From assembly GCF_013315695.1 (NCBI RefSeq), contig NZ_CP054353.1: a stretch of DNA of 64,000 nucleotides; one strand, written 5' to 3'. Shown piece by piece: positions 1-64,000 of the stretch. Source of the DNA: Escherichia coli. Its GTDB lineage: Bacteria > Pseudomonadota > Gammaproteobacteria > Enterobacterales > Enterobacteriaceae. Both the position numbers and the translations under genes were made by a program. Numbering within the stretch: position 1 is the stretch's first letter; the number at the start of each line of letters is the position of its first letter. The notes under the pieces were generated by a model. The model was not told the DNA's origin. It did not search any database and worked only from the letters and a program-made list of their open reading frames with translations.

Positions 1-267
1 GACTGGGAATCATCGGCAACCTGTATCTCTGCAGGATTATGCATAGGGATGGTGCCAACACATTTCGCCAAACCGTGGCTTAATGAGGATAAGTGGGTAG
101 CACTAGAACTGGAAAACCCCTTCCCGGATTCGGCATGTTGTCTGACATGGCAGCAAAATGATATGTCGCCTGCGTTAACCTGGTTGCTTGAGTATCTCGG
201 CGATAGTGAGACGCTGAATAAGGAGTGGCTGCGGGAGCCGGAAGAGACTCCCGCAACGGGTGATTAA
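1..267 (+). CDS. ydhB: LysR-family transcriptional regulator, C-terminal part (5' end lies outside window)
   Basis: Open frame from position 1 to stop at 265-267 (ORF track 49..267 is the in-frame tail); convergent with purR as in K-12 ydhB(punR)-purR; identity by synteny, not by recognised motif. Confidence 0.6.
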
Positions 268-1289
268 CGACGATAGTCGCGGAACGGGCCGTCAGCCACG
301 GAGCGGCGTTCAATCAACCGCGGATGCACTTCAATGGATTGCGGTTCTTCGCGTTTATTGACGATACGATCCAACAGCATGTTGAACGCCGTTTCGCCCA
401 GCGAATCTTTTGGCTGATGGATCGTGGTCAGCGCCGGCGTAAAATAGCGGGCGTTGCGCACGTTATCATAACCGATCAGCGAAACATCCTGCGGCACGCG
501 CAGACCCATTTCATCAGCAGCACAAAGTGCGCCCATTGCCATGATATCGCCACCACAGAAGACGGCAGTAGGGCGATGCGGTTGCGACAGTATTTGCTGC
601 ATGGCGCGATAACCGGATTCAGGTTCAAAATCACCCTGTACAATCCAGCTTTCCGGCACCTTGATCATCGCTTCTTCCATCGCCTTCATAAAACCGGCAA
701 GGCGGCCTGCGCCAGTGTTACGTTCCAGCGGGCCGGGGATAACGCCGATTTCGCGGTGACCGCGTTCTATCAGATAACGCCCGGCCATGTAACCGCCTTC
801 GAACGCGTTATCAATGACCGCATCGGTGAAGTCAGCTTTTGCTTCACCCCAGTCCATCACCACCATTGGGATATGGCGATACTCTTCCAGCATCGCCAGC
901 AATGGCTCTGGGTACTCAGAACACATCACCAGCAGACCATCGACGCGTTTTTGCGCCATCATCGACAGATAAGCCCGCTGTTTCTCAAGATTGTTCCACG
1001 CATTGCCCAGAATCAGGGTGTAACCTTTCTGGAAGCAATTTTTTTCAACCGCTTCAATGATCTCGGCAAAATAGGCCGCTTCGCTGCTGGTCGCCAGCAA
1101 ACCGATAGACTTAGTGTGGTTAACCTTCAGACTACGTGCCACCGCGCTAGGGGAGTAGTGTAATTCTTTGATCGCTGCCCACACGGCGTTGCGCGTTTCT
1201 TCAGCGACGAAACGTGTTTTGTTGATCACGTGTGACACAGTTGTAGTGGAAACGTTTGCTCGTTTCGCTACATCTTTTATTGTTGCCAT
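264..1289 (-). CDS. purR: Purine repressor PurR (LacI family)
   Basis: 341-aa ORF; N-terminal [27 protein letters not shown] and full-length match to remembered PurR; expected length. Confidence 0.95.
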
Positions 1290-1333
1290 TCCATTTCACT
1301 CCAGACCCTAACTTCAGCTCCTGCAAAATCGCA

Positions 1334-1349
1334 AGGTAAACGTTTGCCT
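1334..1349 (-). promoter_or_regulatory. Candidate PurR operator (pur box) in purR 5' leader
   Basis: aggtaaacgtttgcct contains the palindromic core AAACGTTT of the PurR box, 45-60 nt upstream of the purR start codon; purR is known to be autoregulated via leader operators. Confidence 0.45.
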
Positions 1350-1587
1350 TTACACACTTTACGCACAACAAAAGTGTTGCGGTACGCCGGAAAAACGACA
1401 CGGAGCGTCAGGAAGGGGTCAATGGCCAGTACGCAAATAGTGTAAGCGTGGAATTTTGGCCGATCTTGACGAAAAGGGGAAGTGGTAAAAACACTTATCA
1501 TTATAAATGACGGGAGATTTTTTCATCATAGTGTGTAAAAATGCGTAATATCACTTTTTGTGTGGTAATAAAAAAGGAGAAAACTTG

Positions 1588-1677
1588 ATGAGCACCGACC
1601 TTAAATTTTCACTGGTAACAACGATTATCGTCCTCGGTTTGATCGTGGCCGTGGGTTTGACTGCCGCGCTGCACTGA
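1588..1677 (+). CDS. ynhF: Small membrane protein YnhF (29 aa)
   Basis: ATG at 1588 preceded by aaaaaggaga SD; translation MSTDLKFSLVTTIIVLGLIVAVGLTAALH (single TM helix) matches remembered YnhF; below the 60-aa ORF-track cutoff so found by reading the sequence. Confidence 0.8.
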   Translation: MSTDLKFSLVTTIIVLGLIVAVGLTAALH

Positions 1678-1842
1678 TTTCCTCTCGAGGGAGCGCGTTC
1701 TCCCTCGCATCTCCTTCCTGTTTGTTAGCAAAATGGCAAAAGTGTTTTCTCTTTTTGTTATTTTCATTTTTTTGTGATTGCTGTCATGCTTTCGCCACTT
1801 TAATGAATATCGCGTAATGACGCGAAGAGGTGGAGATAAGGC

Positions 1843-3012
1843 ATGAAAATTAACTATCCGTTGCTGGCGCTGGCGATTGGCGCGTTTGGTATCGGGACAA
1901 CGGAGTTCTCGCCAATGGGCTTGTTGCCCGTCATTGCGCGCGGTGTGGATGTCTCGATTCCCGCTGCCGGAATGTTAATCAGTGCCTATGCAGTTGGCGT
2001 AATGGTGGGCGCGCCGCTGATGACGCTTCTACTTTCTCATCGTGCCCGCCGCAGTGCGTTGATTTTCCTGATGGCGATTTTCACGCTCGGCAACGTACTT
2101 TCCGCCATCGCGCCGGATTATATGACCCTGATGCTTTCTCGCATTTTGACCAGCCTGAATCACGGAGCATTTTTTGGTTTGGGTTCAGTCGTGGCCGCAA
2201 GCGTGGTGCCAAAACATAAACAGGCCAGCGCAGTTGCCACTATGTTTATGGGGTTAACCCTGGCAAATATCGGTGGCGTGCCGGCGGCGACCTGGTTGGG
2301 TGAAACTATCGGCTGGCGGATGTCATTTCTGGCAACGGCGGGGCTGGGAGTGATTTCAATGGTAAGTCTGTTCTTCTCATTACCTAAAGGTGGTGCAGGG
2401 GCACGACCTGAAGTGAAAAAAGAGCTGGCGGTATTAATGCGTCCGCAGGTGCTGTCTGCATTGCTGACGACGGTACTGGGAGCTGGTGCAATGTTTACCC
2501 TCTACACCTATATCTCTCCGGTACTGCAAAGTATTACCCACGCAACACCGGTGTTCGTCACAGCAATGCTGGTGCTGATTGGTGTCGGATTCTCTATCGG
2601 TAACTATCTCGGCGGCAAACTGGCAGATCGTTCAGTTAACGGCACGTTGAAAGGCTTTTTGTTGCTGCTGATGGTGATTATGCTGGCAATCCCGTTCCTG
2701 GCCCGCAATGAGTTCGGCGCAGCTATTAGCATGGTGGTGTGGGGCGCTGCAACCTTTGCGGTCGTACCGCCGTTACAGATGCGCGTGATGCGTGTCGCCA
2801 GTGAAGCGCCAGGTCTGTCTTCATCAGTCAATATTGGTGCCTTTAATCTTGGAAATGCGCTGGGAGCAGCTGCTGGTGGTGCGGTAATTTCCGCTGGGCT
2901 GGGATACAGCTTTGTGCCGGTGATGGGGGCGATTGTCGCGGGACTGGCATTATTGCTGGTGTTTATGTCAGCCAGAAAACAACCTGAAACAGTTTGCGTT
3001 GCCAACAGCTAA
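1843..3012 (+). CDS. ydhP: MFS transporter YdhP
   Basis: 389-aa ORF, 12-TM-like hydrophobic profile, position between purR and sodB as in K-12. Confidence 0.9.
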   Translation: MKINYPLLALAIGAFGIGTTEFSPMGLLPVIARGVDVSIPAAGMLISAYAVGVMVGAPLMTLLLSHRARRSALIFLMAIFTLGNVLSAIAPDYMTLMLSRILTSLNHGAFFGLGSVVAASVVPKHKQASAVATMFMGLTLANIGGVPAATWLGETIGWRMSFLATAGLGVISMVSLFFSLPKGGAGARPEVKKELAVLMRPQVLSALLTTVLGAGAMFTLYTYISPVLQSITHATPVFVTAMLVLIGVGFSIGNYLGGKLADRSVNGTLKGFLLLLMVIMLAIPFLARNEFGAAISMVVWGAATFAVVPPLQMRVMRVASEAPGLSSSVNIGAFNLGNALGAAAGGAVISAGLGYSFVPVMGAIVAGLALLLVFMSARKQPETVCVANS

Positions 3013-3046
3013 TTAAACAAAAACGCAGAAGGATAACCTTCTGCGT
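3013..3046. terminator. Hairpin terminator between ydhP and sodB (T-run on minus strand)
   Basis: acgcagaagg-ataa-ccttctgcgt stem-loop at 3023..3046 flanked by aaacaaaa (a U-run when read on the minus strand). Confidence 0.5.
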
Positions 3047-3075
3047 TACAGTTGCTGGCAACGTGCGATTTATCT

Positions 3076-3150
3076 TGCCGGATGCGGTGTTAACGACTCA
3101 TCCGTGTTGGCATGGTAAGCGAAGCGCATCAGGCAATGCTGCATTTGCCA
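3076..3150. repeat. REP-like palindromic units
   Basis: gccggatgcggtg... and ...gcgcatcaggca resemble degenerate REP/BIME half-sites in the ydhP-sodB spacer. Confidence 0.3.
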
Positions 3151-3157
3151 TCAGTTA

Positions 3158-3739
3158 TTATGCAGCGAGATTTTTCGCTACAAATTCCCAGTTCACCAGT
3201 GCCCAGAAGTGCTCCAGATAGCCAGGACGTGCATTGCGATAGTCGATGTAATAAGCGTGTTCCCAGACATCAACGGTCAGCAGCGGAGTTGCATCGGTGG
3301 TCAGTGGAGTACCCGCGTTAGAGGTTGAAACGATAGCCAGCTTGCCATCGCTGTTTTTCACCAGCCAGGTCCAGCCAGAACCAAAGTTTTTGATCGCTGC
3401 ATCAGTAAACTGAGCTTTGAAATCGGCAAAGCAGCCAAAAGATGCGGCGATAGCTTCAGCGACTTTTCCAGTCGGTTCGCCACCCGCGTTCGGTGCCAGG
3501 CAGTTCCAGTAGAAAGTATGGTTCCAGACCTGAGCTGCGTTGTTGAATACGCCACCTTCAGAGCTGCGAATAATCTCTTCCAGTGATTTACCTTCAAACG
3601 CGGTACCTTTAATCAGGTTGTTCAGGTTAGTCACATAAGTCTGATGATGCTTGCCGTAGTGATACTCGATGGTTTCCGCAGAAATGTGCGGTGCCAGAGC
3701 ATCTTTAGCATATGGTAGTGCAGGTAATTCGAATGACAT
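3158..3739 (-). CDS. sodB: Fe superoxide dismutase SodB
   Basis: 193-aa [39 protein letters not shown]..., classic Fe/Mn-SOD sequence. Confidence 0.97.
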
Positions 3740-3827
3740 TGCTACTCTCCTTTATTATTAATTTGCATACGTACAATAGCCTTATTGTGCGTATGGATAG
3801 GGTAGCAAATTAAAAGGTGAGACAAAA

Positions 3828-3862
3828 GATGAACTTACCCTGTTGCCGTAACAACAGGGTAA
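3828..3862 (-). terminator. Rho-independent terminator of mepH
   Basis: ttaccctgttg-ccgtaa-caacagggtaa hairpin immediately after the mepH stop, followed on the minus strand by cttttgt. Confidence 0.55.
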
Positions 3863-3866
3863 AGTT

Positions 3867-4694
3867 TTAGCGAAGTGTTTTTGGGGTCATTACCCGGCGA
3901 GCGCCAACATAGTGGCGCTGCCAGTAGTCTTCACTGAGAGAAGTGATTTGAATTTCCTGACCCGTACGCGGTGACTGAATAAATTTGCCGTTGCCGACAT
4001 ATACGCCGACATGATCGGCTGTACCGCGTCCCTGAGTACGGAAAAAGACCAGGTCGCCGTTTTTCAGTTCACTACGTTCGATTGGCGCTGCATCACGCAG
4101 GTGATACATTTCATTCGCCGTACGCGGAATACGAATTTTCACCAAATCTTTATAAGCGTAATAAACCAGGCCGCTGCAATCAAAACCGGTACGCGGTGAG
4201 CTGCCGCCCCAACGATATGGCTTACCAATTTGCTGCATCAGTTTATTCATTGCCACTTTCGTGGCTTTTTGCACCTTCGCTTTGTGCGCGTCGGCAAGGG
4301 TTCCTGACGCGGCATTTTTGACTTTCACACAATGCGATTTATAGCCCTTACGTTTGGTACACTTTTCGGTAAAGTTGGCTGAGGCCGTTTTATTGACGGC
4401 GTGTTTGCTGCGAGTTTTGGCGTTTTTAGAAGCGGTAATGGAAGATTTTTTAACGGAAGAAGCGGTTTTGCTTTTGATCGTACTTTTACTGGCGGCTTTT
4501 TTCGCTGTTTTCTGGCTGGCTTTCTGGGTCTTTTTGGTGGTTGCCGTGCTTTTCTTTTTATCTGCTTTTTTGGTGATATGAGTAGTAGCAGAACTCTCCC
4601 TGGCTTGCTTTGAAGCATGGGCCATAGGCGTTAAAGGCAGGGTGGTAAAAAGTAAAGCACAGAGCGTGATCGAAATACGGTTTATCCGCGCCAC
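3867..4694 (-). CDS. mepH: NlpC/P60 peptidoglycan DD-endopeptidase MepH (YdhO) with Lys/Ser/Thr-rich linker
   Basis: 275-aa ORF; signal peptide, long low-complexity K/S/T/A linker, C-terminal NlpC/P60 domain (...RWGGSSPRTGFDCSGLVYYAY...HVGVYVGNGKFIQSP...). Confidence 0.9.
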   Translation of the reverse strand: MARINRISITLCALLFTTLPLTPMAHASKQARESSATTHITKKADKKKSTATTKKTQKASQKTAKKAASKSTIKSKTASSVKKSSITASKNAKTRSKHAVNKTASANFTEKCTKRKGYKSHCVKVKNAASGTLADAHKAKVQKATKVAMNKLMQQIGKPYRWGGSSPRTGFDCSGLVYYAYKDLVKIRIPRTANEMYHLRDAAPIERSELKNGDLVFFRTQGRGTADHVGVYVGNGKFIQSPRTGQEIQITSLSEDYWQRHYVGARRVMTPKTLR

Positions 4695-5028
4695 TGAGCG
4701 TCCCTCTGTTAAGGCAGGTCTATCATGCCTGCGTCTGATTTACAAAACTTGATGATTCTAATGCATAGAAGAAGAGAAAGTTAATAGCTTTTATTGTTAA
4801 AAAATACGTTTCGTCGGCGAGCGCAAAAAAATGCAGCAGTGAAAGCTAAAAATGGTTATAAACACGCCAGTTTGCCGTGCATAAGGGAAGAAACGAATAT
4901 TTGAAATGCAACAAATAGAACAAAGGGATAAAATAGCAAAAGCGTGATGAAAATGTTATTTTCCGATGCCGCACTGACCCGCTACAATGTCAGATTACTG
5001 CCGTAAAGAAGTTTGAGGAAGCAAGACA

Positions 5029-5376
5029 ATGAGCACCACTATCGAAAAAATCCAACGCCAGATTGCTGAAAACCCGATCCTGCTGTACATGAAAGGTTCA
5101 CCGAAACTGCCGAGCTGCGGTTTCTCTGCCCAGGCAGTCCAGGCGCTTGCCGCATGTGGCGAACGTTTTGCCTATGTTGATATCCTGCAGAATCCGGACA
5201 TTCGTGCGGAACTGCCGAAATATGCTAACTGGCCGACTTTCCCGCAACTGTGGGTTGACGGCGAGCTGGTCGGCGGTTGTGATATCGTGATCGAAATGTA
5301 TCAGCGTGGCGAACTGCAGCAGCTGATCAAAGAAACTGCCGCTAAATACAAGTCTGAAGAGCCGGACGCGGAATAA
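5029..5376 (+). CDS. grxD: Monothiol glutaredoxin Grx4 (GrxD)
   Basis: 115-aa ORF with CGFS active-site motif (KGSPKLPSCGFSAQAV). Confidence 0.95.
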   Translation: MSTTIEKIQRQIAENPILLYMKGSPKLPSCGFSAQAVQALAACGERFAYVDILQNPDIRAELPKYANWPTFPQLWVDGELVGGCDIVIEMYQRGELQQLIKETAAKYKSEEPDAE

Positions 5377-5390
5377 TCCGTCCTGCAATA

Positions 5391-5418
5391 CTGACGGATG
5401 CGAACGGGCATCCGTCAG
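5391..5418. terminator. Bidirectional hairpin terminator between convergent grxD and lhr
   Basis: ctgacggatgc-gaacgg-gcatccgtcag, 11-bp perfect stem, followed by ttctttatc. Confidence 0.6.
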
Positions 5419-5426
5419 TTCTTTAT

Positions 5427-8400
5427 CTATTCCCAATCCAGCCCTTGTGGCGAACTTGAAAATCCCGCCTCACGCAGCAGCGTAAACATCGGCGTTGGTC
5501 GGACTGGTAGATCATTCACTTCTGTCAGCGTAAAGCGCAGCCGTGGTTCGCGACGCAGTGCGGTAGTCAGCGCATGGAAAACCTCTGGGGCGAGTAATTC
5601 CTCTTTTTCCTGCCAGACCAGCATTTTTTTGCCACCTTGCGCCAGATAAAGTAACAATTTGCCGCCAGAAACGACCACCAGCGCACCCGCCCGACGCGTT
5701 GGAACCAGCGTTGCCGGATGTGCAGGCCAGGGCAGAAGACTTCCCCACACATTAGCCGGATCGTTGGCGGAGAGCGCCACTGGTGTATAGTGGCGCGTTT
5801 GCGCGGTTTGTGTCGCCAGGTCACGCAATCGGTCAATAGTCAGACGTTCAGCGAATTGCGCGCCACCCAGACCTTCTACAAAACGACCCCGCATAATTCG
5901 CCCGGAGTCTTCCATACTTCGACAAAGCGTTTGCATCGATGGAAAACCGCCAGGGATATTTTCGGCTATCACCGCCTGACGACTGATGATGCCGTAGCGG
6001 TCGAGCATATTTTCCGCCAGCGCCAGCATCCTTTCGGTATCGTTTAGTGGCTCCACCTGCAATAACGACCAGCGTCCGGCCAGCTTTGGTGTGTTGTAAG
6101 ATACCCGCGGCGAGACGGGTTGCGCATAGACAGGACGCCCACGACGAGCCCGGTGACTGCGGCGAGTTGAGGTGCGTGCGTTGGAACTGCTGCGGGTGAG
6201 GGCGCGTAACGGTGCCCAAATATCGCTGGTGATGACGCCTTGCCAGACCAGCGCCCATAACGCCTCTTGCAGTGCCGAGGGATCAACCGATTCGCCGATT
6301 TTATCGCGTATCCGTTGGCTGATTTGTTGTGCAAACCAGGCTCCTCCGTCAGCCAGAACAGCGACTATCGCTTGCTGCAGCGCCGAACGATTCGCCTGAT
6401 CCGCTTCGGCGGGAGTGAACGATTCTGCGGCATATTCCTGTAGATGCAGTGCCACCAGGCCGTCATCTTCACCCAGCTTTTTTTGTCCCGACCAGATAAC
6501 CGCTCCGGTTGCCAGTAATTCATCGAGCATTTCTGGCGAATAGTCGCGTACGCGGGCAGGCAGGATCTGGCTTTCCCAGAGTGAGGCGGGTAAACCGACT
6601 CCTGCAAGCTGTTCGATCACCCGCATCACGCCATCCACGCCCTCATAAACGCCTGGCGATGTTGAGGCAAAGAGTGCCGGGCTACCATCGGTGGCGGGTA
6701 ATACGCCCTGACGTTCCAGCAGCAATCGCGCATAGGTCGTGGCCGCAACGGGACGTGTCGCTTCTCTGGCGGCTTGCAGCGAGCGCAAACGCAGACGACG
6801 AAATACTTCATCGCTCACCCAGATGTCTTGTTGCAGATTCATCACCAGACCCTGTTCGCGCAGTTGCTGAAGTTGCTCTTCGACAATGGCAATACCGAGA
6901 CTAAACTCATGAGCCAGTTGTTCAGCCGTGACCAGAGCATGAGCCCGGAGATAGCGCAGAAAGAGGTCGCGAAGCGGGTAACTGACTCGGTGCAAATAAA
7001 TCTCTGGCAGTGACTCTGGTAGTCGTACGCCGAGGGCATCGCGCAGCCTGGCGGCATCATCCATACAGGCAAGACGCTCCTGCCCGCTAATCATCGTCGG
7101 GAAGATTCGTTTTACTGCAAGAAGATTTTCCAGATACGACGCAATCTCTTCACTGCTGCCTGTATGCCGTTGCGCCAGGTCTTCAACGGTCATTGGCCCC
7201 AGTTCGCGCAGCAGGTCGAACAATCCTTCTTCACCTTTCGCTCTTCTGCCAGGAGCCAGTCGTTGCAACTCTTCTTCCACCTGGCGAATGACCTGCGGGT
7301 CGAGTAATTCCCCCGGTTCGACCTGTCCGAGTAGATTGCGCAGTAACTCGCTGTCCAGCGACAGTACGGATGCCCGGCGCTCTGCCAGCGGGGCGTCGCT
7401 CTGGTACATAAATTCCGCGACATAGCCGAACAATAAACTGGCGGCGAAAGGCGAGGGCGTAGTGGTCGTTACATCGGATATTTGAATTTCGCCACCGTTC
7501 AGGCGACGCATCAAACGTTCCAGCGCGGGAAGATCATAAACATCTTGCAGACATTCGCGTAGGGTTTCGAGAATGACCGGAAAATCCGGATATCCCTGAG
7601 CGATTTCCAGCAACTGACTGGCGCGCAGTCGTTGTTGCCAGAGCGGGGTGCGATGGCCCGGCGTGCGGCCCGGCATTAATAATGCCCGCGCGGCGCATTC
7701 GCGAAAACGGGCGGCGAAAAGTGCCGAGCTGCCTACCGCCTCGCGGACAATTTGCAGCAACTTTTCTGGTTCAAACAAAAAAATCGCGGCATCAGGCAAT
7801 TTACCATCGGTGTCAGGAATGCGCGCAACAATGCCGTCATCACTGGCAACCACAGACGCGTCAGCGCCCCATAGTGCATGTATTCGCCCGGCAATCGCCA
7901 GCGCCCAGGGTTCATGCACCCGTCTTCCATAGGGAGAGTGCAAAATAATACGCCAGTCACCAATTTCATCACGGCACCGTTCGAGGACAAGATGACGACT
8001 ACCTGGAACGATACCCGTCGCGTTGCGCTGCTCGTCAATCAACCCCTGAATATTGGCGATCGTATTTTCTTCTGCCAACCACGGGGGAATAGTCCCGGAA
8101 AAGAACGCGCCATCCGCCAGTAAATGGAGAAAATCGCCGATCATCTCGCCTAATTCTGCCGGACGTCCGTTACCTTCACCACGCCAGAAGGGAAGGCGGG
8201 CAGAACGACCTGGAGCAGGAGTCACAATCACCTGATCGCGGGTGATTTGCTGGATCCGCCATGAGGTTGCGCCAAGAGTGATAATATCGTTCACCCGTGA
8301 CTCATATACCATCTCCTCATCCAGTTCACCCACCCGCCGCGAACCGGCCTGTTCTTCACCTTCGGGTAATAACACGCTATACATGCCACGATCCGGAATG

Positions 8401-10043
8401 GTGCCGCCGCTGGTAACCGCCAACAATTGAGCGCCAGGTCGGGCGGTCAATATCCCGGTCTCCCTGTTCCAGACCAGTTTGGGGCGAAAAGCAGAAAAAT
8501 CGCCAGAGGGATAGCGCCCGGAAAGCATATCCAGCGTGGCGTCAAAAACACGTCCTGGCAGATCTTTCCACGGTGCGGCACGGCGTACGCGGGAGTACCA
8601 TTCGTCTACCTGTAATGCATCCATCGCCGCGGCGGCAACGGTTTGCTGCGCAAGGACGTCGAGTGGATTATGCGGTGGTGTCAGGTTTTCCAGCCTGCCT
8701 GCGAACATACACTCTACAATGACTGCGGAATCGACTAAGTCACGCCGGGTTCGGGGGAAAAAAAGCCCTTTAGATACACCGCCAACCTGATGTCCGGCAC
8801 GTCCAATGCGTTGTAACCCACTGGCAACAGAAAGCGGCGTTGCCACCTGAATCACCAGATCCACCGCGCCCATATCAATCCCTAGTTCGAGACTGGAGGT
8901 TGCGACCACGCAGCGTAATTCACCCGATTTCAGCGCCTGTTCGGTGATTGCTCGTTGTTCTTTAGAGACGGAGCCGTGGTGTGAGCGGGCAATAAAAATG
9001 TCGCTACTTTGTACACGGTTAGAGGTTGCGCCGGAGGTCGACTCGAAATGGGCCGCATCAACGGCGATAGACGGGGAACGCTGTAAGCGAGCGGCGTAAA
9101 GCTCATTTAATCGTGCCGTCAGTTTTTCCGCCAGCCCGCGCGAATTAGTAAAGATAATGGTCGAGCGATGGCGCAACACTTCATCAAGGATACCCGTTTC
9201 AATATATGGCCAGATGGAGCCTTCCCGGCCGGCATGGCTGTCTTCGCCGGTGCCGCTGGCGACTGATGAGACATCATCCATATTGGCGACCGGTACGACA
9301 ATCCGTATCTGCGGATGGCGCATTGCGGGCGGGTTGACTACCGTAACCGGGCGATCGCCACCAAGAAATGCTGCCACATCGCTCGCTGAGCGCACAGTGG
9401 CAGAAAGGCCAATTCGCTGTGCTGAGGTGTGGAGCAGCGCATCGAGCCGCTCCAGACTTAACGCCAGATGCGCACCACGTTTACTGCCTGCTACCGCGTG
9501 GACTTCATCAATAATTACCGTTTCGACGCCGCGTAGCGTTTCGCGCGCGCGGGAGGTCAGCATCAGATAGAGTGATTCGGGTGTGGTGATCAGAATATCC
9601 GGCGGATTACGGGTGAGTTTGCTGCGTTCCTGTGCAGGCGTATCGCCAGTACGGATCCCCACGCGAAGATTGACTTCCGTTTCGCCGCGCCGCCGCCGTT
9701 CATCGGCAATACCCTGTAACGGGATCTGCAAGTTGCGCTGAACGTCGGTGCCCAGAGCTTTGATCGGTGAAATATAGAGAATGCGTGAGGTTTTACGCTT
9801 ATGCGCCTCGCGGGTATCTTCGCCGCCTTCGCGGAAGAGCTGATCGAGGGCGTAGAGAAATGCTGCCAGCGTTTTCCCGGAGCCAGTCGGTGCAATCACC
9901 AGCGCATGTTCGCCTCGCGCCGCCACATGCCAGGTTTGCGACTGGACAGCGGTCGGCTGTTTAAAGGCGCGAAGAAACCAGTCGCGGGTCGCCGGTGAAA
10001 ACACGTCCGGCAGGGGCGAGGAAGGGTTTAGATTATCTGCCAT
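5427..10043 (-). CDS. lhr: Large ATP-dependent helicase Lhr
   Basis: 1538-aa ORF; Walker A APTGSGKT, DEVH box (IIDEVHAV), characteristic length and position downstream of rnt. Confidence 0.95.
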   Translation of the reverse strand: MADNLNPSSPLPDVFSPATRDWFLRAFKQPTAVQSQTWHVAARGEHALVIAPTGSGKTLAAFLYALDQLFREGGEDTREAHKRKTSRILYISPIKALGTDVQRNLQIPLQGIADERRRRGETEVNLRVGIRTGDTPAQERSKLTRNPPDILITTPESLYLMLTSRARETLRGVETVIIDEVHAVAGSKRGAHLALSLERLDALLHTSAQRIGLSATVRSASDVAAFLGGDRPVTVVNPPAMRHPQIRIVVPVANMDDVSSVASGTGEDSHAGREGSIWPYIETGILDEVLRHRSTIIFTNSRGLAEKLTARLNELYAARLQRSPSIAVDAAHFESTSGATSNRVQSSDIFIARSHHGSVSKEQRAITEQALKSGELRCVVATSSLELGIDMGAVDLVIQVATPLSVASGLQRIGRAGHQVGGVSKGLFFPRTRRDLVDSAVIVECMFAGRLENLTPPHNPLDVLAQQTVAAAAMDALQVDEWYSRVRRAAPWKDLPGRVFDATLDMLSGRYPSGDFSAFRPKLVWNRETGILTARPGAQLLAVTSGGTIPDRGMYSVLLPEGEEQAGSRRVGELDEEMVYESRVNDIITLGATSWRIQQITRDQVIVTPAPGRSARLPFWRGEGNGRPAELGEMIGDFLHLLADGAFFSGTIPPWLAEENTIANIQGLIDEQRNATGIVPGSRHLVLERCRDEIGDWRIILHSPYGRRVHEPWALAIAGRIHALWGADASVVASDDGIVARIPDTDGKLPDAAIFLFEPEKLLQIVREAVGSSALFAARFRECAARALLMPGRTPGHRTPLWQQRLRASQLLEIAQGYPDFPVILETLRECLQDVYDLPALERLMRRLNGGEIQISDVTTTTPSPFAASLLFGYVAEFMYQSDAPLAERRASVLSLDSELLRNLLGQVEPGELLDPQVIRQVEEELQRLAPGRRAKGEEGLFDLLRELGPMTVEDLAQRHTGSSEEIASYLENLLAVKRIFPTMISGQERLACMDDAARLRDALGVRLPESLPEIYLHRVSYPLRDLFLRYLRAHALVTAEQLAHEFSLGIAIVEEQLQQLREQGLVMNLQQDIWVSDEVFRRLRLRSLQAAREATRPVAATTYARLLLERQGVLPATDGSPALFASTSPGVYEGVDGVMRVIEQLAGVGLPASLWESQILPARVRDYSPEMLDELLATGAVIWSGQKKLGEDDGLVALHLQEYAAESFTPAEADQANRSALQQAIVAVLADGGAWFAQQISQRIRDKIGESVDPSALQEALWALVWQGVITSDIWAPLRALTRSSSNARTSTRRSHRARRGRPVYAQPVSPRVSYNTPKLAGRWSLLQVEPLNDTERMLALAENMLDRYGIISRQAVIAENIPGGFPSMQTLCRSMEDSGRIMRGRFVEGLGGAQFAERLTIDRLRDLATQTAQTRHYTPVALSANDPANVWGSLLPWPAHPATLVPTRRAGALVVVSGGKLLLYLAQGGKKMLVWQEKEELLAPEVFHALTTALRREPRLRFTLTEVNDLPVRPTPMFTLLREAGFSSSPQGLDWE

Positions 10044-10135
10044 TAACGCTATTCCCCGTGAATATCATGCATGATGCGTGGAATAGCCTCACTATAGATG
10101 CCTGAATCATTGCATGTCATCAGGCATCGACTCGA

Positions 10136-10783
10136 TTACACCTCTTCGGCGGCAGGTAGCGGCCAGCCTCCCAGACGTTTCCAGCGGTTGACGATTTCAC
10201 AAAACAGCACAGCAGTGCGTTCGGTGTCGTACAACGCGGAGTGCGCCTGGGTGCTGTCGAAGTCCATGCCAGCGGTCTGGCAAGCCTTTGACAATACGGT
10301 TTGTCCGAGTGCCAGCCCGGCCAGTGCAGCAGTGTCAAAAGTGGCGAAAGGGTGGAACGGGTTACGTTTCAGTGAGGCGCGTTCTGCGGCGGCCATCATA
10401 AAGCTGTGATCGAAATTGGCGTTGTGCGCCACCATAATGGCGCGGTTACAGCCGCTCGCTTTAATGCCTTTACGTACAACTTTAAAAATTTCGTGCAGCG
10501 CCTCGTATTCGCTGACCGCGCCGCGATCGGGATCGTTCGGGTCAATACCGTTGAAGGCGAGGGCCTCTGGCTGCAAATTTGCGCCGACAAATGGTTCGAC
10601 GTGGAAATGTAATGTGGTGTCCGGCATCAGCCAGCCTTGTTCATCCATTTTCAGGGTGATGGCGGCAATCTCAAGCAGCGCATCGGTTTTGGCGTTAAAT
10701 CCGGCTGTTTCAACATCGATCACAACAGGATAAAAACCACGAAAACGGTCGCACAGACCGGTAAGTTGAGCGTTATCGGACAT
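10136..10783 (-). CDS. rnt: Ribonuclease T
   Basis: 215-aa ORF, DEDD exonuclease motifs ([10 protein letters not shown]...), nemRA-gloA-rnt-lhr order. Confidence 0.95.
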
Positions 10784-10885
10784 CTGATTCTCTTAATACG
10801 GATAAATTGCAGCGCGCATTATGACAAATATTACTTGTCGATGCAGTAAAGATGCGGGCGCGAGGAGTTCACGCCCGGCAGGAGA

Positions 10886-11293
10886 TTAGTTGCCCAGACC
10901 GCGACCGGCGTCTTTCTCTTCGATTAACTCAATTTTGTAACCGTCCGGATCTTCCACAAACGCGATAACCGTAGTACCGCCTTTTACCGGACCCGCTTCA
11001 CGGGTCACGTTACCCCCGTTTTGACGGATTTTTTCGCACGCTTCAGCGGCGTTATCAACGCTAAGCGCGATGTGACCATAAGCAGTGCCGAGTTCGTATT
11101 TATCCACGCCCCAGTTGTAGGTCAGTTCAATCACCGCTTCTTCGGTTTCCGGGCCGTAGCCAACAAACGCCAGTGAGTATTTGTATTCCGGGTTTTCGCT
11201 GGTACGCAGCAGTTTCATGCCCAGTACTTTGGTATAAAAATCGATGGAGCGTTGCAGATCGCCAACGCGCAGCATGGTATGAAGAAGACGCAT
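10886..11293 (-). CDS. gloA: Glyoxalase I
   Basis: 135-aa [29 protein letters not shown]... Confidence 0.95.
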
Positions 11294-11373
11294 CTTTATA
11301 TCCTCAAAATGGCTAACAGATTCAAAATGTTGTTTTAGTATAGCGGCGGCTTTGCGCCGCTCGCAATGTTGGA

Positions 11374-12471
11374 TTACAGCGTCGGGTAATCAGTGTAGCC
11401 TTCCGCGCCGCCACCGTAAAAACTTTCGGCACGCTGTGGGTTAAGCTCAGCTTTGCGTTGCAAGCGGGCGACCAGATCCGGGTTCGCAATCCAGTCACGA
11501 CCAAATGCCACCGCATCAATTAACCCTTTGCCGATCAGCGTTTCGGCTTTTTCTACCGTGTATGCACCTGCGCCGATAATCGGACCGTGGAAACGGGCGC
11601 GTACTTTTTCGCGGAACGCATCAGTATACGGCTCACCCCCCGCCCAATCTGGTTCTGACATATGCAGATAAGCAATGCCGCGTTTACCCAGTTGTTCAAT
11701 CAGATACAGTGCATCGGCTTCTTCATTCGGGCCGTTATCTGTGTTCTGGAAAGTACCGATTGGCGAAACGCGAATGCCAATGCGATCGGCACCCCATTCT
11801 TCAATCCCTGCATCGACCACTTCCAGCACCAGACGTGCGCGATTTTCCACGCTGCCGCCGTACTGATCGGTACGATGGTTTGAAGAAGGAGAAAGGAACT
11901 GATGCAGCAAATAACCATGAGCAGAGTGGAGCTCTACCAGATCAAAACCGGCTTCACGCGCGTTAGAAATGGCCTGACGGAAATCATTGACGATACCCGG
12001 AATCTCTTCCAGTTCAAGCGCACGCGGCATGGATGTTTCAACACGGATCGCCTGACCATTTTCATCGCGCAGAGAAGTACGTGTTCCCGCGCTAAGTGCG
12101 GAAGGCGCTACCGGTGACTGACCGCCAGGTTGCAGGCTGGCGTGAGAAATGCGTCCGGTGTGCCACAGCTGTACGGCCATATGACCATTTTCAGCATGAA
12201 CGCCAGCGGTAATTTTTTTCCATGCGGCAATTTGTTCCGGACTATGGATGCCAGGTGCACCAGCATACCCTTTTGCCTGGGCAGAAATTTGCGTGGCTTC
12301 GCTAATAATCAAACCGGCACTGGCACGTTGGCGATAGTATTCCGCCATCAACGGGGTAGGGATGTCACCCGGTTCAATACTGCGAAGACGCGTCAGCGGT
12401 GCCATAAAAATACGGTTTGCCGCCGTGATCGCGCCCACTTTCAGTGGGGAATACAGTTTTTCAGATGACAT
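11374..12471 (-). CDS. nemA: N-ethylmaleimide reductase (Old Yellow Enzyme family)
   Basis: 365-aa ORF with OYE-family sequence; preceded by nemR. Confidence 0.95.
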
Positions 12472-12507
12472 AAAGGCTCCCGGTCGTCTGGTGATAAAAA
12501 ATGCCTG

Positions 12508-13107
12508 CTAAACGGCAGGCGTCGCAATAATGGTTTTTACATGTGCCAGCGCGTTTTCCAGTGGCTCGTAATTGCGCGAAATTTTGGCCTGCAGATTCGC
12601 ACCCAGCCACAGTGCGTAAAGCACTTGTGCCTGTTGCAGCGGTTCGCCACAAAAGGTTAAACAATGGCTATCACGGCCATTTTCCAGCGCCTGCGAGAGC
12701 AGGGCGATCACGCCGCGAGCGCCTTTATCCATCGCGCTACGCATATCTTCTGACAGATCGCACACTTCGGCAGAGAGTTTTACTGTCAGGCAACCACTGA
12801 TGGTTCCATGTTGGCAAAACTGGTTCAGTGTTTGCTGGTAATAAGCCAGTATGCGGTCGCGGTAGTTACCTTCGCCGGATTGCAGCAACTCAGTCAGTCG
12901 CTGGTGATATGCGGCGTAATGGCGCTCAAGCATGGCAACGCCAAACGCTTCTTTAGAGCGAAAGTAGTGATAGAAGGACCCTTTCGGCACTTCAGCAGTT
13001 TTTAGGAGTTCGCTTAGCCCCATCCCGGTGAATCCACGTTGCAGGCAAAGTTGCTCGCCCGTCGCCAGGAGATGTTCGCGAGTATCATGTTCGGTGTGTT
13101 TGTTCAT
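12508..13107 (-). CDS. nemR: TetR-family repressor NemR
   Basis: 199-aa ORF with N-terminal TetR HTH; upstream of nemA. Confidence 0.92.
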   Translation of the reverse strand: MNKHTEHDTREHLLATGEQLCLQRGFTGMGLSELLKTAEVPKGSFYHYFRSKEAFGVAMLERHYAAYHQRLTELLQSGEGNYRDRILAYYQQTLNQFCQHGTISGCLTVKLSAEVCDLSEDMRSAMDKGARGVIALLSQALENGRDSHCLTFCGEPLQQAQVLYALWLGANLQAKISRNYEPLENALAHVKTIIATPAV

Positions 13108-13121
13108 GCGTTGGAGTGTAG

Positions 13122-13137
13122 TAGACCAGTCGGTCTA
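13122..13137. promoter_or_regulatory. NemR box (operator) in nemR promoter
   Basis: tagaccagtcggtcta = TAGACC-N4-GGTCTA inverted repeat 15 bp upstream of the nemR start; matches the remembered NemR box. Confidence 0.6.
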
Positions 13138-13209
13138 GTGCAAGCAAAGTTGCTACTTTGGGCATTAACAGCTTCAATAGTGGTAATAATCTTATCTGAG
13201 GAGGGCGAA

Positions 13210-13449
13210 GTGGCGGAGCAATTAGAGTTCTTTCCCGTCCAGAGCCCGTGCCGGGGAATTTGCCAGTCTGACGAACGCGGATTTTGTCGCGGCTGCTTTC
13301 GCAGTCGGGATGAGCGTTTTAACTGGAATAAAATGAGCGATGGCGAAAAACAAGAGGTACTGCGCCTTTGTCGGCAGCGATTAATGCGCAAATTACGTGC
13401 AAATAAGCCGGCGTCATCAGATGAACCGGAGCAACCATCACTCTTTTGA
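13210..13449 (+). CDS. ydhL: DUF1289 Cys-rich small protein YdhL
   Basis: GTG start at 13210, in frame with ORF 13039..13449; 79-aa product VAEQLEFFPVQSPCRGICQSDERGFCRGCFRSRDE... with CxxxC...CxxC pattern. Confidence 0.8.
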   Translation: MAEQLEFFPVQSPCRGICQSDERGFCRGCFRSRDERFNWNKMSDGEKQEVLRLCRQRLMRKLRANKPASSDEPEQPSLF

Positions 13450-13497
13450 GCCTAATCTTGCGTATACTCCTCTCATATCTGATAAGAGGAAGCGATT

Positions 13498-14394
13498 ATG
13501 GTTCAGCGTATTACTATTGCGCCGCAAGGCCCGGAGTTTTCCCGTTTTGTGATGGGCTACTGGCGATTGATGGACTGGAATATGTCCGCCCGCCAGCTGG
13601 TCAGTTTTATTGAAGAGCATCTGGATCTCGGCGTGACCACCGTGGACCATGCTGATATTTATGGTGGCTATCAGTGCGAAGCGGCGTTTGGCGAGGCGCT
13701 GAAACTGGCACCTCACCTGCGTGAACGGATGGAAATCGTCAGTAAATGCGGTATCGCGACGACCGCGCGTGAAGAAAACGTCATTGGTCATTACATCACT
13801 GACCGCGATCACATCATTAAGAGCGCCGAACAGTCGCTAATTAATCTCGCGACCGATCATCTGGATCTGCTGTTAATCCACCGACCAGACCCGTTAATGG
13901 ATGCCGATGAAGTGGCGGACGCGTTTAAACATCTGCATCAGAGCGGCAAAGTGCGCCATTTTGGCGTATCCAACTTCACGCCCGCGCAATTTGCCCTGTT
14001 GCAATCACGCCTGCCGTTTACCCTTGCCACTAATCAGGTGGAAATATCCCCGGTGCATCAGCCGTTACTGCTGGATGGCACGCTCGACCAACTGCAACAA
14101 CTGCGTGTTCGTCCGATGGCGTGGTCCTGCCTTGGTGGTGGTCGTCTGTTTAATGATGATTATTTCCAGCCGCTGCGTGATGAACTGGCTGTGGTGGCGG
14201 AGGAGTTAAACGCGGGCTCGATTGAACAGGTGGTTTACGCCTGGGTATTACGTTTACCGTCGCAGCCGCTGCCAATTATCGGCTCAGGTAAAATTGAGCG
14301 CGTACGGGCAGCTGTCGAAGCTGAAACACTGAAAATGACCCGTCAACAATGGTTCCGTATCCGTAAAGCGGCATTGGGTTACGACGTACCGTAA
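13498..14394 (+). CDS. ydhF: Aldo-keto reductase family oxidoreductase YdhF
   Basis: 298-aa ORF; AKR-type sequence; position between ydhL and sodC. Confidence 0.9.
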   Translation: MVQRITIAPQGPEFSRFVMGYWRLMDWNMSARQLVSFIEEHLDLGVTTVDHADIYGGYQCEAAFGEALKLAPHLRERMEIVSKCGIATTAREENVIGHYITDRDHIIKSAEQSLINLATDHLDLLLIHRPDPLMDADEVADAFKHLHQSGKVRHFGVSNFTPAQFALLQSRLPFTLATNQVEISPVHQPLLLDGTLDQLQQLRVRPMAWSCLGGGRLFNDDYFQPLRDELAVVAEELNAGSIEQVVYAWVLRLPSQPLPIIGSGKIERVRAAVEAETLKMTRQQWFRIRKAALGYDVP

Positions 14395-14474
14395 GCACTT
14401 TTAGGAATAGCCGCCGTTCAAAAATGTGTCACTGGTTTACACTTATTCAGGAATGCACAATGAACGGAGGTCCT

Positions 14475-14996
14475 ATGAAACGTTTTAGTCTGGCCATTCT
14501 GGCGCTGGTTGTTGCGACCGGCGCACAAGCTGCCAGTGAAAAAGTCGAGATGAACCTCGTCACGTCGCAAGGGGTTGGGCAGTCAATTGGTAGCGTCACC
14601 ATTACTGAAACCGATAAAGGTCTGGAGTTTTCGCCCGACCTGAAAGCATTACCCCCCGGTGAACATGGCTTCCATATTCATGCCAAAGGAAGCTGCCAGC
14701 CAGCCACCAAAGATGGCAAAGCCAGCGCCGCGGAATCCGCAGGCGGGCATCTTGATCCACAAAATACCGGTAAACATGAAGGGCCAGAAGGTGCCGGGCA
14801 TTTAGGCGATCTGCCTGCACTGGTCGTCAATAATGACGGCAAAGCTACCGATGCCGTCATCGCGCCTCGTCTGAAATCACTGGATGAAGTCAAAGACAAA
14901 GCACTGATGGTCCACGTTGGCGGCGATAATATGTCCGATCAACCTAAACCGCTGGGCGGTGGCGGTGAACGCTATGCCTGTGGTGTAATTAAGTAA
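14475..14996 (+). CDS. sodC: Periplasmic Cu,Zn superoxide dismutase SodC
   Basis: ATG at 14475 after ggagg SD; signal peptide MKRFSLAILALVVATGAQA, Cu/Zn-SOD His-rich motifs (GFHIHAKGSC...), 173 aa. Confidence 0.93.
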   Translation: MKRFSLAILALVVATGAQAASEKVEMNLVTSQGVGQSIGSVTITETDKGLEFSPDLKALPPGEHGFHIHAKGSCQPATKDGKASAAESAGGHLDPQNTGKHEGPEGAGHLGDLPALVVNNDGKATDAVIAPRLKSLDEVKDKALMVHVGGDNMSDQPKPLGGGGERYACGVIK

Positions 14997-17009
14997 TTAA
15001 GAGGCCAGCGTACCTTGCGGCGGTGCTTGCTCAAGTTGCGAAAGCGAGCAGTACAGCCGCCAGACAATTGCCGCCAGCTCACGGGCGGCAGGTTGATGAT
15101 GACGGGCAAGGCTGTCGCAAATTCGCTGTAATTCTTCAAGTGTGGCCGCCAGTGATTTTTGCTGAACGCCACGCTCACTCATCACTCCGCGCAACAGTGA
15201 AATACAGTTATCCCGTACTCGCGATAACGGATCGGAACGCGATTCCCAGTCGCGCAATTGCCAGACAACATGAGAACAGTTCAGCAGCACTACACCCCAG
15301 CGTAATAACCAACGGCGAGCCATCGCATCCTGGCTGTTACTCAACTGACTGACGTGATGATAAGTGAGCGATTCAAATTCGCTTTCACTCAGTGATGGAT
15401 GGCGGCTTAGTTGATCGACAAAATCCCGGCGCAGCGCGCGAATATGACGGCGACTTTTACGAGCATCCGATCCTGGACGCAGAATGGCGAACGCTAACCA
15501 CGCCAGCGCAACGCCAACGATTTTTGCCAGATTATCGTTAAGAAAATCAGCAAAATCATACACCGGGGGATTAGTGACAGCGATAAACGAACCCATAAAA
15601 ACAATCAGTTGCCCCCACAGTGCGGCAAATTTGGGCATCTGCAATTTAAGAAGCTGCATCGTCGCCAGCAGTGGAAAGAGAAACAGTAAAAATTGCCACA
15701 GATCGCTAATCTGGACCATCAGGCCAAATTTGACCACAAAGCTGAATAGCGAAAGTAACACCAGCGTACGCATCAGCAGTGACAACGACTTAAACGGTGC
15801 TGCGACGGCGGAGTAGAGTACGCAGCTAATTGCTGCCAGCGTTAATGCATTGGCACCGGCATCCCATTGCGAAGCAATACTCCATGCGCCAATCATCATC
15901 AACGTACAAAATGTACGCAGCCCGCTCCACATAGCTTCGGCGTTATCGGTATGACGAGCCAGGCCGGATGTCCGTGGGAGTCTGGTATGATCATCTACAC
16001 CGCTTTGCAGATGATGTAATTCCTGACTACTTTGCAGATAAAGGCGGCAAAAATAACGTAGTCGCTGCCAGAAGGCGATGTGCCGGTAGTCGGCGACGTT
16101 GGTCGGGCGTAGTGGGGCGATAATACGTGCGACGGTGTAAACATCTGTTTGCGAACTGGCGAGCGCCGTCAGCAGCTGTTCGAGAATTTCTCGTGTGGCA
16201 CCTGGCGGTGAGGGCCAGTTGAGCAACATACGTCGCAGGCTGGAGATGACACTGGTCATACGTAATTGCTGGTGGAGCAGCGCATTAAGGCGTGCGTTTT
16301 GCTGGCGAAAACGATAGTGGCTCCAGAAAGCCTGGATACGGAGCAAATTCATGGTCAGTATCTGCCCAATCACCCCCTCATGTGCTGCACGAATGGCATC
16401 GGTTGTTTCAGGCTGCCAGAGTAAACTGGCATGTTCCAGCAATCGGGCGTGCATGTTTTTCAATGCGGTTAAAAGGGCTGTAGCATCGGAACTGCTCGGC
16501 AGGATCATCATCATCATGCCGCCGCACAAAATACCGACAATCACCTCGCAAACGCGCGCCTGAGCGATATCCCACAGCTGGCTGGCCTCAGTAATATTAA
16601 CCATCGGAAAGGCGATGATGGCAGCCGTGTAGCCCGCCAGTTGAAATGCATACGCGACATTATTCGTGAAGTGCGCACAGGCCCAGGTACAAAAGCCAAG
16701 CCACGCCGCCATGCTCAAAAGAAAAAACCACGGCTCATTAAGTGTATGTCCGGCAAGAAGCAGTGCCGCAATGGCTCCGAGCAAACTGCCAGCGATGCGT
16801 CCGAGGCTTTTGCTGATGACACCGCCAACGGTGGGAAAGCTAACCACCGCAGCCGAGGTCATCGCCCAATAGGGTTCATCCAGATTCAAATAATAGGCAA
16901 CCGTCAGCGCCAGACACATGGCAATAGTATTGCGTAACGCATAACGCCATTGCGCCAGCGTGGCCCTGAACCAGGGCAAATTGCGCAAGGACCATGACGA
17001 TGTGTTCAT
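14997..17009 (-). CDS. ydhK: FUSC-family (aromatic acid exporter-like) inner membrane protein YdhK
   Basis: 670-aa ORF; stop abuts the sodC stop; overlaps ydhJ by 1 nt. Confidence 0.9.
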
Positions 17010-17866
17010 TATTGACCTACGGCAATGCTACAGGTGGTGCCCGACACCAGCGTAACATCGCCTGGGACTTTATCCAGCGCAAAGCGGACGGGAACGCGTT
17101 GGGCGAGTCGAACCCAGGGGACGTTAGGTTTCACATCCGGAATAAGGCTTGAGTCACTTTCAACGCTCTGATCATAAATCGCCCGACCGATACTGGAAAC
17201 GTGACCCTGTAACGTTTTGTTGTCACTATAGAGGGTAATTTGTGCTGGTGCACCTTCGCGGATATGGCGCAACTTGGTTTCTTCAAAATAACCAATGACG
17301 TAAAACGAGTGGCTGTCGACAAGGGCAAACAGCGGTTTCCCGGTGTCAGCGTAATCGCCGATGCGGGTAGTGAGGTTAGTCACCCATCCACTCACCGGGG
17401 CGCGAATTTCCGTTTGCGCCAGTTGCCATTGTGCCTGTTTCAGCGTCGCCTGTGCGGCATCAACACTGGCCTGCATCGCTTTAACATTGAGGTTAGCGGT
17501 ATCGAGTTCTTCGGCAGAAATAAAATTTTGTGAGAGATGACGACGACGATTCGCTTCGTTATTGGCTTTTGCGAGGTCAGATTGCGCTTTCGCCAGCTGA
17601 GCCTGTGCGTTCAGCTCGGCGATCTGAAAGGGCGTTTTATCGATCGTGAGCAGAAGATCCCCCGCGTTAACCAGTTGGTTGTCTTTTATATTCAACTCAA
17701 CAATACGTCCCGACACCTGAGGGGTGATAGAAACCTGTTCTGCGCGTATTTTCCCGTCGCGTGTCCACGGAGATTGCATGTAATAATTCCACAGCCACCA
17801 TCCGGCAAGAACCGCAACTACCGCTACAATGATTGTTGAGAAATACTTAATTGTTTTAATTGACAT
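17009..17866 (-). CDS. ydhJ: HlyD-family membrane fusion protein YdhJ
   Basis: Start chosen at MSIKTIKYF (ATG 17864-17866), 2 nt after the ydhI stop; ORF track extends 14 codons further upstream. Confidence 0.85.
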
Positions 17867-17868
17867 AG

Positions 17869-18105
17869 TTACCACGCAATCAGTATTGCCAGGGCAAGGC
17901 AAACGCAAATCGCAAACAGCGATAAATCCATTAACAAGGGATGCCAGATGTCACCGGCGTAGATCCAGCCACGAAGCAGGCGGTGTACGACAAGCCAGAT
18001 GACGAATCCAAACGCGAAGGCTTTGAAAAACGGAGGAAAGTAGACGGACGCACCGAACACCAGATCTTGTAAGGGCAATCCTGTTGCATTGAGCATAAAC
18101 TTCAC
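17869..18105 (-). CDS. ydhI: DUF1656 small membrane protein YdhI
   Basis: 78-aa hydrophobic ORF, first gene of ydhIJK, divergent from slyA. Confidence 0.85.
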
Positions 18106-18277
18106 AAAGTAGATTCCTTTACGACCGAATATATTGCGTTAGATTAATAAATATTCTTTAAGTGCGAAAAATTTACGCGCAATTTCTGAAAAATATGTCT
18201 GACGGTAACCAAATGCAGCAATACATTTGTTTTAGCAATACAATTGCTGCACACTATTCTAAAAGCCGCATAATATC

Positions 18278-18289
18278 TTAGCAAGCTAA
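18278..18289. promoter_or_regulatory. SlyA consensus binding site in slyA/ydhI divergent promoter
   Basis: Perfect 12-bp palindrome TTAGCAAGCTAA 11 bp upstream of the slyA start; matches the remembered SlyA box. Confidence 0.6.
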
Positions 18290-18299
18290 TTATAAGGAG

Positions 18300-18740
18300 A
18301 TGAAATTGGAATCGCCACTAGGTTCTGATCTGGCACGGTTGGTGCGCATATGGCGTGCTCTGATAGACCATCGCCTGAAACCGCTGGAGTTAACACAAAC
18401 CCATTGGGTTACGTTACACAATATCCATCAGTTACCTCCAGACCAGTCGCAAATTCAACTGGCAAAAGCGATTGGCATCGAGCAGCCATCACTGGTCCGT
18501 ACTCTGGACCAACTGGAAGAAAAAGGGTTAATTTCGCGTCAAACTTGTGCCAGCGATCGTCGGGCTAAACGTATTAAACTGACGGAAAAGGCAGAGCCAC
18601 TGATCAGCGAAATGGAAGCTGTTATTAACAAAACCCGCGCGGAAATTTTACATGGCATCTCCGCAGAGGAACTGGAACAACTGATTACGCTCATCGCAAA
18701 ACTTGAGCATAATATCATTGAGTTACAGGCCAAAGGGTGA
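18300..18740 (+). CDS. slyA: MarR-family regulator SlyA
   Basis: 146-aa [45 protein letters not shown]... Confidence 0.95.
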
Positions 18741-18750
18741 AATGAAGGGG

Positions 18751-18778
18751 GCGTGTGGTCAGTAACCTGACCACACGC
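18751..18778. terminator. Bidirectional hairpin between convergent slyA and slyB
   Basis: gcgtgtggtcag-taac-ctgaccacacgc, 12-bp perfect stem. Confidence 0.6.
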
Positions 18779-18786
18779 AAACTTAT

Positions 18787-19254
18787 TTAGCGCGGAGAAA
18801 CGGTCACCTGACTGCCATTGCTGGCCAGTACGACACGTTGGCCCGGAGAGAAACGAGTGTTGCCTTGTTTCTGTACCACCATGATGGTATTACCATCGTC
18901 TTTACGAATTTCCAGCTCGACACCCTGCGTTTTGTTCATTGCACTCTGTACGCCCTGACCAGCTACGCCACCTGCAACAGCGCCTGCTGCAGTAGCCAGA
19001 GAACGCCCGGTTCCGCCACCAACAGTATTTCCCAGGAAACCACCAAGAACAGCACCGCCAATTGCACCGATAACGTTGGAATCATCACCGCCCTGAATTT
19101 GTACCGGACGTACGTTAACGATGGTGCCATAGCTGACATTCTGTACTTGTTTCGCTTCAGAAGCGGTATAAACATCCCCTGACAGGGTGTCGTTATTAAC
19201 ACAACCGACAAGAGACAGACCTACCATTGAAACAACCAATACGCGTTTAATCAT
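18787..19254 (-). CDS. slyB: Outer membrane lipoprotein SlyB
   Basis: 155-aa ORF, lipobox LVGC, Gly-rich region. Confidence 0.93.
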   Translation of the reverse strand: MIKRVLVVSMVGLSLVGCVNNDTLSGDVYTASEAKQVQNVSYGTIVNVRPVQIQGGDDSNVIGAIGGAVLGGFLGNTVGGGTGRSLATAAGAVAGGVAGQGVQSAMNKTQGVELEIRKDDGNTIMVVQKQGNTRFSPGQRVVLASNGSQVTVSPR

Positions 19255-19527
19255 TGAAAAATCTCCTGTTCACCATGAAACGCCACGCAAGCATCCCTCA
19301 TGGTCAAAGTATATGGCATATGTGAATCCATGGTTACATATTCTACCAAATATGAGCAAATCATAATGAAAGTAGGATCAACCAATTATAAACAAAACAT
19401 TCATGATGATTATTGATTTGAAGATAATGTTTTACTACCAACGGTAAAAATCGGTCATTCCGCATGGTATTCACGAAAAGTTTATGTTTGAGTGGTGCGC
19501 AAACGTCAGATTGAAAAAGGATGAACT

Positions 19528-20637
19528 ATGAAATCGGGCCGCTTTATTGGCGTTATGTCAGGCACCAGCCTTGATGGTGTTGATGTTGTGTTGGCGACAA
19601 TTGATGAACGCCGGGTCGCACAGCTGGCAAGTTTGAGCTGGCCGATCCCGGTGTCTCTGAAACAGGCTGTACTGGATATTTGCCAGGGCCAGCAGCTTAC
19701 ACTTTCGCAGTTTGGACAGCTTGATACTCAACTCGGGCGACTTTTTGCTGATGCGGTCAATGCCTTGCTTAAGGAACAGAACCTGCAGGCGAGAGATATC
19801 GTTGCGATCGGCTGTCACGGTCAAACCGTCTGGCATGAACCGACGGGCGTGGCACCACACACTTTACAGATTGGCGATAACAATCAAATTGTGGCGCGCA
19901 CCGGAATTACGGTTGTCGGTGATTTTCGCCGTCGCGATATTGCCTTGGGAGGACAAGGCGCACCGCTGGTACCTGCGTTCCATCATGCGCTGCTGGCTCA
20001 CCCAACCGAGCGACGAATGGTGCTCAATATTGGTGGCATTGCCAATCTGTCACTGCTCATTCCTGGGCAGCCGGTAGGGGGCTACGATACCGGCCCTGGT
20101 AACATGCTGATGGATGCCTGGATCTGGCGTCAGGCAGGTAAACCTTACGATAAAGATGCCGAGTGGGCACGGGCGGGTAAAGTCATTCTCCCACTGCTGC
20201 AAAATATGCTCAGCGACCCATATTTCTCGCAACCTGCACCGAAAAGTACCGGACGCGAATACTTTAACTACGGCTGGCTGGAGCGCCATTTGCGCCATTT
20301 TCCGGGTGTTGATCCCCGAGATGTACAGGCGACACTGGCAGAACTCACCGCCGTGACCATTTCTGAACAAGTTTTGTTGAGCGGTGGCTGCGAACGATTG
20401 ATGGTATGTGGTGGAGGAAGTCGTAATCCGCTACTCATGGCGCGTCTGGCGGCATTACTGCCAGGCACAGAAGTCACCACCACCGATGCCGTTGGCATTA
20501 GTGGCGATGACATGGAAGCATTGGCTTTCGCCTGGCTTGCCTGGCGAACGCTGGCGGGATTACCAGGAAATCTGCCTTCCGTCACTGGCGCAAGCCAGGA
20601 GACGGTACTGGGGGCTATTTTCCCCGCTAACCTGTGA
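19528..20637 (+). CDS. anmK: Anhydro-N-acetylmuramic acid kinase
   Basis: 369-aa [26 protein letters not shown]... Confidence 0.93.
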
Positions 20638-20734
20638 TATCAGAGTTAACTGAATTTTTCTTACCGCGTCTGCCGTTACACTTGGAACGTTAGGGAGGGC
20701 GTATTGCCCTCCAGACCAGGAAAGTCTTCGGGAT

Positions 20735-21064
20735 ATGTCTATGAAAAAACTGTTACTGATCTGTTTGCCGGTCCTTCTCACCGGCTGTAGCGTGTTCAAT
20801 CAACTGGTTGAGCGCATGCAAACCGATACGCTGGAATACCAGTGTGATGAAAAACCGTTGACGGTCAAACTGAATAATCCGCGCCAGGAAGTCAGTTTTG
20901 TTTATGATAATCAACTATTGCATCTCAAACAGGGCATTTCTGCGTCTGGTGCACGTTACACCGACGGGATCTATGTTTTCTGGTCGAAAGGCGAGGAAGC
21001 GACTGTCTATAAACGCGACCGCATCGTCTTGAATAACTGTCAGTTACAAAATCCACAGCGTTGA
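20735..21064 (+). CDS. mliC: Membrane-bound lysozyme inhibitor of C-type lysozyme
   Basis: 109-aa ORF with lipobox LTGC. Confidence 0.9.
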
Positions 21065-21122
21065 GATTTTTCCAGGGGCGGCGCACAATAGCGTCACCCA
21101 CTGACAATCCGTAAAGAAAACC

Positions 21123-21779
21123 ATGTCTGATAACGACGAATTGCAGCAAATCGCGCATCTGCGCCGTGAATACACCAAAGGCGGGTTACGCCGCCGCGAT
21201 CTTCCCGCCGATCCATTAACCCTTTTTGAACGCTGGCTCTCTCAGGCTTGTGACGCCAAACTGGCGGACCCTACCGCGATGGTGGTCGCTACCGTGGATG
21301 AACATGGTCAGCCTTATCAGCGCATCGTTTTACTCAAACATTACGACGAAAAAGGCATGGTGTTTTACACCAACCTCGGCAGCCGTAAAGCACATCAAAT
21401 CGAAAATAATCCGCGCGTTAGCCTGCTGTTCCCGTGGCATACCCTTGAGCGCCAGGTGATGGTGATCGGTAAAGCGGAACGACTTTCGACTCTCGAAGTG
21501 ATGAAATATTTTCATAGTCGCCCACGTGATAGCCAGATTGGTGCATGGGTTTCGAAGCAGTCCAGTCGCATTTCTGCCCGCGGTATCCTTGAAAGTAAAT
21601 TCCTGGAGCTGAAGCAGAAGTTTCAACAGGGCGAAGTGCCATTGCCGAGTTTTTGGGGCGGTTTTCGCGTCAGCCTTGAACAGATTGAGTTCTGGCAGGG
21701 CGGTGAGCATCGCCTGCATGACCGCTTTTTGTACCAGCGTGAAAATGATGCGTGGAAGATTGATCGTCTTGCCCCCTGA
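21123..21779 (+). CDS. pdxH: Pyridoxine/pyridoxamine 5'-phosphate oxidase
   Basis: 218-aa ORF; pdxH-tyrS-pdxY arrangement. Confidence 0.95.
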
Positions 21780-21907
21780 AAAGATGCAAAAATCTTGCTT
21801 TAATCGCTGGTACTCCTGATTCTGGCACTTTATTCTATGTCTCTTTCGCATCTGGCGAAAAGTCGTGTACCGGCAAAGGTGCAGTCGTTATATACATGGA
21901 GATTTTG

Positions 21908-23182
21908 ATGGCAAGCAGTAACTTGATTAAACAATTGCAAGAGCGGGGGCTGGTAGCCCAGGTGACGGACGAGGAAGCGTTAGCAGAGCGACTGGCGCAA
22001 GGCCCGATCGCGCTCTATTGCGGCTTCGATCCTACCGCTGACAGCTTGCATTTGGGGCATCTTGTTCCATTGTTATGCCTGAAACGCTTCCAGCAGGCGG
22101 GCCACAAGCCGGTTGCGCTGGTAGGCGGCGCGACGGGTCTGATTGGCGACCCGAGCTTCAAAGCTGCTGAGCGTAAGCTGAACACCGAAGAAACTGTTCA
22201 GGAATGGGTGGACAAAATCCGCAAGCAGGTTGCCCCGTTCCTCGATTTCGACTGTGGAGAAAACTCTGCTATCGCGGCGAACAACTATGACTGGTTCGGC
22301 AATATGAATGTGCTGACCTTCCTGCGCGATATTGGCAAACACTTCTCCGTTAACCAGATGATCAACAAAGAAGCGGTTAAGCAGCGTCTCAACCGTGAAG
22401 ATCAGGGGATTTCGTTCACTGAGTTTTCCTACAACCTGTTGCAGGGTTATGACTTCGCCTGTCTGAACAAACAGTACGGTGTGGTGCTGCAAATTGGTGG
22501 TTCTGACCAGTGGGGTAACATCACTTCTGGTATCGACCTGACCCGTCGTCTGCATCAGAATCAGGTGTTTGGCTTGACCGTTCCGCTGATCACCAAAGCA
22601 GACGGCACCAAATTTGGTAAAACTGAAGGCGGCGCAGTCTGGTTGGATCCGAAGAAAACCAGCCCGTACAAATTCTACCAGTTCTGGATTAACACTGCGG
22701 ATGCCGACGTTTACCGCTTCCTGAAGTTCTTCACCTTTATGAGCATTGAAGAGATCAACGCCCTGGAAGAAGAAGATAAAAACAGCGGTAAAGCACCGCG
22801 CGCCCAGTATGTACTGGCGGAGCAGGTGAGTCGTCTGGTTCACGGTGAAGAAGGTTTACAGGCGGCAAAACGTATTACCGAATGCCTGTTCAGCGGTTCC
22901 TGGAGTGCGCTGAGTGAAGCGGACTTCGAACAGCTGGCGCAGGACGGCGTACCGATGGTTGAGATGGAAAAAGGCGCAGACCTGATGCAGGCGCTGGTCG
23001 ATTCTGAACTGCAACCATCTCGTGGTCAGGCGCGTAAAACTATCGCCTCCAATGCCATCACCATTAACGGTGAAAAACAATCCGATCCTGAATACTTCTT
23101 TAAAGAAGAAGATCGTCTGTTTGGTCGTTTTACCTTACTGCGTCGCGGCAAAAAGAATTACTGTCTGATTTGCTGGAAATAA
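21908..23182 (+). CDS. tyrS: Tyrosyl-tRNA synthetase
   Basis: Start at [15 protein letters not shown] (ATG 21908); HLGH (HIGH-class) and KFGKT (KMSKS-class) motifs present. Confidence 0.95.
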
Positions 23183-23197
23183 TGCATTAAGTGGAAA

Positions 23198-23230
23198 GGG
23201 GGAGTGAGAAATCACTCCCCCTGGTTTTTA
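23198..23230 (+). terminator. Rho-independent terminator after tyrS
   Basis: gggggagtga-gaaa-tcactccccc followed by tggttttta. Confidence 0.7.
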
Positions 23231-23240
23231 TACAGGGAAC

Positions 23241-24104
23241 ATGATGAAAAATATTCTCGCTATCCAGTCTCACGTTGTTTATGGTCATGCGGGTAACAGT
23301 GCGGCAGAGTTTCCGATGCGCCGCCTGGGCGCGAACGTCTGGCCGCTGAACACCGTTCAATTTTCTAATCACACCCAATACGGCAAATGGACCGGCTGCG
23401 TGATGCCGCCCAGCCATTTAACCGAAATAGTGCAAGGCATTGCCGCCATTGATAAATTACACACCTGTGATGCCGTATTAAGTGGCTATCTGGGATCGGC
23501 GGAGCAGGGTGAACATATCCTCGGTATCGTCCGTCAGGTGAAAGCCGCGAATCCGCAGGCGAAATATTTTTGCGATCCGGTAATGGGTCATCCGGAAAAA
23601 GGCTGTATCGTTGCACCGGGTGTCGCAGAGTTTCATGTGCGTCACGGTTTGCCTGCCAGCGATATCATTGCGCCGAATCTGGTTGAGCTGGAGATACTCT
23701 GTGAGCATCCGGTAAATAACGTCGAAGAAGCGGTTCTGGCAGCGCGTGAACTCATTGCGCAAGGGCCACAAATTGTGTTGGTTAAACACCTGGCGCGGGC
23801 TGGCTACAGCCGTGACCGTTTTGAAATGCTGCTGGTTACCGCCGATGAAGCCTGGCATATCAGCCGTCCGCTGGTGGATTTTGGTATGCGCCAGCCGGTA
23901 GGTGTTGGTGATGTGACGAGCGGTTTACTGCTGGTGAAACTGCTTCAGGGGGCAACGCTGCAGGAGGCCCTGGAACATGTGACCGCTGCAGTATACGAAA
24001 TCATGGTGACCACCAAAGCAATGCAGGAATATGAGTTGCAAGTGGTTGCTGCTCAGGATCGTATTGCCAAACCAGAACATTATTTCAGCGCAACAAAGCT
24101 CTGA
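23241..24104 (+). CDS. pdxY: Pyridoxal kinase PdxY
   Basis: 287-aa [33 protein letters not shown]... Confidence 0.95.
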
Positions 24105-24116
24105 AATATCTCATTT

Positions 24117-24140
24117 CGGCCCACAACGACCTGTGGGCCG
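24117..24140. terminator. Bidirectional hairpin between convergent pdxY and gstA
   Basis: cggcccaca-acgacc-tgtgggccg. Confidence 0.55.
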
Positions 24141-24147
24141 ATGGCTA

Positions 24148-24753
24148 TTACTTTAAGCCTTCCGCTGACAGCGCGTCTTGTACTTCCGGACGTTCAGCCA
24201 TACGTTGCATAAATGCCGCAATGTGCTCTAACCCTTCCAGATTCAGTTTCACCGCGTATGCCCAGCGCAGAACCGTAAACAGATAGGCATCAGCAATTGT
24301 AAATCGTTGCCCGCAGATCCAGTGCTCATCCTTCAGAGCATCGTTCACATATTGCAGCTTCTTCTCCAGCTGCGCGCGAACTGTTGGTTTGTACTCTTCC
24401 GGTGTATCAGGGCGAAACAGAGGTGTGAAGCCTTTATGCAGCTCGGTGGCGATGTAATTCAGCCATTCGATGGTTTTATAGCGGGAAATACTGTTTACCG
24501 GTGCCAGCAACTGGCGGTCGGGGACGCTGTCGGCAAGATACTGCATAATTGCTACGCCTTCCGTCAGCAAAGTACCATCGTCCAGCTGCAATGCAGGCAC
24601 CTGTCCCTTAGGGTTAACGGCAAAGTAATCGTCACCGTTTTCGAGACGTTTTTTCATTAAATCCACACTGACGAGCGTAAAATCCTTTCCGCTCTCACGC
24701 AGGGTGATATGGGAAGCGAGAGAGCAGGCACCCGGTTTGTAGAACAATTTCAT
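24148..24753 (-). CDS. gstA: Glutathione S-transferase GstA
   Basis: 201-aa [30 protein letters not shown]... Confidence 0.95.
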
Positions 24754-24802
24754 CGGTAACTCCTTTTGTCTGTGGTTTAAAGTATGGTAGTGCGTTGCTG
24801 AA

Positions 24803-24837
24803 CAAAAAAAAAGCCGCTAACGAAAAGTTAGCGGCTT
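24803..24837 (-). terminator. Rho-independent terminator of dtpA
   Basis: aagccgctaac-gaaaa-gttagcggctt hairpin with A9 run on plus (U-run on minus) immediately downstream of the dtpA stop. Confidence 0.7.
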
Positions 24838-24858
24838 GTAAAAGAGTTTCCCTGAATT

Positions 24859-26361
24859 TTACGCTACAGCAGCTTTCGCCGCTTTGTCTGCAGCGTCATC
24901 CTGCGTCATGCGGTGCAGTTTCGGCGCGGTCAGCAGCATCAGTACTGCAATAACGGCAGTAGCGACACCAATCTGCAAGAATACGCGACCATAGACTTCC
25001 AGTGACATCAGCGGATCGGTAACGTTATCCGGCACAGCCATCATACCCGCAACATAACCACCAATCAGGTTTGCACCGGCAGTGGTCAGGAACCAGCTAC
25101 CCATAATGAAGCCCATCAGACGCTGCGGAACGAGTTGTGCGACCATTGCCAGACCCAGACCAGAGATCATCAGTTCCCCGATACTCTGCAGGCCATAGCT
25201 CGCGACCAGCCAGCTTACAGACACGATACCAGCGTCAGACGCGAATTTCGCACCCAGCGGCAGAATCAGGAACGCACCAGAACACATCACCATGCCGATT
25301 GCAAACTTGGTTGGCATCGGCAGGGTATCGCCCATCTTGTTATAAATAGCGGCCAGAATCGGACTACCGATGATGATCCAGAACGGGTTCAGTGCCTGAT
25401 ACTGCTCAGGTTCTACGGCCAGACCCAGAATGGAGTGCTCAACGTTACGAATCGCAAAGAAGTTCAGTGACGTTGGCATCTGGCTGTACAGCACGAAGAA
25501 GATAATGGCTTCGAGCATCAGGATGAAGGCAACGATCATTTTACGACGCGCAGCACCTTTCATCGCGAAGGCTTCTTTACCGAAGATAACCACAATACCG
25601 AAGGCAACAACGCCCAGCGCCATACGCGCAGCTTCCTGATTGTGCAGCAGCCAGGTGGCGATAGCGATCAGTGCCACAACACCAATAATGGTCAGCAGCA
25701 GGTTACGGTAGTTGATAGGCTCGAAGTCTGGTTTTGAACCGTACTGTTTAACCCAGCGTTGGCAGAAGGCGAAGTTAACGATAGTGATCAGCAGGCCTAC
25801 AACGCTCAACGCAAACGCAACACTCCAGCCGTATTTCGCGGCCAGCCACGGGGTGGCGATCATAGAGAAGAAAGAGCCGATGTTGACGGACATGTAGTAC
25901 ATGGTGAATGCACCGTCCAGACGCGGGTCGTTTTTCTCATAGCATGTAGAAAGCAGAGAAGACGGGTTAGCTTTAAACAGGCCGTTACCGACCGCAATAG
26001 CCGCCATACCCATATAAACGATACCGGCGTCGTGACCAGACCAGGCAACCAGAGCATAACCAATCGCCAGCACAATAGCGCCAAGCATAATTACGCGTTT
26101 AGTACCCAGTACCTTGTCACCTAACCAGCCGCCGATAGCGACCAGACCATAAACCAGGGCACTAAAGGAAGAGAAAAGGGTGATTGAATCCGCTTCAGAC
26201 ATACCCAGTTGTTTAACCAGGTAAACAGCCATAATTCCTTGTAGGCCGTAATAACCAAAACGTTCCCATAACTCAATCGAGAAGATGAGATAGAACGCCT
26301 TCGGTTGTTTGAAAGCGTTCAAACTGACGCTTTCAGTTGGTTTTTGGTTTGCAGTGGACAC
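24859..26361 (-). CDS. dtpA: Proton-dependent di/tripeptide permease DtpA (TppB)
   Basis: 500-aa ORF, POT-family sequence; OmpR-regulated promoter region lies 26362-26970. Confidence 0.95.
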
Positions 26362-26970
26362 TTTTACCTCTTTTTTTACATCCCATATTAACGGGGGTGC
26401 TTTCTCGCGTTATGCCTAAAAACATACGCGCAATTGTTATAGTGGGAGGGGAAACGGCAGGTAATGTTCACTATCTTGCACTTTCAGACAAGTCCTTTGT
26501 AATAATCTGTTACATATAACTGAGGCGGGGAATTCAACCATTCCGGGAAATGTTATCCAGCGTTAAATTTTTCAAAAAACGTAACGGCAGATTTTTTCAC
26601 TACCCTGAGAGGGGGATGATGGCTTAACGGCGATATGTTCTGCTATTTAGCGTTTTTCCTAGTGAGATAGTCCAGTTTCTGAAAAATAGCCAGTGTAATG
26701 TTTTGTAGGTCAATATTTGTTGCGTGTGTAAATTTAAATGATTTTAACCTAGTTCTTGCAATGTTTTTACATTGCCACAGCATCGTGATCTTGATCACGA
26801 ATGAATAGAAAATTTCGCTATTAAAAAAACAATTAACCTGCATTTTTGGTTATCCACAAACGGATTACCTGATGATAACGCTAAGCAATGGCATCATTGA
26901 CGTTAAAAAGATGTTTTAAAAGAGGATAAAGAAAGGTTATGAATGGGGTAATCGGTGTTACCCCTTTTCT

Positions 26971-27606
26971 TCAGATGTCAACTTTCTCTTTGTATTCACA
27001 AAGATCTTCAATAATACAAGAGCCACAGCGGGGCTTGCGGGCAATGCAGGTATATCGCCCGTGGAGGATCAACCAATGGTGGCAGTCGACTTTAAACTCT
27101 GCCGGAACCACTTTCAGTAGCTTTTCTTCTACCTGTTCGACGTTTTTCCCCGGCGCAAATTGAGTACGATTACAAACGCGGAAAATGTGCGTGTCGACAG
27201 CAATAGTCGGCCAGCCGAATGCAGTGTTTAATACGACGTTGGCTGTTTTACGACCTACACCAGGCAGGGCTTCAAGCGCAGCACGATCTTCCGGAACCTC
27301 GCCATTATGCTGTTCCAGTAAGATACGGCAGGTTTTGATGATATTTTCTGCTTTGCTGTTATAAAGCCCAATGGTTTTGATATAGGTTTTCACCCCTTCG
27401 ACGCCCAGTTCAAGCATCGCTGCAGGTGTATTAGCCACCGGGTAGAGTTTCGCCGTCGCCTTATTAACACTGACATCGGTCGCCTGAGCGGAAAGCAGTA
27501 CGGCAATCAGCAATTCAAAAGGCGAACTGAAATTAAGCTCGGTGGTGGGATGAGGATTGTTCTCACGCAGGCGAGTGAGGATCTCCAGGCGTTTTGCTTT
27601 GTTCAT
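26971..27606 (-). CDS. nth: Endonuclease III
   Basis: 211-aa ORF; HhH motif and C-terminal CxxxxxxCxxCxxxxxC 4Fe-4S cluster; last gene after rsxE. Confidence 0.95.
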   Translation of the reverse strand: MNKAKRLEILTRLRENNPHPTTELNFSSPFELLIAVLLSAQATDVSVNKATAKLYPVANTPAAMLELGVEGVKTYIKTIGLYNSKAENIIKTCRILLEQHNGEVPEDRAALEALPGVGRKTANVVLNTAFGWPTIAVDTHIFRVCNRTQFAPGKNVEQVEEKLLKVVPAEFKVDCHHWLILHGRYTCIARKPRCGSCIIEDLCEYKEKVDI

Positions 27607-28301
27607 CAGACATTCCCTGTTTCACCGTTTGGCAATGCACGTTCGGCAGCTGCTTCAGTACGGCGCTTTTTCATTCTTTCATCAATCAGGTATTTCCCTG
27701 CCAGCATCAGTCCCAGGCCAATAAATGCACCTGGTGGCAGCATCGCCAGCAGGAAAGGGGAGTCGGTGTGGAAAATTTCCACGAGTAATACTTTTGCCCA
27801 GCTACCTAACAGCGCATCTGCACCGTCAAACAACGTGCCATTGCCGATAATTTCGCGTAGTGAACCCAGCACGAACATGGCGCAGGTTGCGCCCATACCA
27901 ATTGAAAAGCCGTCCAGTGCCGAAAGCGCCGGACCTTTTTTGGCGGCGAAGGCTTCAGCGCGGCCCACAACGATACAGTTAGTGACAATCAGCGGAATAA
28001 AAATCCCTAATGATTGATACAGGCCAAAGGCGTAGGCGTTGATCAGCATCTGTACAGCGCTGACCACCGAGGCGATGATCATCACGTAAATGGGAATGCG
28101 GATCTCGGCTGGCGTCCAGTGACGCAGCGTCGAAATGGTCAAGTTGGTCAGCGTCAGTACCAGCGTAGTCGCAAGTCCTAAACCCAGAGCGTTAGTGGCA
28201 GTGGACGTGACCGCCAATAGCGGACAGAGGCCGAGCAGCTGGACCAGCGCAGAGTTGTTTTTCCACAACCCCTGAACAATAACGTCTTTAATTTCGCTCA
28301 C
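27606..28301 (-). CDS. rsxE: Rsx (Rnf-like) electron transport complex subunit E
   Basis: 231-aa membrane ORF; rsxABCDGE-nth order. Confidence 0.93.
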
Positions 28302-28304
28302 GCT

Positions 28305-28925
28305 TTATTCTCCACAGGCAGGAAGTTGAGAAAGTTGTGACGGTAACGTCTGAGCGTACAATCCGGCGCGTTTTACCGCATTAACCACCGCGCGGGGAGT
28401 AATCGTCGCGCCGGTGAACTGGTCGAAATCACCACCATCTTTCTTCACCGCCCAGTGCGCATCATCCGCACCACTGATTTTTTTACCCGCAAAATGGGTG
28501 ATCCAGTCAGAAAGGCGCAGTTCGATTTTATCGCCAAGCCCTGGCGTTTCGTGGTGCTCTGTCACGCGCGTGCCAAGTACCGTGCCGTTAAAATCGGCTC
28601 CCACCAGCAGCTGAATCGCACCGGAATAGCCATCTGGCGCGGTTGTTTCCAGAACGGCGGCTACCGGTTTGTCATCCTGTTTGGCGATGTAAACCCGATG
28701 CTCACCTTTACCTAACTCTGGCGCAGTGACCAGATAGCAACTCTGTGCCAGCGCATTGTTATAGCGTTCGGCTGGCAGCACCTGATCAAATAACGCCTTT
28801 TGTTGCAGACTGGCCTGTTCAGCAATCGTCGTTTTGGTCATCTGGTTGATGGCCGCAGTTAACCCTGTTGAACCCGCTGCAAATAGTGCCAGTGTAATGC
28901 CGTGTTTTCGGATAGTTTTCAGCAT
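28305..28925 (-). CDS. rsxG: Rsx complex subunit G
   Basis: 206-aa ORF. Confidence 0.92.
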
Positions 28926-28928
28926 GGT

Positions 28929-29987
28929 TTACCCTTTGCGATGGCCGTAGACGCGCGGACGCGTGTAGTAATCGATCAGAGGAACCGTGATGTTCGCCAG
29001 CAGGACGGCAAAAGCCACGCCGTCAGGATAGCCGCCGAAACTGCGGATCAACCAGACTAATAAGCCCGCCAGCGCGCCGAAAATAAGACGACCACGATTG
29101 GTCGTAGAAGCGGTAACCGGGTCAGTCAAAATAAAGAATGCGCCGAGCATGGTCGCTCCAGACAGCAGATGAATTTGCGGTGCTGCCAGTGTTTCTGGTG
29201 AGAACAACCAGCCCAACGTTGCGCATAACGCCAGCGTTACTAAGAAGCTGAGGGGAATATGCCAGCGAATCGCTTTCTGCCACAGCAACCATACGCCGCC
29301 AGCCAGCCAGGCGAGATTTACCCATTGCCAACCAACGCCCGCCAGCATACCGCTGTAGATCGGATATTGCATAATCTGTTCAACCGAATGACCGGCACGG
29401 ACAGAGGTTTTAAATGTATCCAGCGGTGTCGCCTGACTAATGCCATCAATACCTAAGCGTAGCGTGTTCATATCACCACCACTGGTGATATGTCCGCTGA
29501 AAATAACCTGTATGGCGTCGATAAAACCAGGGATGTTGACCGCAATTTCATGTGGCGGTAACCAGCTGGTCATCTGCACCGGGAAGGAGATCAGTAAGAC
29601 CACATAACCAATCATTGCCGGATTAAACGGGTTTTGCCCCAGACCGCCATACAATTGTTTAGCGATGATCACCGCAAACACCGTACCTAGCACGACCATC
29701 CACCATGGCGCGAGGGGGGGAATACTTACCGCCAGCAATAAGCCTGTCAGAAATGCTGAGTTATCTTTCAACGTTGCGGCTACCGACTGCTTGCGTAGTT
29801 TGAGTACGAGAGCTTCGGCTAACAGAGCACTGACCGACGCCAACAGGATCTGAACGAGAGTACCCCAACCAAAAAACCACAGTTGCGCTGCGATTCCTGG
29901 CACGGCTGCGAGCAACACCAACAGCATAATGCGCGATGTCTGGCGCTGGTTATGGGTATAAGGGGAGCTAGCTATTCTGAATACCAT
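28929..29987 (-). CDS. rsxD: Rsx complex subunit D
   Basis: 352-aa polytopic membrane ORF. Confidence 0.93.
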
Positions 29988-32684
<2,697 letters not shown>

Positions 32685-32685
<1 letters not shown>

Positions 32686-33266
32686 TACAACTTCACCAAA
32701 CCACTAAAGCCCATAAAGGCCAGAGACATAAGACCTGCGGTAATTAACGCAATGGCATTACCGCGAAAAGGTGCCGGGACATCAGCCACAGCAAGGCGTT
32801 CGCGGATGGCGGCGAAGAGCACCATCACCAGCGAGAAACCGACTGCGGCGGAAAAACCGTACAGCGCTGACTGCAAGAAATTGTGCCCGAGATTGATATT
32901 CAGCAACGCCACGCCGAGCACGGCACAGTTGGTGGTGATAAGCGGCAAAAAAATCCCCAGCAGACGGTAAAGTACCGGGCTGGTTTTGCGCACCACCATC
33001 TCGGTGAACTGCACAACCACAGCAATCACCAGAATAAACGCCAGGGTGCGCAGGTAAATCAGATTAAGCGGGATCAAAATCCACGTATCGATAAGCCAGG
33101 CGCAAATAGACGCCAGCGTCATCACAAACGTTGTAGCCAGCCCCATGCCCATCGCGGTTTCCAGCTTTTTGGAAACCCCCATAAACGGACAGAGACCGAG
33201 AAACTTGACCAGTACAAAGTTATTGACCAGTACAGTTCCGACAAACAGTAACAGGTAGTCAGTCAT
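32685..33266 (-). CDS. rsxA: Rsx complex subunit A
   Basis: 193-aa membrane ORF. Confidence 0.93.
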
Positions 33267-33342
33267 TTTTCGGCCTGAAATAAAAAAGCCGCCTATTATC
33301 CGTTAATCCAGAGCAGGCGACAACAGGTTAACTGTAAGGTTA

Positions 33343-33783
33343 TTACGGATTCACAAACGTCGCTTTCACCCGCGACGAGCGTTTAAAATAGGGGACGATC
33401 AATGCGGTTGCCAACAAAGTAAACAGCAACTGGCGAACGGCTATGCCATCTTCTACGGGTGAAAAAGCGAACGCTTTTACTGCCAGCAATACGGAAATAA
33501 GCAGCCAGATAATATAGTGTTTAGGAACACAACGCCGACGTTTAAAGAAAGCGATGGTCAACCACAGTGTGTAATACCACATGGCGATAGCGGTAATAAA
33601 AGAAACGCCCCATAAGATTTGTGTCGTCAGTGCTTGTCCGCCGAGCGTTTGAAATGTTTGCGGAGAAGATAACGCAGCGGTATACAGCAACAACGCCAGC
33701 GTCGTACTTAACAGAGCGACTAAAAGCCAGGCCAATGGGCCAAGCAACCAGCCTCCAATACGTTGTGGCGTTGTGGTGGTCAT
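33343..33783 (-). CDS. ydgK: Inner membrane protein YdgK
   Basis: Start chosen at MTTTTPQRIGGWLLG (ATG 33781-33783); ORF track extends 8 codons further. Confidence 0.8.
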   Translation of the reverse strand: MTTTTPQRIGGWLLGPLAWLLVALLSTTLALLLYTAALSSPQTFQTLGGQALTTQILWGVSFITAIAMWYYTLWLTIAFFKRRRCVPKHYIIWLLISVLLAVKAFAFSPVEDGIAVRQLLFTLLATALIVPYFKRSSRVKATFVNP

Positions 33784-33868
33784 AGGTTCTCCAGAATAGC
33801 GGCGCAAACAGGCAAATCTAATTTTAGGGGCGTTATTATAAGGCTTTTATAACCGATCGCTACTTTCT

Positions 33869-34084
33869 TTATTGGACATAGTGCCAGACGGACTTCGGTA
33901 CCTGGCCGAGGTCAAACAAACGCCCGCCAGAAACCAGCTCTGCGCGACGGTGATCGGCAGCACGATACATATTGATCAGTTCCTGATCATCCGTCAGAGT
34001 GTAATTAAGATGGTCGTAGAGTTTTTCCAGACTTTCGAGTGAACTGATTTTGCGAAATTTTAATAAGTAGTCCTGAACAGTCAT
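33869..34084 (-). CDS. cnu: Hha-family nucleoid-associated protein Cnu (YdgT)
   Basis: 71-aa [53 protein letters not shown]... Confidence 0.92.
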
Positions 34085-34356
34085 AAAAGGTCCATAAAAT
34101 AATTAATACCAAAGGAGTAGGTATTATTAGTGATGATAAAATTTCACCAAAAGTGAACGCGTGTGTTATTACAATAATAAGAATGCGCTGATGGCAAATA
34201 TTCAGAGATGAAAAACTGCTCTGAAAAGAGTAACGCGCTTTACTATCCCTGACAATCACCAACAACATCGAACAAGATAATAAATTCCTGGTTTAATATC
34301 CGACAAGTGAAAACATGCACCCGGACGGGCAGCATGTCGCTCTACAAGCGCAGAGC

Positions 34357-34482
34357 TTACTTGTGTTGAACCGTAGTACTCTGTTCAGGTGGCTGATAGT
34401 TGTCAATGTGACTCGCCACGCCAAGAAGAATGACTGAAACGACAAGAACGATCCAACCTGTTAATTCAATAAGACGATTCAT
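34357..34482 (-). CDS. blr: Small membrane protein Blr (41 aa)
   Basis: Internal start MNRLIELTGWIVLVVSVILLGVASHIDNYQPPEQSTTVQHK within ORF 34357..34557; matches remembered Blr. Confidence 0.7.
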   Translation of the reverse strand: MNRLIELTGWIVLVVSVILLGVASHIDNYQPPEQSTTVQHK

Positions 34483-34724
34483 TACAGCCCACATCTCTGT
34501 TGATTGATCCATTAACTTCAGGGGGTAAATGTTACTTAGCAATAATAGCTCCAGCAAGATTTTTACTGAGGTTTTTGCGATATTTAGCTTTTGTCGTTGG
34601 AAAATTCGCTATTTTTTTGACTTAAGTTAAACAACATCCCTTATTGCTGGCAGGTTATTAAACTGTTGAGCGAGGGTAAAGGATAGTGTCAAATAGCCAT
34701 TATACTTCAATGAGAGGCAATGAC

Positions 34725-35765
34725 ATGAGCGACAACATCCGTGTTGGGTTGATTGGGTATGGTTATGCGAGCAAAACCTTCCATGCGCCACTGATTGCGG
34801 GCACGCCCGGGCTGGAACTGGCGGTAATCTCCAGCAGTGATGAAACAAAAGTAAAAGCCGACTGGCCAACGGTTACGGTTGTCTCTGAGCCGAAGCATCT
34901 GTTTAACGATCCCAACATAGACCTGATTGTCATTCCTACACCCAACGATACCCATTTCCCGTTAGCCAAAGCGGCGCTTGAGGCGGGTAAACATGTGGTC
35001 GTTGATAAACCCTTTACCGTGACACTGTCACAAGCGCGCGAGCTGGAAGCGCTGGCAAAAAGCCTGGGGCGTGTGCTGTCTGTATTCCATAACCGTCGCT
35101 GGGATAGCGATTTCCTGACGCTAAAAGGTTTGCTCGCGGAAGGCGTACTGGGTGAAGTTGCTTACTTTGAGTCTCATTTTGACCGCTTCCGTCCGCAGGT
35201 GCGCGATCGTTGGCGTGAACAGGGCGGTCCTGGCAGCGGTATCTGGTACGATTTAGCACCGCATCTTCTTGATCAGGCCATTACGCTATTTGGTTTACCG
35301 GTCAGCATGACGGTTGATTTGGCACAGTTACGGCCCGGAGCGCAGTCGACTGATTATTTCCACGCCATCTTGTCCTATCCGCAGCGGCGAGTCATTTTAC
35401 ACGGCACCATGCTGGCAGCCGCTGAGTCAGCACGTTATATCGTGCATGGATCCCGAGGCAGTTATGTGAAATATGGCCTCGATCCACAGGAAGAACGTCT
35501 GAAAAATGGCGAGCGTCTGCCGCAGGAAGACTGGGGCTACGATATGCGTGATGGCGTACTTACCCGCGTGGAAGGTGAGGAACGTGTCGAAGAAACGCTG
35601 TTGACGGTGCCGGGGAATTATCCGGCTTACTATGCGGCTATTCGTGATGCGTTAAATGGCGATGGTGAAAATCCGGTTCCGGCAAGTCAGGCAATCCAGG
35701 TAATGGAGTTGATTGAGCTGGGCATCGAATCCGCCAAACATCGCGCGACGCTGTGCCTTGCGTGA
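34725..35765 (+). CDS. ydgJ: Gfo/Idh/MocA-family oxidoreductase YdgJ
   Basis: Start at MSDNIRVGLIGYGYASKTFHAP (Rossmann GxGxxG-like); 346 aa. Confidence 0.88.
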   Translation: MSDNIRVGLIGYGYASKTFHAPLIAGTPGLELAVISSSDETKVKADWPTVTVVSEPKHLFNDPNIDLIVIPTPNDTHFPLAKAALEAGKHVVVDKPFTVTLSQARELEALAKSLGRVLSVFHNRRWDSDFLTLKGLLAEGVLGEVAYFESHFDRFRPQVRDRWREQGGPGSGIWYDLAPHLLDQAITLFGLPVSMTVDLAQLRPGAQSTDYFHAILSYPQRRVILHGTMLAAAESARYIVHGSRGSYVKYGLDPQEERLKNGERLPQEDWGYDMRDGVLTRVEGEERVEETLLTVPGNYPAYYAAIRDALNGDGENPVPASQAIQVMELIELGIESAKHRATLCLA

Positions 35766-35769
35766 AAAG

Positions 35770-35799
35770 AGGATGGTGCAATTAGCACCATCCATTTTT
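35770..35799 (+). terminator. Rho-independent terminator after ydgJ
   Basis: ggatggtgc-aatta-gcaccatcc followed by atttttg. Confidence 0.65.
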
Positions 35800-35800
35800 G

Positions 35801-36802
35801 TTACTTCGCGGCTACTTTTTCTCGCAGTGCGCGTTTTTCCTCTGCGCTGAGGAAAGCCATTTCCAGACCATTAATCTGCGCCTGGCGGATTTGCTCGCGG
35901 GATAACCCAGCAGCCGGCGCGGCAACGGTATATTCGTGAATGATATCCACTCCCTGTACGCCGGGATCGTCAGTGTTAATGCTGGCACGAATGCCATGCT
36001 CAAGGAACGTTTTCAGCGGATGTGCCGCCAGCTCTGCCACGGTGCTGGTCTGAATATTGGAGGTCAGACAGGATTCAATACCAATTTGCTGCTCGGCGAG
36101 AAAATCCATCAGCGCCCGATCTTCAATGGCTTTTACGCCATGTCCAATACGTTCCGCCCCCAGTTCACGAATCGCCTGCCAGATGCTTTCCGGCCCGGCA
36201 GCTTCGCCTGCATGGACGGTAATATGCCAGCCCGCATCACGCGCGCGGTTGAACTGAGAAAGGAACAGACTTCCCGGGAAACCAAGTTCATCACCGGCTA
36301 AATCAAGTGCGGTAATCTGGTCACGGTGGGCTAAAAAGGCCTCCAGCTCTTGCTGACAGGCGGCTTCACCGAAGGTCCGGCTCATAATGCCGATAAGCTT
36401 CGCCTGCACACCAAAGGTGCGGCAACCTTCACGTACGCCATCGATCACCGCTTCGACAACACCCGCTACAGGCAGCTGATGTGCCATTGCCATGTAGCCC
36501 GGTGAAAAACGCAGCTCGACATAGTGCAGGCCGTTACGGGCTGCATCTTCAATGTTTTCAAATGCCACGCGGCGGCAAGCATCAAGAGAGGCGAGAACTT
36601 TAACGCCCCAGTCAAGTTTAGTCAGAAAGCTCACCAGATCGGGTTCGTTGGCAATGACCTGAACGTGGGGAATCAGTGTTTCCAGGGATTGTGCAGGAAG
36701 CGAGATATTATACTGGCGGCCAAGTTCAAGAATGGTCTGGGGACGAATGTTGCCATCAAGGTGGCGATGGATATCAGTTAATGGCAGGGTGGTATCAATC
36801 AT
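35801..36802 (-). CDS. add: Adenosine deaminase
   Basis: 333-aa [31 protein letters not shown]... Confidence 0.95.
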
Positions 36803-36854
36803 GGTCGCACTCTTTTTCTGGATATAAAAGTGCGCACCATTATAAAAACAAAGC

Positions 36855-36900
36855 AGGGTAAAAATCCACGATTGCGCAACGATTTTTTACGTTGCGCAAT
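36855..36900 (-). terminator. Rho-independent terminator of malY
   Basis: attgcgcaacg-atttttta-cgttgcgcaat, 11-bp perfect stem, directly after the malY stop, followed on the minus strand by a T-run. Confidence 0.6.
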
Positions 36901-36905
36901 TGGGG

Positions 36906-38078
36906 TTAACGAACAGCGCGGATGGCGTTAATTAATCCAGCCACACCTTTTTCCAGTTTCGAACGCGGGCACCCGGCATTGAGTCGGACAAAACCACGAC
37001 CTTCTTCACCGTAGGTATATCCCGGCATGATCGCGACCTTCTCTTGCTCGATAAGCGCTTTTTGCAACGCGTTGTCGTCAATATTCAACGGACGTAGATC
37101 AATCCAGGCCAGATAAGTGGATTGCGGGATCTGCCAGTTGAGTTCAGGGAACGCGGCGTTCATTTTATCTGCGATATATGTCAGGTTATCTTTCAGATAG
37201 ACGCGTAAGGCATCCAGCCACGGCGCGCCTTGCTGATAGGCGGCGATATGGGCAGTTAACGCCAGTACTGAAGGGGAAGAAAGGCCATCACGTCCTTTCA
37301 GTGTCGATAAATAGGCATCACGGCTGCTGCTATTTTCTATAATCCCGTAAGCACCGGTCAGGGCGGGAATATTGAAACTTTTCGATCCCGACGTTAGCAA
37401 TGCCCAGTCTCCGCGCGCCACATTACTCCAGGGAATATGCGGCTGCTCGCCCCAAACCATATCCATATGGATTTCATCGGAAATAACCCGCACACCATGA
37501 CGCTCGCACAGGTCAGCCATGATCTCCAGTTCATCGCACGTCCACACTTTCCCGGTAGGATTCTGTGGGCTACACAGGAGCATAATTTTACATTCTGGTT
37601 TCGCCAGCACGGCTTCCAGCTTGCCCATATCGCAAAACCAGCCGTCAGCCTGCTTCTCTAAAGCAACGGGCATTACTGTGCGCTGGTTACCTTCAATGGC
37701 CTTGTAAAATGCGTCATAGGCGGGTGTGTGGATCACCACGCCTTCACCTGTTTCAGACCACTGACGAATCAGTTCTGAAACCATATAGATAACAGAAGGG
37801 CCATACACCACCGACTGAGGATCGATGGCGGTGTAATGCTGGGTGGAAAACCAGTGGGCAATAGCCGCGAGAAACTCATCGTTTTTCCAGCGGCTGTAGC
37901 CAAACACGCCGTGCATCAGACGCTGATTCAGCGCCTCGATAATGCAGGGGGCAGTGGCAAAATCCATGTCTGAAATCGTGAACGGTAACAGGTCAGCAGT
38001 GCCGAAACGGTCGGCGACATAATCCCACTGCGTACACCATGTGCCATGACGATCCACGACCTTTGAAAAATCGAACAT
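36906..38078 (-). CDS. malY: PLP-dependent cystathionine beta-lyase / MalT-inhibitor MalY
   Basis: 390-aa ORF, aminotransferase class I/II fold; downstream of malX. Confidence 0.95.
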   Translation of the reverse strand: MFDFSKVVDRHGTWCTQWDYVADRFGTADLLPFTISDMDFATAPCIIEALNQRLMHGVFGYSRWKNDEFLAAIAHWFSTQHYTAIDPQSVVYGPSVIYMVSELIRQWSETGEGVVIHTPAYDAFYKAIEGNQRTVMPVALEKQADGWFCDMGKLEAVLAKPECKIMLLCSPQNPTGKVWTCDELEIMADLCERHGVRVISDEIHMDMVWGEQPHIPWSNVARGDWALLTSGSKSFNIPALTGAYGIIENSSSRDAYLSTLKGRDGLSSPSVLALTAHIAAYQQGAPWLDALRVYLKDNLTYIADKMNAAFPELNWQIPQSTYLAWIDLRPLNIDDNALQKALIEQEKVAIMPGYTYGEEGRGFVRLNAGCPRSKLEKGVAGLINAIRAVR

Positions 38079-38087
38079 ATCTTATCC

Positions 38088-40883
<2,796 letters not shown>

Positions 40884-40994
40884 TCCTCTCTTTATCTGCT
40901 ATACCTGGTAGTGTCCTTTCCTCAAGGTTAATGATAAAAAATGTGGCACACAGGCGGTGCCTTTTATTTTTACTGAAGTTCACAGGAGGTTTAT

Positions 40995-41762
40995 GTGTTT
41001 AATTCTGACAACCTGAGACTCGACGGAAAATGCGCCATCATCACAGGTGCGGGTGCAGGTATTGGTAAAGAAATTGCCATTACATTCGCGACAGCTGGCG
41101 CATCTGTGGTGGTCAGTGATATTAATGCCGATGCAGCTAATCATGTTGTAGACGAAATTCAACAACTGGGTGGTCAGGCATTTGCCTGCCGCTGCGATAT
41201 TACTTCCGAACAGGAACTCTCTGCACTGGCAGACTTTGCCGTCAGTAAGCTGGGTAAAGTTGATATCCTGGTTAACAACGCCGGTGGCGGTGGGCCTAAA
41301 CCGTTTGATATGCCAATGGCAGATTTTTGTCGCGCTTATGAACTGAATGTGTTTTCTTTTTTCCATCTGTCACAACTTGTTGCGCCAGAAATGGAAAAAA
41401 ATGGCGGTGGCGTTATTCTGACCATTACTTCTATGGCGGCAGAAAATAAAAATATAAACATGACCTCCTATGCCTCATCTAAAGCTGCGGCCAGTCATCT
41501 GGTCAGAAATATGGCGTTTGACCTGGGTGAAAAAAATATTCGGGTGAATGGCATTGCGCCGGGGGCAATATTAACCGATGCCCTGAAATCCGTTATTACA
41601 CCAGAAATTGAACAAAAAATGTTACAACACACGCCGATCAGACGTCTGGGCCAACCGCAAGATATTGCTAACGCGGCGCTGTTCCTTTGCTCGCCTGCAG
41701 CCAGCTGGGTAAGCGGACAAATTCTCACGGTCTCCGGTGGTGGGGTACAGGAGCTCAATTAA
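40995..41762 (+). CDS. hdhA: 7-alpha-hydroxysteroid dehydrogenase (SDR family)
   Basis: 255-aa ORF; TGAGAGIG cofactor motif, YxxxK catalytic motif (YASSKAAASHL). Confidence 0.93.
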   Translation: MFNSDNLRLDGKCAIITGAGAGIGKEIAITFATAGASVVVSDINADAANHVVDEIQQLGGQAFACRCDITSEQELSALADFAVSKLGKVDILVNNAGGGGPKPFDMPMADFCRAYELNVFSFFHLSQLVAPEMEKNGGGVILTITSMAAENKNINMTSYASSKAAASHLVRNMAFDLGEKNIRVNGIAPGAILTDALKSVITPEIEQKMLQHTPIRRLGQPQDIANAALFLCSPAASWVSGQILTVSGGGVQELN

Positions 41763-41855
41763 TACACTAACGGACCGGTAAACAGCCGTATGTGTTGTTT
41801 ACCGGGATAAACTCATCAACGTCTCAGCTAAATAACTGGCAGCCAAATTACGGCT

Positions 41856-41869
41856 ATTGGTTAACCAAT
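41856..41869. promoter_or_regulatory. Palindrome ATTGGTTAACCAAT upstream of uidR (candidate operator)
   Basis: Perfect 14-bp palindrome; a near-identical copy lies upstream of uidA (42903..42916). Confidence 0.4.
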
Positions 41870-41982
41870 TTCCGAGTGAAAAGTATACGAATAGAGTGTG
41901 CCTTCGCACTATTCAACAGCAATGATAGGCGCTCACCTGACAACGCGGTAAACTAGTTATTCACGCTAACTATAATGGTTTT

Positions 41983-42573
41983 ATGATGGATAACATGCAG
42001 ACTGAAGCACAACCGACACGGACCCGGATCCTCAATGCTGCCAGAGAGATTTTTTCAGAAAATGGATTTCACAGTGCCTCGATGAAAGCCATCTGTAAAT
42101 CTTGCGCCATTAGTCCCGGGACGCTCTATCACCATTTCATCTCCAAAGAAGCCCTGATTCAGGCGATTATCTTACAGGACCAGGAGAGGGCACTGGCCCG
42201 TTTCCGGGAACCGATTGAAGGGATTCATTTCGTTGACTATATGGTCGAGTCTATTGTCTCTCTCACCCATGAAGCCTTTGGGCAACGGGCGCTGGTGGTC
42301 GAAATTATGGCGGAAGGGATGCGCAACCCACAGGTCGCCGCCATGCTTAAAAATAAGCATATGACGATCACGGAATTTGTTGCCCAGCGGATGCGTGATG
42401 CCCAGCAAAAAGGCGAGATAAGCCCAGATATCAACACGGCAATGACTTCACGTTTACTGCTGGATCTGACCTACGGTGTACTGGCCGATATCGAAGCGGA
42501 AGATCTGGCGCGTGAAGCGTCGTTTGCTCAGGGATTACGCGCGATGATTGGCGGTATATTAACCGCATCCTGA
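41983..42573 (+). CDS. uidR: TetR-family repressor of the gus operon UidR
   Basis: 196-aa ORF with TetR HTH. Confidence 0.93.
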   Translation: MMDNMQTEAQPTRTRILNAAREIFSENGFHSASMKAICKSCAISPGTLYHHFISKEALIQAIILQDQERALARFREPIEGIHFVDYMVESIVSLTHEAFGQRALVVEIMAEGMRNPQVAAMLKNKHMTITEFVAQRMRDAQQKGEISPDINTAMTSRLLLDLTYGVLADIEAEDLAREASFAQGLRAMIGGILTAS

Positions 42574-42886
42574 TCCTCTCTCTCTTTCCGCGGGCTGGTG
42601 ACAACTGAGCCCGCGTTTCATATCGTAATTTCTCTGTGCAAAAATCATCCTCCCCGGGATCGGAGAATCCCACCTAAATATTCATCATAGCAATATATCA
42701 TGAGGGTTTATCGTTCCCAATATGTTCGAACGAACGTTCGATTGCTTATTTTGCGGCTTCTGTCAACGCTGTTTTAAAGATTAATGCGATCAATATCACG
42801 CTGTGGGTATTGCAGTTTTTGGTTTTTTGATCGCGGTGTCAGTTCTTTTTATTTCCATTTCTCTTCCGTGGGTTTCTCACAGATAA

Positions 42887-42916
42887 CTGTGTGCAACACA
42901 GAATTGGTTAACTAAT
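42887..42916. promoter_or_regulatory. Palindrome cluster in uidA promoter (candidate operator region)
   Basis: ctgtgt-gca-acacag inverted repeat followed directly by attggttaactaat; a separate cgaacgttcg palindrome sits at 42731..42740. Confidence 0.4.
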
Positions 42917-42962
42917 CAGATTAAAGGTTGACCAGTATTTTTATTTTAATGAGGAGTCCCTT

Positions 42963-45838
<2,876 letters not shown>

Positions 45839-45853
45839 GGTAATGACTCCAAC

Positions 45854-46357
45854 TTATTGATAGTGTTTTATGTTCAGATAATGCCCGATGACTTTGTCAT
45901 GCAGCTCCACCGATTTTGAGAACGACAGCGACTTCCGTCCCAGCCGTGCCAGGTGCTGCCTCAGATTCAGGTTATGCCGCTCAATTCGCTGCGTATATCG
46001 CTTGCTGATTACGTGCAGCTTTCCCTTCAGGCGGGATTCATACAGCGGCCAGCCATCCGTCATCCATATCACCACGTCAAAGGGTGACAGCAGGCTCATA
46101 AGACGCCCCAGCGTCGCCATAGTGCGTTCACCGAATACGTGCGCAACAACCGTCTTCCGGAGCCTGTCATACGCGTAAAACAGCCAGCGCTGGCGCGATT
46201 TAGCCCCGACATAGCCCCACTGTTCGTCCATTTCCGCGCAGACGATGACGTCACTGCCCGGCTGTATGCGCGAGGTTACCGACTGCGGCCTGAGTTTTTT
46301 AAGTGACGTAAAATCGTGTTGAGGCCAACGCCCATAATGCGGGCTGTTGCCCGGCAT
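45854..46357 (-). CDS. insB: IS1 transposase InsB
   Basis: 167-aa [61 protein letters not shown]... Confidence 0.95.
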
Positions 46358-46551
46358 CCAACGCCATTCATGGCCATATCAATGATTTTCTGGTGCGTAC
46401 CGGGTTGAGAAGCGGTGTAAGTGAACTGCAGTTGCCATGTTTTACGGCAGTGAGAGCAGAGATAGCGCTGATGTCCGGCGGTGCTTTTGCCGTTACGCAC
46501 CACCCCGTCAGTAGCTGAACAGGAGGGACAGCTGATAGAAACAGAAGCCAC
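46276..46551 (-). CDS. insA: IS1 InsA
   Basis: 91-aa [46 protein letters not shown]... Confidence 0.95.
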
Positions 46552-46606
46552 TGGAGCACCTCAAAAACACCATCATACACTAAATCAGTAAGTTGGCAGC
46601 ATCACC

Positions 46607-47310
46607 TTCGTGATGAAGGGGTGTATAACAGCCAGACGGGAAAATACGATAAACATCGCGCACGTTCTTTTTTAGCCGCCAGTTGGCATGATGATACCAG
46701 TCGCTATTCTCTGGGGGCATCGGTACAGAAAGATGTTTCCAATCAGTTACAAAGTATTCTCGAGAAAAGCATACCGCTCGACCCGAATTATACGTTGAAA
46801 GGGGAGTTGCTCGGCTTTTACGCGCAACTTGAAGGTTTAAGTCGTAATACCAGCCAGCCCAATGAAACGGCGTTAGTTAGTGGACAATTGACCTGGAATG
46901 CGCCGTGGGGAAGCGTATTTGGCAGTGGTGGTTATTTGCGCCATGCAATGAATGGTGCCGTGGTGGATACCGACATTGGCTATCCCTTTTCATTAAGTCT
47001 TGATCGTAACCGTGAAGGAATGCAGTCCTGGCAATTGGGCGTCAACTATCGTTTAACTCCGCAATTTACGCTGACATTTGCACCGATTGTGACCCGCGGC
47101 TATGAATCCAGTAAACGAGATGTGCGGATTGAAGGCGCGGGTATCTTAGGGGGTATGAACTATCGGGTCAGCGAAGGGCCGTTACAAGGGATGAATTTCT
47201 TTCTTGCTGCCGATAAAGGGCGGGAAAAGCGCGATGGCAGTGCGCTGGGCGATCGCCTGAATTACTGGGATGTGAAAATGAGTATTCAGTATGACTTTAT
47301 GCTGAAGTAA
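46607..47310 (+). pseudogene. uidC: Outer-membrane glucuronide porin uidC, 5'-truncated (C-terminal ~230 codons remain)
   Basis: 229-aa ORF starts immediately after IS1; beta-strand-rich sequence ending ...YDFMLK; position between uidB and ydgA. Confidence 0.7.
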
Positions 47311-47319
47311 GAAAAAAAT

Positions 47320-47346
47320 GCCGGAGAGAAAAATCTCCGGCGTTTT
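47320..47346. terminator. Bidirectional hairpin between convergent uidC and ydgA
   Basis: gccggagag-aaaaa-tctccggc followed by gtttt, preceded by A-run. Confidence 0.6.
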
Positions 47347-47355
47347 GGCTGTGAA

Positions 47356-48864
47356 TTACTGCTGCGGAATAGCGGGTACAGCCGGAACGTTTAATGCCGG
47401 CATCGCAAACATCCCAACAAAATCTTCCAGTGGCATTTTCTGCCCGTTTAACGTGATCTGACCGTTAGCATATTGCAGGCTGGTGGTGATGGTATTGTCC
47501 TGCAAGGTGGTCAGGCGGAACATCTGCCCCATTGCTGACGCACCTTCAACTTGCTGTTTCGCCAGTTTTTTTGCTTGATCTTCCTGATAACCTTCCAGCT
47601 TCGCTACCTGAGTCATAAACTCAGTTGCCATATCCACCGGAATGGTCAGTTTCGCATCCAGAGATTTAACCGAGCGGTCTACTTCCTGCGCCAGCGTTTG
47701 CGGCGCTTCTTTAGTCGTTGCCGGATCTTTCAGGAACAGCGACAGATTCAGCGCACTTTCACCCTGACTGTTTTTCCAGCTTAGCGGCGCGATAGTAATC
47801 ACCGGATCGCCTTTCAACATCAGCGGCAGGGCGCTAAAGAAGGCTTCCGTCACTTTCTCCTGATAAAGTTCGGGATTGTTGGCAATTTCTGGCTGTGCCA
47901 GCAGCGCCTGAGTTTGCGCGTTATATTGCTGGCTAAACTGATGCCAGGCTTCACCATCAATCTGGCCGACTTTTAAAGTCAGCTTGCCGCTGCCTAGATC
48001 CTGATTCTGTACCTTCAGGCTGTTTAGCGAGTAATCCAGTTGGCTATTGATCGTTTTACCGTCATTGACCAGATCCGATTTACCGCTGATCTCCATGCCT
48101 TCCAGCAGTGCCAGTTCTTTGCCTTCCACTGAAATGGTCATTTTTTCCAGTGACAGTTTTTGGTTTCCTACGCGCTCACCAAAACTTGCCAGCGTGCTGG
48201 AACCGTCGGTTTTCAGATTATTAAAGGTCAACTGCACTTTCTGGTTGTATTCGTTAACTGCGTCTATCCGACCACTTTGCGCCTCCCCGGAAAGGGAGAT
48301 AGCTTTGCCGTCTCTGTCCGCATTTAACTGGAACTCGCCGCCGCTAAAGGCGACTTTTTCATCCTTTTGCTCGTAATTCAGTGGCTTGAGCGAAATATCG
48401 GAACTGGAATCTCCGCTGTAACCAATGCGGGAGTTAATCTCAAAAGGCGTTTCACCTTTTGCCATATCAAACAGTGGCTTGCTAACTTCGTTATTAACCA
48501 GCGTGGTTTGAATTGATGCCATCGACGGGAGCAGGTTCAGTTTTTTTAGCTGGGCAAGGGGGAAGGGACCATGATCAACCGATTCGTTGAAGATGACGCT
48601 CTGACCGCTTTTAATCCACGGATTTTCTTTCCCGGCAATGGGTTTCACCAACAGTTGCAATTGGCTGCTGAATACGCCGCGATGATAGTTTTGATAACTC
48701 ACTTCCAGGTTGGATTCAGGAGCGGTCAGTTTGAGTTGCGCGTTCGCCTGCGCGACCATCTCTTCGAGATGGGTTTCAATCTTCTTGCCTGTATACCATG
48801 CGCCGCCTGTCCAGACTACGCCTAGCGCAACAATGACGCCTACCGCTACCAGCGATTTATTCAT
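47356..48864 (-). CDS. ydgA: DUF945 family protein YdgA
   Basis: 502-aa ORF with N-terminal signal/anchor; synteny. Confidence 0.88.
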   Translation of the reverse strand: MNKSLVAVGVIVALGVVWTGGAWYTGKKIETHLEEMVAQANAQLKLTAPESNLEVSYQNYHRGVFSSQLQLLVKPIAGKENPWIKSGQSVIFNESVDHGPFPLAQLKKLNLLPSMASIQTTLVNNEVSKPLFDMAKGETPFEINSRIGYSGDSSSDISLKPLNYEQKDEKVAFSGGEFQLNADRDGKAISLSGEAQSGRIDAVNEYNQKVQLTFNNLKTDGSSTLASFGERVGNQKLSLEKMTISVEGKELALLEGMEISGKSDLVNDGKTINSQLDYSLNSLKVQNQDLGSGKLTLKVGQIDGEAWHQFSQQYNAQTQALLAQPEIANNPELYQEKVTEAFFSALPLMLKGDPVITIAPLSWKNSQGESALNLSLFLKDPATTKEAPQTLAQEVDRSVKSLDAKLTIPVDMATEFMTQVAKLEGYQEDQAKKLAKQQVEGASAMGQMFRLTTLQDNTITTSLQYANGQITLNGQKMPLEDFVGMFAMPALNVPAVPAIPQQ

Positions 48865-48964
48865 AATGATTATCCATAAAATGAAATCAGGCGGACTGGC
48901 CGCCTGAAGGTGTTATAAGCCTTTAATAAGCTTAGCAAGAGATGTTAATTTTTTCAGTAAGCTC

Positions 48965-50140
48965 TTACAGCTTGTTGTAAACACGCGCTAAACGGCCGTG
49001 GCCTTTGACAGTCACCGGTGATTCGTTGGCGGCAATAAACGCTGATTCACCCGGTTTAAGCTGTAACTGCTGAGAACCTTTCCACAGCGTTGCATCGCCT
49101 TCGACGCAGAACAAAATGGCGGCACTCTGCTGGCTGATGGTGGTTTCTTTATCACTAAGGTCATGCAGCGAGAAGGCAAAATCATCCACAGGAATCGGGA
49201 AGTCCAGTTCTGCACCTTGTTTCACCGGCTGGGTCAACAACTGGTTAGCCGGTTTGGCTTCGAACTTCACATTGGCAACCAGTTCCGGAATATCAATATA
49301 TTTAGGCGTCAGACCCGCACGCAGCACGTTATCGGAGTTCGCCATCACTTCCAGCGCCACGCCTTGCAGGTAAGCGTGCGGCGTTTCAGCGAACAGGAAC
49401 ATCGCTTCGCCAGGATTCAATTTCACCACATTCAGCAACAGCGGGGAGAACAGACCGCTGTCATCCGGGTAAAATTCAGAAATTAAACGAATCGTTTGCC
49501 ACGGTTCACCCTGCTGACTGTCGAGCGCCGATTTTAAAATCGCCAGCGCGCGGGATTTTTCTTCACCCTGCATATTCAACAGGCTGGCGAACAGTTCGCT
49601 TAAACGTTCGGCATCAGGCTGTTGTAAAAAGTGAGCAATCGCCGGATGTGCACCTGCGACCGGCTGGAGCAGGGAGACAATCTCGGAAAACTCACGAAAC
49701 GCGTTCATCGCAAGGAAAGGCGTCAGCGCAAAAACCAGCTCCGGCTTGTGGTTAGGATCTTTATAGTTACGCTCGGCGGCATCCATCGGAATACCTGCGG
49801 CATTTTCTTTGGCAAAACCGATTTCAGAATTGCGTTTGTTTGGATGAACCTGAATGGAGAGCGGCTGTGCTGCGCATAATACTTTGAACAGGAAAGGCAG
49901 TTCGCCAAAGCGTTTGGCAACGGCCTCTCCGAGCAGAGTCGATTTATCACTCTCAATCACATCACGCAGTGAAACGATATCTCCGGCGGCATTCTGCACT
50001 CGTGAACTGCTTTTCGGATGTGCGCCCATCCACAGCTCGGCCATCGGCTGGCTGGACGGATTTTCCATACCATAAAGTTCAGTCAACGCCGTTTTGCTGC
50101 CCCAGGCATAGTTTTGCACTGAGTTAATGAGTTTTTGCAT
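48965..50140 (-). CDS. manA: Mannose-6-phosphate isomerase
   Basis: Start at MQKLINSVQNYAWGSKTALTELYG (ATG 50138-50140), 391 aa. Confidence 0.95.
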   Translation of the reverse strand: MQKLINSVQNYAWGSKTALTELYGMENPSSQPMAELWMGAHPKSSSRVQNAAGDIVSLRDVIESDKSTLLGEAVAKRFGELPFLFKVLCAAQPLSIQVHPNKRNSEIGFAKENAAGIPMDAAERNYKDPNHKPELVFALTPFLAMNAFREFSEIVSLLQPVAGAHPAIAHFLQQPDAERLSELFASLLNMQGEEKSRALAILKSALDSQQGEPWQTIRLISEFYPDDSGLFSPLLLNVVKLNPGEAMFLFAETPHAYLQGVALEVMANSDNVLRAGLTPKYIDIPELVANVKFEAKPANQLLTQPVKQGAELDFPIPVDDFAFSLHDLSDKETTISQQSAAILFCVEGDATLWKGSQQLQLKPGESAFIAANESPVTVKGHGRLARVYNKL

Positions 50141-50338
50141 GATCAATCCCTGTTTTAATGTGGAAATTAATCCCGCTATTAAAGCAAGAATCCTACGGGA
50201 AGTAACCTGGAGCCGCAAAAAGTCGTACTAGTCTCAGTTTTTGTTAAAAAAGTGTGTAGGATATTGTTATTCGCTTTTAACAGGGCAACGGAACACCCGC
50301 CCAGAGCATAACCAAACCAGGCAGTAAGTGAGAGAACA

Positions 50339-51985
50339 ATGTCAAACAAACCCTTTCATTATCAGGCTCCTTTTCCACTCAAAAAAGATGATACTGAGTA
50401 TTACCTGCTAACCAGCGAACACGTTAGCGTATCTGAATTTGAAGGGCAGGAGATTTTGAAAGTCGCACCCGAAGCGTTAACTTTGTTGGCGCGTCAGGCG
50501 TTTCATGATGCGTCATTTATGCTGCGTCCGGCTCACCAACAACAGGTGGCCGACATTCTGCGTGACCCGGAAGCCAGCGAAAATGATAAATATGTGGCGC
50601 TGCAATTCCTGCGCAACTCCGACATCGCGGCGAAAGGCGTTCTGCCAACCTGTCAGGATACCGGCACCGCGATTATTGTTGGTAAAAAAGGGCAGCGTGT
50701 ATGGACCGGTGGCGGTGATGAAGCGGCGCTGGCACGCGGTGTCTATAACACTTATATCGAAGATAATCTGCGCTACTCGCAAAACGCGCCGCTGGATATG
50801 TATAAAGAGGTGAATACCGGCACCAATCTACCAGCGCAGATCGATCTTTATGCCGTTGATGGCGACGAGTACAAATTCCTCTGTATCGCCAAAGGTGGCG
50901 GTTCGGCAAACAAGACGTATCTCTATCAGGAAACCAAAGCGTTACTAACGCCGGGGAAACTGAAAAATTACCTGGTTGAGAAGATGCGCACGCTGGGTAC
51001 GGCGGCCTGTCCTCCGTATCATATTGCGTTCGTTATTGGTGGAACTTCTGCAGAAACGAACCTTAAAACGGTGAAACTGGCTTCCGCTAAATACTATGAT
51101 GAACTGCCAACGGAAGGGAATGAGCACGGACAGGCGTTCCGCGATGTGGAACTGGAAAAAGAATTGCTGATCGAAGCGCAAAATCTTGGTCTGGGTGCGC
51201 AGTTTGGCGGTAAATACTTCGCTCACGACATCCGCGTGATTCGCCTGCCACGTCACGGCGCATCCTGCCCGGTCGGTATGGGCGTCTCCTGTTCTGCTGA
51301 CCGTAATATCAAAGCAAAGATCAACCGTCAGGGGATTTGGATCGAAAAACTGGAACATAATCCAGGCAAATATATCCCGGAAGAGCTGCGCAAAGCGGGA
51401 GAAGGCGAAGCGGTGCGCGTTGACCTTAACCGTCCGATGAAAGAGATCCTCGCACAGTTGTCGCAGTATCCCGTTTCTACACGCTTATCGCTGAATGGCA
51501 CGATTATCGTTGGTCGTGATATTGCTCACGCCAAACTGAAAGAGCGGATGGATAACGGTGAAGGGCTGCCGCAGTACATTAAAGATCATCCGATTTACTA
51601 CGCGGGTCCGGCCAAAACGCCGGAAGGTTATGCTTCCGGTTCTCTTGGCCCAACGACCGCCGGCCGGATGGATTCTTATGTCGATCAACTGCAAGCGCAG
51701 GGCGGAAGTATGATCATGCTGGCGAAAGGCAACCGCAGCCAGCAGGTGACGGATGCCTGTAAAAAACACGGCGGCTTCTACCTTGGCAGTATCGGTGGTC
51801 CGGCCGCTGTATTGGCGCAGGGTAGTATTAAGAGCCTGGAATGTGTTGAATATCCGGAACTGGGAATGGAAGCCATCTGGAAAATTGAAGTGGAAGATTT
51901 CCCGGCATTTATCCTTGTGGATGATAAAGGAAATGACTTCTTCCAGCAGATACAACTCACACAGTGCACCCGCTGTGTGAAATAA
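50339..51985 (+). CDS. fumA: Class I fumarate hydratase FumA
   Basis: 548-aa [32 protein letters not shown]...; could in principle be the paralogue fumB but flanking manA indicates fumA. Confidence 0.92.
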
Positions 51986-52004
51986 ACAGAGCCGCCCTTC
52001 GGGG

Positions 52005-53430
52005 TAATGCCGATCAGTTAAGGATCAGTTGACCGATCCAGTGGCTGTGTAAGAATCCGGAAACGCTCACTTGTTTCCGGATTTTTTTATGCACATTGGA
52101 CAGGCTCTTGATCTGGTATCCCGTTACGATTCTCTGCGTAACCCACTGACTTCTCTGGGGGATTACCTCGACCCCGAACTCATCTCTCGTTGCCTTGCCG
52201 AATCAGGTACTGTAACGCTACGCAAGCGCCGTCTTCCCCTCGAAATGATGGTCTGGTGTATTGTTGGCATGGCGCTTGAGCGTAAAGAACCTCTTCACCA
52301 GATTGTGAATCGCCTGGACATCATGCTGCCGGGCAATCGCCCCTTCGTTGCCCCCAGTGCCGTTATTCAGGCCCGCCAGCGCCTGGGAAGTGAGGCTGTC
52401 CGCCGCGTGTTCACGAAAACAGCGCAGCTCTGGCATAACGCCACGCCGCATCCGCACTGGTGCGGCCTGACCCTGCTGGCCATCGATGGTGTGTTCTGGC
52501 GCACACCGGATACACCAGAGAACGATGCAGCCTTCCCCCGCCAGACACATGCCGGGAACCCGGCGCTCTACCCGCAGGTCAAAATGGTCTGCCAGATGGA
52601 ACTGACCAGCCATCTGCTGACGGCTGCAGCCTTCGGCACGATGAAGAACAGCGAAAATGAGCTTGCTGAGCAACTTATAGAACAAACCGGCGATAACACT
52701 CTGACGTTAATGGATAAAGGTTATTACTCACTGGGACTGTTAAATGCCTGGAGCCTGGCGGGAGAACACCGCCACTGGATGATACCTCTCAGAAAGGGAG
52801 CGCAATATGAAGAGATCAGAAAACTGGGTAAAGGCGATCATCTGGTGAAGCTGAAAACCAGCCCGCAGGCACGAAAAAAGTGGCCGGGACTGGGAAATGA
52901 AGTGACAGCCCGCCTGCTGACCGTGACGCGCAAAGGAAAAGTCTGCCATCTGCTGACGTCGATGACGGACGCCATGCGCTTCCCCGGAGGAGAAATGGCG
53001 GATCTGTACAGTCATCGCTGGGAAATCGAACTGGGATACAGGGAGATAAAACAGACGATGCAACTGAGCAGGCTGACGCTGAGAAGTAAAAAACCGGAGC
53101 TTGTGGAGCAAGAGCTGTGGGGTGTCTTACTGGCTTATAATCTGGTGAGATATCAGATGATTAAAATGGCGGAACATCTGAAAGGTTACTGGCCGAATCA
53201 ACTGAGTTTCTCAGAATCATGCGGAATGGTGATGAGAATGCTGATGACATTGCAGGGCGCTTCACCGGGACGTATACCGGAGCTGATGCGCGATCTTGCA
53301 AGTATGGGACAACTTGTGAAATTACCGACAAGAAGGGAAAGGGCCTTCCCGAGAGTGGTAAAGGAGAGGCCCTGGAAATACCCCACAGCCCCGAAAAAGA
53401 GCCAGTCAGTTGCTTAACTGACTGGCATTA
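52005..53430 (+). mobile_element. IS4 copy 1 (1426 bp), no target-site duplication
   Basis: 18-bp imperfect terminal inverted repeats TAATGCCGATCAGTTAAGG / CCTTAACTGACTGGCATTA; flanks ccgcccttcgggg vs gtccccagggaga differ. Confidence 0.93.
52089..53417 (+). CDS. insG: IS4 transposase (DDE, IS4 family)
   Basis: [66 protein letters not shown]...; identical to the ORF in copy 2. Confidence 0.93.
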
Positions 53431-54230
53431 GTCCCCAGGGAGACGTTTTCTCCCGTAGCCAGTATTTTTCCATTACGCATCAGAGAGACACCCACGCCCG
53501 ATGCTTTTGTTGCATCTGGTGCTGTGTTAGCAAACACATGTCTGGCACTGTCAGTGGTAGCACCCGAAAGATAAAATGAGAGTTTTTGTTCACTTGAGCA
53601 ATATACGCCAAGGGGTATTTCTGCGCTTCCAGGAAAGTCCGGGAGATTCACGGTGACATTACGACTATCAACGGTGCAACCGCCTGTTGGCATAACAACA
53701 CTGTTATTTGAAATAATATTCCACGTAAAATTACGCGGATTTCCGCTTCCTAACGTGGCAATTTTATACATATGAATACGGGCAATAACTTCCCCTGCTT
53801 TTATGACAACTCCACCGGCCGCTCCGACTGGGGTAATATAGAGTTTTAACGGTAATGGCATCGGTGTCTTATCACCAATATCTAATACATTAGTATTTGT
53901 CGTCAACGGGAAGGGGTAGGTCACATTATTCCAGTACAGTGATCCTTTATATGACTGTAGGGAGCCTGCGAAAGCTGATCCTTGTACCAGGTTTATATGA
54001 TCAGTGTCGTACCAGCCGCCGTAATCATTCCAGCAACTTATATGCTGAGACAAGTCTACAACCAGATTCTGGCCCGGTTGTATTACAGGGTCGAGATTAA
54101 CATAAACAGAGGTTGTACCTGCTCCAATACTTGACCCGCCATCGACATTACAACTGAAGGCAAAAACTTTGCCTGCCATTAATAGAAGATAAATACCGAA
54201 CAGAAGCTTCATACTTATTGTTTTACCCAT
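53431..54230 (-). pseudogene. ydeQ: FimH-like fimbrial tip adhesin (ydeQ-like), C-terminus truncated by IS4
   Basis: 274-aa ORF aligns to FimH-type adhesins (GQNLVVDLS...VMPTGGCTV...VNLPDFPGS...) but stops 7 codons inside IS4 copy 1, missing roughly the last 35 residues. Confidence 0.7.
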
Positions 54231-54289
54231 GATATATCCTAAGGTTAAAAAATTGATTTAAAAAGGAGGCTAAGAAAATCGAATCGACG

Positions 54290-54793
54290 TTATTGCCAGG
54301 TGTAGATCACATTGATTAGCGCCTCGATCGTTCCCTGGCTTGCGTTTCCATTCACCGTGATAGCTCTTGCCTTAAGTGGAAACTGTGCATTACGAGTGAT
54401 CTCATCAACAATAACCGTTTTGCTATCGCCATTTTTTAACGTCGCATCCTGGTCATCCCTTAGCTCTATCTGAATATTTTCGGCTGTACCTTCATTTTTG
54501 TAATACCCCGTATTGTCAGTTGAACCTGTCACGATTGCCGTCACTGCACTTGTTTCAACCGGACAATCGGTTAATGACAAAGTAATATTGTGCCAGCCAG
54601 ATGCAGAACCAGGTTGTTGCAGATTGCGTGTATAAAGATCCCCGAGATTAACGTTAGCTTCTTTGGTTTGAATAGTGCATGGTTTAGCGCCTACCCGACC
54701 ATTAACAGTGATAGTGACATCGGCGGCCTGGAGAGTTGCTGTGAATAATGTGCAAAACGTAGCTAACAGGAACCTCTTGTGAAGTCTTTTCAT
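54290..54793 (-). CDS. ydeR: Fimbrial minor subunit (ydeR-like), 167 aa
   Basis: Signal peptide plus type 1 pilin-like sequence ending ...YTWQ; length matches remembered YdeR. Confidence 0.7.
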   Translation of the reverse strand: MKRLHKRFLLATFCTLFTATLQAADVTITVNGRVGAKPCTIQTKEANVNLGDLYTRNLQQPGSASGWHNITLSLTDCPVETSAVTAIVTGSTDNTGYYKNEGTAENIQIELRDDQDATLKNGDSKTVIVDEITRNAQFPLKARAITVNGNASQGTIEALINVIYTWQ

Positions 54794-54805
54794 ATCTGAC
54801 TCTGA

Positions 54806-55336
54806 TTATTGAAATTCAAGGGTAAAGGTTGCCGAAGCGCTCACCAGTCCAGGATTGACGGACTTCTGAGTTGACTTCAAACGAGCGGAGTAAGGCAAAA
54901 TATTGTTCTGTTCTGGTACCAATGGGATCCACTGCATCTCGGCATGAAGGTCATTCAATTTCACCGGACGCATATTTCCGTCCAGTATTTCTATACCCAA
55001 ACCGGAGGCCGTATTGCTTCCTTCATCCAGTTTCAACAGAGTATTATTTTCTGCATCCTCAATACCGTTAAATGCAACCCGAACTCCCGTTGTCCCTTTG
55101 CTGCATTCACTTAATGTAATCTGAAAAGGGACGGCTGGACTTGTGCTACCGGTCGTTGGAAATTGTCTGGCACTGTTTTTTTGGAGATCTACGGTAAAAT
55201 TAAGCGAATCCGATGAGACTGTGCAGCCATAATCGAGAACGCGCCCGCTAATTTTAATAACGCTATCTGCGGATAAAGCAGAATAGGTGGTTAACCCCAG
55301 ACATAAACCGAGGAAAATAACGTTATTGTATTTCAT
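54806..55336 (-). CDS. ydeS: Fimbrial subunit (ydeS-like), 176 aa
   Basis: Signal peptide plus pilin fold ending ...TFTLEFQ; length matches remembered YdeS. Confidence 0.7.
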   Translation of the reverse strand: MKYNNVIFLGLCLGLTTYSALSADSVIKISGRVLDYGCTVSSDSLNFTVDLQKNSARQFPTTGSTSPAVPFQITLSECSKGTTGVRVAFNGIEDAENNTLLKLDEGSNTASGLGIEILDGNMRPVKLNDLHAEMQWIPLVPEQNNILPYSARLKSTQKSVNPGLVSASATFTLEFQ

Positions 55337-55349
55337 AATCTATTGTTCC

Positions 55350-56149
55350 TTAGCGACAGATTGCTGTCTGCTGGTTCAGCAAGGTTCCAGGAGAGACTGC
55401 AGGAAGCTTGTAATCGACAATACAGTTTGAGTTTTTATCATTGCCCCATGAAACCTGTAATTTCCCTGACTGCGGAAGTCCAGTCAGATAAACCTGACCA
55501 TTTTCCGCGACAATGCTGCCATTTTTATTCTCTCCGTGAGTGACAATTGCACCGAATGGAACGCTTTTATTACCGTACTTCAACGTCATTAATACTTTCC
55601 CGCCGATTTGTGCATTAAATGTTGCTCTGGCAATAGCACCGTGAGTTGGGATGACAGTGACTACGGTTTCATCCAGTTCAACATTATCTGCAAGGGAATT
55701 CGCGTTAAGAGCGACACGATTTTCTCTATATTCTGTCGCAAATGGTAATATGGCATAGCCACGCCAGTCGGTATGAATTCCGGTCTGGTTCTCTATTTTG
55801 ACATTATCAGCGCCAGGAGCCTTAACCAGAACCATTGTGTCGCCCAGCGGCTGTCCAAAGGTGATGCCATCAGCATGAGCAATAATCCCACCACTCATTC
55901 CGTAATAAATCTGGCTGCTGTCACCACTCCGACTGTAACCGACATTCGTATTACCGTAAGCTCCACGATAATTAAGAGAACTGTAACCATTGGTGCCAGA
56001 CGATGTATTACCCCCTTGGGTGTTACCGACCTGAACGCTATAATTCAGGTTATTATCCGGCAGCAGAGTGCCATAAACCCCTGATAGGTTGGTCATGCCG
56101 CCTTTCAAATCGTTTGACATACTGTAACTGGCGTTTGAATTACGAAATG
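55350..56149 (-). pseudogene. ydeT: Fimbrial usher C-terminal fragment (ydeT-like), interrupted upstream by IS2
   Basis: ORF 55350..56177 resembles FimD-family usher C-terminal domains; ORF start lies inside IS2. Confidence 0.7.
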
Positions 56150-56240
56150 TAGACTGGCCCCCTGAATCTCCAGACAACCAGTATCACTTATTTAAGTGAT
56201 AGTCTTAATACTAGTTTTTAGACTAGTCATTGGAGAGCAG

Positions 56241-56606
56241 ATGATTGATGTCTTAGGACCGGAGAAACGCAGACGGCGTACCACACAGGAAAAGATCGCA
56301 ATTGTTCAGCAGAGCTTTGAACCGGGGATGACGGTCTCCCTCGTTGCCCGGCAACATGGTGTAGCAGCCAGCCAGTTATTTCTCTGGCGTAAGCAATACC
56401 AGGAAGGAAGTCTTACTGCTGTCGCCGCCGGAGAACAGGTTGTTCCTGCCTCTGAACTTGCTGCCGCCATGAAGCAGATTAAAGAACTCCAGCGCCTGCT
56501 CGGCAAGAAAACGATGGAAAATGAACTCCTCAAAGAAGCCGTTGAATATGGACGGGCAAAAAAGTGGATAGCGCACGCGCCCTTATTGCCCGGGGATGGG
56601 GAGTAA
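56241..56606 (+). CDS. insC: IS2 InsC (OrfA)
   Basis: [56 protein letters not shown]... Confidence 0.93.
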
Positions 56607-57469
56607 GCTTAGTCAGCCGTTGTCTCCGGGTGTCGCGTGCGCAGTTGCACGTCATTCTCAGACGAACCGATGACTGGATGGATGGCCGCCGCAGTCGTCA
56701 CACTGATGATACGGATGTGCTTCTCCGTATACACCATGTTATCGGAGAGCTGCCCACGTATGGTTATCGTCGGGTATGGGCGCTGCTTCGCAGACAGGCA
56801 GAACTTGATGGTATGCCTGCGATCAATGCCAAACGTGTTTACCGGATCATGCGCCAGAATGCGCTGTTGCTTGAGCGAAAACCTGCTGTACCGCCATCGA
56901 AACGGGCACATACAGGCAGAGTGGCCGTGAAAGAAAGCAATCAGCGATGGTGCTCTGACGGGTTCGAGTTCTGCTGTGATAACGGAGAGAGACTGCGTGT
57001 CACGTTCGCGCTGGACTGCAGTGATCGTGAGGCACTGCACTGGGCGGTCACTACCGGCGGCTTCAACAGTGAAACAGTACAGGACGTCATGCTGGGAGCG
57101 GTGGAACGCCGCTTCGGCAACGATCTTCCGTCGTCTCCAGTGGAGTGGCTGACGGATAATGGTTCATGCTACCGGGCTAATGAAACACGCCAGTTCGCCC
57201 GGATGTTGGGACTTGAACCGAAGAACACGGCGGTGCGGAGTCCGGAGAGTAACGGAATAGCAGAGAGCTTCGTGAAAACGATAAAGCGTGACTACATCAG
57301 TATCATGCCCAAACCAGACGGGTTAACGGCAGCAAAGAACCTTGCAGAGGCGTTCGAGCATTATAACGAATGGCATCCGCATAGTGCGCTGGGTTATCGC
57401 TCGCCACGGGAATATCTGCGGCAGCGGGCTTGTAATGGGTTAAGTGATAACAGATGTCTGGAAATATAG
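56564..57469 (+). CDS. insD: IS2 transposase InsD (OrfB, expressed by -1 frameshift from insC)
   Basis: 301-aa ORF overlapping the insC 3' end in the -1 frame; DDE integrase-type sequence. Confidence 0.93.
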
Positions 57470-57480
57470 GGGCAAATCCA

Positions 57481-58125
57481 AAATGCCGACTGACTGTCTG
57501 TGCGCATCCAATGACTAAAGGGAACATTAAGCGTAAAAGCGAGTAAATGATCCCGATCGTTTTGCCATATATTATTGGAATAGCTGTAATTCAGCGAAGT
57601 CGTAATATCACTAAACGGCACATTTAATCCAAATGATATTTGCTGGTCGCTGCGTGACGTGTTCCAGTAACTTTGGCGACTGGCACTGAAAAATGTCGTA
57701 CCGTAATTTCCAAGCTGCTGAGAGATGCTTATTTGTTCCTGACCACGCTTACTGTAGAACAGATTAAAATAATCAATAAATTGTGTCTGCTCATTGCTGT
57801 CTCCGGTAGGAGGCTTGACGGTGTAACCACTCATTCGACTGTAGGCACTGTCGGATAAGTTATAAAAACCTTGCGTAGAATAGCGATATCCTGCGACCTG
57901 GATATTGGTTCCCGTCTGGTAGAAGGATTTGCTGTAGACGGATTTAATCGATTGCCCGCTGTGACGGGTGCCATCTGCAAGTGTCGTATTGGCCTGCGTG
58001 ATATCGAAAGAAAAGGCACCAAAAAGTCCTAAATCTTTACCAATACCAAGGTTGAAGGCCTGATAATCTTCTGCAATTTGCATTCCGCCATAAGGCGTCC
58101 AGTTTCCTTCCAGTCCATGCATCAA
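57481..58125 (-). pseudogene. ydeT: Fimbrial usher internal fragment (ydeT-like); N-terminal part of the usher absent
   Basis: ORF 57394..58125 is usher-like until it runs into IS2; together with 55350..56149 about 480 codons, roughly half of a full usher; upstream is AT-rich non-coding. Confidence 0.65.
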
Positions 58126-58506
58126 GTCATTCTGTTATTGCTTATAAAACAAGAATCATTCTTGATGGGATATTGCCCTGAGAATATAGTTTCCAGGGTT
58201 ATTACATTTCACGAAGAACGATAATATCTTTAAATTACAAGGACACCTAATCACAACAAGTTTATTGCAGCACTTGTTGTAGAGAGTATTTGCAAAGACA
58301 TTTTATGTCGCTAAATAACATGACGATTTCATTATGCATGTTATTTATAAACCGTGACTAAACAGAATATTATTGCGAACAAGGGAAGTGTCAGGAAAGG
58401 TCAAGAGCGACCAATGGTTTATATGGCTATAAATCATTAGCTATAGTTAATGTTTGCCTGGTGTAACTAACACGGAATTGCTCTAAACAGATAAGTGCAG
58501 GGTTTA

Positions 58507-58761
58507 TTAAAGCTGACCGACAGACTTTCTTAACCTGGTAATATCTCTCTTAGGTGACTCTCCAAACATCCGCGAATATTCCCGACTGAAATGGGATAAG
58601 CTTTCGTAACCGACAACATAGGCTGCAGTGGTGACATCGTAATGTTCATTCAGCATCAGTCGCCTGGCTTCATTGAGGCGTAGCCATTTCTGATACCGGA
58701 GTGGACTCATTCCCGCAAGCTGTATGAAGTGTTGATGGAAAGAGGGGGTGTTCATTTGCAC
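58507..58761 (-). pseudogene. yneL: AraC-family regulator C-terminal HTH fragment (yneL-like)
   Basis: 84-aa ORF with AraC-type second HTH (...YVVGYESLSHFSREYSRMFGESPKR...); no intact N-terminal domain upstream. Confidence 0.6.
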
Positions 58762-59150
58762 GCGGTTTGCCAGCCTGACTCTTCAACGCAGGGAAGATGC
58801 GGCAAACGGCAAACCTGCATACCAGCCAGCCTATATCCGGTATGCACAGGCCAATCATGAAAGAGGAGAGGCTTTATGTTCTGGAACCCTGAAGTAATAA
58901 CGACGACCGGAAAATCGCTTCGCATCACTCAAATCACATTTAACATAATATACATTATGCGCACCAACATAAACCAAGGAAGAATCCAGTCGTTGGCGGT
59001 CATGATTGTCGTGCTCATTAATAACGACCAAACCCCATATTAACTGCCGCATCAAAAACGCCATGATCCGCGCGATGCCTGGGCCTCCATCTGATTCATG
59101 AAAGTGACAACGGTCTGGCATAACGGCTGGCTAACCACTCCGGTGCATAC

Positions 59151-61119
59151 TTAAAGGTGTGCGCGCCGTTGGCTAACTTCGTTAAGTTCGCCGGTCACGT
59201 TTTTTAGCGTTAACAGACCGTCACTAGCAATATTTCCTCTGCCTAACCCCTGCGTATTGTCGAGGCTGACTTCCGCATTTGGGCTAATGCTGGTTAACGC
59301 ATTGTAGCGTGCATTAAGCCCCTCGATAGCCAGTGTTCCCCCTGTAACATTCAGGTTTCCGCCACCTGTCAGTTCGCCCTGACTGATCCCACCTTTATTC
59401 ACCGTCAGCGAACCTTCTTTGAACAAAACAGTCGAACCCATCAGCCCGGTGAATGTCTCCACCGTCTGGGCCGATCCATTAAGATCGACGATGGCCGCGT
59501 TGCTGATGTTCAGTTCCCGGGTGTTGCCCAGCGCGCCATCCGCATCGGTACGTAATGTCCCCATCTGAACATAGGTTGCCCCCTGATAGTCGTTCTGACC
59601 GTTGGAAAGCGAAACCTGTCGCACCGTATTGATTGCCAGATCCCCTTCACCACCGATTTTTGCCGACATATCGGCCGTTGCGCCATAGGCTCCGCCATGT
59701 TCGGCTAACGTCAGCTTTTGCCCTCCATGGATGTTCAGCGCTTTCAGCCCATAGTTAACGTACAAACCATCACCTGGTGCGGTCGTGAGGCGGAATCCAT
59801 AATCACCCTCGGCGACCACCGTTCCGTTTTGCGCAATGTGTAACGTTTTGTCCGCTTCCACCTCGTCGCCCTGTAAATCACGTAACGTTAATGAGCCACC
59901 CGACCCAATAACCGTTTGCGCCTTCACCAGTTGAACGCCGACATGGCTATCATCGTGTTCCAGCAAATTGAGCGTCGTCAGAGGGTTATTCGCCATGGGA
60001 TCATTCCACGGTTTAGGCACGTCGATAAGCACGTCGCCCGTCCCGTTTACCTGATAGTTACGGCCTTTCCAGGTGTAGTCACCCGCGCCGACAACCAGCG
60101 TATCGACGCTGATATATCCCTCTGCAAGCGTCGCAGCAGGAATATCCGTATCGAAAATGAGCGTACCGCCATTCATGGCCAGTCCACCAATGGATTGCTC
60201 TCCCACTTTTACCGATGTGGTATTTTCACTGTCAGACTGCAACATCGCGTGAGTAAGCGCAGCGGTGTTGTCGCGTTCCAGAGTGAAGGTACTGTCTTTC
60301 AGTTGGGCAACACCGGCGAATTCAGTCCCTGTTGCATGGGTAAAGCCAAATATCTTGTCGGAGGATGACAGCTGCACTCGCATCAAGCCATCGCCTTTGA
60401 GCGCATTGGTCAGCGTGTAATCTCCTGCGCTGTTCGTTGATGCGAGAATGTCGAGCGTACCGGGGCTTGCAATGGTGACTTCACTCGAACCCATGCCTGT
60501 TACCCCATCTGCCGTATGTGACGCAATAGTCAGGAGGCCGTCATTGACCAGCGTTTTACCGCTATAAGTATTCCCTGCATTGAACACCGTATGGCCTGCA
60601 TCATGCATCACTTTTCCGTCTTTATCGTCACCCGTAATCAGCATATCGACCTGGTAGCCGGCATCACTGTTATTGGTATGATTAAAGACAAAAACGCCTT
60701 CGCCAAGACCAAACTCCACTTTCGTCGCATTGGTAATAAACCCGGCATCTGCCGCCACCTCACCGTGAGCAGCACCAATGTTTAGCGTTCCTACAGCAGG
60801 CTCAAAAACACCTAAGTAAACTTCTCCACCTTCGACATTCAGCGTGCCGTTATTCGTCAGGGTTAACGTACCTGTGCCAGTCGTCCCTACGTTCATATTG
60901 AATGTTTCAAGAAGAGAGTTCTGCCCATCCACCCGCACGTCGCCCTTACTTTTGTCATTCAGAGCTATCTGTGTATCACGCGCTTTAACTATACCTCCGG
61001 TGGTAATATTCAGTTCACCCGTACCTAATACACCGACCTGTAGCAATTGGGCGTTAGTAGATGACGTTTTTAAATTCCAGAGACTATCCGTTGAAATATT
61101 AACTATCCCCTTACCGGAG
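59151..61119 (-). pseudogene. AIDA-I-like autotransporter adhesin passenger domain, C-proximal part (no beta-barrel translocator follows)
   Basis: ORF 59151..61046 (631 aa), Gly/Thr/Asn-rich beta-helix-type repeats (TGTGTLTLTNNGTLNVEGG...); ends ...EVSQRRAHL without a barrel domain. Confidence 0.7.
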
Positions 61120-62545
61120 TAATGCCGATCAGTTAAGGATCAGTTGACCGATCCAGTGGCTGTGTAAGAATCCGGAAACGCTCACTTGTTTCCGGATTTT
61201 TTTATGCACATTGGACAGGCTCTTGATCTGGTATCCCGTTACGATTCTCTGCGTAACCCACTGACTTCTCTGGGGGATTACCTCGACCCCGAACTCATCT
61301 CTCGTTGCCTTGCCGAATCAGGTACTGTAACGCTACGCAAGCGCCGTCTTCCCCTCGAAATGATGGTCTGGTGTATTGTTGGCATGGCGCTTGAGCGTAA
61401 AGAACCTCTTCACCAGATTGTGAATCGCCTGGACATCATGCTGCCGGGCAATCGCCCCTTCGTTGCCCCCAGTGCCGTTATTCAGGCCCGCCAGCGCCTG
61501 GGAAGTGAGGCTGTCCGCCGCGTGTTCACGAAAACAGCGCAGCTCTGGCATAACGCCACGCCGCATCCGCACTGGTGCGGCCTGACCCTGCTGGCCATCG
61601 ATGGTGTGTTCTGGCGCACACCGGATACACCAGAGAACGATGCAGCCTTCCCCCGCCAGACACATGCCGGGAACCCGGCGCTCTACCCGCAGGTCAAAAT
61701 GGTCTGCCAGATGGAACTGACCAGCCATCTGCTGACGGCTGCAGCCTTCGGCACGATGAAGAACAGCGAAAATGAGCTTGCTGAGCAACTTATAGAACAA
61801 ACCGGCGATAACACTCTGACGTTAATGGATAAAGGTTATTACTCACTGGGACTGTTAAATGCCTGGAGCCTGGCGGGAGAACACCGCCACTGGATGATAC
61901 CTCTCAGAAAGGGAGCGCAATATGAAGAGATCAGAAAACTGGGTAAAGGCGATCATCTGGTGAAGCTGAAAACCAGCCCGCAGGCACGAAAAAAGTGGCC
62001 GGGACTGGGAAATGAAGTGACAGCCCGCCTGCTGACCGTGACGCGCAAAGGAAAAGTCTGCCATCTGCTGACGTCGATGACGGACGCCATGCGCTTCCCC
62101 GGAGGAGAAATGGCGGATCTGTACAGTCATCGCTGGGAAATCGAACTGGGATACAGGGAGATAAAACAGACGATGCAACTGAGCAGGCTGACGCTGAGAA
62201 GTAAAAAACCGGAGCTTGTGGAGCAAGAGCTGTGGGGTGTCTTACTGGCTTATAATCTGGTGAGATATCAGATGATTAAAATGGCGGAACATCTGAAAGG
62301 TTACTGGCCGAATCAACTGAGTTTCTCAGAATCATGCGGAATGGTGATGAGAATGCTGATGACATTGCAGGGCGCTTCACCGGGACGTATACCGGAGCTG
62401 ATGCGCGATCTTGCAAGTATGGGACAACTTGTGAAATTACCGACAAGAAGGGAAAGGGCCTTCCCGAGAGTGGTAAAGGAGAGGCCCTGGAAATACCCCA
62501 CAGCCCCGAAAAAGAGCCAGTCAGTTGCTTAACTGACTGGCATTA
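61120..62545 (+). mobile_element. IS4 copy 2 (1426 bp) with perfect 13-bp target-site duplication
   Basis: Same terminal repeats as copy 1; ccccttaccggag at 61107..61119 and 62546..62558. Confidence 0.95.
61204..62532 (+). CDS. insG: IS4 transposase
   Basis: Translation identical to copy 1. Confidence 0.93.
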
Positions 62546-64000
62546 CCCCTTACCGGAGGCATTTCCTCCGATAAATCCATAGCCCGTTGAATTAAGGGTG
62601 GCACCATTACTGACATTTACGATGCCGCTACCAAAATTACCGACATTGATACCTACAGTATCGAACGATGATGTCGCATCCATCAGGTTCAGTGTGCCGA
62701 TACCGCTTGCTTTATCGCCCAAAAAAGTAATATTTTGCGATACGAACTTACCGCCATCGCTGATATTGAGGTTTCCGACGCCCGCTACACCAATGGTGGT
62801 ATAGACATTCTTATTGACCTCCCATATCCCCCCCGTGGTGATGCTAACCTTCCCGACGCCGGTTTCTCCATAACCGAGTGAACTTCCTCCGTTGCTGACA
62901 ACAAGCCCCTCATTACTGATATTCATTTCGCCGTGGCCGTCATAACCAAGATTAGTTCCGAGATTAGTGATAACGGAGTTCTTATCCTTAACAGTAATGT
63001 TGCCTGTGCCTGTTTCTTTCATCCCCGCAGTGATAATTCCCGAATCTACTTTGCCTTCACTAGAGACATTAAGTTCACCGTCGCCAGCATCACCGATATA
63101 GATATAGCGGAAAGCTTCGCCCGTTCCGAGGAAATTCCAATGCCCTTTATCGGTCACGTTGACGACACCGTGGGAACCGTCCTGAACGCCCACCAATGAA
63201 TATTCTTTGTTATTAATCAGTCCATTATTGGAAATATTGACTTTGCCATTACCGAAATATCCATTATAGAGTCTGCGTACCGTGATGACAGAGTCTTGAT
63301 CCTGCACATTCAGGGTTCCGATACCGGTGGCATTGCCTCCGATAATCGTATTTTCAGCCGTAATTAGCCCACCCTCGCGAATAGTCGCTTCCCCAGTTCC
63401 TTGATTACCAATTTGAAATTCAATTGAGGAATCGTTATTTTTTATTAGCCACTCACCGCCCTTTTCAACGACAACCTTACCATTACTGTTCGCTTGATAT
63501 CCTACAGTGGCGACTATTGAACTCGTGACGTAACCCTTATCCGTAATATTTAATGAGCCCGTACCGTAACTCCCTATTTCGAATAATTCGGTCGTCAGAA
63601 CCGAGTCCTCTCCCTCAACATTAACCGTCCCGACGCCTCCTGTCGAAGAACCTATCCTTAAATATCCTCCGTCAACGTGACCCTTCTGTTTAATATTCAG
63701 CGTCCCCGTTCCGGATTGACCCACATTTAAAGGCCTTGCATTATTTCCGCTATCATACAATCGCCAGGTGCCACCCAAAACATTAACGGTGCCCTCCGAG
63801 TCCTCATTACCACCAATGACGCTGGTAGTAATAGTGGTTAAGGAGGCATTACCGCCAGCCAAAATATTAAGCACTCCAGTGCCATACCACCCAACCAGGT
63901 AGGCATCGTAAGCAACATCAGTATTAATATTGGTAATCTGACCATTATCAACTTCCAGACTCGCACCAGACGCTGAACCGCTTAGTGCCAGCAAAACACC
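62546..64000 (-). pseudogene. AIDA-I-like autotransporter passenger domain, N-proximal part (continues beyond window end)
   Basis: ORF 62543..63994 (483 aa) with repetitive G/N/T-rich motifs (GTGTLNIKQKGHVDGG..., GTGEATIREGG...); stop lies 3 nt inside IS4 copy 2. Confidence 0.7.

What the first reader, a model, noticed from the sequence alone, without database searches (positions are those of the whole stretch)
1588..1677. 29-aa single-TM small protein YnhF present between purR and ydhP
This is easily missed because it is below ORF-calling thresholds. It has a good SD (aggaga) and hydrophobic core, and the peptide matches the K-12 small protein YnhF as I remember it.
Basis: partly seen in the sequence, partly recalled or inferred. 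Interest (0 to 1): 0.25.

Follow-up and report, generated by a model that had tools for sequence, protein, structure and literature searches.

The report
Known oxidase subunit gene cydH (ynhF)

Summary
The ORF is real and sits exactly where stated: ATG at 1588, TGA at 1675-1677, 29 codons, with AAGGAG 8 nt upstream. The peptide MSTDLKFSLVTTIIVLGLIVAVGLTAALH is 100% identical to chain H of PDB 6RKO (cytochrome bd-I oxidase CydH/YnhF). It passes the NCBIfam equivalog model NF033411 (50.2 bits, cut-off 30). It lies in the same purR-(cydH)-ydhP-sodB context as K-12 b4602, which RefSeq now names cydH. In 69 Enterobacteriaceae species the ORF always has 29 codons. pN/pS is 0.15 in the called frame, about 1 or more in four other frames, and 0.31 in the antisense frame that shares its wobble positions. 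The SD is conserved, and a hairpin follows the stop codon in 67 of 69 species. The protein is no longer uncharacterised: cryo-EM places it between CydA TM1 and TM9, where it shields heme b595. It is also no longer missed, because current RefSeq records annotate it. Nothing here is novel. One side observation: Rfam types this whole stretch (1290-1680) as an "sRNA" (STnc550, 394 bits), although its 3' end is this coding sequence. Interest is low.

The parts
1588..1677 (+). cydH (ynhF, b4602 orthologue) coding sequence: 29 codons plus TGA
   Evidence: Searches give the ORF; 100% identity to 6RKO chain H. NF033411, 50.2 bits against a cut-off of 30. RefSeq annotates cydH; intact in 69 species, pN/pS 0.15.
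1574..1579 (+). Shine-Dalgarno AAGGAG, 8 nt upstream of the ATG
   Evidence: One search gives the sequence. AAGGAG or GGGGG is conserved at the same distance in all 69 loci.
1532..1543 (+). Near-invariant block TGTGTAAAAATG, a candidate extended -10 element (TGn-AAAAAT) of the cydH promoter. This is inferred and not shown.
   Evidence: 10 of 12 columns are 100% conserved across 69 sequences and the other two are about 80% and 50%. The consensus promoter scan, which requires a -35 element, found no + strand site, so this assignment is inference only.
1686..1707 (+). Conserved GC-rich hairpin (CGAGGGAG-CGCGTT-CTCCCTCG) starting 9 nt after the stop codon. It is the likely 3'-end or terminator structure of the cydH transcript, and in E. 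coli it has no clear U-tract.
   Evidence: the fold contains this stem; a stem of 7 or more pairs in 67 of 69 species against 14% of shuffles, with differing stem sequences. Atlantibacter carries an unrelated hairpin with a U-tract at the same place.
1290..1680 (+). Match to Rfam RF02081 'Enterobacterial sRNA STnc550'. It spans the whole purR-cydH intergenic region plus the cydH ORF.
   Evidence: 394.2 bits against a gathering score of 48. Model positions ~297-385 are the ORF. They are unstructured in the consensus, and their variable letters fall mostly on third codon positions.

Best explanation
Window 1588-1677 (+) is cydH (formerly ynhF, also cydY). It is a free-standing gene for a 29-residue single-helix inner-membrane protein that is the fourth subunit of cytochrome bd-I quinol oxidase (CydA-CydB-CydX-CydH). 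Shown by others: the peptide co-purifies with the oxidase, was identified by mass spectrometry, and is resolved by cryo-EM as one transmembrane helix in the cleft between TM1 and TM9 of CydA, on the side opposite CydX. Inferred from those structures: it shields heme b595 from the membrane. It thereby closes the wide gas-entry site that the Geobacillus enzyme uses, so that O2 reaches heme d through a narrow channel starting in CydB. The gene is not linked to cydABX, which lies ~963 kb away in K-12. Its product is reported to accumulate at low oxygen, as the oxidase does. At the sequence level it has its own strong SD and a conserved hairpin just after the stop codon. A near-invariant block 45-56 nt upstream of the ATG probably contains an extended -10 promoter element; this last point is my inference.
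For: Identity: 29 of 29 residues match PDB 6RKO chain H and seven newer bd-I entries. NCBIfam equivalog NF033411 scores 50.2 bits against a cut-off of 30. RefSeq annotates cydH at this position, and K-12 b4602 lies between ydhP and purR. The K-12 ORF differs by one synonymous base. Coding: the ORF is intact at 29 codons in 69 Enterobacteriaceae species. pN/pS is 0.15, with third-position entropy 1.20 against 0.36 and 0.21. The SD is conserved. Synteny purR(-)/cydH(+)/ydhP(+)/sodB(-) holds in 60 of 69 loci; most of the other nine are cut by contig ends or are positioned differently in the locus, and one (Pluralibacter, L005) lacks ydhP. Mechanism from the literature: PMC6853902 (MS identification, position, blocking of the b595 access, low-O2 production, retained fMet); PMC8951039 (cleft between CydA TM1 and TM9, stabilised by a lipid); PMC8585947, PMC12648545 and bioRxiv 10.1101/2025.10.10.681541. 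cydABX lies at 771,458-774,309 and cydH at 1,737,456-1,737,545 in K-12. Transcript end: a hairpin is conserved in 67 of 69 species.
Against: Nothing argues against the identity. The weaker links concern mechanism and regulation. The channel-blocking role is inferred from structures, and the papers themselves say 'probably'. E. coli bd-II and the mycobacterial enzymes work without such a subunit and rely on an Ile barrier. No cydH deletion phenotype was found in the papers I could read. The promoter is not identified: the consensus scan found no + strand promoter. An FNR ChIP peak exists in this intergenic region, but with a weak motif and no fnr-dependent expression change. The local Pfam copy gave no hit, although homologues carry a precomputed PF28012 label. 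cydABX is outside the window, so co-occurrence in this strain was not seen directly.
Confidence: 0.96

Rival explanations
1. CydH is a true bd-I subunit, but its role is mainly structural. It would stabilise or shield the lipid-exposed face of heme b595, or occupy a vestigial quinone site, and would not gate oxygen entry.
For: bd-II and the mycobacterial bd oxidases are assembled and active without it, and all bd oxidases share an Ile barrier between b595 and heme d. In mycobacteria the equivalent site binds menaquinone. Binding is mostly hydrophobic and lipid-assisted. The authors hedge with 'probably'.
Against: The structural papers argue that the conserved wide access to b595 must be closed in E. 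coli bd-I, because O2 has to bind heme d. Strong purifying selection on the helix (pN/pS 0.15) fits either role.
Confidence: 0.3
2. The transcript has two functions. Besides encoding CydH, it would act as an Hfq-associated regulatory RNA, the Salmonella 'sRNA' STnc550.
For: Rfam RF02081 STnc550, typed 'Gene; sRNA', matches 1290-1680 at 394 bits. The upstream non-coding sequence is unusually conserved, and a conserved 3' hairpin is present.
Against: The ORF part of the Rfam model has no consensus structure and shows coding-type wobble variation. Much of the conserved upstream sequence is explained by the divergent purR promoter, leader and operator (plus my own knowledge of purR autoregulation). 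The window breaks many of the model's predicted pairs (the 'v' marks). A full-text search for STnc550 returned no paper. No target or phenotype is known to me.
Confidence: 0.05
3. The locus is only a non-coding sRNA (STnc550), and the 29-codon ORF is incidental.
For: The Rfam typing as sRNA.
Against: The peptide is seen in solved structures and by mass spectrometry. pN/pS is 0.15, the ORF length is invariant, and the SD is conserved across 69 species.
Confidence: 0.01
4. The conserved signal belongs to an antisense gene overlapping 1588-1677.
For: One antisense frame is open in all 66 distinct sequences and has pN/pS 0.31. A 52-aa antisense ORF exists at 1609-1767.
Against: The open antisense frame shares wobble positions with cydH, and the NUN codons of a hydrophobic protein cannot create antisense stops, so it is an expected by-product. 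In the window that frame has no ORF of 20 aa or more. The 52-aa ORF lies in a different frame that is open in only 21 of 66 sequences, and an antisense ORF of at least 45 aa is kept in only 7 of 69 species. The sense frame has the lowest pN/pS and the fewest distinct peptides, 37 against 57.
Confidence: 0.005

Closest known systems
CydH / CydY / YnhF of E. coli K-12 (b4602, UniProt A5A618; PDB 6RKO chain H; NCBIfam NF033411)
   Same: Identical 29-aa sequence, the same genomic position between purR and ydhP, and the same SD. The DNA differs by one synonymous base.
   Different: Nothing of substance. Only the strain background differs, and the nearest complete genomes are human clinical isolates.
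CydX / AppX / CydS, the other single-helix accessory subunits of bd oxidases
   Same: The same kind of component: a peptide of about 30-40 aa with one TM helix, bound to CydA in cytochrome bd.
   Different: CydX is encoded in the cydABX operon, binds on the opposite side of CydA near heme b558, and is needed for assembly and stability. CydH is encoded ~963 kb away and binds between TM1 and TM9 next to heme b595. No hit to these proteins appeared in any of the searches.
Rfam RF02081 STnc550 (Enterobacterial sRNA)
   Same: The model matches window 1290-1680 end to end, and its last ~90 positions are the cydH ORF.
   Different: The family is typed as a non-coding sRNA, whereas this stretch encodes a proven protein. 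The 5' ~250 nt of the model overlaps, in antisense, the purR leader and promoter region.

Membership tests
CydH/YnhF (NCBIfam NF033411 small_mem_YnhF, equivalog) | Sequence scores above the curated cut-off of the family model over its full length | tested here: met
   50.2 bits against a cut-off of 30, residues 1-29 on profile positions 1-29 of 29, E = 1.7e-13.
CydH/YnhF | A protein of about 29 residues made almost entirely of one transmembrane helix | tested here: met
   29 aa, mean hydropathy 2.45 over residues 7-28; the length is invariant in 69 species.
CydH/YnhF | Orthologous genomic position: a free-standing gene between purR and ydhP, unlinked to cydABX | tested here: met
   Searches give the annotation. 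One search shows synteny in 60 of 69 loci; most of the others are cut by contig ends and one lacks ydhP. One search places cydABX ~963 kb away in K-12.
CydH/YnhF | Physically a subunit of cytochrome bd-I, bound between TM1 and TM9 of CydA | not testable with these tools
   This cannot be tested for this strain. It is supported indirectly: the sequence is identical to the chain modelled in 6RKO and in seven further bd-I structures (PMC6853902, PMC8951039).
CydH/YnhF | The gene is translated and under purifying selection as a protein | tested here: met
   pN/pS 0.15 in frame, at least 1.0 in four other frames, and 0.31 in the wobble-sharing antisense frame. The ATG, SD and stop are conserved.
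CydH/YnhF | Co-occurrence with a long-Q-loop (L-subfamily) CydAB oxidase in the same genome | not tested
   cydABX lies outside the 64-kb window. The claim of co-occurrence comes from the literature.
Rfam RF02081 STnc550 (non-coding sRNA) | Scores above the family gathering threshold | tested here: met
   394.2 bits against 48.
Rfam RF02081 STnc550 (non-coding sRNA) | The RNA is non-coding and acts as a regulatory RNA | tested here: not met
   The 3' ~90 nt encode CydH. A regulatory function for the RNA was not testable here, and no paper was found.

The most novel reading that the evidence does not exclude
The cydH transcript could be a dual-function RNA. Besides encoding the oxidase subunit it would be the Hfq-associated riboregulator catalogued as STnc550, linking expression of purR or other targets to low-oxygen respiration. 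The strongly conserved non-coding blocks around it would then serve RNA-level functions as well as promoter functions.
Probability: 0.05. Interest if true: 0.35.

Novelty: already known. Interest (0 to 1): 0.05.

Why it matters
It matters little for discovery. The gene, its product, its partner complex and its structure are all published, and current pipelines annotate it. The check does confirm that a reader working from sequence alone can recover a true 29-codon gene. It updates the label from 'uncharacterised YnhF' to 'bd-I subunit CydH'. It also flags that an Rfam 'sRNA' family (STnc550) is at least partly this mRNA, which is worth a curation note. Two questions remain open: how an unlinked subunit gene is co-regulated with cydABX, and what loss of CydH does to enzyme kinetics.

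Tried and rejected
- **Local Pfam-A scan.** It gave no hit, although homologues carry a precomputed PF28012 label. I took this as a gap in the library or its filters, not as evidence against membership.
- **Peptide too short.** I padded it with its own in-frame upstream translation.
- **Promoter scan.** The consensus scan found no + strand promoter upstream of cydH. The extended -10 proposal therefore rests only on conservation.
- **RNAalifold on the post-stop hairpin.** It returned no structure because MAFFT put the hairpins out of register. I replaced it with per-sequence hairpin detection against shuffles.
- **FNR and ArcA motifs.** The best FNR-like match in the intergenic region is TTGATGAGCACCGA at 1585-1598 (8 of 10), overlapping the start codon. 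No ArcA-like direct repeat lies upstream of cydH. The ArcA ChIP supplements do not mention ynhF, ydhP or purR. The FNR ChIP peak is reported without any expression change. My mapping of that peak onto the window uses an approximate offset between genome versions that I recalled from memory. I therefore assign no regulator.
- **Papers not available.** A full-text search for STnc550 found nothing. Hemm 2008 and 2010, Guan 2011 and Fontaine 2011 are not held, so their findings are cited only through PMC6853902.
- **Antisense gene.** Considered and rejected.

Full report
**Observation.** On the + strand there is an ATG at 1588-1590, then 28 further sense codons and a TGA at 1675-1677. AAGGAG lies at 1574-1579, 8 nt before the ATG. 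Residues 7-28 form a hydrophobic stretch with a mean Kyte-Doolittle value of 2.45. The neighbours are purR (264-1289, minus strand) and ydhP (1843-3012, plus strand), followed by sodB. The window is E. coli. The 553-bp purR-ydhP intergenic region matches 5425 of 5426 complete E. coli genomes, and several match at 100% identity.

**Is it more than chance?** A pattern scan of one genome per species found 69 loci, all from Enterobacteriaceae: Escherichia, Citrobacter, Enterobacter, Klebsiella, Raoultella, Leclercia, Lelliottia, Kluyvera, Atlantibacter, Phytobacter, Kosakonia and others.
- Every locus has an intact ATG, 29 codons and a stop.
- Variation is concentrated at third codon positions: entropy 1.20 against 0.36 and 0.21, and 28 of 29 third positions vary.
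- Pairwise pN/pS is 0.15 in the called frame and 1.0-2.8 in four of the other five frames.
- The remaining antisense frame has pN/pS 0.31 and is open in all sequences. Its wobble positions coincide with those of cydH, and the NUN codons of a hydrophobic protein cannot produce antisense stops, so this is an expected by-product. That frame has no ORF of 20 aa or more in the window and yields more distinct peptides, 57 against 37.
- The 52-aa antisense ORF at 1609-1767 is in a different frame that is open in only 21 of 66 sequences.
- The SD (AAGGAG or GGGGG) is kept at the same spacing in all loci.
- The order purR(-)/cydH(+)/ydhP(+)/sodB(-) holds in 60 of 69 loci. Most of the other nine are cut by contig ends or are positioned differently in the locus, and one (Pluralibacter, L005) lacks ydhP.

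**What it is.** The peptide is identical over all 29 residues to chain H of PDB 6RKO, named 'Cytochrome bd-I ubiquinol oxidase CydH (Uncharacterized protein YnhF)', and to the same chain in seven newer bd-I entries. It matches NCBIfam equivalog NF033411 (small_mem_YnhF, 'cytochrome bd-I oxidase subunit CydH') at 50.2 bits against a cut-off of 30. RefSeq annotates the gene as cydH at this position in the closest genomes. In K-12 it is b4602, between ydhP (b1657) and purR (b1658). The K-12 ORF differs from the window by one synonymous base. UniProt A5A618 is the corresponding entry.

**How it works.** What follows comes from the literature, and the gating role is inferred from structures.
- Thesseling et al. 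2019 (PMC6853902) found an unexpected fourth, single-helix subunit of about 3 kDa in purified E. coli bd-I and identified it by LC-MS/MS as YnhF.
- They noted that it is made at low oxygen and keeps its N-terminal formyl-methionine, and that its gene lies between ydhP and purR, outside the cyd operon.
- They proposed that it blocks the wide dioxygen entry site leading to heme b595. The Geobacillus enzyme uses that site, whereas in E. coli O2 reaches heme d through a narrow channel from CydB.
- A 2022 review places the helix in the cleft between TM1 and TM9 of CydA, stabilised by a phospholipid. It notes that in mycobacteria the same site binds menaquinone.
- The bd-II structure paper says CydH 'probably' has this functional role, and that bd-II has no such subunit.
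- Structures reported in a 2025 preprint again show the CydA-CydB-CydX-CydH heterotetramer.
- In K-12, cydABX is at 771,458-774,309 and cydH at 1,737,456-1,737,545, about 963 kb apart.

The identity of the gene is therefore firm. The channel-blocking role is a structure-based inference, and a mainly structural or shielding role remains a live alternative. I found no deletion phenotype in the papers I could read.

**Transcript anatomy.** This part is partly inferred.
- A GC-rich hairpin (CGAGGGAG-CGCGTT-CTCCCTCG, 1686-1707) starts 9 nt after the stop codon.
- A stem of 7 or more pairs is found within 60 nt of the stop in 67 of 69 species, against 14% of shuffles. The stem sequences differ between genera: GAGGGAG/CTCCCTC, GGGAGAG/CTCTCCC, GGGGGAGAG/CTTTCCCCC and CATGAGGG/CCCTCATG.
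- Atlantibacter has an unrelated hairpin with a U-tract at the same place. This supports a conserved 3'-end structure, although the E. coli version lacks a clear U-tract.
- Upstream, the blocks GGGAGATTTTT (1511-1521), TGTGTAAAAATG (1532-1543) and ATCACTTTTT (1550-1559) are almost invariant.
- TG-T-AAAAAT at 1534-1542 could be an extended -10 element. That would give a leader of about 38 nt.
- This is inference only. The consensus scan, which requires a -35 element, found no + strand promoter.
- Conservation at 1440-1485 fits the divergent purR promoter, and AAACGTTTGC at 1339-1348 fits a purR operator. Both readings rest on my knowledge of purR autoregulation (Rolfes and Zalkin 1990, listed).

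**Regulation.** Myers et al. [quoted passage not shown] All four peak callers found it. The motif is weak (ln p = -6.77), and there was no fnr-dependent expression change. The best FNR-like match in the intergenic region is TTGATGAGCACCGA at 1585-1598 (8 of 10), overlapping the start codon. The ArcA ChIP supplements do not list this locus. I therefore cannot say which regulator accounts for the reported low-oxygen accumulation.

**Side finding on Rfam.** The only Rfam hit in the 64-kb window is RF02081, 'Enterobacterial sRNA STnc550', at 1290-1680 (+) with 394 bits. It runs from the base next to the purR start codon to 3 nt past the cydH stop. The model's last ~90 positions are the cydH ORF. 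They carry no consensus structure, and their variable positions fall mostly on codon position 3. The window breaks many of the pairs predicted in the 5' part. A full-text search for STnc550 returned nothing. The family is thus at least partly an mRNA. A dual-function RNA is not excluded, but nothing I found supports it.

**Comparison and novelty.** This is cydH itself, not merely a relative of it. Every defining feature I could test was met: the family model, size and topology, synteny, and selection as a protein. Physical membership in the complex is supported by sequence identity to the solved chain, but it cannot be tested for this strain. The verdict is 'already known', and interest is low. 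Only the name and status (now a characterised oxidase subunit) and the remark that it is easily missed (current RefSeq records annotate it) need updating.

**Dead ends.**
- The local Pfam copy gave no hit.
- The peptide was too short for the homology tool until I padded it.
- RNAalifold failed on a mis-registered alignment.
- Four primary papers are not held.

Noticed in passing
window 1290-1680 (+): Rfam RF02081 'Enterobacterial sRNA STnc550' matches at 394 bits. It covers the whole purR-cydH intergenic region plus the cydH ORF. The ORF part is unstructured in the consensus and varies at wobble positions, so the 'sRNA' family is at least partly the cydH mRNA. A full-text search found no paper on STnc550.
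   Followed up: partly
window 1339-1348 and 1251-1260: Two PUR-box-like AAACGTTTGC motifs: one in the purR leader, invariant across 69 species, and one inside the purR coding region. They fit the two known purR autoregulation operators, which I recall from memory (Rolfes and Zalkin 1990). The conserved blocks at 1440-1485 fit the divergent purR promoter.
   Followed up: no
window ~1580-1615 (approximate mapping): A published FNR ChIP-seq and ChIP-chip peak is assigned to ynhF/purR (Myers 2013, Tables S5 and S9). The motif is weak and there was no fnr-dependent expression change. The best FNR-like 14-mer is TTGATGAGCACCGA at 1585-1598, overlapping the cydH start codon. The TTGATG before and over the ATG is conserved in nearly all 69 species.
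   Followed up: partly
window 1735-1795 (+): Well-conserved non-coding blocks lie between the cydH hairpin and ydhP: GGCAAAAGTGTTTTC and TTTTTGTGATTGCTGTCATGCTTTCGCC. They are probably the ydhP promoter or a regulatory region. Three ArcA-like direct-repeat matches (8 of 10) fall at 1723-1771.
   Followed up: no
window 30037-30458: A 96-bp tandem repeat, 4.4 copies at 90% identity, inside rsxC.
   Followed up: no
window 45839-46606: An IS1A insertion with an adjacent deletion of about 900 bp relative to strain MS 21-1. It truncates uidB (ORF 44766-45860, 364 aa) and removes the 5' part of uidC. The same arrangement occurs at 100% identity in two human clinical isolates.
   Followed up: partly
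window 53431-64000: The gene order departs from strain MS 21-1 here. Next to the fumarase-gene side comes a decayed fimbrial operon (fimF/fimG-like genes and usher fragments) interrupted by IS2, then a truncated autotransporter, an IS4 copy (61115-62551) and an ESPR-signal autotransporter fragment. In the nearest genome this block lies ~120 kb from where collinearity would place it and in the opposite orientation, which suggests an IS4-mediated rearrangement.
   Followed up: partly
window 23241-24104 (+): pdxY is an intact 287-aa ORF in the window, whereas the near-identical strain MS 21-1 has it annotated as a pseudogene with an internal stop.
   Followed up: no

Follow-up and report, generated by a model that had tools for sequence, protein, structure and literature searches.

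Convergent junctions at which one stop codon meets another have already been described as a class. For E. coli, Lillo and Krakauer (2007, PMC2174442) arrived at 58 overlaps of the convergent type, ascribed the excess of overlaps of length 4 to CTAA, TTAA, CTAG and TTAG tetramers, and already made the point that terminators must then sit in the coding sequence of the partner. Dar and Sorek (2018) described Rho-dependent transcripts with precise ends located just after a stable stem-loop, followed by C>G sequence and carrying no U-tract, which arise from 3′-5′ trimming. Regions of Rho termination were mapped by Adams et al. (2021, eLife, PMC7815308) using DirectRNA-seq with and without the drug bicyclomycin (BCM). 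Finally, ExcludonFinder (Sanmartin et al., NAR 2025, PMC12288877) includes ydhK-sodC, purR-punR, tus-fumC and folM-ydgC in its set of 165 MG1655 excludons of the convergent type; a pair enters its Table 1 when the two transcripts overlap in 50% or more of 58 transcriptomes (PMC12288877). The overlap of exactly the two pairs considered here, sodC/ydhK and punR/purR, is therefore already published.

The window analysed is a stretch of 64,000 nt of the E. coli chromosome, whose positions 13400-17100 match 5,425 of 5,426 complete E. coli genomes. Over positions 1-53430 it is identical to AF3 (NZ_OZ547117.1) except for 15 single-base differences, and K-12 MG1655 carries the same gene arrangement in the opposite orientation. 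The features discussed below are collected in Table 1. RefSeq/PGAP gene ends in AF3 coincide with those listed there for punR (+), purR (−), sodC (+) and ydhK (−). The SodC product terminates in ERYACGVIK, a C-terminus kept in 9 enterobacterial loci; YdhK has 997 homologues at E≤1e-50 and carries Pfam FUSC/FUSC_2 domains; and the translated C-termini of SodC, YdhK, PurR and PunR are all full-length conserved ends. Both open reading frames of each pair are thus real genes with correctly placed ends, on the evidence of conserved C-termini, homologues and RefSeq. An artefact of ORF calling or annotation was rejected, since the stop codons are unambiguous, the C-termini conserved and the RefSeq ends identical. 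Loci for comparison were gathered by protein searches with YdhK and PunR and by inspection of contigs. A contig scan with Lhr as query (lhr lies between the two junctions) returned relatives that were almost all Actinobacteria, with one further informative Escherichia locus, L004.

Table 1. Positions in the window of the genes, repeat, hairpins and transcript features at the two convergent junctions.
Feature	Position	Strand	Basis and remarks
punR (ydhB) CDS, 3′ part	1..267	+	stop TAA 265-267
purR mRNA 3′ end, window equivalent	225..226	−	MG1655 1738907/1738908; coordinate mapping verified
GC-rich hairpin of 12 bp in purR 3′ UTR, starting 7 nt after the stop	228..257	−	dG −24.4 kcal/mol; z −4.98; 0/200 shuffles
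purR CDS	264..1289	−	stop TAA (= TTA on +) 264-266; 4-nt overlap with punR (TTAA)
sodC CDS, periplasmic Cu,Zn superoxide dismutase	14475..14996	+	stop TAA 14994-14996; sequence and annotation
Weak hairpin inside sodC, 10-bp stem then AUUAUUG, ~136-165 nt past the ydhK stop	14832..14861	−	folding
Perfect 8-bp tandem repeat, (TAATTAAG)x2, forming the sodC/ydhK junction	14986..15001	.	sequence reading
ydhK CDS, FUSC-family protein, last gene of ydhIJK	14997..17009	−	stop TAA (= TTA on +) 14997-14999
C-rich, G-poor stretch downstream of sodC, antisense to ydhK	15127..15386	+	C/G 1.3-1.6; C 0.28-0.33, G 0.19-0.23
Rho zone inside ydhK, ~600 nt before its stop	~15602	−	Adams et al. 1723528 (+), mapped by offset

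At the sodC/ydhK junction direct reading confirms that the two stop codons abut, GGT GTA ATT AAG TAA running straight into TTA AGA GGC with 0 nt between the genes; in E. coli the pair is strictly adjacent, not overlapping. The punR/purR junction reads GGT GAT TAA on the + strand (punR stop) and CGT CGT TAA on the − strand (purR stop), and is a true convergent overlap through the shared TTAA tetramer at 264-267. The original prediction that these stops overlap by 4 nt holds for the coding sequences, which share the 4 nt of the tetramer, but the stop codons themselves have only 2 nt in common (265-266). Since there is no spacer, a 3′ UTR of either gene can only lie antisense to its partner. Such a zero- or negative-spacer layout is ordinary in E. 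coli and not a statistical oddity: among 8 native convergent junctions between window positions 1 and 53430, 2 are spaced by 0 nt or less, and in the next 14 kb of the reference strain lie fumC/tus and ydgC/folM, both at −4, whose 4-nt overlaps are also present in K-12.

The stops of sodC and ydhK abut because of the 8-bp tandem repeat. The first copy encodes the last SodC residues and the second contains both stop codons. Copy number varies within the species: the two-copy junction with abutting stops was found as an exact 31-mer in 4,151 of 5,426 E. coli genomes, a three-copy junction with an 8-nt spacer (TTAAGTAA) in 73 of 5,426, and a one-copy junction in a single genome of the 5,426 (strain S40), where the sodC stop is lost and the gene is annotated as a pseudogene. 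Phase variation of sodC through the repeat was considered and rejected, the one-copy form occurring in 1 of 5,426 genomes. Outside the species, the sodC/ydhK spacing is 0 nt in the divergent Escherichia (L004), in E. fergusonii and in Citrobacter, −8 nt in Klebsiella oxytoca and Kosakonia, −22 nt in Enterobacter cancerogenus and Leclercia, and −25 nt in Salmonella. Over the eight enterobacterial genera sampled it ranges from 0 to −25 nt and is never positive, and the stop codons at the junction vary between genera. The never-positive spacing together with the differing stop codons indicates that the tail-to-tail contact of sodC and ydhK is old, with drift confined to where the ydhK stop lies.

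Termination signals were sought on both sides of sodC/ydhK. The junction (±35 nt) is unstructured (z +1.20), a fold as good being reached by 179 of 200 shuffles. At all six other convergent junctions of the window, grxD/lhr, slyA/slyB, pdxY/gstA, ydgJ/add, porin pseudogene/ydgA and ydhP/sodB, there is one strong hairpin (z −3.5 to −5.3, 0/200 shuffles); among the window's convergent junctions, sodC/ydhK alone lacks a terminator hairpin. A consensus terminator scan of the + strand gave no site from the sodC stop up to 16429. An alignment of 9 loci revealed no conserved RNA structure on either side of the junction (covariation terms +0.22 and +0.27, compensatory pairs 1 and 0), and an Rfam scan of the whole window gave no match at either junction. 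Past the sodC stop as past the purR stop, the RNA is untranslated, C-rich and G-poor, as expected upstream of a Rho termination zone. A GC-rich stem-loop running directly into a U-tract that holds the 3′ end was found neither at sodC nor at purR, and the candidate at 14832-14861 is weak and not conserved outside Escherichia.

The published transcript data come from a different strain, K-12 MG1655, grown in LB or M63 to exponential and early stationary phase. They contain a Rho zone at MG1655 1723937 (−), antisense to ydhK, with a Rho score of 5.10 and p = 2.8e-5 (Adams et al. 2021, supplementary file 2, PMC7815308). Mapped by its offset from the stop codon, this zone falls 197 nt past the sodC stop, at window position ~15193 and within the C>G stretch; as Rho scores are computed over windows of 800 nt, the ~200-nt position is approximate. 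Upstream and downstream reads at the zone were 74 and 14 without drug and 29 and 28 with drug (PMC7815308), so that the downstream/upstream ratio goes from 0.19 to 0.97 with bicyclomycin, with the qualification that read counts for sodC and ydhK are low, in the tens per 800 nt (74/14 at the sodC-strand zone). In MG1655, read-through on the sodC strand thus rises when Rho is inhibited, the behaviour of a Rho-dependent and not of a Rho-independent terminator. The neighbouring 4-nt overlaps behave alike, with a Rho zone reported 290 nt beyond the fumC stop, antisense to tus, and another 585 nt beyond that of ydgC, antisense to folM (PMC7815308).

A second zone, at 1723528 (+), is internal to ydhK on its sense strand, with a score of 3.17 and reads going from 54/20 to 382/449 with BCM (PMC7815308). 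Its location indicates that ydhIJK transcription is itself curtailed by Rho, and much of it may not reach sodC in LB. The original prediction had each transcript running into its partner gene as antisense. MG1655 data bear this out for two of the four transcripts, those of sodC and purR; for ydhK, termination well inside the gene, ahead of its partner, runs in part against it. Term-seq 3′ ends of Adams et al. (PMC7815308) include none given for sodC, ydhK or punR, and the TERMITe supplements make no mention of sodC, ydhK, purR or punR.

At punR/purR a 3′-end signal is present in spite of the missing spacer. The GC-rich hairpin of the purR 3′ UTR encodes, on the opposite strand, the 10-residue tail of PunR. 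It was claimed originally that the abutting or overlapping stops leave no room for terminators; there is indeed no spacer, but the hairpin sits in the last codons of punR. Adams et al. (2021, supplementary file 1, PMC7815308) report a purR 3′ end at 1738907/1738908 (+), of class 'primary, antisense ydhB'. Measured from its stop codon, the purR mRNA thus extends a further 38-39 nt, to a point 2-3 nt beyond the stem; a U-tract is absent, the stem being followed by CACUCCUUAUUC. The C/G ratio is ~1.9-2.0 over the first 104 nt past the purR stop, and the Rho zones of Adams et al. (PMC7815308) include none given at the purR 3′ end.

The purR hairpin is kept in a divergent Escherichia, Citrobacter amalonaticus, Enterobacter asburiae and Serratia plymuthica despite differing PunR tails. 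In the alignment (n = 5 sequences), 98% of cells are paired and 4 of 11 pairs show compensatory changes, a level reached by 0 of 500 shuffles. Across five genomes, punR and purR are spaced by −4, −4, +18, +6 and −4 nt. The 18-nt spacer of Enterobacter contains part of the hairpin, and in Yersinia pseudotuberculosis the called punR ORF, which has no stop at the usual place, crosses a ~75-nt region containing the hairpin and then extends 138 nt into purR. Most likely, the reading frame of punR came to include what had been a 3′ hairpin of purR.

Taken together, these data are best explained by two ordinary convergent junctions with zero or negative spacer, at which 3′-end formation has been moved into the partner gene; we give this reading a probability of roughly 0.78. 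At sodC, the ribosome would leave at the stop codon and expose an untranslated RNA antisense to ydhK, which Rho would then terminate before more than a few hundred nucleotides had been made, with a peak ~200 nt downstream in the C>G stretch. Rho would presumably act there because translation has ended. Transcription of ydhIJK would be largely stopped by Rho inside ydhK, and the remainder would run antisense into sodC without meeting a conserved terminator. At punR/purR, the TTAA overlap conceals a conserved hairpin made from the last ~12 codons of punR, and the purR transcript, once terminated by Rho, would be trimmed by exonucleases back to the protective stem-loop; the shape of the end suggests this trimming. 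Of this account, the anatomy of the sequence and its conservation are shown, as are, in published data, the purR 3′ end and the Rho zones. We infer that the overlaps have little regulatory effect. Interference between the partners is probably small, because expression is low and Rho limits read-in from both sides.

A different view is that the junctions are functional excludons, in which the zero spacer is under selection and sodC/ydhIJK and purR/punR mutually repress each other through polymerase collision, RNase III cleavage of the duplex, or both. In each pair the neighbouring genes are on opposite strands, and published data (Table 1 of the ExcludonFinder paper, the purR end and the sodC-strand Rho zone) show overlapping transcripts for both. 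The two pairs are catalogued, and excludon pairs, taken as a class, are expressed in a mutually exclusive manner in single cells and have higher synteny (PMC12288877); yet the catalogue entry of these pairs reflects RNA-seq coverage overlap only. The ydhK/sodC spacing of 0 to −25 nt, never positive in any of the eight genera sampled, is what selection on the junction would give, but a spacer that never reopens is also expected under deletion bias alone, and the 8-nt spacer of 73 E. coli genomes shows no sign of mattering. Different regulons have been reported, sigma-S for sodC and sigma-E for ydhK. With bicyclomycin, ydhK-sense reads go from 20 to 449 and sodC-strand reads from 74 to 29, a weak hint of reciprocity, as these counts are not normalised. 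Against this, the available data show weak expression of both genes, read-in is limited by Rho from both sides, that of purR amounts to just 38-39 nt at steady state, and at the junction the 9 loci revealed nothing conserved in RNA structure or in sequence apart from what coding requires. We therefore consider mutual repression unlikely. Its more specific form, a sodC/ydhK junction selected as a reciprocal switch where stationary-phase, sigma-S-driven sodC transcription silences ydhIJK, an efflux operon, and is silenced by it in turn, the depth of invasion being set by Rho, appears more doubtful still.

In the collision model for bidirectional termination (Ju/Wang/Liu), a hairpin in the overlap pauses both polymerases, and head-on and trailing collisions release them, giving sharp ends that depend neither on Rho nor on a U-tract. 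The purR/punR hairpin is located exactly in the overlap zone, and the purR end is sharp, adjacent to the hairpin and free of a U-tract; the model could thus apply to this pair. However, Rho termination and subsequent trimming account equally well for ends that sit next to a hairpin and lack a U-tract, no punR 3′ end has been mapped, and the model requires dense traffic from both sides, termination being less efficient for lowly expressed pairs. The hairpin it calls for is present at purR/punR and absent from sodC/ydhK (z +1.2), where read-through is in addition sensitive to bicyclomycin. Because it lacks a hairpin and depends on Rho, sodC/ydhK does not fit the model, and as an account of the two junctions we judge collision very improbable.

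The least probable explanation is that each transcript is stopped by an intrinsic terminator lying within the coding sequence of its partner, the candidates being 14832-14861 (−) in the case of ydhK and 340-353 and 393-405 (+) in that of punR: the consensus scan did turn up candidate sites, and rho-independent terminators have been predicted for 23 genes in E. coli convergent overlaps (Lillo and Krakauer, PMC2174442), but site numbers were no higher than in shuffled sequence (5 versus 4.5±2.1 and 4 versus 2.0±1.7), the scan stems are of 5 bp with poor U-tracts, no Term-seq end is given at any candidate in Adams et al. (PMC7815308), and sodC has no such candidate at all. The 81-nt segment around the hairpin at 14832-14861 folds no better than shuffles (z −1.18) and its stem is broken outside Escherichia, so it is at best a weak terminator or a 3′-end protector for ydhIJK transcripts.

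Returning to the reading of ordinary junctions with displaced 3′ ends, the two pairs illustrate two ways of making an end without a spacer: at sodC, Rho would clean up behind the ribosome, and at purR/punR a protective hairpin appears to have been taken up into the reading frame of the neighbour. The 8-bp repeat also makes clear how easily mutation can break such a junction, since slippage by a single copy removes the sodC stop codon. What is added here to published knowledge is modest and consists of the polymorphism of the 8-bp repeat, the never-positive spacing, the absence of a hairpin at sodC/ydhK and the conserved purR hairpin within punR.

Compared with the known systems, punR/purR is a textbook TTAA case of the short convergent overlaps of the 4-nt class (Lillo and Krakauer 2007; Fukuda 2003; Johnson and Chisholm 2004), in which the opposite-strand stops occupy a palindromic tetramer. 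The sodC/ydhK junction differs from this class in having a spacing of 0, derived from an 8-bp tandem repeat whose copy number is variable within the species, and in being a real overlap of 8, 22 or 25 nt in other genera. Both ydhK-sodC and purR-punR are named members of the ExcludonFinder set; their listing is based on RNA-seq coverage overlap only, whereas reciprocal repression is known for the class and for relBE-ydfV (PMC12288877). Overlapping bidirectional terminators (Ju et al. 2019; the ynaJ-uspE model in Wang et al.) use one hairpin common to the converging units, like the six other junctions of the window and, functionally, purR/punR; the hairpins of those terminators are located in a spacer of 35-50 nt, in contrast to that of purR/punR, which is inside an ORF, and to sodC/ydhK, which has none. 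With the Rho-dependent, stem-loop-protected ends (Dar and Sorek 2018; Peters et al.), purR shares a hairpin-adjacent end, the missing U-tract and the C>G sequence, and sodC shares read-through that is sensitive to bicyclomycin. sodC departs from that class in having no known protective hairpin or precise end, and purR in that its protective hairpin is also translated, on the other strand, as the C-terminal tail of PunR.

In published E. coli K-12 MG1655 data, bicyclomycin raised ydhK-sense reads around a Rho site internal to the gene, by a factor of 7 on its upstream side and of 22 on its downstream side, the counts not being normalised (PMC7815308). From this increase, Rho appears to keep the ydhIJK operon, of which ydhK is the last gene, largely silent in LB.

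In the second convergent pair, punR/purR, the punR homologue of Yersinia pseudotuberculosis lacks its usual stop, hence its call as an ORF of 376 aa. This ORF passes two hairpins and enters purR by 138 nt, and could be either a genuine extension or a pseudogene. On the other side of purR, an Rfam scan of the whole window gave a single match, STnc550 (full length), which spans the purR-cydH intergenic region together with the 29-codon cydH (ynhF) ORF.

Features and their coordinates
Feature	Position	Strand	Remark
STnc550	window 1290-1680	+	Rfam match, 394 bits
lhr	window 5427-10043	-	
Internal Rho site in ydhK	window ~15602	-	published MG1655 data
IS4 copy 1	window 52071-53430		
IS4 copy 2	window 61108-62547		
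punR homologue	L095 (Y. pseudotuberculosis punR/purR locus) 1501-2631		ORF call
fumC/tus overlap	L002 (AF3 locus beyond the window match) 4967-4970; K-12 1685185-1685188	convergent	4 nt
ydgC/folM overlap	L002 8457-8460; K-12 1681695-1681698	convergent	4 nt

The distribution of Lhr relatives suggests that lhr is a patchy gene, possibly acquired horizontally. Outside Escherichia, the nearest relatives in 100,044 species genomes are nearly all from Actinobacteria (45-52% identity), the only enterics within the best 80 being Rosenbergiella (59%) and Pantoea (56%).

Sequence comparison with the near-identical strain AF3 (NZ_OZ547117.1) showed that the match extends to 53430, where the first IS4 ends. 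Beyond this point, the window corresponds to an inverted AF3 segment located ~120-134 kb further along the chromosome (record 994033-1006855). This arrangement suggests an inversion or rearrangement relative to AF3 mediated by the element. As annotated in the matching AF3 region, window 53431-64000 is a degraded island flanked by the IS4 copies, where an autotransporter pseudogene and an inserted IS2 accompany the remains of a fimbrial operon (usher, chaperone, fimF/fimG). Separately, the AF3 annotation of the region equivalent to window 42963-46551 has uidA frameshifted and uidB cut short by an inserted IS1, and after them an OprD-family porin that is likewise truncated; the window differs there from AF3 by a few SNPs, and the uidA frameshift is a reading of the AF3 annotation only.

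Two further convergent overlaps, fumC/tus and ydgC/folM, lie in the adjacent region, outside the window. For both, a Rho-dependent termination zone within the partner gene has been published (Adams et al. 2021, PMC7815308).

What the first reader, a model, noticed from the sequence alone, without database searches (positions are those of the whole stretch)
41856..42916. Shared palindrome ATTGGTTAAC(C/T)AAT in both the uidR and uidA promoter regions
The same 14-bp palindrome occurs upstream of uidR (41856..41869) and of uidA (42903..42916). The uidA copy abuts another inverted repeat ctgtgt-gca-acacag, and a separate cgaacgttcg palindrome is at 42731..42740. The GT...AC core of the shared motif looks more like a GntR-type (UxuR/ExuR) site than a TetR-type UidR site; I cannot assign it from sequence alone. 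These operators persist although the structural genes are dead.
Basis: partly seen in the sequence, partly recalled or inferred. Interest (0 to 1): 0.3.

Follow-up and report, generated by a model that had tools for sequence, protein, structure and literature searches.

The report
UxuR repressor boxes in gus promoters
The repeated 14-bp palindrome is real and is almost certainly the ordinary, already described binding box of the hexuronate repressor UxuR (GntR family) in front of the E. coli glucuronidase regulator and operon, so this is textbook regulation in a strain whose operon broke very recently.

Summary
ATTGGTTAACCAAT lies at 41856-41869, upstream of uidR. ATTGGTTAACTAAT lies at 42903-42916, upstream of uidA.

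- A matrix trained only on the four boxes of the K-12 uxu locus ranks the two sites 1st and 2nd of about 64,000 window positions.
- The tandem pair sits at the same distance from the gusA start codon in Escherichia, Enterobacter, Cedecea, Salmonella and Yersinia.
- The uidR box is an invariant island in variable DNA and has aligned counterparts in Enterobacter and Cedecea.

The separate CGAACGTTCG palindrome is the core of a different motif. That motif accompanies gusR in all seven genera sampled and lies inside the published GusR O1 deletion, so it is the likely UidR operator.

The operon is dead: a 5-bp deletion in uidA and an IS1-linked deletion across uidB and uidC. The regulatory DNA is 99.9% identical to a strain with an intact operon, so survival of the operators means nothing.

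This is known biology and of low interest. Direct binding was not tested.

The parts
41856..41869 (.). Box 1: perfect palindrome ATTGGTTAACCAAT upstream of uidR; inferred UxuR-type operator
   Evidence: Rank 1 of 63,983 positions with the uxu-trained matrix. TGGTT(A/G)ACCAAT is an invariant island between variable flanks in 9 Escherichia sequences. It aligns with ATTGGTTGATCAAA in E. hormaechei and ATTGGTTGACCAAA in Cedecea upstream of gusR.
42903..42916 (.). Box 2: ATTGGTTAACTAAT, the distal box of a tandem pair in the uidA leader/promoter; inferred UxuR-type operator
   Evidence: Rank 2. A counterpart, ACTGGTTAACTTGT (TTTGGTTTACCTAA in Yersinia), is centred 53-62 nt before the gusA ATG in 5 genera.
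42923..42936 (.).
   Evidence: Rank 5. Its counterparts (T/G)(T/C)TGGTTGACCAAT and ATTGGTTAACCAGT are centred 33-42 nt before the gusA ATG in 5 genera. It shares GGTTGACCAGT with the K-12 uxuR-upstream box, which also belongs to a 20-bp tandem.
42728..42744 (.).
   Evidence: Present next to gusR in all 7 genera sampled, including the two that lack GGT..ACC boxes. It is the only hit in the window to the 7-genus matrix: 30.3 bits, against 11.5 for the next unrelated hit. It lies inside the O1 deletion defined by primers DE6279 and DE6280 of PMC9881133.
42887..42901 (.). Inverted repeat CTGTGT-GCA-ACACAG abutting box 2; role unknown, spans the inferred uidA start site
   Evidence: Conserved in Escherichia with one change in E. 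whittamii. Absent at this position in Enterobacter, Cedecea, Salmonella and Yersinia. Broken in L008, which has lost uidA.
42859..42887 (+). Candidate uidA promoter TTCTCT-N17-GATAAC (inference)
   Evidence: TTCTCC/TTCTCT/TTTTCC-N16-17-GATAAC/GCTAAC, seen by eye, is conserved just upstream of the distal box in E. coli, E. hormaechei, Cedecea and Salmonella (sequences). In PMC9881133 Table S1, only guides covering 42859-42889 repress among the guides upstream of -28. The consensus scan did not call it.
41926..41954 (+). Candidate uidR promoter TAGGCG-N17-TAAACT (inference)
   Evidence: TAGGCG-N17-TA(A/C)ACT aligns across Escherichia, E. hormaechei, Cedecea and Salmonella. It lies in a block that is almost invariant in Escherichia.
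41983..42573 (+). uidR (gusR), intact TetR-family repressor gene, 196 aa
   Evidence: 100% identical to K-12 UidR.
42963..44769 (+). uidA pseudogene (5-bp deletion near 43370, frameshift)
   Evidence: Annotated 'frameshifted' in strain MSB1_4I, which is identical over 43300-46700.
44766..47310 (+). uidB 5' remnant (to about 45838), IS1A (about 45839-46606, transposase on the minus strand) and uidC 3' remnant (46606-47310)

Best explanation
The shared palindrome is the operator box of UxuR, the GntR-family (FadR-subfamily) repressor of glucuronate catabolism. Its paralogue ExuR may share the site.

Layout. There are three boxes, not two. One lies upstream of uidR (41856-41869). A tandem pair 20 bp apart, so on one face of the helix, lies between the inferred uidA promoter and the uidA start codon (42903-42916 and 42923-42936).

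Inferred mechanism. Without fructuronate or glucuronate, UxuR dimers occupy the boxes. At uidA the tandem pair sits about +15 and +35 from the inferred start site and blocks RNA polymerase. UidR/GusR binds its own, unrelated operator (GAACGAACGTTCGATTG, 42728-42744) about 165 bp further upstream. Full induction then needs a glucuronide, which releases GusR, and its breakdown product, which releases UxuR. At uidR the box lies about 100 bp upstream of the inferred promoter, so the mode of action there is unclear.

What is shown and what is inferred. Shown here: the sequences, their similarity to the uxu boxes, their conservation and their positions. Taken from papers: uidABC and uidR belong to the UxuR regulon. 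Inferred: occupancy, promoter positions and the blocking mechanism.

In this window the target operon is a fresh pseudogene cluster, so the circuit now controls only uidR.
For: 1. Motif form. TTGGT-NN-ACCAA matches the boxes in the K-12 gntP-uxuA spacer (AAATTGGTCAACCATTGT, GATGTGGTTAACCAATTT) and upstream of uxuR (TATTTGGTTGACCAGTTT). It also matches the UxuR operator AAATTGGTATACCAATTT that works in a synthetic promoter (PMC8092373).
2. Scoring. A matrix trained only on the four uxu-locus boxes ranks the uid boxes 1st, 2nd and 5th of 63,983 window positions. A matrix from exu/uxa-locus boxes ranks them 25th, 177th and 2609th.
3. Geometry. The same 20-bp tandem spacing occurs upstream of K-12 uxuR.
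4. Conservation at gusA. The tandem pair is centred at -53 to -62 and -33 to -42 from the gusA ATG in Escherichia, Enterobacter, Cedecea, Salmonella and Yersinia, while the surrounding DNA has diverged.
5. Enrichment. In the non-Escherichia loci, 9 of 36 matches fall in the 4% of DNA that is gus regulatory (binomial p = 9e-6).
6. Conservation at uidR. Box 1 is an invariant island in variable DNA, and its only change falls in the degenerate centre. It aligns with boxes upstream of gusR in Enterobacter and Cedecea.
7. Literature. The UxuR regulon includes uidA, uidB, uidC and uidR, and uidABR is derepressed in a uxuR deletion and on glucuronate (PMC10016265). The RegulonDB list for UxuR includes uidABC (PMC5934670).
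8. The UidR site is elsewhere.
Against:
- Genomic SELEX with purified UxuR alone gave a peak only at the gntP/uxuA spacer. The authors called UxuR a single-target factor (PMC5934670). Yet box 1 is a better palindrome than the uxuA boxes.
- Box 1 lies about 100 bp upstream of the inferred uidR promoter, an odd place for a simple repressor.
- The uxu training sites were picked by their match to the consensus, so the matrix test is partly circular.
- Both promoter positions are inferred, not mapped.
- The papers that define the uid operators (Blanco 1985, Little 2018, Rodionov 2000, Suvorova 2011) could not be read. The position of GusR O2 is therefore unknown to me.
Confidence: 0.8

Rival explanations
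1. The boxes are bound in vivo mainly by ExuR, or by a UxuR-ExuR heterodimer, and not by the UxuR homodimer. This is the same kind of site with a different occupant.
For: [quoted passage not shown] UxuR alone gave no SELEX peak at uid (PMC5934670).
Against: The uid boxes resemble the uxu-locus boxes (GGT-YR-ACC) far more than the best boxes of the exuR, uxaB and uxaC-exuT regions: ranks 1, 2, 5 against 25, 177, 2609. The exu-type matrix is poorly defined, because its sites were chosen by best match only.
Confidence: 0.25
2. The palindrome is an operator of UidR/GusR itself (for example the low-affinity O2), giving autoregulation of uidR and repression of uidA by one TetR-type protein.
For: It occurs in front of both uidR and uidA, as expected for an autoregulated local repressor. 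The published O2 position could not be read. From memory, uidR is said to be autoregulated.
Against: - It has no similarity to the motif that accompanies gusR in all 7 genera.
- Buttiauxella and Mixta have gusR, gusABC and the O1-like motif but no GGT..ACC box.
- It lies outside the O1 deletion that abolished GusR control (PMC9881133).
- That paper draws O1 and O2 upstream of the gusA promoter, whereas boxes 2 and 3 lie downstream of the inferred promoter.
- The same box occurs at uxu genes, which UidR is not known to control.
Confidence: 0.05
3. Chance recurrence of an AT-rich palindrome built on the HpaI site GTTAAC, without function.
For: Intergenic DNA is AT-rich, and short palindromes are common.
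Against: 0 of 100 shuffles reach the observed count. Conservation at fixed positions across five genera. An invariant island in variable DNA. Enrichment p = 9e-6.
Confidence: 0.02

Closest known systems
UxuR operators of the E. coli K-12 gntP-uxuA spacer and uxuR promoter (GntR family, FadR subfamily; consensus AAATTGGTATACCAATTT)
   Same: The TTGGT-NN-ACCAA even palindrome. The 20-bp tandem arrangement, as upstream of uxuR. Location in front of genes of glucuronide and glucuronate use that respond to UxuR.
   Different: Box 1 is a more perfect palindrome than any uxu-locus box, yet no SELEX peak was reported there. Box 1 lies far upstream of the inferred uidR promoter.
ExuR boxes of exuR, uxaB and uxaC-exuT
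   Same: Paralogous regulator, similar length and palindromic form, same pathway.
   Different: The best exu-type boxes read GTGGTA-N-AACA and not TTGGT-YR-ACCAA. The uid boxes score poorly with a matrix built from them.
GusR/UidR operator O1 (TetR family; Little et al. 2018, as used in PMC9881133)
   Same: Same regulatory region, and the same target operon is repressed.
   Different: An unrelated sequence (GAACGAACGTTCGATTG, 42728-42744) about 165-180 bp upstream of the boxes. It is present in every genus that has gusR, whereas the GGT..ACC boxes are not.

Membership tests
UxuR/ExuR operator box (GntR family, FadR subfamily) | Even palindrome with TTGGT / ACCAA half-sites separated by 2 central bases | tested here: met
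   Mismatches to TTGGTNNACCAA: box 1 has 0, box 2 has 1, box 3 has 3. K-12 uxu-locus boxes have 1-2. With the uxu-trained matrix the boxes rank 1, 2 and 5 of 63,983.
UxuR/ExuR operator box (GntR family, FadR subfamily) | Lies in regulatory DNA of genes whose expression responds to UxuR | tested here: met
   Positions are 114 nt before the uidR ATG, and 47 and 27 nt before the uidA ATG. The response itself comes from papers: uidABR is derepressed in a uxuR deletion, and the regulon lists include uidABC and uidR (PMC10016265; PMC5934670).
UxuR/ExuR operator box (GntR family, FadR subfamily) | Conserved at orthologous positions in other genomes (phylogenetic footprint) | tested here: met
   Tandem pair at fixed distance from the gusA ATG in 5 genera. 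The gusR-upstream box aligns in Escherichia, Enterobacter and Cedecea. Invariant island within Escherichia. Enrichment p = 9e-6. Absent in Buttiauxella and Mixta.
UxuR/ExuR operator box (GntR family, FadR subfamily) | Direct, inducer-sensitive binding by the purified protein or in vivo occupancy | not testable with these tools
   Published genomic SELEX with UxuR alone reported only the gntP/uxuA spacer (PMC5934670). This is a caveat, not a test of these fragments.
UxuR/ExuR operator box (GntR family, FadR subfamily) | Assignment to UxuR as opposed to ExuR | tested here: inconclusive
   The uxu-type matrix fits much better than the exu-type matrix. However, the exu-type sites are weakly defined and the two proteins are reported to share targets (PMC9369180).
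UidR/GusR operator (TetR family) | Resembles the motif that co-occurs with gusR across genomes | tested here: not met
   The 7-genus matrix for GAACGAACGTTCGATTG hits only 42724-42747. Nothing at the palindromes or upstream of uidR scores above 4 bits.
UidR/GusR operator (TetR family) | Present wherever gusR-gusABC is present | tested here: not met
   Buttiauxella (L013) and Mixta (L014) have gusR, gusABC and the O1-like motif but no GGT..ACC box.
UidR/GusR operator (TetR family) | Lies within the experimentally defined operator region | tested here: not met
   The O1 deletion (primers DE6279 and DE6280) spans about 42619-42786 and excludes 42903-42936. The position of O2 could not be read because Little 2018 is not held.
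PdhR-type and other FadR-subfamily boxes with an odd centre (GGT-N3-ACC; feature recalled from memory) | 3-base centre between GGT and ACC | tested here: not met
   All three boxes read GGT-NN-ACC, that is GGTTAACC, GGTTAACT and GGTTGACC.

The most novel reading that the evidence does not exclude
The uid boxes are not simple UxuR-homodimer operators. UxuR alone gave no SELEX signal there. Box 1 sits about 100 bp upstream of the inferred uidR promoter. At uidA the tandem leader boxes lie about 165-180 bp from the GusR O1 site. Repression may therefore need a composite complex that closes a loop over the uidA promoter: either a UxuR-ExuR heteromer, or UxuR together with GusR bound at O1. That would be a repression loop between a GntR-family and a TetR-family repressor, and would give a physical basis to the 'cooperative regulation' inferred genetically in the 1980s.
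Probability: 0.15. Interest if true: 0.4.

Novelty: already known. Interest (0 to 1): 0.12.

Why it matters
It matters little beyond correct annotation. Dual control of beta-glucuronidase by UidR/GusR and UxuR has been known genetically since the 1970s and 1980s, and uidABC and uidR are listed in the UxuR regulon.

This check adds three things:
- A clean separation of the two operator types in the gus control region.
- The second, proximal UxuR-type box.
- Evidence that the tandem geometry is conserved across five enterobacterial genera.

This may help people who reuse the gusA control region as a glucuronide biosensor, as in PMC9881133. Such constructs carry UxuR-type boxes as well as the GusR operators, so they would respond to glucuronate and fructuronate status too.

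Tried and rejected
Papers not held:
- Little 2018, Suvorova 2011, Bates Utz 2004 and Blanco 1986 were not available.
- The statement that these exact sites are already annotated therefore rests partly on my memory of Blanco 1985, Rodionov 2000, Suvorova 2011 and RegulonDB.
- Full-text searches for the box sequences found only the UxuR biosensor paper.

Searches with thin results:
- The genome-contig scan with UidR returned only three Escherichia loci. Wider genera were reached through protein homologues and their contigs.
- One Salmonella contig (L011) was too short to use.

Rejected promoter ideas:
- TTGACC inside box 3 as the uidA -35. No -10 lies at a workable spacing, and this TTGACC is the conserved core of the proximal box.
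- The predicted 'constitutive' uidR promoter TTAACC-17-TATACG (PMC3946193), whose -35 would lie inside box 1. I did not adopt it because TATACG varies among E. coli strains and Escherichia species, whereas the downstream block is invariant.

Other negatives:
- The simple promoter scan gave nothing above shuffle expectation.
- No second O1-like site exists in the window.
- There is no Rfam match in 41700-43050.
- The uidR-uidA spacer is too invariant within Escherichia to give a footprint there.
- The CTGTGT..ACACAG repeat was considered as a CRP or UidR site. It has no convincing half-sites and is not conserved outside Escherichia.

Full report
**What is there.**
The window carries the E. coli hdhA-uidR-uidABC region. 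hdhA ends at 41762. uidR is 41983-42573. uidA starts at 42963.

- ATTGGTTAACCAAT, a perfect palindrome, at 41856-41869.
- ATTGGTTAACTAAT at 42903-42916.
- CTGTGT-GCA-ACACAG at 42887-42901.
- CGAACGTTCG at 42731-42740.

A search allowing two mismatches finds the 14-mer only at these two places in 64 kb. None of 100 shuffles reaches that count. The similarity between the two promoter regions ends after 15 bp. It is therefore a discrete site and not a duplicated segment.

**State of the genes.**
uidR is intact and 100% identical to K-12 UidR. uidA has a 5-bp deletion near 43370 and reads in two frames.

The alignment with K-12 stops at about 45838, where an IS1 begins. E. coli strain MSB1_4I is 100% identical over 43300-46700. 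RefSeq annotates it with uidA frameshifted, uidB lacking its C-terminus, an IS1A element, and uidC lacking its N-terminus.

The 1301-bp regulatory stretch (41700-43000) is 99.9% identical to strain MS 21-1, whose uidABC is intact and whose UidR protein has the same accession. The inactivation is therefore very recent. Survival of the operators needs no explanation.

By contrast, locus L008 has lost uidA altogether. There the remnant leader has begun to decay: ATTGGTTAACTGAT, AAAGGTTGACCTGT, and a broken hairpin. Its uidR and box 1 are intact.

**What the palindrome resembles.**
In K-12, the regions known to be under UxuR control carry boxes of the same form:
- gntP-uxuA spacer: AAATTGGTCAACCATTGT and GATGTGGTTAACCAATTT.
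- uxuR upstream: TATTTGGTTGACCAGTTT, preceded 20 bp earlier by CTGGTCAATCAA.

A UxuR operator quoted as AAATTGGTATACCAATTT confers UxuR-dependent, glucuronate-relieved repression on a synthetic promoter (PMC8092373).

It is AAAGGTTGACCAGT at 42923-42936, 20 bp centre to centre from the second. It shares GGTTGACCAGT with the uxuR-upstream box.

A symmetric matrix built only from the four uxu-locus boxes ranks the three uid boxes 1st, 2nd and 5th of 63,983 window positions. A matrix built from the best boxes of the exuR, uxaB and uxaC-exuT regions ranks them 25th, 177th and 2609th. The training sites were chosen by their match to the consensus, so this test is partly circular. They do come from independent loci.

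**Conservation.**
Within Escherichia (six E. coli strains, E. whittamii and two other lineages), TGGTT(A/G)ACCAAT upstream of uidR is an invariant island between variable flanks. Its only change falls in the degenerate central pair.

I reached other genera through UidR homologues of 50-66% identity and the contigs that encode them.
- In Enterobacter hormaechei, Cedecea colo, Salmonella enterica, Buttiauxella and Mixta, gusR and gusABC are divergent.
- In Yersinia they are co-directional, as in E. coli.

In Escherichia, Enterobacter, Cedecea, Salmonella and Yersinia a tandem pair of boxes lies at nearly the same distance from the gusA ATG. The centres are at -53 to -62 and -33 to -42, with a spacing of 20-22 bp. 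The surrounding sequence has diverged.

Enterobacter and Cedecea also carry a box upstream of gusR that aligns with box 1. Escherichia has an extra 37 nt between the box and a conserved TAGGCG-N17-TA(A/C)ACT element.

In the non-Escherichia loci, 9 of 36 matches to the pattern lie in the 4% of DNA that is gus regulatory (p = 9e-6). Buttiauxella and Mixta have no box.

**The other palindromes.**
CGAACGTTCG is the core of GAACGAACGTTCGATTG (42728-42744). This motif or a close variant lies between gusR and gusA in all seven genera, including the two without GGT..ACC boxes. It sits about 235-246 nt before the gusA ATG in E. coli, Salmonella and Yersinia.

A matrix from the seven genera hits the window once: 30.3 bits, against 11.5 for the next unrelated hit. 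Nothing upstream of uidR scores.

[quoted passage not shown] The deletion primers remove about 42619-42786. That span contains this motif and excludes the shared palindrome. This motif is therefore the likely UidR/GusR operator.

The CTGTGT..ACACAG repeat is confined to Escherichia. I cannot assign it a role.

**How it most likely works.**
Papers place uidA, uidB, uidC and uidR in the UxuR regulon. They report uidABR derepressed on glucuronate and in a uxuR deletion (PMC10016265; PMC5934670).

I infer that UxuR dimers occupy the three boxes when fructuronate or glucuronate is absent.

A conserved TTCTC(C/T)-N16-17-GATAAC element just upstream of the distal box is my candidate uidA promoter (42859-42887). 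It agrees with CRISPRi data, in which guides covering 42859-42889 repress while neighbouring upstream guides do not. On that reading the tandem boxes lie at about +15 and +35, and O1 lies about 165 bp upstream of the start site.

Induction would then need both a glucuronide, which releases GusR, and its product, which releases UxuR.

At uidR the box lies about 100 bp upstream of the inferred promoter (41926-41954), so the mode of action there is unclear.

**Caveats.**
- No binding could be tested here.
- Genomic SELEX with UxuR alone reported only the gntP/uxuA spacer (PMC5934670). This leaves room for ExuR, a heterodimer, or cooperation with GusR.
- The promoters are inferred, not mapped.
- The primary operator papers were not available.

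**Verdict.**
The biology is established: dual UidR and UxuR control of the gus operon. I rate it as already known and of low interest.

Noticed in passing
The same 20-bp tandem geometry occurs upstream of K-12 uxuR (L002 6387 and 6407) and in front of gusA in four other genera.
   Followed up: yes
window 42728-42744: GAACGAACGTTCGATTG is conserved next to gusR in seven genera and occurs once in the window. It is the likely GusR O1 operator. No similar site lies upstream of uidR, although uidR is said (from memory) to be autoregulated.
   Followed up: yes
window 41895-41985: An almost invariant block in nine Escherichia sequences upstream of uidR. It includes a 37-nt Escherichia-specific insertion with the small palindrome GTGC-CTTC-GCAC (41898-41909). 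It also has a perfect TATAAT (41971-41976) only 6 nt before the ATG, which would give a leaderless uidR mRNA if used. Function unknown.
   Followed up: partly
window 39327-39340: ATTGGTCAACCAGA inside the malX coding region ranks 3rd in the window with the uxu-trained matrix. It is also present in K-12 and E. whittamii. Probably kept by coding constraint, and not examined as a site.
   Followed up: no
window 43370 and 45838-46606: A 5-bp deletion frameshifts uidA. An IS1A element replaces the 3' end of uidB and the 5' end of uidC. The same lesions are annotated in E. coli MSB1_4I (NZ_LR898874.1), which carries IS1 at the reporting limit of 40 matching places per record.
   Followed up: yes
L007 and L008 (Escherichia sp. 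MOD1-EC7003; E. coli SCPM-O-B-8794): Both keep uidR and box 1 but have no uidA within 4 kb downstream. L008 retains a decaying uidA leader with substitutions in both boxes and in the hairpin.
   Followed up: partly
K-12 loci L002-L005 versus PMC8092373: The paper says its UxuR site AAATTGGTATACCAATTT comes from the uxuR promoter. That exact 18-mer is absent from the K-12 uxu, exu, uxaB and lgo regions fetched, so it looks like a consensus sequence.
   Followed up: partly
window 42590-42614: A 7-bp GC-rich hairpin (GCGGGCT...AGCCCGC) lies just after the uidR stop codon and is followed by GTTTC. It may be a uidR terminator that separates the uidR and uidA transcription units. The terminator scan did not call it.
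   Followed up: no

Follow-up and report, generated by a model that had tools for sequence, protein, structure and literature searches.

An IS1-mediated deletion across uidB and uidC in a lineage of Escherichia coli, and repeated IS1 insertion at a site in uidC

Bacterial insertion sequences of the IS1 family leave a short target-site duplication when they insert, and its absence around an otherwise complete copy calls for an explanation. Such a copy separates the truncated remnants of uidB and uidC in the 64-kb window analysed here, a contiguous stretch of Escherichia coli DNA whose whole length is meant wherever the window is mentioned. At the element, uidB lacks its 3' quarter and uidC the 5' 44% of its length, and this structure was almost certainly produced by an IS1-mediated deletion of 901 bp, not by simple insertion. 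The deletion as such is nothing out of the ordinary, as the process is already known from textbooks, and the RefSeq annotation flags partial and frameshifted pseudogenes beside the IS1. Only modestly new are the base-precise hot spot for IS1 in uidC and the recurrence of independent uidB-uidC deletions in other strains; no paper on either was found, and a literature search for IS1 in uidB or uidC returned nothing relevant, only incidental mentions.

The IS1 element and the missing 901 bp

The gene order hdhA-uidR-uidA-uidB-uidC-ydgA is preserved in the window, with 97.7-98.2% identity to K-12 and collinearity except at the lesions described here, in agreement with the annotation of the related genome MSB1_4I. 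The element between uidB and uidC is a complete, IS1A-type IS1 of 768 bp at window positions 45839..46606 on the minus strand, and its transposase is read opposite to the direction of the uid operon. Its length and its imperfect terminal inverted repeats of about 23 bp are those of the family. Both repeats are exact matches, IRR GGTAATGACTCCAACTTATTGAT at 45839..45861 on the plus strand and IRL GGTGATGCTGCCAACTTACTGAT at 46584..46606 on the minus strand, and neither is found a second time in the 64 kb, where 0 occurrences would be expected by chance. Both coding frames of the family are found as well: insA (46276..46551, minus strand), an open frame of 91 aa whose 3' end holds the A6C -1 frameshift site, and the insB' frame (45854..46357, minus strand), which the list of open reading frames and its translation give as open over 167 aa. 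The slippery A6C motif TTAAAAAAC lies at element position 304. The copy is 100% identical to that of MSB1_4I, which PGAP labels there as 'IS1A family transposase, programmed frameshift'.

On its left side the element abuts the 9-mer CGGCGTGCG (45830..45838), which corresponds to K-12 uidB nt 1065-1073, and on its right side the 9-mer TTCGTGATG (46607..46615), which corresponds to uidC nt 563-571 and is the target duplicated by simple IS1 insertions elsewhere. Read across the element, the sequence runs ...CCTGACCGGCGTGCG, then IS1, then TTCGTGATGAAGGGG; at greater length the left flank ends in ...GACCGGCGTGCG and the right flank begins with TTCGTGATGAAGG. The 9-mers are alike at 1 of 9 positions, and there is no target-site duplication of 8-9 bp. 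This is expected of an IS1 copy that has since mediated a deletion, and it counts against a simple insertion and not against the identification of the element as IS1. The breakpoints are exact: the reference has an A after the left junction and an A before the right one, and because both differ from the terminal bases of IS1, neither breakpoint can be shifted. Assembly error does not account for the structure, since both junctions recur unchanged in two complete genomes that are independent of each other. A simple insertion whose duplication had been misread was considered and rejected, as 8 of the 9 positions do not match and 901 bp are gone. The first-pass annotation of the window, made from the sequence alone, had given the coordinates of the element and the flanking 9-mers correctly, and its reading of an absent duplication holds, with no repeat of 8-9 bp found on the two sides of IS1.

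Alignment to K-12 MG1655 gives a loss of exactly 901 bp, as does alignment to strain MS 21-1, the nearest relative with an intact locus. The lost interval comprises uidB nt 1074-1374 (301 nt), the 38-bp spacer and uidC nt 1-562. What is left of uidB is its 5' portion, nt 1-1073 of 1374 (357 codons and 2 nt), at 44766..45838 on the plus strand, and its open frame continues for 7 codons inside IS1 to end at 45860. The remnant of uidC, at 46607..47310 on the plus strand, consists of nt 563-1266, that is, the last 233 codons and the stop; the first 187 codons are gone from it, and with them the start codon and the signal peptide, and it bears the PGAP tag 'missing N-terminus' in MSB1_4I. The earlier estimates that uidB ends at codon 357 of 457, that uidC keeps its last ~230 codons and that ~0.8-0.9 kb were deleted agree with these alignments. 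Both endpoints of the deletion coincide to the base with the termini of IS1 while the element itself is intact, as is the case in adjacent deletions.

No copy of the missing 901 bp exists elsewhere in the 64-kb window. To follow the segment in other genomes, a comparison set of 5,426 complete E. coli genomes was used, with the MS 21-1 version as query; as this is the distinctive haplotype of the lineage, lineage-mates should rank first. The matches listed are headed by MS 21-1, OZ546925 and OZ546911 at 99.9-100%, unrelated strains reach at most 99.6%, and MSB1_4I and OZ547117 are absent among them. Per genome, the segment is found in at most 2 places (median 1) across the 5,426 genomes, of which 107-108 (~2%) are without the interval. 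In MSB1_4I and OZ547117 the segment, judged from these matches, appears to have been lost and not relocated. The first-pass annotation had named intact uidB and uidC elsewhere as a finding that would overturn its reading; relocation was looked for and rejected, no displaced copy being found within the window or listed for MSB1_4I or OZ547117.

Closest relatives and IS1 junctions in other strains

Of the 5,426 complete E. coli genomes, MSB1_4I and OZ547117 alone have the left junction, and both carry the entire structure as one collinear piece. The window differs from MSB1_4I by 4 mismatches in 14.7 kb, plus a rearrangement at an IS2. Both genomes are IS1-rich, with at least 40 matching places each. 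When the two flanks were searched separately, the flank haplotype of the window was found in three intact genomes, MS 21-1, OZ546925 and OZ546911. The first of these shows 2-4 mismatches per 5-7 kb relative to the window and has a neighbouring IS4 in common with it; its uidA, uidB and uidC are intact and free of IS1, and this intact locus represents the ancestral state within the lineage. No intermediate allele was found among the complete genomes of the lineage, the site being empty in MS 21-1, OZ546925 and OZ546911.

The right junction is more widespread, being common to 8 other genomes. In FDAARGOS_943, 3908, AVS0223 and 22272 it belongs to a simple IS1 insertion in the same orientation, with TTCGTGATG on both sides of the element; AVS0051, 22872 and 23753 have a hit pattern like that of AVS0223 and 22272, the two genomes of this group that base-by-base inspection covered. 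The junction between IS1 and uidC and the orientation of these simple insertions (FDAARGOS_943, 3908 and the AVS0223/22272 group) are identical to those of the window, but the strains keep the left copy of TTCGTGATG, the whole of uidB and the 5' half of uidC, which the window does not. A left-copy junction of this kind in uidC would read CCGGTATTCGTGATG joined to GGTAATGACTCC. Strain 1506 has the same right junction and is without uidC nt ~293-562 leftward of it (K-12rc 7442-7711 deleted), which is an independent event of the same type that started at the same site.

The IS1 copies at the uidC site differ from that of the window at 1, 2, 27 or 41 of 768 positions, and the flanks of the strains depart from those of the window no farther than 14-141 bp from the junction, with an overall divergence of 1-2.5%. 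Because both the IS1 copies and the flank haplotypes differ, these cases do not descend from one inherited insertion, and the target has been used at least five times: TTCGTGATG was hit by IS1, in one orientation, in at least five distinct haplotype and IS1-variant backgrounds, in four of them by simple insertions that duplicated 9 bp. Direct ancestry of the window allele in any of these strains was rejected on the same grounds, the divergent flanks and, in some of them, the IS1 variants (27-41 of 768) marking them as parallel events. The 9-mer, at uidC codons ~188-190, is very probably a site- and orientation-specific hot spot for IS1. Upstream of it in uidC lies the tract TATTTTTATGG. According to an old idea in the IS1 literature, targets resemble the ends of IS1. 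Homology of this kind, examined for both the uidC and the uidB target, was rejected as a cause of the hot spot, the best ungapped match being 7/12, a value matched or exceeded by ~90% of windows drawn at random from this locus. Searches of the literature on IS1 hot spots and IHF gave results mostly on IS10.

The uidB junction of the window falls within a small cluster of independent IS1 junctions at K-12rc 6804, 6810 and 6815. In 2017.03.02CC a simple insertion with the duplication TGCGAATTG lies 5 bp from it. A junction 6 bp from it is carried by 2018-01-1CC and three genomes of like hit pattern, and in 2018-01-1CC this junction is joined to a 952-bp deletion that reaches uidC nt 607 (K-12rc 6805-7756). 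At the uidB site of the window, a right-copy junction of a simple insertion would read GCATCACC joined to CGGCGTGCGAATAGAAGG. The window's own 9-mer in uidB, CGGCGTGCG, is 8/9 G+C, and a 9-mer of this composition is an atypical IS1 target, which weighs against the two-step route favoured below.

Further IS1 alleles of the region comprise a uidB-to-uidC deletion of ~0.86 kb in ET650 (K-12rc ~6860-7717), the loss of the 3' end of uidB in F8, a simple insertion within uidB in N54, an IS1 in the spacer together with an IS5 in uidC in EC2001, and two IS1 copies inside uidB-uidC in EC-107, which are opposite in orientation and occupy positions other than the window's. Among the matches listed, some 20 more genomes carry, on that strand, an end of IS1 no farther than ~0.5 kb from the site. 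Further independent IS1-associated deletions in uidB or uidC are found in at least four unrelated E. coli, strain 1506, 2018-01-1CC, ET650 and F8. That this recurrent, convergent IS1-mediated loss, with at least four deletion alleles, reflects selection against the transporter or porin and not neutral decay is conceivable, but we consider it unlikely. The uidC hot spot and the recurrent deletions could serve as a natural target for the study of IS1 site choice.

Routes to the deletion

Among the routes by which IS1 could have produced the deletion, we favour, with moderate confidence, one of two steps, a simple insertion followed by an intramolecular transposition attack. First, IS1 would have inserted in the usual manner, duplicating 9 bp, where one of the two junctions now lies. 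The likelier place is the uidC target TTCGTGATG, because it is a demonstrable hot spot at which simple insertions and the strain 1506 deletion are observed. In the second step, the resident copy would attack, by intramolecular replicative transposition, a second target on its own chromosome, at a distance of 0.9 kb, and the DNA in between would be excised with one of the IS1 copies as a non-replicating circle and then lost. It follows from this route that the surviving copy would have one old and one new flank, with no duplication. The order of events, the identity of the older junction and the intramolecular route are all inferred from the alleles at hand, the two-step order because the nearest relatives MS 21-1, OZ546925 and OZ546911 carry no IS1 at the site; should IS1 choose its targets alike in inter- and intramolecular transposition, insertion in uidC and then attack on uidB has the same prior as the reverse. 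Intramolecular target-primed transposition is known to give deletions that start exactly at the terminus of the element and end at a chosen, variable target, and IS1/Tn9 is a documented case (PMC9330008). In evolving E. coli, absent duplications have been traced mostly to adjacent deletion or to recombination between IS copies (PMC11708052). Another study (PMC12428005) gives IS1 duplications as 8-9 bp, with reference to Grindley 1978 for the 9-bp duplication and to Turlan & Chandler 1995 for replicative deletions by IS1.

A possible, though in our view doubtful, alternative is that two simple IS1 insertions of the same orientation, one in uidB at CGGCGTGCG and one in uidC at TTCGTGATG, were followed by RecA-dependent recombination between the 768-bp copies, which deleted the interval and one of the copies. 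The sequence product of such recombination is identical to that of a strict adjacent deletion, and is the one observed. Both places are prone to IS1, the uidC 9-mer having been hit at least five times and the uidB cluster at 6804/6810/6815 three times; the lineage is rich in the element, as the figures for MSB1_4I and OZ547117 show, and inter-IS recombination is a frequent cause of missing duplications (PMC11708052). Three events are needed, however, as opposed to two, and the exact uidB junction occurs without the deletion in 0 genomes of the collection. Two IS1 copies inside uidB-uidC do coexist in EC-107, but they are opposite in orientation and elsewhere in position. The first-pass annotation had proposed an IS1-mediated adjacent deletion; of this, the deletion by IS1 is supported, whereas its intramolecular sense is inseparable by sequence from recombination between two IS1 copies.

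Insertion and deletion could also have coincided in one step, the ends of an incoming IS1 being joined to targets 901 bp apart, or the insertion being associated with a break, in either case without a duplication. Some IS movements have been proposed to coincide with a large rearrangement and to leave no duplication (PMC11708052), and the lineage has yielded no intermediate. In the same study, however, all 14 LTEE cases were stepwise, insertion being followed by adjacent deletion, and the right junction of the window is the exact boundary of the normal 9-bp staggered target of simple insertions, as ordinary transposition chemistry predicts; a one-step origin is accordingly rated improbable. 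A decayed duplication of a simple insertion, an assembly artefact or removal of the missing DNA to another place by rearrangement is hardly tenable, given that 901 bp of the reference are absent between the flanks, that two independently assembled complete genomes have the identical structure, and that the segment, which is at 99.9-100% in three intact relatives and in no more than 2 places per genome (median 1 in 5,426 genomes), is neither elsewhere in the window nor among the matches listed for MSB1_4I and OZ547117.

The favoured sequence of insertion and later adjacent deletion has counterparts in known systems. With the adjacent deletions of IS1/Tn9, from which it does not differ in kind, the window shares the exact start at the IS1 terminus, the intact element, the lack of a 9-bp duplication, a flank like that of simple insertions (seen here in other lineages) and a size, ~1 kb, within the usual range. 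Those deletions were selected in the laboratory, whereas the event in the window is reconstructed from natural genomes and its route is inseparable from inter-IS1 recombination. The gal deletions studied by Reif and Saedler were reportedly of the IS1 adjacent type. For clinical E. coli, PMC12428005 cites Wan et al. 2023 on IS1-related chromosomal deletions, such as loss of the nfsB region. These deletions resemble the window in having IS1 at the deletion point and in the loss of a chromosomal function in natural isolates, but they are large and nitrofurantoin-selected, whereas that of the window is 0.9 kb, is confined to one operon and shows no obvious sign of a selecting agent.

The rest of the uid operon and other elements in the window

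The repressor gene uidR (41983..42573, plus strand; 196 aa; WP_000969092.1 in MSB1_4I) is intact, as the first-pass annotation had it, and its protein is identical in K-12, MS 21-1 and the window. The uidR-uidA intergenic region differs from that of MS 21-1 by one base. The beta-glucuronidase gene uidA (42963..44769, plus strand) is a pseudogene, annotated by PGAP as 'frameshifted' in MSB1_4I. The frameshift, which had been noticed in the first reading of the sequence, results from a 5-bp deletion between window positions 43369 and 43370 (uidA nt ~408-412) that turns K-12 GTGAACAACGAACTGAACTGG into GTGAACAATGAACTGG; the bases removed are CGAAC, within GAACAACGAACTGAAC. The frame is lost after ~residue 136 and the gene is split into open reading frames at 42963..43412 and 43369..44769. 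Only the window, MSB1_4I and OZ547117 carry this lesion, the match span of the latter two being 3239 bp where that of the intact relatives is 3244 bp; it is absent from MS 21-1, OZ546925 and OZ546911. The uidA deletion and the IS1 deletion co-occur in one sublineage, and neither is found in its nearest relatives.

Translated, the remnants would give a UidB without its last 100 residues and a UidC that lacks start codon and signal peptide and is 187 residues short at its N-terminus. In 12-helix symporters of the GPH family, the last 100 residues of UidB should cover the last transmembrane helices. Because the loss in uidB and uidC is combined with a separate frameshift in uidA, the whole operon for glucuronide uptake and hydrolysis is probably non-functional, and UidR would remain without a target; the earlier view that all three structural genes are dead is in keeping with the uidA frameshift and the two truncations. 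On the strength of the gene sequences, the source of the window, MSB1_4I and OZ547117 are predicted to be beta-glucuronidase-negative and incapable of glucuronide uptake, and detection of E. coli with MUG or X-gluc would be expected to score the sublineage as negative. Decay of the uid genes has been described in O157:H7, with a frameshift in uidA, and in O55:H7 group 1, with a truncation of uidB (PMC9413875). As in the window, the inactivation is specific to a lineage and the predicted phenotype is negative for beta-glucuronidase or for uptake, but the lesions differ, being an insertion in O157 and a point mutation in O55 as opposed to the 5-bp uidA deletion and the IS1-mediated deletion of the window. 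The window adds to the cases in which IS elements have turned genes into pseudogenes in a lineage of E. coli rich in such elements.

Several other features of the window were recorded. In the spacer between uidC and ydgA (~47315..47345), ~150 bp of K-12 and K-12-like strains are absent here and in several other lineages, a difference that may be a polymorphism of a small repetitive extragenic element. An IS4 of 1426 bp at 52005..53430 has no target duplication and joins the region downstream of a class I fumarase gene to a truncated ydeQ-like fimbrial gene. In MS 21-1 the IS4 at that position is followed by fumC, which indicates an IS4-associated inversion or deletion of ~100 kb (on the K-12 scale) between the window and MS 21-1. 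A second IS4, at 61120..62545, is a simple insertion with the 13-bp duplication CCCCTTACCGGAG and interrupts an ECSE_1600-type autotransporter gene. An IS2 of 1331 bp at 56150..57480, with the 5-bp duplication AAATG, lies inside the fimbrial usher gene ydeT and marks the breakpoint of the rearrangement between the window and MSB1_4I: window positions 1-57466 correspond to MSB1_4I 2727600-2670135 on the minus strand, and positions 57300-64000 to MSB1_4I 2582300-2589000 on the plus strand. Within rsxC (~30037..30458), offset self-matches reveal internal tandem repeats with a period of ~96 bp and ~90% identity.

Follow-up and report, generated by a model that had tools for sequence, protein, structure and literature searches.

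Why does fumA of this Escherichia coli genome adjoin the fimbrial gene ydeQ across an IS4 element? We analyzed the window, which is the whole stretch of 64,000 nucleotides, together with the corresponding loci of other E. coli genomes. The IS4 element at this place (copy 1) is one boundary of an inversion. Very probably, it is one junction of a chromosomal inversion of approximately 130 kb, which arose by homologous recombination between two oppositely oriented IS4 copies. The features around copy 1 are as follows.

50339..51985, + strand: fumA, class I fumarate hydratase gene, orthologue of K-12 b1612; intact, 548 aa, with its own stop at 51985
51992..52004, + strand: left copy of a 13-bp target duplication, CCGCCCTTCGGGG; it is the 5′ half of the rho-independent terminator hairpin of fumA
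52005..53430, + strand: IS4 copy 1, 1426 bp, both ends uniquely matched
52071..53417, + strand: IS4 transposase ORF, 448 codons, called from TTG
53431..53442, + strand: right copy of a 12-bp target duplication, GTCCCCAGGGAG, from the insertion in ydeQ
53431..54230, − strand: ydeQ 5′ fragment (FimH-like fimbrial adhesin gene), 800 of 915 nt, 3′ end missing
54290..54793, − strand: ydeR, fimbrial subunit gene
54806..55336, − strand: ydeS, fimbrial subunit gene
55350..58125, − strand: ydeT usher remnant, split by IS2
56150..57480, + strand: IS2 inside ydeT, 1331 bp, with an intact 5-bp duplication, AAATG

The preliminary description had regarded copy 1 as a synteny breakpoint, and the comparison with K-12 agrees with this. 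Left of copy 1, the window matches K-12 1,686,712-1,691,401 in the reverse orientation (98.1% identity). Right of copy 1, it matches K-12 1,586,935-1,589,659 in the direct orientation, over the 5′ part of ydeQ, ydeR, ydeS, and ydeT. In K-12, 99.8 kb lie between the two breakpoints, which agrees with the distance of about 100 kb given for the right-hand genes in the preliminary description. The last gene in the non-inverted flank is fumA; manA-ydgA-uidC lie alongside it, and a 99.99% identical record is annotated purR...manA-fumA. The inverted segment begins with the ydeQ 5′ fragment, whose K-12 match runs from 1,586,935 upward. As had been remarked, fumC is missing next to fumA; it was not found in the 64-kb window. 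PGAP gives the fumA of the window the name "fumB"; its position, however, is that of fumA. The ydeQ fragment is "fimbrial protein, missing C-terminus" in PGAP.

The range first given for the element, 51985-53431, located it correctly but was slightly too wide, since it also takes in the final base of the fumA stop codon, the 19 bp between gene and element, and a single base beyond the right end. The adjacency of fumA and a ydeQ-like locus also stands. However, the 3′ end of fumA is not fused to that locus: copy 1 starts 19 bp 3′ of the intact gene, the fumA terminator is split by IS4 with the coding sequence unbroken, and ydeQ is truncated. The left flank had been taken for half of a GC hairpin, the probable fumA terminator. 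The empty fumA-terminator site of K-12 is AGAGCCGCCCTTCGGGGCGGTTTTTTT, and the intact terminator folds as a GC hairpin with a U-run (-23.9 kcal/mol, z = -5.2), which bears out this reading.

Copy 1 belongs to IS4 (IS4 family, IS4 subgroup). Its 1426 bp agree with the size of approximately 1.4 kb, and its termini, TAATGCCGATCAGTTAAG... and ...CTTAACTGACTGGCATTA, are short, imperfectly complementary inverted repeats. The single transposase ORF contains the IS4 N-terminal domain (Pfam Nterm_IS4, 7.8e-33) and the DDE catalytic domain (DDE_Tnp_1, 1.2e-31), and the transposase is named "IS4-like element IS4 family transposase" (RefSeq WP_000483766.1) in near-identical records. The target duplication of IS4 is 11-13 bp long. 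A second copy in the window has a duplication of 13 bp:

61120..62545, + strand: IS4 copy 2, identical in sequence to copy 1, with a perfect 13-bp duplication, CCCCTTACCGGAG

In the close relative AF3 (NZ_OZ547117.1), the two insertions from which copy 1 derives are flanked by duplications of 13 bp (fumA terminator) and 12 bp (ydeQ). For the IS4 family, a target duplication of "approximately one DNA helix turn" is described (PMC2266710).

In contrast to copy 2, copy 1 has no direct repeat at its ends. Its flanks are ...CAGAG CCGCCCTTCGGGG / IS4 / GTCCCCAGGGAG ACG..., and the lack of a target duplication had been noticed in the preliminary description. The two flanks are one copy from each of two parental duplications. 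Thus, copy 1 is a recombinant element, with its left end from the fumA-fumC insertion and its right end from the ydeQ insertion, and it lacks a target duplication of its own because of the recombination.

The junctions were searched for in 5,426 complete E. coli genomes; the window's own genome is outside this set. The junction of the window was detected in one of them, MSB1_4I. The reciprocal junction, which had been predicted beforehand and was searched for as a chimeric query, was also detected in one genome, again MSB1_4I. It reads ydeP-ydeQ3′-GTCCCCAGGGAG/IS4/CCGCCCTTCGGGG-CGGTTTTTTT-fumC-tus and lies 130.6 kb from the first junction. The two IS4 copies are in opposite orientation, on the + strand at 2,542,119-2,543,544 and on the − strand at 2,674,171-2,675,596. 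A second IS4 with reciprocal flanks, proposed at the outset as a check, is therefore present in MSB1_4I. The halves of the target duplications are swapped reciprocally: the window has the 13 bp of fum and the 12 bp of ydeQ around IS4, and the other junction in MSB1_4I has the 12 bp of ydeQ and the 13 bp of fum. No flanking base was gained or lost at the inversion junctions.

MSB1_4I is the closest relative of the window, with 8 SNPs over the 64 kb, all in unique DNA. Over window positions 1..57466, 7 mismatches were found. When the whole window was compared with 244 kb of MSB1_4I by local BLAST, the match jumped elsewhere in the record to the right of the ydeT IS2. MSB1_4I possesses a second, nested IS2-IS2 inversion of 87.7 kb, which the window does not have, and the ydeT IS2 is one of its boundaries. 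Furthermore, the origin-proximal and terminus regions of MSB1_4I are oppositely oriented, which implies another, larger inversion with respect to K-12. The 100% match of the junction had suggested that the window is the MSB1_4I genome itself; the 8 SNPs and the different arrangement right of IS2 ruled this out. Therefore, the window is a separate genome with the same junction. The reciprocal junction is documented in the near-identical MSB1_4I and presumably stands in for that of the window's own genome.

The uninverted states were also observed. In K-12, both sites are empty and each target sequence is present once. MS 21-1, of the same lineage, has the fumA-fumC IS4 insertion only, and its ydeQ is intact; it differs from the window by 2 mismatches in 6.1 kb. 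AF3 carries both insertions without the inversion, namely fumA-[13 bp]IS4[13 bp]-fumC and ydeQ3′-[12 bp]IS4[12 bp]-ydeQ5′, so that its duplications are unswapped (the fum 13 bp on both sides of one IS4, the ydeQ 12 bp on both sides of the other). A distance of 129,309 bp separates the two mutually inverted copies, and the genes follow the K-12 order. AF3 is thus a pre-inversion genome with both IS4 copies. In M15, as in AF3, both copies of the ydeQ duplication surround a single IS4. Simple IS4 insertions occur at the identical ydeQ site in the unrelated M15, MMC-J-0105, and SW070919, and the best match there was not the fumA-fumC IS4. All four junction sequences, the intermediates, and the reciprocal junction are therefore observed. 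An independent insertion at the fumA terminator in MS 21-1 was considered from the 12-bp, as compared with 13-bp, duplication and was withdrawn. Given the near-identity of MS 21-1 and the window, a 1-bp difference in the CC-run or an assembly error is likelier.

Based on these results, the following order of events is proposed. First, one IS4 would have entered the spacer between fumA and fumC, within the terminator hairpin of fumA, and duplicated 13 bp of its target (the state of MS 21-1). A second IS4, oppositely oriented, would have landed close to the 3′ end of ydeQ and duplicated 12 bp (the state of AF3). A crossover within the identical 1426-bp elements would then have flipped the segment from the ydeQ 5′ part to fumC. 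The products would be fumA-IS4-ydeQ5′, as in the window, and ydeQ3′-IS4-fumC at the far end, with one copy of each duplication per IS4. Because ydeQ is intact in MS 21-1, the genomes form a stepwise series, and the four near-identical genomes represent successive states: one IS4, two IS4 copies, the IS4 inversion, and the IS4 inversion plus the nested IS2 inversion. Recombination between inverted IS copies is known to invert the intervening segment and to leave one copy at each end (PMC5009759). The IS4-IS4 crossover is presumably RecA-dependent. IS4 matches number about 18 per genome in this lineage, and copy 1 is identical to copy 2, to the fumA-fumC IS4 of MS 21-1, to the reciprocal-junction IS4 of MSB1_4I, and to the ydeQ IS4 of AF3. 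Mapping of the crossover by SNPs between IS4 copies was tried and abandoned: the window and MSB1_4I have the same IS4 sequence, and the AF3 copies vary at two positions that are not shared. Thus, the near-uniform IS4 copies of the lineage make the crossover point unmappable and provide no sequence mosaic as proof of recombination.

The same final structure can be reached in another way. Intramolecular transposition is a classic source of adjacent inversions: the fumA-terminator IS4 would attack the ydeQ target on the same chromosome and generate the second copy and the inversion at once. This one-step event predicts the observed junctions, with two inverted copies and one of each target duplication per junction, and MS 21-1, in which the fumA-fumC copy is alone, fits it as the starting state. 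However, both copies are found uninverted and with full duplications in AF3, a genome of the same lineage; a one-step event would skip this intermediate. The simple insertions at the ydeQ site in the three unrelated genomes are also against it. Furthermore, the Tn5/Tn10-type transposases of the IS4 family move their element by cut-and-paste without replication, so that it is not duplicated, and IS4-type elements are not known to transpose replicatively. We consider one-step transposition very unlikely.

An assembly artefact, in which identical IS4 repeats of 1.4 kb led to the joining of wrong flanks and the chromosome really has the AF3 order, is equally improbable. Short reads are unable to resolve a junction between identical copies, inversions of this kind are invisible to paired-end data (PMC5009759), and just one RefSeq complete genome has the junction. 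Nevertheless, the junction is common to two different genomes, the window and MSB1_4I, which are 8 SNPs and an IS2-bounded inversion apart, and the reciprocal junction of MSB1_4I is self-consistent. Since a closed circular chromosome contains both reciprocal junctions, a single mis-join is insufficient; both would have to be mis-resolved jointly. As for an arrangement that is ancestral in the lineage, with IS4 inserted at a pre-existing synteny breakpoint, its probability is negligible, and nothing in its favour was found. Copy 1 lacks a target duplication, the breakpoints agree base for base with IS4 sites that are uninverted in AF3, MS 21-1, and other lineages, the junction is missing from 5,425 of the 5,426 genomes, and MS 21-1 and AF3, of the window's own lineage, retain the K-12 order. 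The preliminary description had already proposed an IS4-IS4 recombination inversion, and the parental insertions in AF3 and the reciprocal junction in MSB1_4I support it. For annotation, the fumA/ydeQ adjacency is best treated as a real and recent IS4-driven junction, and not as a gene fusion, an acquired island, or an ancestral order.

Further to the right, the window contains the dif site of the replication terminus.

58507..58773, − strand: yneL-like helix-turn-helix remnant (PGAP annotation of MSB1_4I mapped to the window)
58938..58965, − strand: dif, the XerCD chromosome-dimer resolution site, exact 28-mer with 0 mismatches
59151..64000, − strand: autotransporter pseudogene of the yneO/ECSE_1600 type, split by IS4 copy 2

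The dif site has the place and strand of K-12 dif, between yneL and hipA; hipBA was not found between dif and the autotransporter pseudogene in the window. The sign of the GC skew switches at dif, positive on the left and negative on the right. In MSB1_4I, the KOPS counts (+:− strand) are 7:0 to the left of dif and 1:8 to the right. The inverted segment comprises the ydeQ 5′ part, dif, TerC, a Qin-like prophage, TerB, tus, and fumC. No Ter site was found in the 64-kb window; TerB and TerC lie deeper in the inverted segment. From the copy 1 side, dif is 5.5 kb inside the segment, and approximately 125 kb remain on the other side. Since dif is inside the inverted segment, it remains the point of convergence of GC skew and KOPS. 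The inversion would shift dif by approximately 120 kb, and TerC and TerB would switch the fork direction that they block, with probable consequences for replication termination. The preliminary description was silent on dif, TerC, TerB, and tus in the segment, on the IS2 in ydeT, and on the nested inversion in MSB1_4I.

IS-mediated inversions in the E. coli long-term evolution experiment have been catalogued (summarised in PMC5009759). As in the IS inversions of E. coli and Shigella, identical IS copies lie inverted at both breakpoints, the segment is flipped without gain or loss of bases, and non-matching duplication halves flank each IS. Thus, the inversion is a well-documented case of a textbook IS-driven process, with no new mechanism. 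Unlike the inversions of the long-term experiment, the element here is IS4 and the segment spans dif, TerC, TerB, and tus. The single IS4 of K-12 is rarely active; it accounted for 8 of the 758 new insertions and for none of the recombinations (PMC5009759).

The inversion described here includes dif, so that the convergence of GC skew and KOPS on dif is preserved and genes stay on the leading or lagging strand as before; in this it resembles the terminus-spanning ("X-alignment") inversions. Such inversions, which keep replication polarity, are commonly seen when bacterial genomes are compared. Unlike them, the present inversion is strongly asymmetric around dif (5.5 kb against approximately 125 kb), dif is displaced by about 120 kb, and TerC and TerB have moved across dif with reversed polarity. 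All inversions of the genome series include dif; they reposition dif, TerC, TerB, and tus but leave the polarity of the chromosome as it was. Studies on the tolerance of terminus rearrangements could make use of the series.

It is conceivable, but rather doubtful, that the terminus flips repeatedly in this IS4- and IS2-rich lineage, with dif-containing inversions alone surviving, and that the nested IS2-IS2 inversion of MSB1_4I is compensatory. In that case, the nested inversion would return dif from approximately 76 kb to approximately 9 kb off the point opposite oriC. It would also restore the original polarity of TerC and leave the flipped TerB across dif. An unusually tight Tus/Ter fork trap of approximately 55 kb, with dif inside it, would result. 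In this event, the three relatives would be a natural series for the extent of dif displacement and Ter reversal that is tolerated in wild E. coli.

Two complete IS4 elements, both on the + strand, were found in the window by reading the sequence and searching for IS4 ends.

52005..53430, + strand: IS4 copy 1, 1426 bp
61120..62545, + strand: IS4 copy 2, 1426 bp

The two copies are identical in sequence. Copy 1 is a canonical IS4, and Pfam matches Nterm_IS4 and DDE_Tnp_1 in its ORF at 52071..53417. An autotransporter pseudogene is the site of copy 2, an ordinary insertion flanked by a perfect target duplication of 13 bp, CCCCTTACCGGAG. When both flanks of copy 1 were read, no target duplication was found: CCGCCCTTCGGGG closes the left flank and the differing GTCCCCAGGGAG opens the right flank. 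A dyad-like pattern, CCC...GG(R)G, is common to the three target sequences.

In a RefSeq record 99.99 % identical to the window, the genes annotated left of copy 1 are purR...uidR-(uid remnants)-ydgA-manA-fumA, and those on the right are ydeQ'-ydeR-ydeS-ydeT'. The left flank aligned with K-12 MG1655 1,686,712-1,691,401 in reverse orientation (98.1 % identity), and the right flank with 1,586,935-1,589,659 in direct orientation (97.0 %). Thus, copy 1 is a synteny breakpoint, with the K-12 order reversed on the left and direct on the right. Since the K-12 annotation places ydeQ at 1,586,820-1,587,734 and the spacer between fumC and fumA at 1,686,589-1,686,730, the two breakpoints are 99.8 kb apart in K-12. 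The breakpoint, the missing duplication and the K-12 distance of about 100 kb had all been given correctly in the preliminary description. It had also taken the left flank for half of a GC hairpin, probably the fumA terminator, which agrees with the folding of the empty site: the 19 bp between fumA and copy 1 comprise the ascending arm of this terminator together with its loop. Uninterrupted in K-12, the site (AGAGCCGCCCTTCGGGGCGGTTTTTTT) forms a GC hairpin with a U-run after it (-23.9 kcal/mol, z = -5.2).

A 2.8-kb query across copy 1 was searched against 5,426 complete E. coli genomes. The fumA-IS4-ydeQ junction was detected in only one of them, MSB1_4I (NZ_LR898874.1), at 100 % identity. 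In 14 other genomes fumA-IS4 is followed by fumC, and in three an IS4 in ydeQ is followed by the ydeQ 3' end and ydeP. Therefore, each insertion site occurs separately in the normal gene order. The sole unusual trait of the window's lineage is its IS4 load, about 18 matches per genome, whereas PFM2, a strain derived from K-12, has a single copy (PMC5009759).

Parental states were found in two genomes of this lineage (1-3 mismatches per 5-6 kb). MS 21-1 (locus L001) has an IS4 within the fumA terminator, then fumC-tus, and an intact ydeQ. AF3 (NZ_OZ547117.1) possesses both insertions, uninverted: fumA-CCGCCCTTCGGGG|IS4|CCGCCCTTCGGGG-CGGTTTTTTT-fumC (L012) and ydeP-ydeQ3'-GTCCCCAGGGAG|IS4|GTCCCCAGGGAG-ydeQ5'-ydeR (L007). 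These elements lie on opposite strands, 129,309 bp apart, and each target sequence is present once in the K-12 empty sites.

A second IS4 with reciprocal flanks had been anticipated. We queried the complete genomes with a construct of the expected partner, in which IS4 stands between 900 bp of ydeP/ydeQ3' and 900 bp of the fumC side. It was found in one piece in exactly one genome, MSB1_4I, at 2,541,214-2,544,445. The site reads ...TTTACT GTCCCCAGGGAG|IS4|CCGCCCTTCGGGG CGGTTTTTTT...fumC, tus, rstB. The two junction elements of this record are 130,626 bp apart.

2,542,119-2,543,544, + strand of the record: IS4 of the reciprocal junction
2,674,171-2,675,596, - strand of the record: IS4 matching copy 1 of the window

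The four parental flanks are thus redistributed, to the base, exactly as one reciprocal exchange within an inverted IS4 pair would predict. Such a single exchange would invert the intervening segment.

The window could be taken for MSB1_4I itself; this was ruled out by eight SNPs, all in unique DNA, and by a rearrangement bounded by IS2. Window 1..57466 matches the reversed MSB1_4I record with seven mismatches, and 56150..64000 matches another part of it, forward, with one mismatch; the overlap of the two matches is an IS2.

Window 56150..57480: IS2 inserted in ydeT, its 5-bp duplication (AAATG) intact, the same in AF3
MSB1_4I 2,581,150-2,582,480 and ~2,670,135-2,671,451 (L004, L006): two IS2 copies

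In MSB1_4I the AAATG duplication is split between the two copies. One lies between a prophage exonuclease fragment and ydeT-yneL-dif. The other is inverted, with the last 14 bp missing, and links ydeS-ydeT' with the remaining Qin-like prophage. The split duplication and rejoined flanks show that MSB1_4I carries a second inversion of 87.7 kb, absent from the window and nested within the IS4 inversion, bounded by the ydeT IS2 and by another in an exonuclease gene of the Qin-like prophage. The window thus comes from a separate, very close relative sharing the IS4 junction.

The junction structure is also what a one-step intramolecular transposition would leave. This explanation is disfavoured by AF3, an intermediate with both copies uninverted, and by other lineages in which IS4 has simply inserted at this ydeQ site. 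An assembly artefact at the IS4 is likewise disfavoured: two independent genomes support the junction, which makes a simple mis-assembly less likely, and the reciprocal junction, verified in the sister genome, is consistent. An ancestral gene order is excluded by the single occurrence among 5,426 genomes and by the parental fumA-IS4-fumC order of AF3 and MS 21-1. The inversion proposed in the preliminary description is therefore supported in every testable respect. Inversions mediated by IS elements through homologous recombination are thoroughly known; the junction is a member of this class, and the mechanism is textbook. What is added is the proof through an intermediate and reciprocal junctions, the finding that the inverted segment carries dif, TerC, TerB and tus, and the nested IS2 inversion; the result is a tidy natural series that opens no new question.

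The replication terminus features are as follows.

Window 58938..58965: dif, exact 28 bp, 5.5 kb inside the inverted segment
MSB1_4I 2,546,021, - strand: TerB
MSB1_4I 2,600,993, + strand: TerC

dif is positioned relative to yneL as in K-12, and the GC skew of the window is positive as far as dif and negative past it. The MSB1_4I inverted segment also holds tus, TerB and TerC; in K-12, TerB is on the + strand, upstream of tus. KOPS (GGGNAGGG) were counted in MSB1_4I, with the once-inverted fumC-rspB block as well as the ydeT-ydeQ block among the DNA covered. Left of dif the count is 7:0 on the + strand; right of it, the count is 1:8 (+:-). From what is established about the Tus/Ter and FtsK/KOPS systems, all polarity signals would still be directed at dif because each inversion includes dif, whose displacement would be the sole cost. 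With oriC taken between mioC and mnmG (about 5,232,100 in MSB1_4I; opposite point about 2,593,000), arithmetic from coordinates gives a distance of dif from the opposite point of ~44 kb for the ancestral arrangement, ~76 kb for the window type and ~9 kb for MSB1_4I. The window type should mirror the normal dif-TerC-TerB module: TerC and TerB would have changed sides relative to dif and would stop the opposite fork. The nested inversion returns dif and TerC to their original orientation; flipped TerB and restored TerC would then flank dif in MSB1_4I as a predicted ~55-kb trap.

dif also sits between copies 1 and 2, which are in direct orientation 7.7 kb apart (53431..61119), and recombination between them would remove it along with the yde fimbrial remnant. 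In uninverted AF3, dif likewise lies between two directly oriented IS4 copies. In MSB1_4I the terminus region (2,485,214-2,729,000, narZ...ydeP...purR) follows K-12 in ascending order and the origin-proximal regions (1-50,000 and 5,228,134-5,278,133; L016, L017; dnaA-dnaN-recF-gyrB...uhp) in descending order. Compared with K-12, this implies a putative terminus-spanning inversion of much larger size.

fumA (50339..51985) is intact, and its stop is 19 bp ahead of copy 1. Its terminator was probably lost through the IS4 insertion. Since the IS4 separates fumC from fumA after the inversion, any fumA-fumC read-through transcript would be lost; 136 bp upstream of fumC are kept at the reciprocal junction in MSB1_4I. 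The ydeQ reading frame enters the IS4 end, and the final 115 nt are absent. ydeQ is broken, yet its operon was probably already a remnant, because the ydeT usher is annotated as a fragment even in K-12. PGAP names 50339..51985 'fumB' in all RefSeq records consulted, and automated synteny checks could go astray on this naming quirk; the gene's position beside manA and fumC is that of the fumA orthologue.

An IS4 at the exact fumA terminator position (51992..52004; L012-L015), with the same orientation and 13-bp duplication, occurs in 15 of the 5,426 genomes, in several lineages. The variants are 1-9 SNPs apart, and the right-hand duplication copy of L001 differs by one base from L012-L015. Either the site is a strong hotspot for IS4, or the insertion is old. 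At 45838..46606 and neighbouring positions (~43000..47300), an IS1 lies between truncated uidC and truncated uidB, and the 99.99 % identical record annotates a frameshift in uidA; thus, the beta-glucuronidase locus looks inactivated in this lineage. At 58126..58464, between IS2 and yneL, the window and MSB1_4I lack 822 bp of usher/chaperone remnant that AF3 has. Between dif and the autotransporter pseudogene (58966..59150) the window has no hipBA, the locus next after dif in K-12.

Follow-up and report, generated by a model that had tools for sequence, protein, structure and literature searches.

Two directly repeated IS4 copies stand close together in this part of the Escherichia coli chromosome, and they raise the question of whether the DNA between them is the cargo of a transposon, an expendable remnant open to deletion, or a stretch that the chromosome needs. 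In the window (the whole stretch of 64,000 nucleotides analysed here), copy A (52005..53430) and copy B (61120..62545), both on the plus strand, are 100% identical over 1426 bp, as was established by an alignment with 100-bp flanks and by a base-by-base scan, which detected no further IS4 fragments in the window. The start-to-start spacing of these direct repeats is 9115 bp, and the interval between them (53431-61119) comprises 7,689 bp. In these respects the original prediction, which had described an identical, directly oriented pair 7.7 kb apart and proposed nucleotide alignment of the copies as its check, was borne out, since no divergence between the copies was found. The match runs on for one coincidental flanking base (52004/61119).

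The element itself is an ordinary E. coli IS4. It encodes a single DDE transposase (52071/52089-53417 in copy A; Pfam Nterm_IS4, 3e-33, and DDE_Tnp_1, 9e-32), and its terminal inverted repeats, beginning with TAATGCC, are imperfect, with 16 of the first 18 terminal positions matching between the ends, which are consistent with the -AATR- signature of the IS4 subgroup (PMC2266710). The IS4 of K-12 (insG; ISfinder IS4, IS4 family, IS4 subgroup) has the same length, terminal inverted repeats, single transposase with Nterm_IS4 and target duplications of 12-13 bp, about one turn of the helix (12 bp at the K-12 copy, 13 bp at copy B, 13 and 12 bp at the two parental sites of copy A in strain AF3, described below), and differs only by four substitutions: 1422/1426 positions (99.7%) are identical to the MG1655 feature annotated 'insertion sequence:IS4'. 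The copy number is different: the lineage of the window has about 18 copies, K-12 has one, and the median for the species is about one. Variants at positions 21 and 310 of the element are private to AF3, so that gene conversion among the copies need not be invoked.

Copy B is a simple insertion within an autotransporter gene of the ECSE_1600/yneO type. It is bordered by a 13-bp target duplication, CCCCTTACCGGAG, at 61107..61119 and 62546..62558, which is present as a single copy in the uninterrupted gene of SMS-3-5 (a 13-bp coordinate overlap). On its left lies the middle fragment of the gene (59172..61119, minus strand), whose 3' part is deleted and whose 5' part was detached by the insertion; on its right the 5' part, with the ESPR signal peptide end (62546..64000, minus strand), continues past the window edge. 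For the 631-aa autotransporter fragment Pfam returned no match, and its identification comes from DNA homology and RefSeq annotation only.

The flanks of copy A do not match each other: CCGCCCTTCGGGG stands on the left (51992..52004, within the fumA terminator hairpin) and GTCCCCAGGGAG on the right (53431..53442), and the copy has no target duplication of its own, which is a recognised mark of recombination between IS elements (PMC11708052). The left neighbour, fumA (50339..51985, plus strand; class I fumarate hydratase), is non-native to this position and matches at 100% the fumA genes of AF3 and MSB1_4I, annotated there as fumB. The right neighbour is the 5' fragment of ydeQ (53431..54230, minus strand), a gene of a FimH-like adhesin (Pfam FimH_man-bind, 5e-78) which lost its C-terminus through the IS4; the annotations of AF3 and MSB1_4I call it partial. 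In AF3 both parental insertions are present in opposite orientation, each with its own duplication: one IS4 lies between fumA and fumC with the 13-mer CCGCCCTTCGGGG on both sides, and another lies in ydeQ with the 12-mer GTCCCCAGGGAG on both sides. The ydeQ site is empty in MS 21-1, with one copy of the 12-mer. In MSB1_4I, the fumA-IS4-ydeQ' junction is found as in the window (100% coverage and identity), together with the reciprocal junction, in which the half-duplications are swapped (ydeP-ydeQ3'-GTCCCCAGGGAG-IS4-CCGCCCTTCGGGG-fumC-tus).

Since AF3 carries both parental insertions and MSB1_4I both the chimera and its reciprocal product, copy A is a chimera that marks one endpoint of an IS4×IS4 inversion of 129,335 bp. 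The inverted segment contains the chromosome dimer resolution site dif, 6,369 bp from one of its ends, as well as TerB, TerC and tus; the Ter positions were taken from the AF3 loci, the only place where these two sites were found, and a scan of the window revealed no Ter sites. The window covers one of the two inversion junctions, and the reciprocal one, lying outside it, is presumably carried by the source genome as it is by MSB1_4I. The crossover point within copy A is unmappable because the IS4 sequence does not vary among the copies of the window, MSB1_4I and MS 21-1. Neither the missing target duplication nor the 129-kb inversion endpoint had been noticed at the first reading of the sequence.

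A junction within a 1.4-kb repeat could also be a misjoin made in assembly; the true genome would then resemble AF3 and have ydeP on the left side of copy A. Such an error is favoured by the IS4 copy number of the lineage (about 18, all identical), and the full configuration of the window, that is the chimeric copy A together with an unsplit interval, was found in no complete RefSeq genome. We nevertheless regard a misjoin as improbable, as the independently assembled complete genome of MSB1_4I shows this chimeric junction in identical form along with its reciprocal counterpart, and the parental copies are inverted relative to each other, as an inversion of this kind requires.

The inversion has much in common with those recorded in the long-term evolution experiment (LTEE), where about 70% of the large rearrangements came from recombination between IS elements (PMC4173774). 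As in the inversions between IS150 or IS1 copies described there, two pre-existing, identical and inversely oriented elements recombined, and, as in IS-mediated inversions generally, the recombinant copies bear mismatched half-duplications and the reciprocal product exists (in MSB1_4I). It differs from the LTEE inversions (PMC4173774) in its small size (129 kb), in its strong asymmetry around dif, with 6.4 kb on one side and 123 kb on the other, in carrying dif, TerC, TerB and tus along, and in being accompanied in MSB1_4I by a second, nested, IS2-linked inversion. A comparison of the two flanks of a single IS copy is sufficient to expose a rearrangement of 129 kb which relocates all four of these elements.

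The interval enclosed by copies A and B consists of decayed DNA of the ydeQRST fimbrial, hipBA and autotransporter loci. The original prediction described the whole content of the interval as pseudogenised or truncated, and for the fimbrial and autotransporter genes the decay is confirmed by truncated reading frames: ydeQ, the usher, yneL, hipA and autotransporter genes are all incomplete. The usher gene persists as a C-terminal fragment (55350..56149, minus strand; Pfam Usher positions 380-549 and PapC_C) and a middle fragment (57481..58126, minus strand), its remainder being deleted together with the chaperone and major subunit genes (2.9 kb relative to SMS-3-5). A yneL-like fragment of an AraC-type HTH gene (58507..58773, minus strand) was recognised by Pfam HTH_18 and by alignment with K-12 yneL, and hipB and most of hipA are deleted, so that hipBA is reduced to 146 bp in two hipA scraps of 53 and 93 bp (59047..59192, minus strand; BLAST against the K-12 locus). 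The claim fails for four components, which are intact: the full-length fimbrial subunit reading frames ydeR (54290..54793, minus strand, 167 aa) and ydeS (54806..55336, minus strand, 176 aa); a complete IS2 of 1331 bp (56150..57480, plus strand), a simple insertion which broke the usher gene, with a 5-bp duplication AAATG (56145-56149/57481-57485) and an uninterrupted site in SMS-3-5; and dif. An Rfam scan of 51500-64000 gave no RNA family at the gathering score.

The dif sequence, GGTGCGCATAATGTATATTATGTTAAAT (58938..58965, minus strand), is an exact 28-bp match to E. coli dif, with the XerC and XerD arms around the 6-bp centre, at zero matches expected by chance; it is the only copy in the window and is likewise exact in K-12, AF3, MSB1_4I and SMS-3-5. 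Its neighbours are those of K-12, yneL (a fragment here) and hipA (remnants here). The setting differs from that in K-12: hipBA is reduced to scraps, the inversion has shifted the chromosomal position of dif by about 117 kb, and identical direct repeats now lie on either side of it, at distances of 5.5 kb and 2.2 kb. When dif was relocated alone by 85-150 kb, its activity fell 23-32-fold (PMC2680272), and the zone of dif activity depends on converging KOPS (PMC5357621). Here dif lay inside the inverted segment and would have moved with its own polarised flanks, hence the polarity that orients FtsK should still converge on it. Three of the four KOPS to the left of dif in the window, and all five in the sampled AF3 loci, are directed at dif, which agrees in direction with such convergence, very few motifs being involved in either case; the GC skew left of dif in the window has positive values in most bins, the last bin giving -0.097. 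In the genome of the window, dif presumably remains functional.

The presence of dif bears directly on the prediction that the repeats are a ready substrate for RecA-mediated deletion of the interval. The first part of it stands, in that RecA can use the repeats as a substrate and A×B recombination is feasible in mechanistic terms; it is incomplete in that the interval carries dif, presumably the only one of the chromosome, and the deletion product would consequently be deficient in dimer resolution and counter-selected. Dimers arise in about 15% of cells each generation, and where resolution fails completely (k≈0.17) the cost is about 15-17% inviable divisions per generation (PMC2680272), so that selection against dif loss may be expected from the published work on K-12. 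A search for deletion variants, performed by listing every complete genome with the right junction of copy B, revealed none among 5,426 complete genomes, with little power, as only AF3 and MSB1_4I carry copy B; both of them retain the autotransporter fragment and the duplication to its left.

A notion akin to the deletion prediction, that the interval is neutral junk whose loss would be harmless and would eventually occur, draws on the truncation of most of its genes, on three different deletions that three relatives carry in this same stretch, and on the frequent deletion of IS-flanked dispensable DNA (PMC4173774). Against these points stand the exact dif, the sole one in the window, the retention of its neighbourhood in 5407/5426 complete genomes, and the course of the independent deletions, which come within 75 bp of dif on one side and spare it in every relative. 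Given also the cost of failed dimer resolution cited above, we consider this notion very unlikely. The correction matters: the seemingly worthless interval contains the dimer-resolution site of the chromosome, and the IS4 pair itself is routine. As dif is unannotated in RefSeq feature tables, scans based on annotation or on a reading of the sequence will call such a region dispensable although it is not.

Some members of the IS4 family, among them IS10 and IS50, form composite transposons, and the identical elements on both sides of the segment recall Tn10/IS10 and Tn5/IS50, so that the arrangement had been called composite-transposon-like, with the fimbrial and autotransporter remnant as cargo mobile in one piece. 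This we reject as scarcely credible, since, in distinction from those transposons, no duplication is shared by the outer flanks, which read CCGCCCTTCGGGG left of copy A and CCCCTTACCGGAG right of copy B, copy B has a duplication of its own, the interval is native and colinear with the ydeQ-dif-yneO locus of K-12, SMS-3-5 and MS 21-1, for each IS an unoccupied site is documented among relatives (SMS-3-5 for copy B, MS 21-1 for ydeQ), copy A arose by recombination between two separate insertions, and the unit was found at no other location in complete RefSeq genomes, no evidence of mobility being seen.

Taken together, the results argue strongly for two recent and independent IS4 insertions in the native terminus region, one of which was later involved in an inversion containing dif, with deletions between A and B expected to be purged; we hold this history to be highly probable. 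In a lineage with about 18 IS4 copies, the ordinary element would have inserted once into the autotransporter gene, where copy B remains a simple insertion, and once into ydeQ, where copy A presumably started. Recombination of the latter copy with a third IS4, which lay between fumA and fumC in the opposite orientation, would then have flipped the 129-kb segment (ydeQ 5' end ... dif ... TerC ... TerB-tus-fumC) and placed fumA beside copy A. The interval would represent decayed coding DNA around one cis element, dif, at which XerCD/FtsK presumably resolves chromosome dimers. Homologous recombination between A and B is possible but would remove dif, so that we expect deletants to appear and then be lost to selection, without reaching fixation.

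All the components of the arrangement are already known. The three related genomes provide natural examples consistent with terminus inversions being tolerated when dif moves with its polarised flanks. A wider reading, which we find evenly balanced between right and wrong, is that the lineage has undergone nested IS-mediated inversions, IS4×IS4 first and then the IS2-linked one in MSB1_4I, each containing dif. In the genome of the window, the innermost barriers to the clockwise fork, TerC and TerB, would have been flipped across dif together with tus, giving a mirror-image and much wider fork trap, and dif would be excisable between direct repeats. If this is true, AF3, the strain of the window and MSB1_4I would make up a ready-made isogenic set for studying the natural limits of dif/Ter rearrangement, and the same three strains could be used to measure how often dif is lost spontaneously and at what cost.

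The two IS4 copies, copy A (52005-53430) and copy B (61120-62545), are identical over their 1426 bp, as was determined by aligning 51905-53530 with 61020-62645 and by a base-by-base scan, which detected no further IS4 fragments in the window. They have the same orientation, are 9115 bp apart from start to start and leave 7,689 bp (53431-61119) between them. The termini of the element form an inverted repeat with 16 of 18 positions matching, its ORF comprises the Nterm_IS4 and DDE_Tnp_1 domains (Pfam), and only 4 positions distinguish it from the K-12 MG1655 feature 'insertion sequence:IS4'. Considering these facts, the original prediction of two identical, directly oriented IS4 copies was correct and, judging by its sequence, the element is IS4 itself. 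The identity of the copies is explained by a lineage-specific IS4 expansion: the whole genomes of the close relatives AF3 and MSB1_4I carry IS4 at ~18 places each, and that of MS 21-1 at 13, whereas across the species the median is 1 and the maximum 33. Private IS4 variants were noted in AF3, where position 21 is G and position 310 is T in the copy between fumA and fumC (locus L004, 14691-16116); copy B of this genome (locus L001, 17943-19368) shares the T at position 310, a hint that gene conversion took place among the copies of AF3.

Copy B has CCCCTTACCGGAG on either side, i.e., a 13-bp duplication, and its target is unbroken in SMS-3-5 (13-bp coordinate overlap); copy B is thus a simple insertion. 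Copy A is flanked by CCGCCCTTCGGGG on the left and GTCCCCAGGGAG on the right, with no duplication. On the left it adjoins fumA, before which come manA, ydgA and uidC; in K-12 all of these genes lie ~100 kb away from ydeQ. In the closest genome, AF3 (NZ_OZ547117.1; 8 substitutions over ~14.7 kb of the left flank outside IS4), one IS4 is situated between fumA and fumC and is bordered by CCGCCCTTCGGGG on each side, and another, of opposite orientation, resides in ydeQ, where it is bordered by GTCCCCAGGGAG on each side and ydeP lies past it; in MS 21-1 the ydeQ site is empty. Since AF3 displays both parental insertions, each with its own duplication, copy A joins the left half of the fumA/fumC insertion site to the right half of the ydeQ site. 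The exact chimeric junction was found in MSB1_4I (NZ_LR898874.1) at 100% coverage and identity, as was the predicted reciprocal junction, ydeP-ydeQ3'-GTCCCCAGGGAG-IS4-CCGCCCTTCGGGG-fumC-tus. Copy A therefore bears the signature of a reciprocal 129-kb inversion, being a scar of homologous recombination between inverted IS copies. Recombination of this kind is a recognised cause of missing duplications (PMC11708052), and in evolution experiments with E. coli it is where large rearrangements mainly come from (PMC4173774). On the AF3 chromosome the inverted segment spans 876103-1005437 (129,335 bp), with the 28-bp XerC/XerD chromosome dimer resolution site, dif, located 6,369 bp from one end. The crossover point is unmappable, as the IS4 copies involved are all identical in the window, MSB1_4I and MS 21-1.

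Several features of the parental sites were observed additionally. The fumA/fumC target (window 51975-52004) corresponds to the stem-loop, GCCGCCCTTCGGGGCGGTTTTTTT, in the intrinsic terminator of fumA, and is occupied by IS4 in many lineages. The right flank of the MS 21-1 copy at this site (locus L011, 2001-3426) begins with CGCCCTTCGGGG, giving a 12-bp duplication versus 13 bp in AF3; an indel, an error in sequencing or a separate insertion event could account for the one-base difference. Strains M15 and MMC-J-0105 possess IS4 at the identical ydeQ position (the junction at window 53431) and in the same orientation, the query being ~97.3% identical overall, and SW070919 possibly does so (80% coverage), which suggests that a target-specific IS used the site again or that recombination transferred the insertion.

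The sequence between the copies was placed by megablast against 5,426 complete E. coli genomes and maps to the ydeP-ydeQRST-(yneL)-dif-hipAB-yneO-lsrK region. Its gene content, as assessed by Pfam and by comparison with aligned K-12 and SMS-3-5 sequence, comprises a 5' fragment of ydeQ (FimH-like adhesin), full-length ydeR and ydeS, C-terminal and middle fragments of the usher, an intact IS2 (1331 bp, 5-bp duplication AAATG), a fragment of the AraC-type yneL, hipA scraps of 53 and 93 bp, and the middle part of a yneO/ECSE_1600-type autotransporter gene that continues with its 5' part beyond copy B. The description of this interval as a decayed fimbrial/autotransporter remnant was fair, but the statement that everything in it is pseudogenised was not, because ydeR, ydeS and IS2 are intact. 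Upstream in the window, uidB/uidC is broken by an IS1 copy (45839-46606), and uidA and lsrK of the relatives are annotated as frameshifted, which indicates general gene decay in the lineage.

In the terminus region of E. coli, dif lies beside hipA. When the window was searched for the 28-bp dif sequence, one exact match emerged, at 58938-58965, with 0 expected by chance. The identical 28-mer is situated between yneL and hipA in K-12 (1,590,750-1,590,777, where the RefSeq feature table has no dif entry) and is exact in AF3, MSB1_4I and SMS-3-5 as well; its 301-bp neighbourhood is present in 5,407 of the 5,426 genomes. The exact match and the K-12 context thus identify the interval, at the sequence level, as holding the site where XerCD/FtsK resolves chromosome dimers.

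The inverted segment includes tus, the adjoining TerB (AF3 878596; locus L004, 18597) and TerC (AF3 985165; locus L008, 45166). TerB and TerC fall outside the window; from their AF3 positions inside the inverted segment, these two innermost clockwise-fork barriers should be flipped in the source genome, i.e., lie reversed on the other side of dif, so that the normal inner fork trap would be mirrored. As dif itself is inside the segment, its flanks moved together with it. This matters because dif displaced alone by 85-150 kb loses activity 23-32-fold once bounded by non-permissive KOPS, the FtsK-orienting motifs (PMC2680272); a dif activity zone has been described (PMC5357621). KOPS point toward dif in 5 of 5 cases in the sampled AF3 loci and in 3 of 4 in the window left of dif; these counts are small, and the geometric argument is independent of them. 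A second rearrangement in MSB1_4I, with endpoints at the IS2 of the interval and a Qin-prophage exonuclease gene, likewise has dif inside. Of the two IS2 copies of MSB1_4I (L002, 8001-9331; L005, 16646-17976), one differs from the window IS2 at 12 positions and the other at 0; the flanks on the exonuclease side, CCTCA and CATCA, form no clean 5-bp duplication.

The proposal that the pair is a substrate for RecA-mediated deletion holds as far as the perfect 1.4-kb direct repeats 7.7 kb apart are concerned, but the product would lose dif. Breaks and Holliday junctions recur in the terminus (PMC8213236); dimers form at ~15% per generation, and k≈0.17 when resolution fails completely (PMC2680272). 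Given this published cost, a product without dif would be expected to be under strong purifying selection, and the interval to be protected from such deletion through its dif. No deletion variants were seen in what is a very small sample, with copy B carried only by AF3 and MSB1_4I among the 5,426 genomes, both of which keep the autotransporter fragment and the duplication left of copy B. The usher-chaperone-major-subunit stretch beside dif has undergone three different, non-nested deletions, in the window and MSB1_4I (window 58126-58465), AF3 (L001, 14128-15287) and MS 21-1 (L010, 18855-19890), and the erosion of hipAB reaches within 75 bp of dif, which is exact in each of these genomes. The three distinct deletions imply that erosion recurred independently once the IS elements had inserted, with dif staying exact, and the whole pattern is consistent with selection to keep dif. 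The reading of the pair as a composite transposon is rejected, as the outer flanks have no common duplication, the insertions are independent, and the supposed cargo is native, colinear and without a second location among the 5,426 genomes.

Taken together, the observation is confirmed and its earlier interpretation partly supported. IS4, IS2, dif and inversion between IS copies are each already known; the instance is new in detail, not in kind, and the exact configuration of the window is absent from all 5,426 complete E. coli genomes searched by megablast. A more novel reading, about as likely as not, is that AF3, the window strain and MSB1_4I constitute a natural strain set with rearranged dif/Ter architecture.

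Follow-up and report, generated by a model that had tools for sequence, protein, structure and literature searches.

In 40% of the genomes surveyed, all the phylogroup A strains included, the F9 (Fml/Yde) chaperone-usher operon of Escherichia coli is broken by deletions, truncations and insertion elements (Wurpel et al., PMC3966885). Intact F9 (Fml) operons are present in SMS-3-5, CFT073 and O157:H7, and a full-length usher was found to be retained in many genomes, e.g. those of SMS-3-5 and O157:H7. In K-12, the corresponding locus carries the pseudogene ydeT, in the order ydeQ-ydeR-ydeS-usher remnant-AraC-like pseudogene, from which the usher 5' end and the chaperone and major-subunit genes have been lost. 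The other described system relevant here is the insertion sequence IS2 (IS3 family, IS2 group; insC/insD), which in K-12 is 1331 bp long, has an A6G slippery site and imperfect terminal repeats and is flanked by a 5-bp target duplication.

The stretch of E. coli DNA analysed here (64 kb in total, hereafter the window) contains an F9 locus with the same location and synteny as K-12 ydeT, in which the usher gene is both truncated at its N-terminal side and interrupted by a copy of IS2. The K-12 locus is free of IS2 and its ydeQ is intact, whereas in the window IS2 is present and ydeQ is cut. The remaining genes are 97-99% identical to those of the intact F9 operon and lie in the same chromosomal neighbourhood; only ydeS, ydeR, the 5' part of ydeQ and two fragments of the usher gene are kept (Table 1). 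These match the F9 operon in homology and in order, while the major-subunit and the chaperone genes are absent, and tblastn searches with the full chaperone and major-subunit proteins found neither anywhere in the window. The locus is a degraded derivative of the F9 operon. From what is generally known of chaperone-usher systems, the leftover ydeS and ydeR products cannot build a fimbria, there being no major subunit, chaperone or functional usher. The surrounding 10 kb are heavily eroded as well, with IS4 in ydeQ, an AraC-like pseudogene, hipA scraps and a second IS4 that splits an autotransporter gene; hipBA persists at the locus only as scraps and ydeP has been displaced by an IS4-linked rearrangement. 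The two flanks of the IS4 in ydeQ do not match each other, so this copy has been rearranged. The comparisons described below suggest that IS2 very probably inserted first and that the deletion which truncated the usher came later, in the course of a stepwise decay of the F9 operon within one E. coli clone.

Table 1. Features of the F9 locus in the window (window coordinates) and the deletion alleles mapped on the intact F9 locus of SMS-3-5 (reference locus L007)
Feature	Position	Strand	Basis or remarks
IS4 truncating ydeQ	52005..53430	+	IS4 end at 53430
ydeQ', F9 adhesin gene reduced by IS4 to its 5' part	53431..54230	-	'fimbrial protein, missing C-terminus' in AF3 and MSB1_4I annotation
ydeR, F9 minor subunit, intact ORF, 167 aa	54290..54793	-	ORF; annotation
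ydeS, F9 minor subunit, intact ORF, 176 aa	54806..55336	-	lies downstream of the disrupted usher; AF3, MSB1_4I and K-12 have ydeS/fimF annotated at the corresponding position
F9 usher gene, 3' fragment, residues ~618-883 and stop codon	55350..56149	-	tblastn with SMS-3-5 usher (residues 609-883, 96% identity); Pfam
Left target-site duplication copy, AAATG	56145..56149		read from sequence; same flank in AF3 and MSB1_4I
IS2 left junction			TTACGAAATG / TAGACTGGCC
IS2, complete, 1331 bp	56150..57480	+	end-to-end alignment to K-12 W3110 IS2
IS2 imperfect terminal inverted repeats	56159-56190 and 57441-57472		arms 78% complementary; repeat finder
IS2 orfA, insC-type, 121 aa	56241..56606	+	Pfam HTH_Tnp_1, E=2e-19; protein identical to that of K-12
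A AAA AAG (A6G) slippery site, predicted programmed -1 frameshift giving OrfAB transposase	56558..56564	+	located in sequence; intact
IS2 orfB, insD-type, 301 aa, DDE integrase core	56564..57469	+	Pfam rve, rve_3, HTH_21
Right target-site duplication copy, AAATG	57481..57485		read from sequence
IS2 right junction			GCAAATCCA / AAATGCCGAC
F9 usher gene, middle fragment, residues ~405-618	57486..58126	-	tblastn; alignment to SMS-3-5
Deletion junction with 6-bp microhomology ATCAAG	58121..58126		alignment to intact SMS-3-5 operon; junction sequence CCATGCATCAAGTCATTCTG
AT-rich non-coding region, 34% GC, 380 bp, normally upstream of the F9 major-subunit gene (operon 5'/promoter region)	58127..58506	-	aligns to SMS-3-5 L007 starting at 7007 and, in KW21, to the DNA upstream of the fimA remnant
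Window and MSB1_4I deletion	L007 4065-7006
K-12 deletion	L007 3851-7132
KW21 deletion	L007 4821-6758
O157:H7 TR01 deletion	L007 6864-7242
AF3 deletions	L007 4899-5417 and 5744-7344

The element was compared with the IS2 copy adjoining yaiO in K-12 W3110, to which it aligns over 1331 of 1331 bp with 99.47% identity and no gaps; five of its seven mismatches, all of them point differences, fall within the first 110 bp. Its first bases, as read from the sequence, are TAGACTGGCCCCCTGAATC and its last GGGGCAAATCCA, and its termini (TAGACTGG... and ...CAAATCCA) are the same as those of the K-12 element. One terminal repeat is a base longer than the other, owing to which a naive ungapped comparison of the ends looked poor; the question was settled with the repeat finder and the K-12 comparison. 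Both orfA and orfB are open and overlap, the orfB protein differing from that of K-12 at a single amino acid, and the corresponding CDS is annotated as 'programmed frameshift' in AF3, MSB1_4I and K-12. The element thus agrees with IS2 in its length (~1.33 kb) and identity, in the two-ORF layout with a -1 frameshift, in its imperfect terminal repeats and in its 5-bp duplication, and it is complete and apparently functional. Its left end occurs only once in the whole of the window. The K-12 copy examined is flanked by ATTAC, and the site in the F9 usher is none of the K-12 IS2 sites.

The initial annotation described this element as a simple insertion with an AAATG duplication, and this was borne out by the flanks, AAATG/TAGACTGG... 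on the left and ...CAAATCCA/AAATG on the right, and by reconstruction of the empty site. Removal of IS2 together with one AAATG (joining 56149 to 57486) restores one open minus-strand frame of 478 aa, and no gap is needed to align the rejoined DNA with the intact SMS-3-5 usher, from which it follows that IS2-free genomes hold a single AAATG at this site. A bare 5-bp match would arise by chance about once in 1024 cases, which is of no consequence here because the empty site is restored exactly. IS2 interrupts the usher at codons Ala618/Phe619, in the orientation opposite to that of the usher. Its footprint is that of standard transposition, while the neighbouring deletion is flanked by microhomology.

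The rejoined usher covers residues ~405-883 of the 883-aa F9 fimbrial usher and matches the Pfam families PF00577 (Usher; profile positions 190-549 of 549, E=1e-111) and PF13953 (PapC_C; E=3e-22); no match to PapC_N was found in the rejoined protein, nor to the Usher profile before position 190. With the full usher as the tblastn query, the window yields matches to residues ~402-883 only, residues 1-401 being found nowhere in the 64 kb. The barrel and the C-terminal domain of the FimD/PapC family are therefore represented and the N-terminal parts are not; the usher is a gene remnant rather than a functional family member, the signal peptide, N-terminal domain and first third of the barrel that a functional usher needs being missing.

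The N-terminal truncation and the AT-rich, non-usher DNA upstream of it, both reported in the initial annotation, are likewise confirmed, and the tblastn search for a missed usher N-terminus leaves the truncation standing. The position 58125 given there as the boundary is an internal ATG that opens the mechanical ORF; usher homology stops at 58126 and the true deletion junction lies at 58126/58127. The intact sequence has the hexamer ATCAAG at each end of the deleted segment, and a single copy remains at the junction in the window, leaving the position of the junction ambiguous over 6 bp. The DNA missing relative to the SMS-3-5 locus amounts to 2942 bp and comprises usher codons 1 to ~404, the chaperone and major-subunit (fimA-like) genes in their entirety and ~50 bp of DNA ahead of the major-subunit start codon.

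Genome counts were obtained with an empty-site query and with 200-bp junction queries on 5426 complete E. coli genomes; a query with the whole region including IS2 is swamped by IS2 copies, and the resulting figure of '80 genomes at 80% or more' mixes unrelated arrangements. The remnant had been taken in the initial annotation for a ydeT-type usher with an ancestral truncation; the usher is indeed truncated in the manner of ydeT, but the truncation is not that of K-12. The usher remnant of K-12 W3110 extends as far as the equivalent of window position 57912, where it is joined to the equivalent of 58252 through a deletion of 3282 bp with a 1-bp overlap. The window therefore retains 57913-58251, missing from K-12, i.e. 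214 bp more of the usher and 125 bp more of the upstream DNA, and does not share the identical endpoints of a K-12-type ydeT allele. Identity of the two truncations was thus rejected, as the endpoints differ on both sides, and the K-12 lesion is of the same kind but an independent deletion. The K-12 deletion encloses that of the window and could in principle have derived from a window-like allele; the lineages differ, however (~2-3% divergence), and this route has no evidence in its favour. Other alleles include an IS3-family insertion at a different position, with further losses, in IAI39.

Two of the 5426 complete genomes, MSB1_4I (LR898874) and AF3 (OZ547117), contain the exact IS2-usher junction. 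MSB1_4I shares with the window the IS2 insertion in its site, orientation and duplication, the IS4 in ydeQ and the 2942-bp deletion, and is colinear with window positions 1-49901 with 5 mismatches; its locus is split into two halves, separated by 88 kb and inverted relative to each other, the inversion breakpoints lying at IS2, and the window represents the un-inverted state. It is the only one of the 5426 genomes in which the deletion junction of the window is contiguous. AF3 carries IS2 at the identical site, in the same orientation and with the same AAATG duplication, and its IS2 differs from that of the window by one nucleotide. Over 52001-58126 (one mismatch and one gap) and 58465-62427 (one mismatch) the two are 99.97% identical, i.e. 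1-2 changes over ~10 kb of flank. AF3 also shares the IS4 in ydeQ, as a simple insertion with a 12-bp duplication (GTCCCCAGGGAG).

Beyond the equivalent of 58126, AF3 differs from the window in having two deletions, of 519 bp and 1601 bp, in place of the one of 2942 bp. It continues with 834 bp more of unbroken usher, after which come, in turn, the 519-bp deletion, a 326-bp piece of the chaperone gene and the 1601-bp deletion, which ends at the equivalent of 58465, so that AF3 is without window positions 58127-58464 (338 bp). Since AF3 and the window each keep DNA that the other has lost, neither allele can be derived from the other, and their common ancestor consequently held both segments and had more of the operon. 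On this comparison, IS2 must already have been present in that ancestor, unless two separate insertions hit the same base. Both of the AF3 deletion junctions are found in AF3 only among the 5426 genomes; since the three deletion junctions are limited to IS2 carriers, all three deletions are private to the clone that carries IS2. Given deletions that are not nested, in strains that are nearly identical and have the IS2 insertion in common, parsimony makes insertion before deletion the most likely order.

This reverses the order put forward in the initial annotation, in which the usher first lost its N-terminal half through an ancestral, K-12-like truncation and IS2 later struck the remnant. Such a sequence would agree with a truncated usher that carries an intact IS2 duplication, and with the K-12 ydeT truncation, an old one, whose junction is found without IS2 in K-12 and in 1374 of the 5426 genomes. 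We nevertheless regard it as very improbable, as the K-12 endpoints (3851/7132) differ on both sides from those of the window (4065/7006), the junction of the window was not found without IS2 in any of the complete genomes or in a metagenome scan, and AF3, which contradicts this order, has IS2 yet keeps the 834-bp usher segment and the 326-bp piece of the chaperone gene that the window lacks. The 5-bp duplication, which had been taken to imply insertion after truncation, is silent on the timing of a deletion 641 bp away; its intactness shows only that the ends of IS2 have not been rearranged since insertion. Two metagenome contigs were found to carry the deletion junction, both with IS2 at the AAATG site; on one of them (OGOT01003468.1), unrelated DNA lies to the left of IS2 and 3 of 5 mismatches fall in the first 163 bp of the element, so that it is a probable assembly switch between IS2 copies and uninformative for the left junction.

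The shared insertion could also be explained if IS2 had entered the AF3 and the window lineages separately, each time at this AAATG and in this orientation, after each had undergone its own deletions, the site being a hot spot. The usher is repeatedly hit by IS3-family elements elsewhere, and ~15 genomes, e.g. IAI39, show an IS2-like end 0.06-0.6 kb away. None of those insertions is at this position, however, the exact junction being confined to two clonally related genomes; the IS2 copies of AF3 and the window differ by a single nucleotide against 0.5-2% among IS2 variants elsewhere; and the flanks are 99.97% identical, with the adjoining IS4 insertion in ydeQ also common to both. Independent insertion is accordingly held to be extremely unlikely. 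That the deletion allele and the IS2 allele originated in different strains and were brought together by homologous recombination, through a crossover within the intervening 641 bp, is very unlikely as well. E. coli does recombine and the region is prone to rearrangement, with IS4- and IS2-associated inversions in the clone, and a short tract exchanged between very similar strains would leave no trace; but no IS2-free donor of the deletion was found among the 5426 complete genomes or in the metagenome scan, and the usher fragment 57486-58126 is identical to that of AF3, with no sign of a mosaic.

The close relatives in the complete-genome collection are two only, and no IS2-free member of the clone displays the ancestral state directly: a search with the IS4-ydeQ junction found 100% matches in AF3 and MSB1_4I only, three other genomes, of other lineages, matching at 97.5%. 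The 519-bp deletion of AF3, which lies inside the region deleted in the window, could predate IS2, in which case the element would have hit an usher without its first ~126 codons.

With insertion preceding the 2942-bp deletion, the history of the locus may be outlined as follows. IS2 would have entered the usher at codons 618/619 by ordinary transposition, in the opposite orientation and duplicating AAATG, in an ancestor shared by the window strain, MSB1_4I and AF3, at a time when the usher extended at least 834 bp further in the 5' direction and the chaperone sequence and the operon upstream region were still present. With the usher inactivated by IS2 and the adhesin gene ydeQ by IS4, the operon would have been dead and selection on it relaxed. 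The sub-lineages would then have lost different pieces independently through small illegitimate deletions, the lineage of the window and MSB1_4I losing 2942 bp between two ATCAAG hexamers, including the 5' 1.2 kb of the usher, and AF3 losing 519 bp and 1601 bp instead.

At least six deletion alleles were mapped at this locus, and five of them overlap the start region of the major-subunit gene or the DNA upstream of it. Independent deletions may have struck the 5' end of the F9 operon (promoter region and start of the major-subunit gene) repeatedly across E. coli, a proposal which we consider tentative and on balance doubtful. The shared flanks of the sister strains differ by about one substitution per 5-6 kb, and inactivation by an insertion sequence followed by three further private deletions may have taken place in this clone within a very short evolutionary time. 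If the cause were selection to silence or remove F9, or a local mutational hot spot in H-NS-bound AT-rich DNA, and not neutral decay, the locus could serve as a natural clock for the speed at which a dead operon erodes. In itself, the case is the ordinary decay of a pseudogene at a locus known for frequent disruption; IS2, its 5-bp duplication and the frequent disruption of F9/ydeQRST are known, the same allele is public in MSB1_4I, and the importance beyond correct annotation is small. With regard to method, a target-site duplication cannot tell whether an insertion is older or younger than a deletion close by; sister strains with non-nested deletions can, and here they reverse the order that had been proposed. 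The locus thus provides a small worked example of the stepwise, lineage-private erosion of an operon after its inactivation by insertion sequences.

The adhesin gene ydeQ of the F9 fimbrial operon is truncated by a copy of IS4, the right flank of which (GTCCCCAGGGAG) belongs to ydeQ, while the left flank in the window is DNA of the manA-fum side and carries no duplication matching the right flank. The near-identical strain AF3 has this IS4 as a simple insertion, flanked by a 12-bp duplication and adjoining ydeP. It follows that an IS4-mediated rearrangement is present in the window and in MSB1_4I, another near-identical strain, and places the manA/fum region beside ydeQ', the 5' part of the gene. 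A further IS4 copy, oriented like the first and bounded by a 13-bp duplication (CCCCTTACCGGAG), splits an ECSE_1600-type autotransporter gene. An AraC-like HTH pseudogene (yneL-type) is followed by just two scraps of hipA; the deletion relative to K-12 takes out hipB and the greater part of hipA.

Coordinates of the features in the window
Feature	Position	Remark
Internal repeat	30037-30458	96 bp offset; about 91% identity over 326 bp
uid region	approx. 42960-47310	uidA fragments of 467 aa and shorter
IS1 end	46606	
IS4 in ydeQ	52005-53430	
AraC-like pseudogene and hipA scraps	58507-59192	
hipA scrap 1	59047-59099	
hipA scrap 2	59100-59192	
Autotransporter barrel fragment (ORF)	59151-61046	one side of second IS4
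Second IS4	61120-62545	
Autotransporter ESPR signal-peptide part		opposite side of second IS4 from barrel fragment

In the window, uidA has lost its continuous reading frame; in MSB1_4I, the gene is annotated as frameshifted and an IS1 lies between uidB and uidC. The window strain is probably beta-glucuronidase-negative. The internal repeat falls within the gene that corresponds to rsxC in MSB1_4I.

In MSB1_4I the usher::IS2 locus is split into two halves, separated by 88 kb and in inverted orientation (L005 8395-8450; L006 5090-5130). One IS2 copy, lacking its last 14 bp, adjoins a prophage exonuclease gene and the other adjoins the rest of the same gene. The arrangement looks like an IS2-associated inversion of a kind other than simple exchange between a pair of complete IS2 copies. 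In the metagenome contig OGOT01003468.1, which carries the usher deletion junction of the window, the DNA left of IS2 (L011 1-938) has no match to the window or to the two compared MSB1_4I loci, and the contig has three of its five mismatches within the initial 163 bp of IS2; the probable explanation is a switch from one IS2 copy to another during assembly.

Across different lineages, the 5' half of the F9 operon has suffered at least six independent deletions (L001, L002, L003 and L004, compared with the intact operon of SMS-3-5, L007 3851-7344), five of which overlap the start region of the major-subunit gene or its upstream DNA. The K-12 deletion allele by itself is present in 1374 of 5426 complete genomes.
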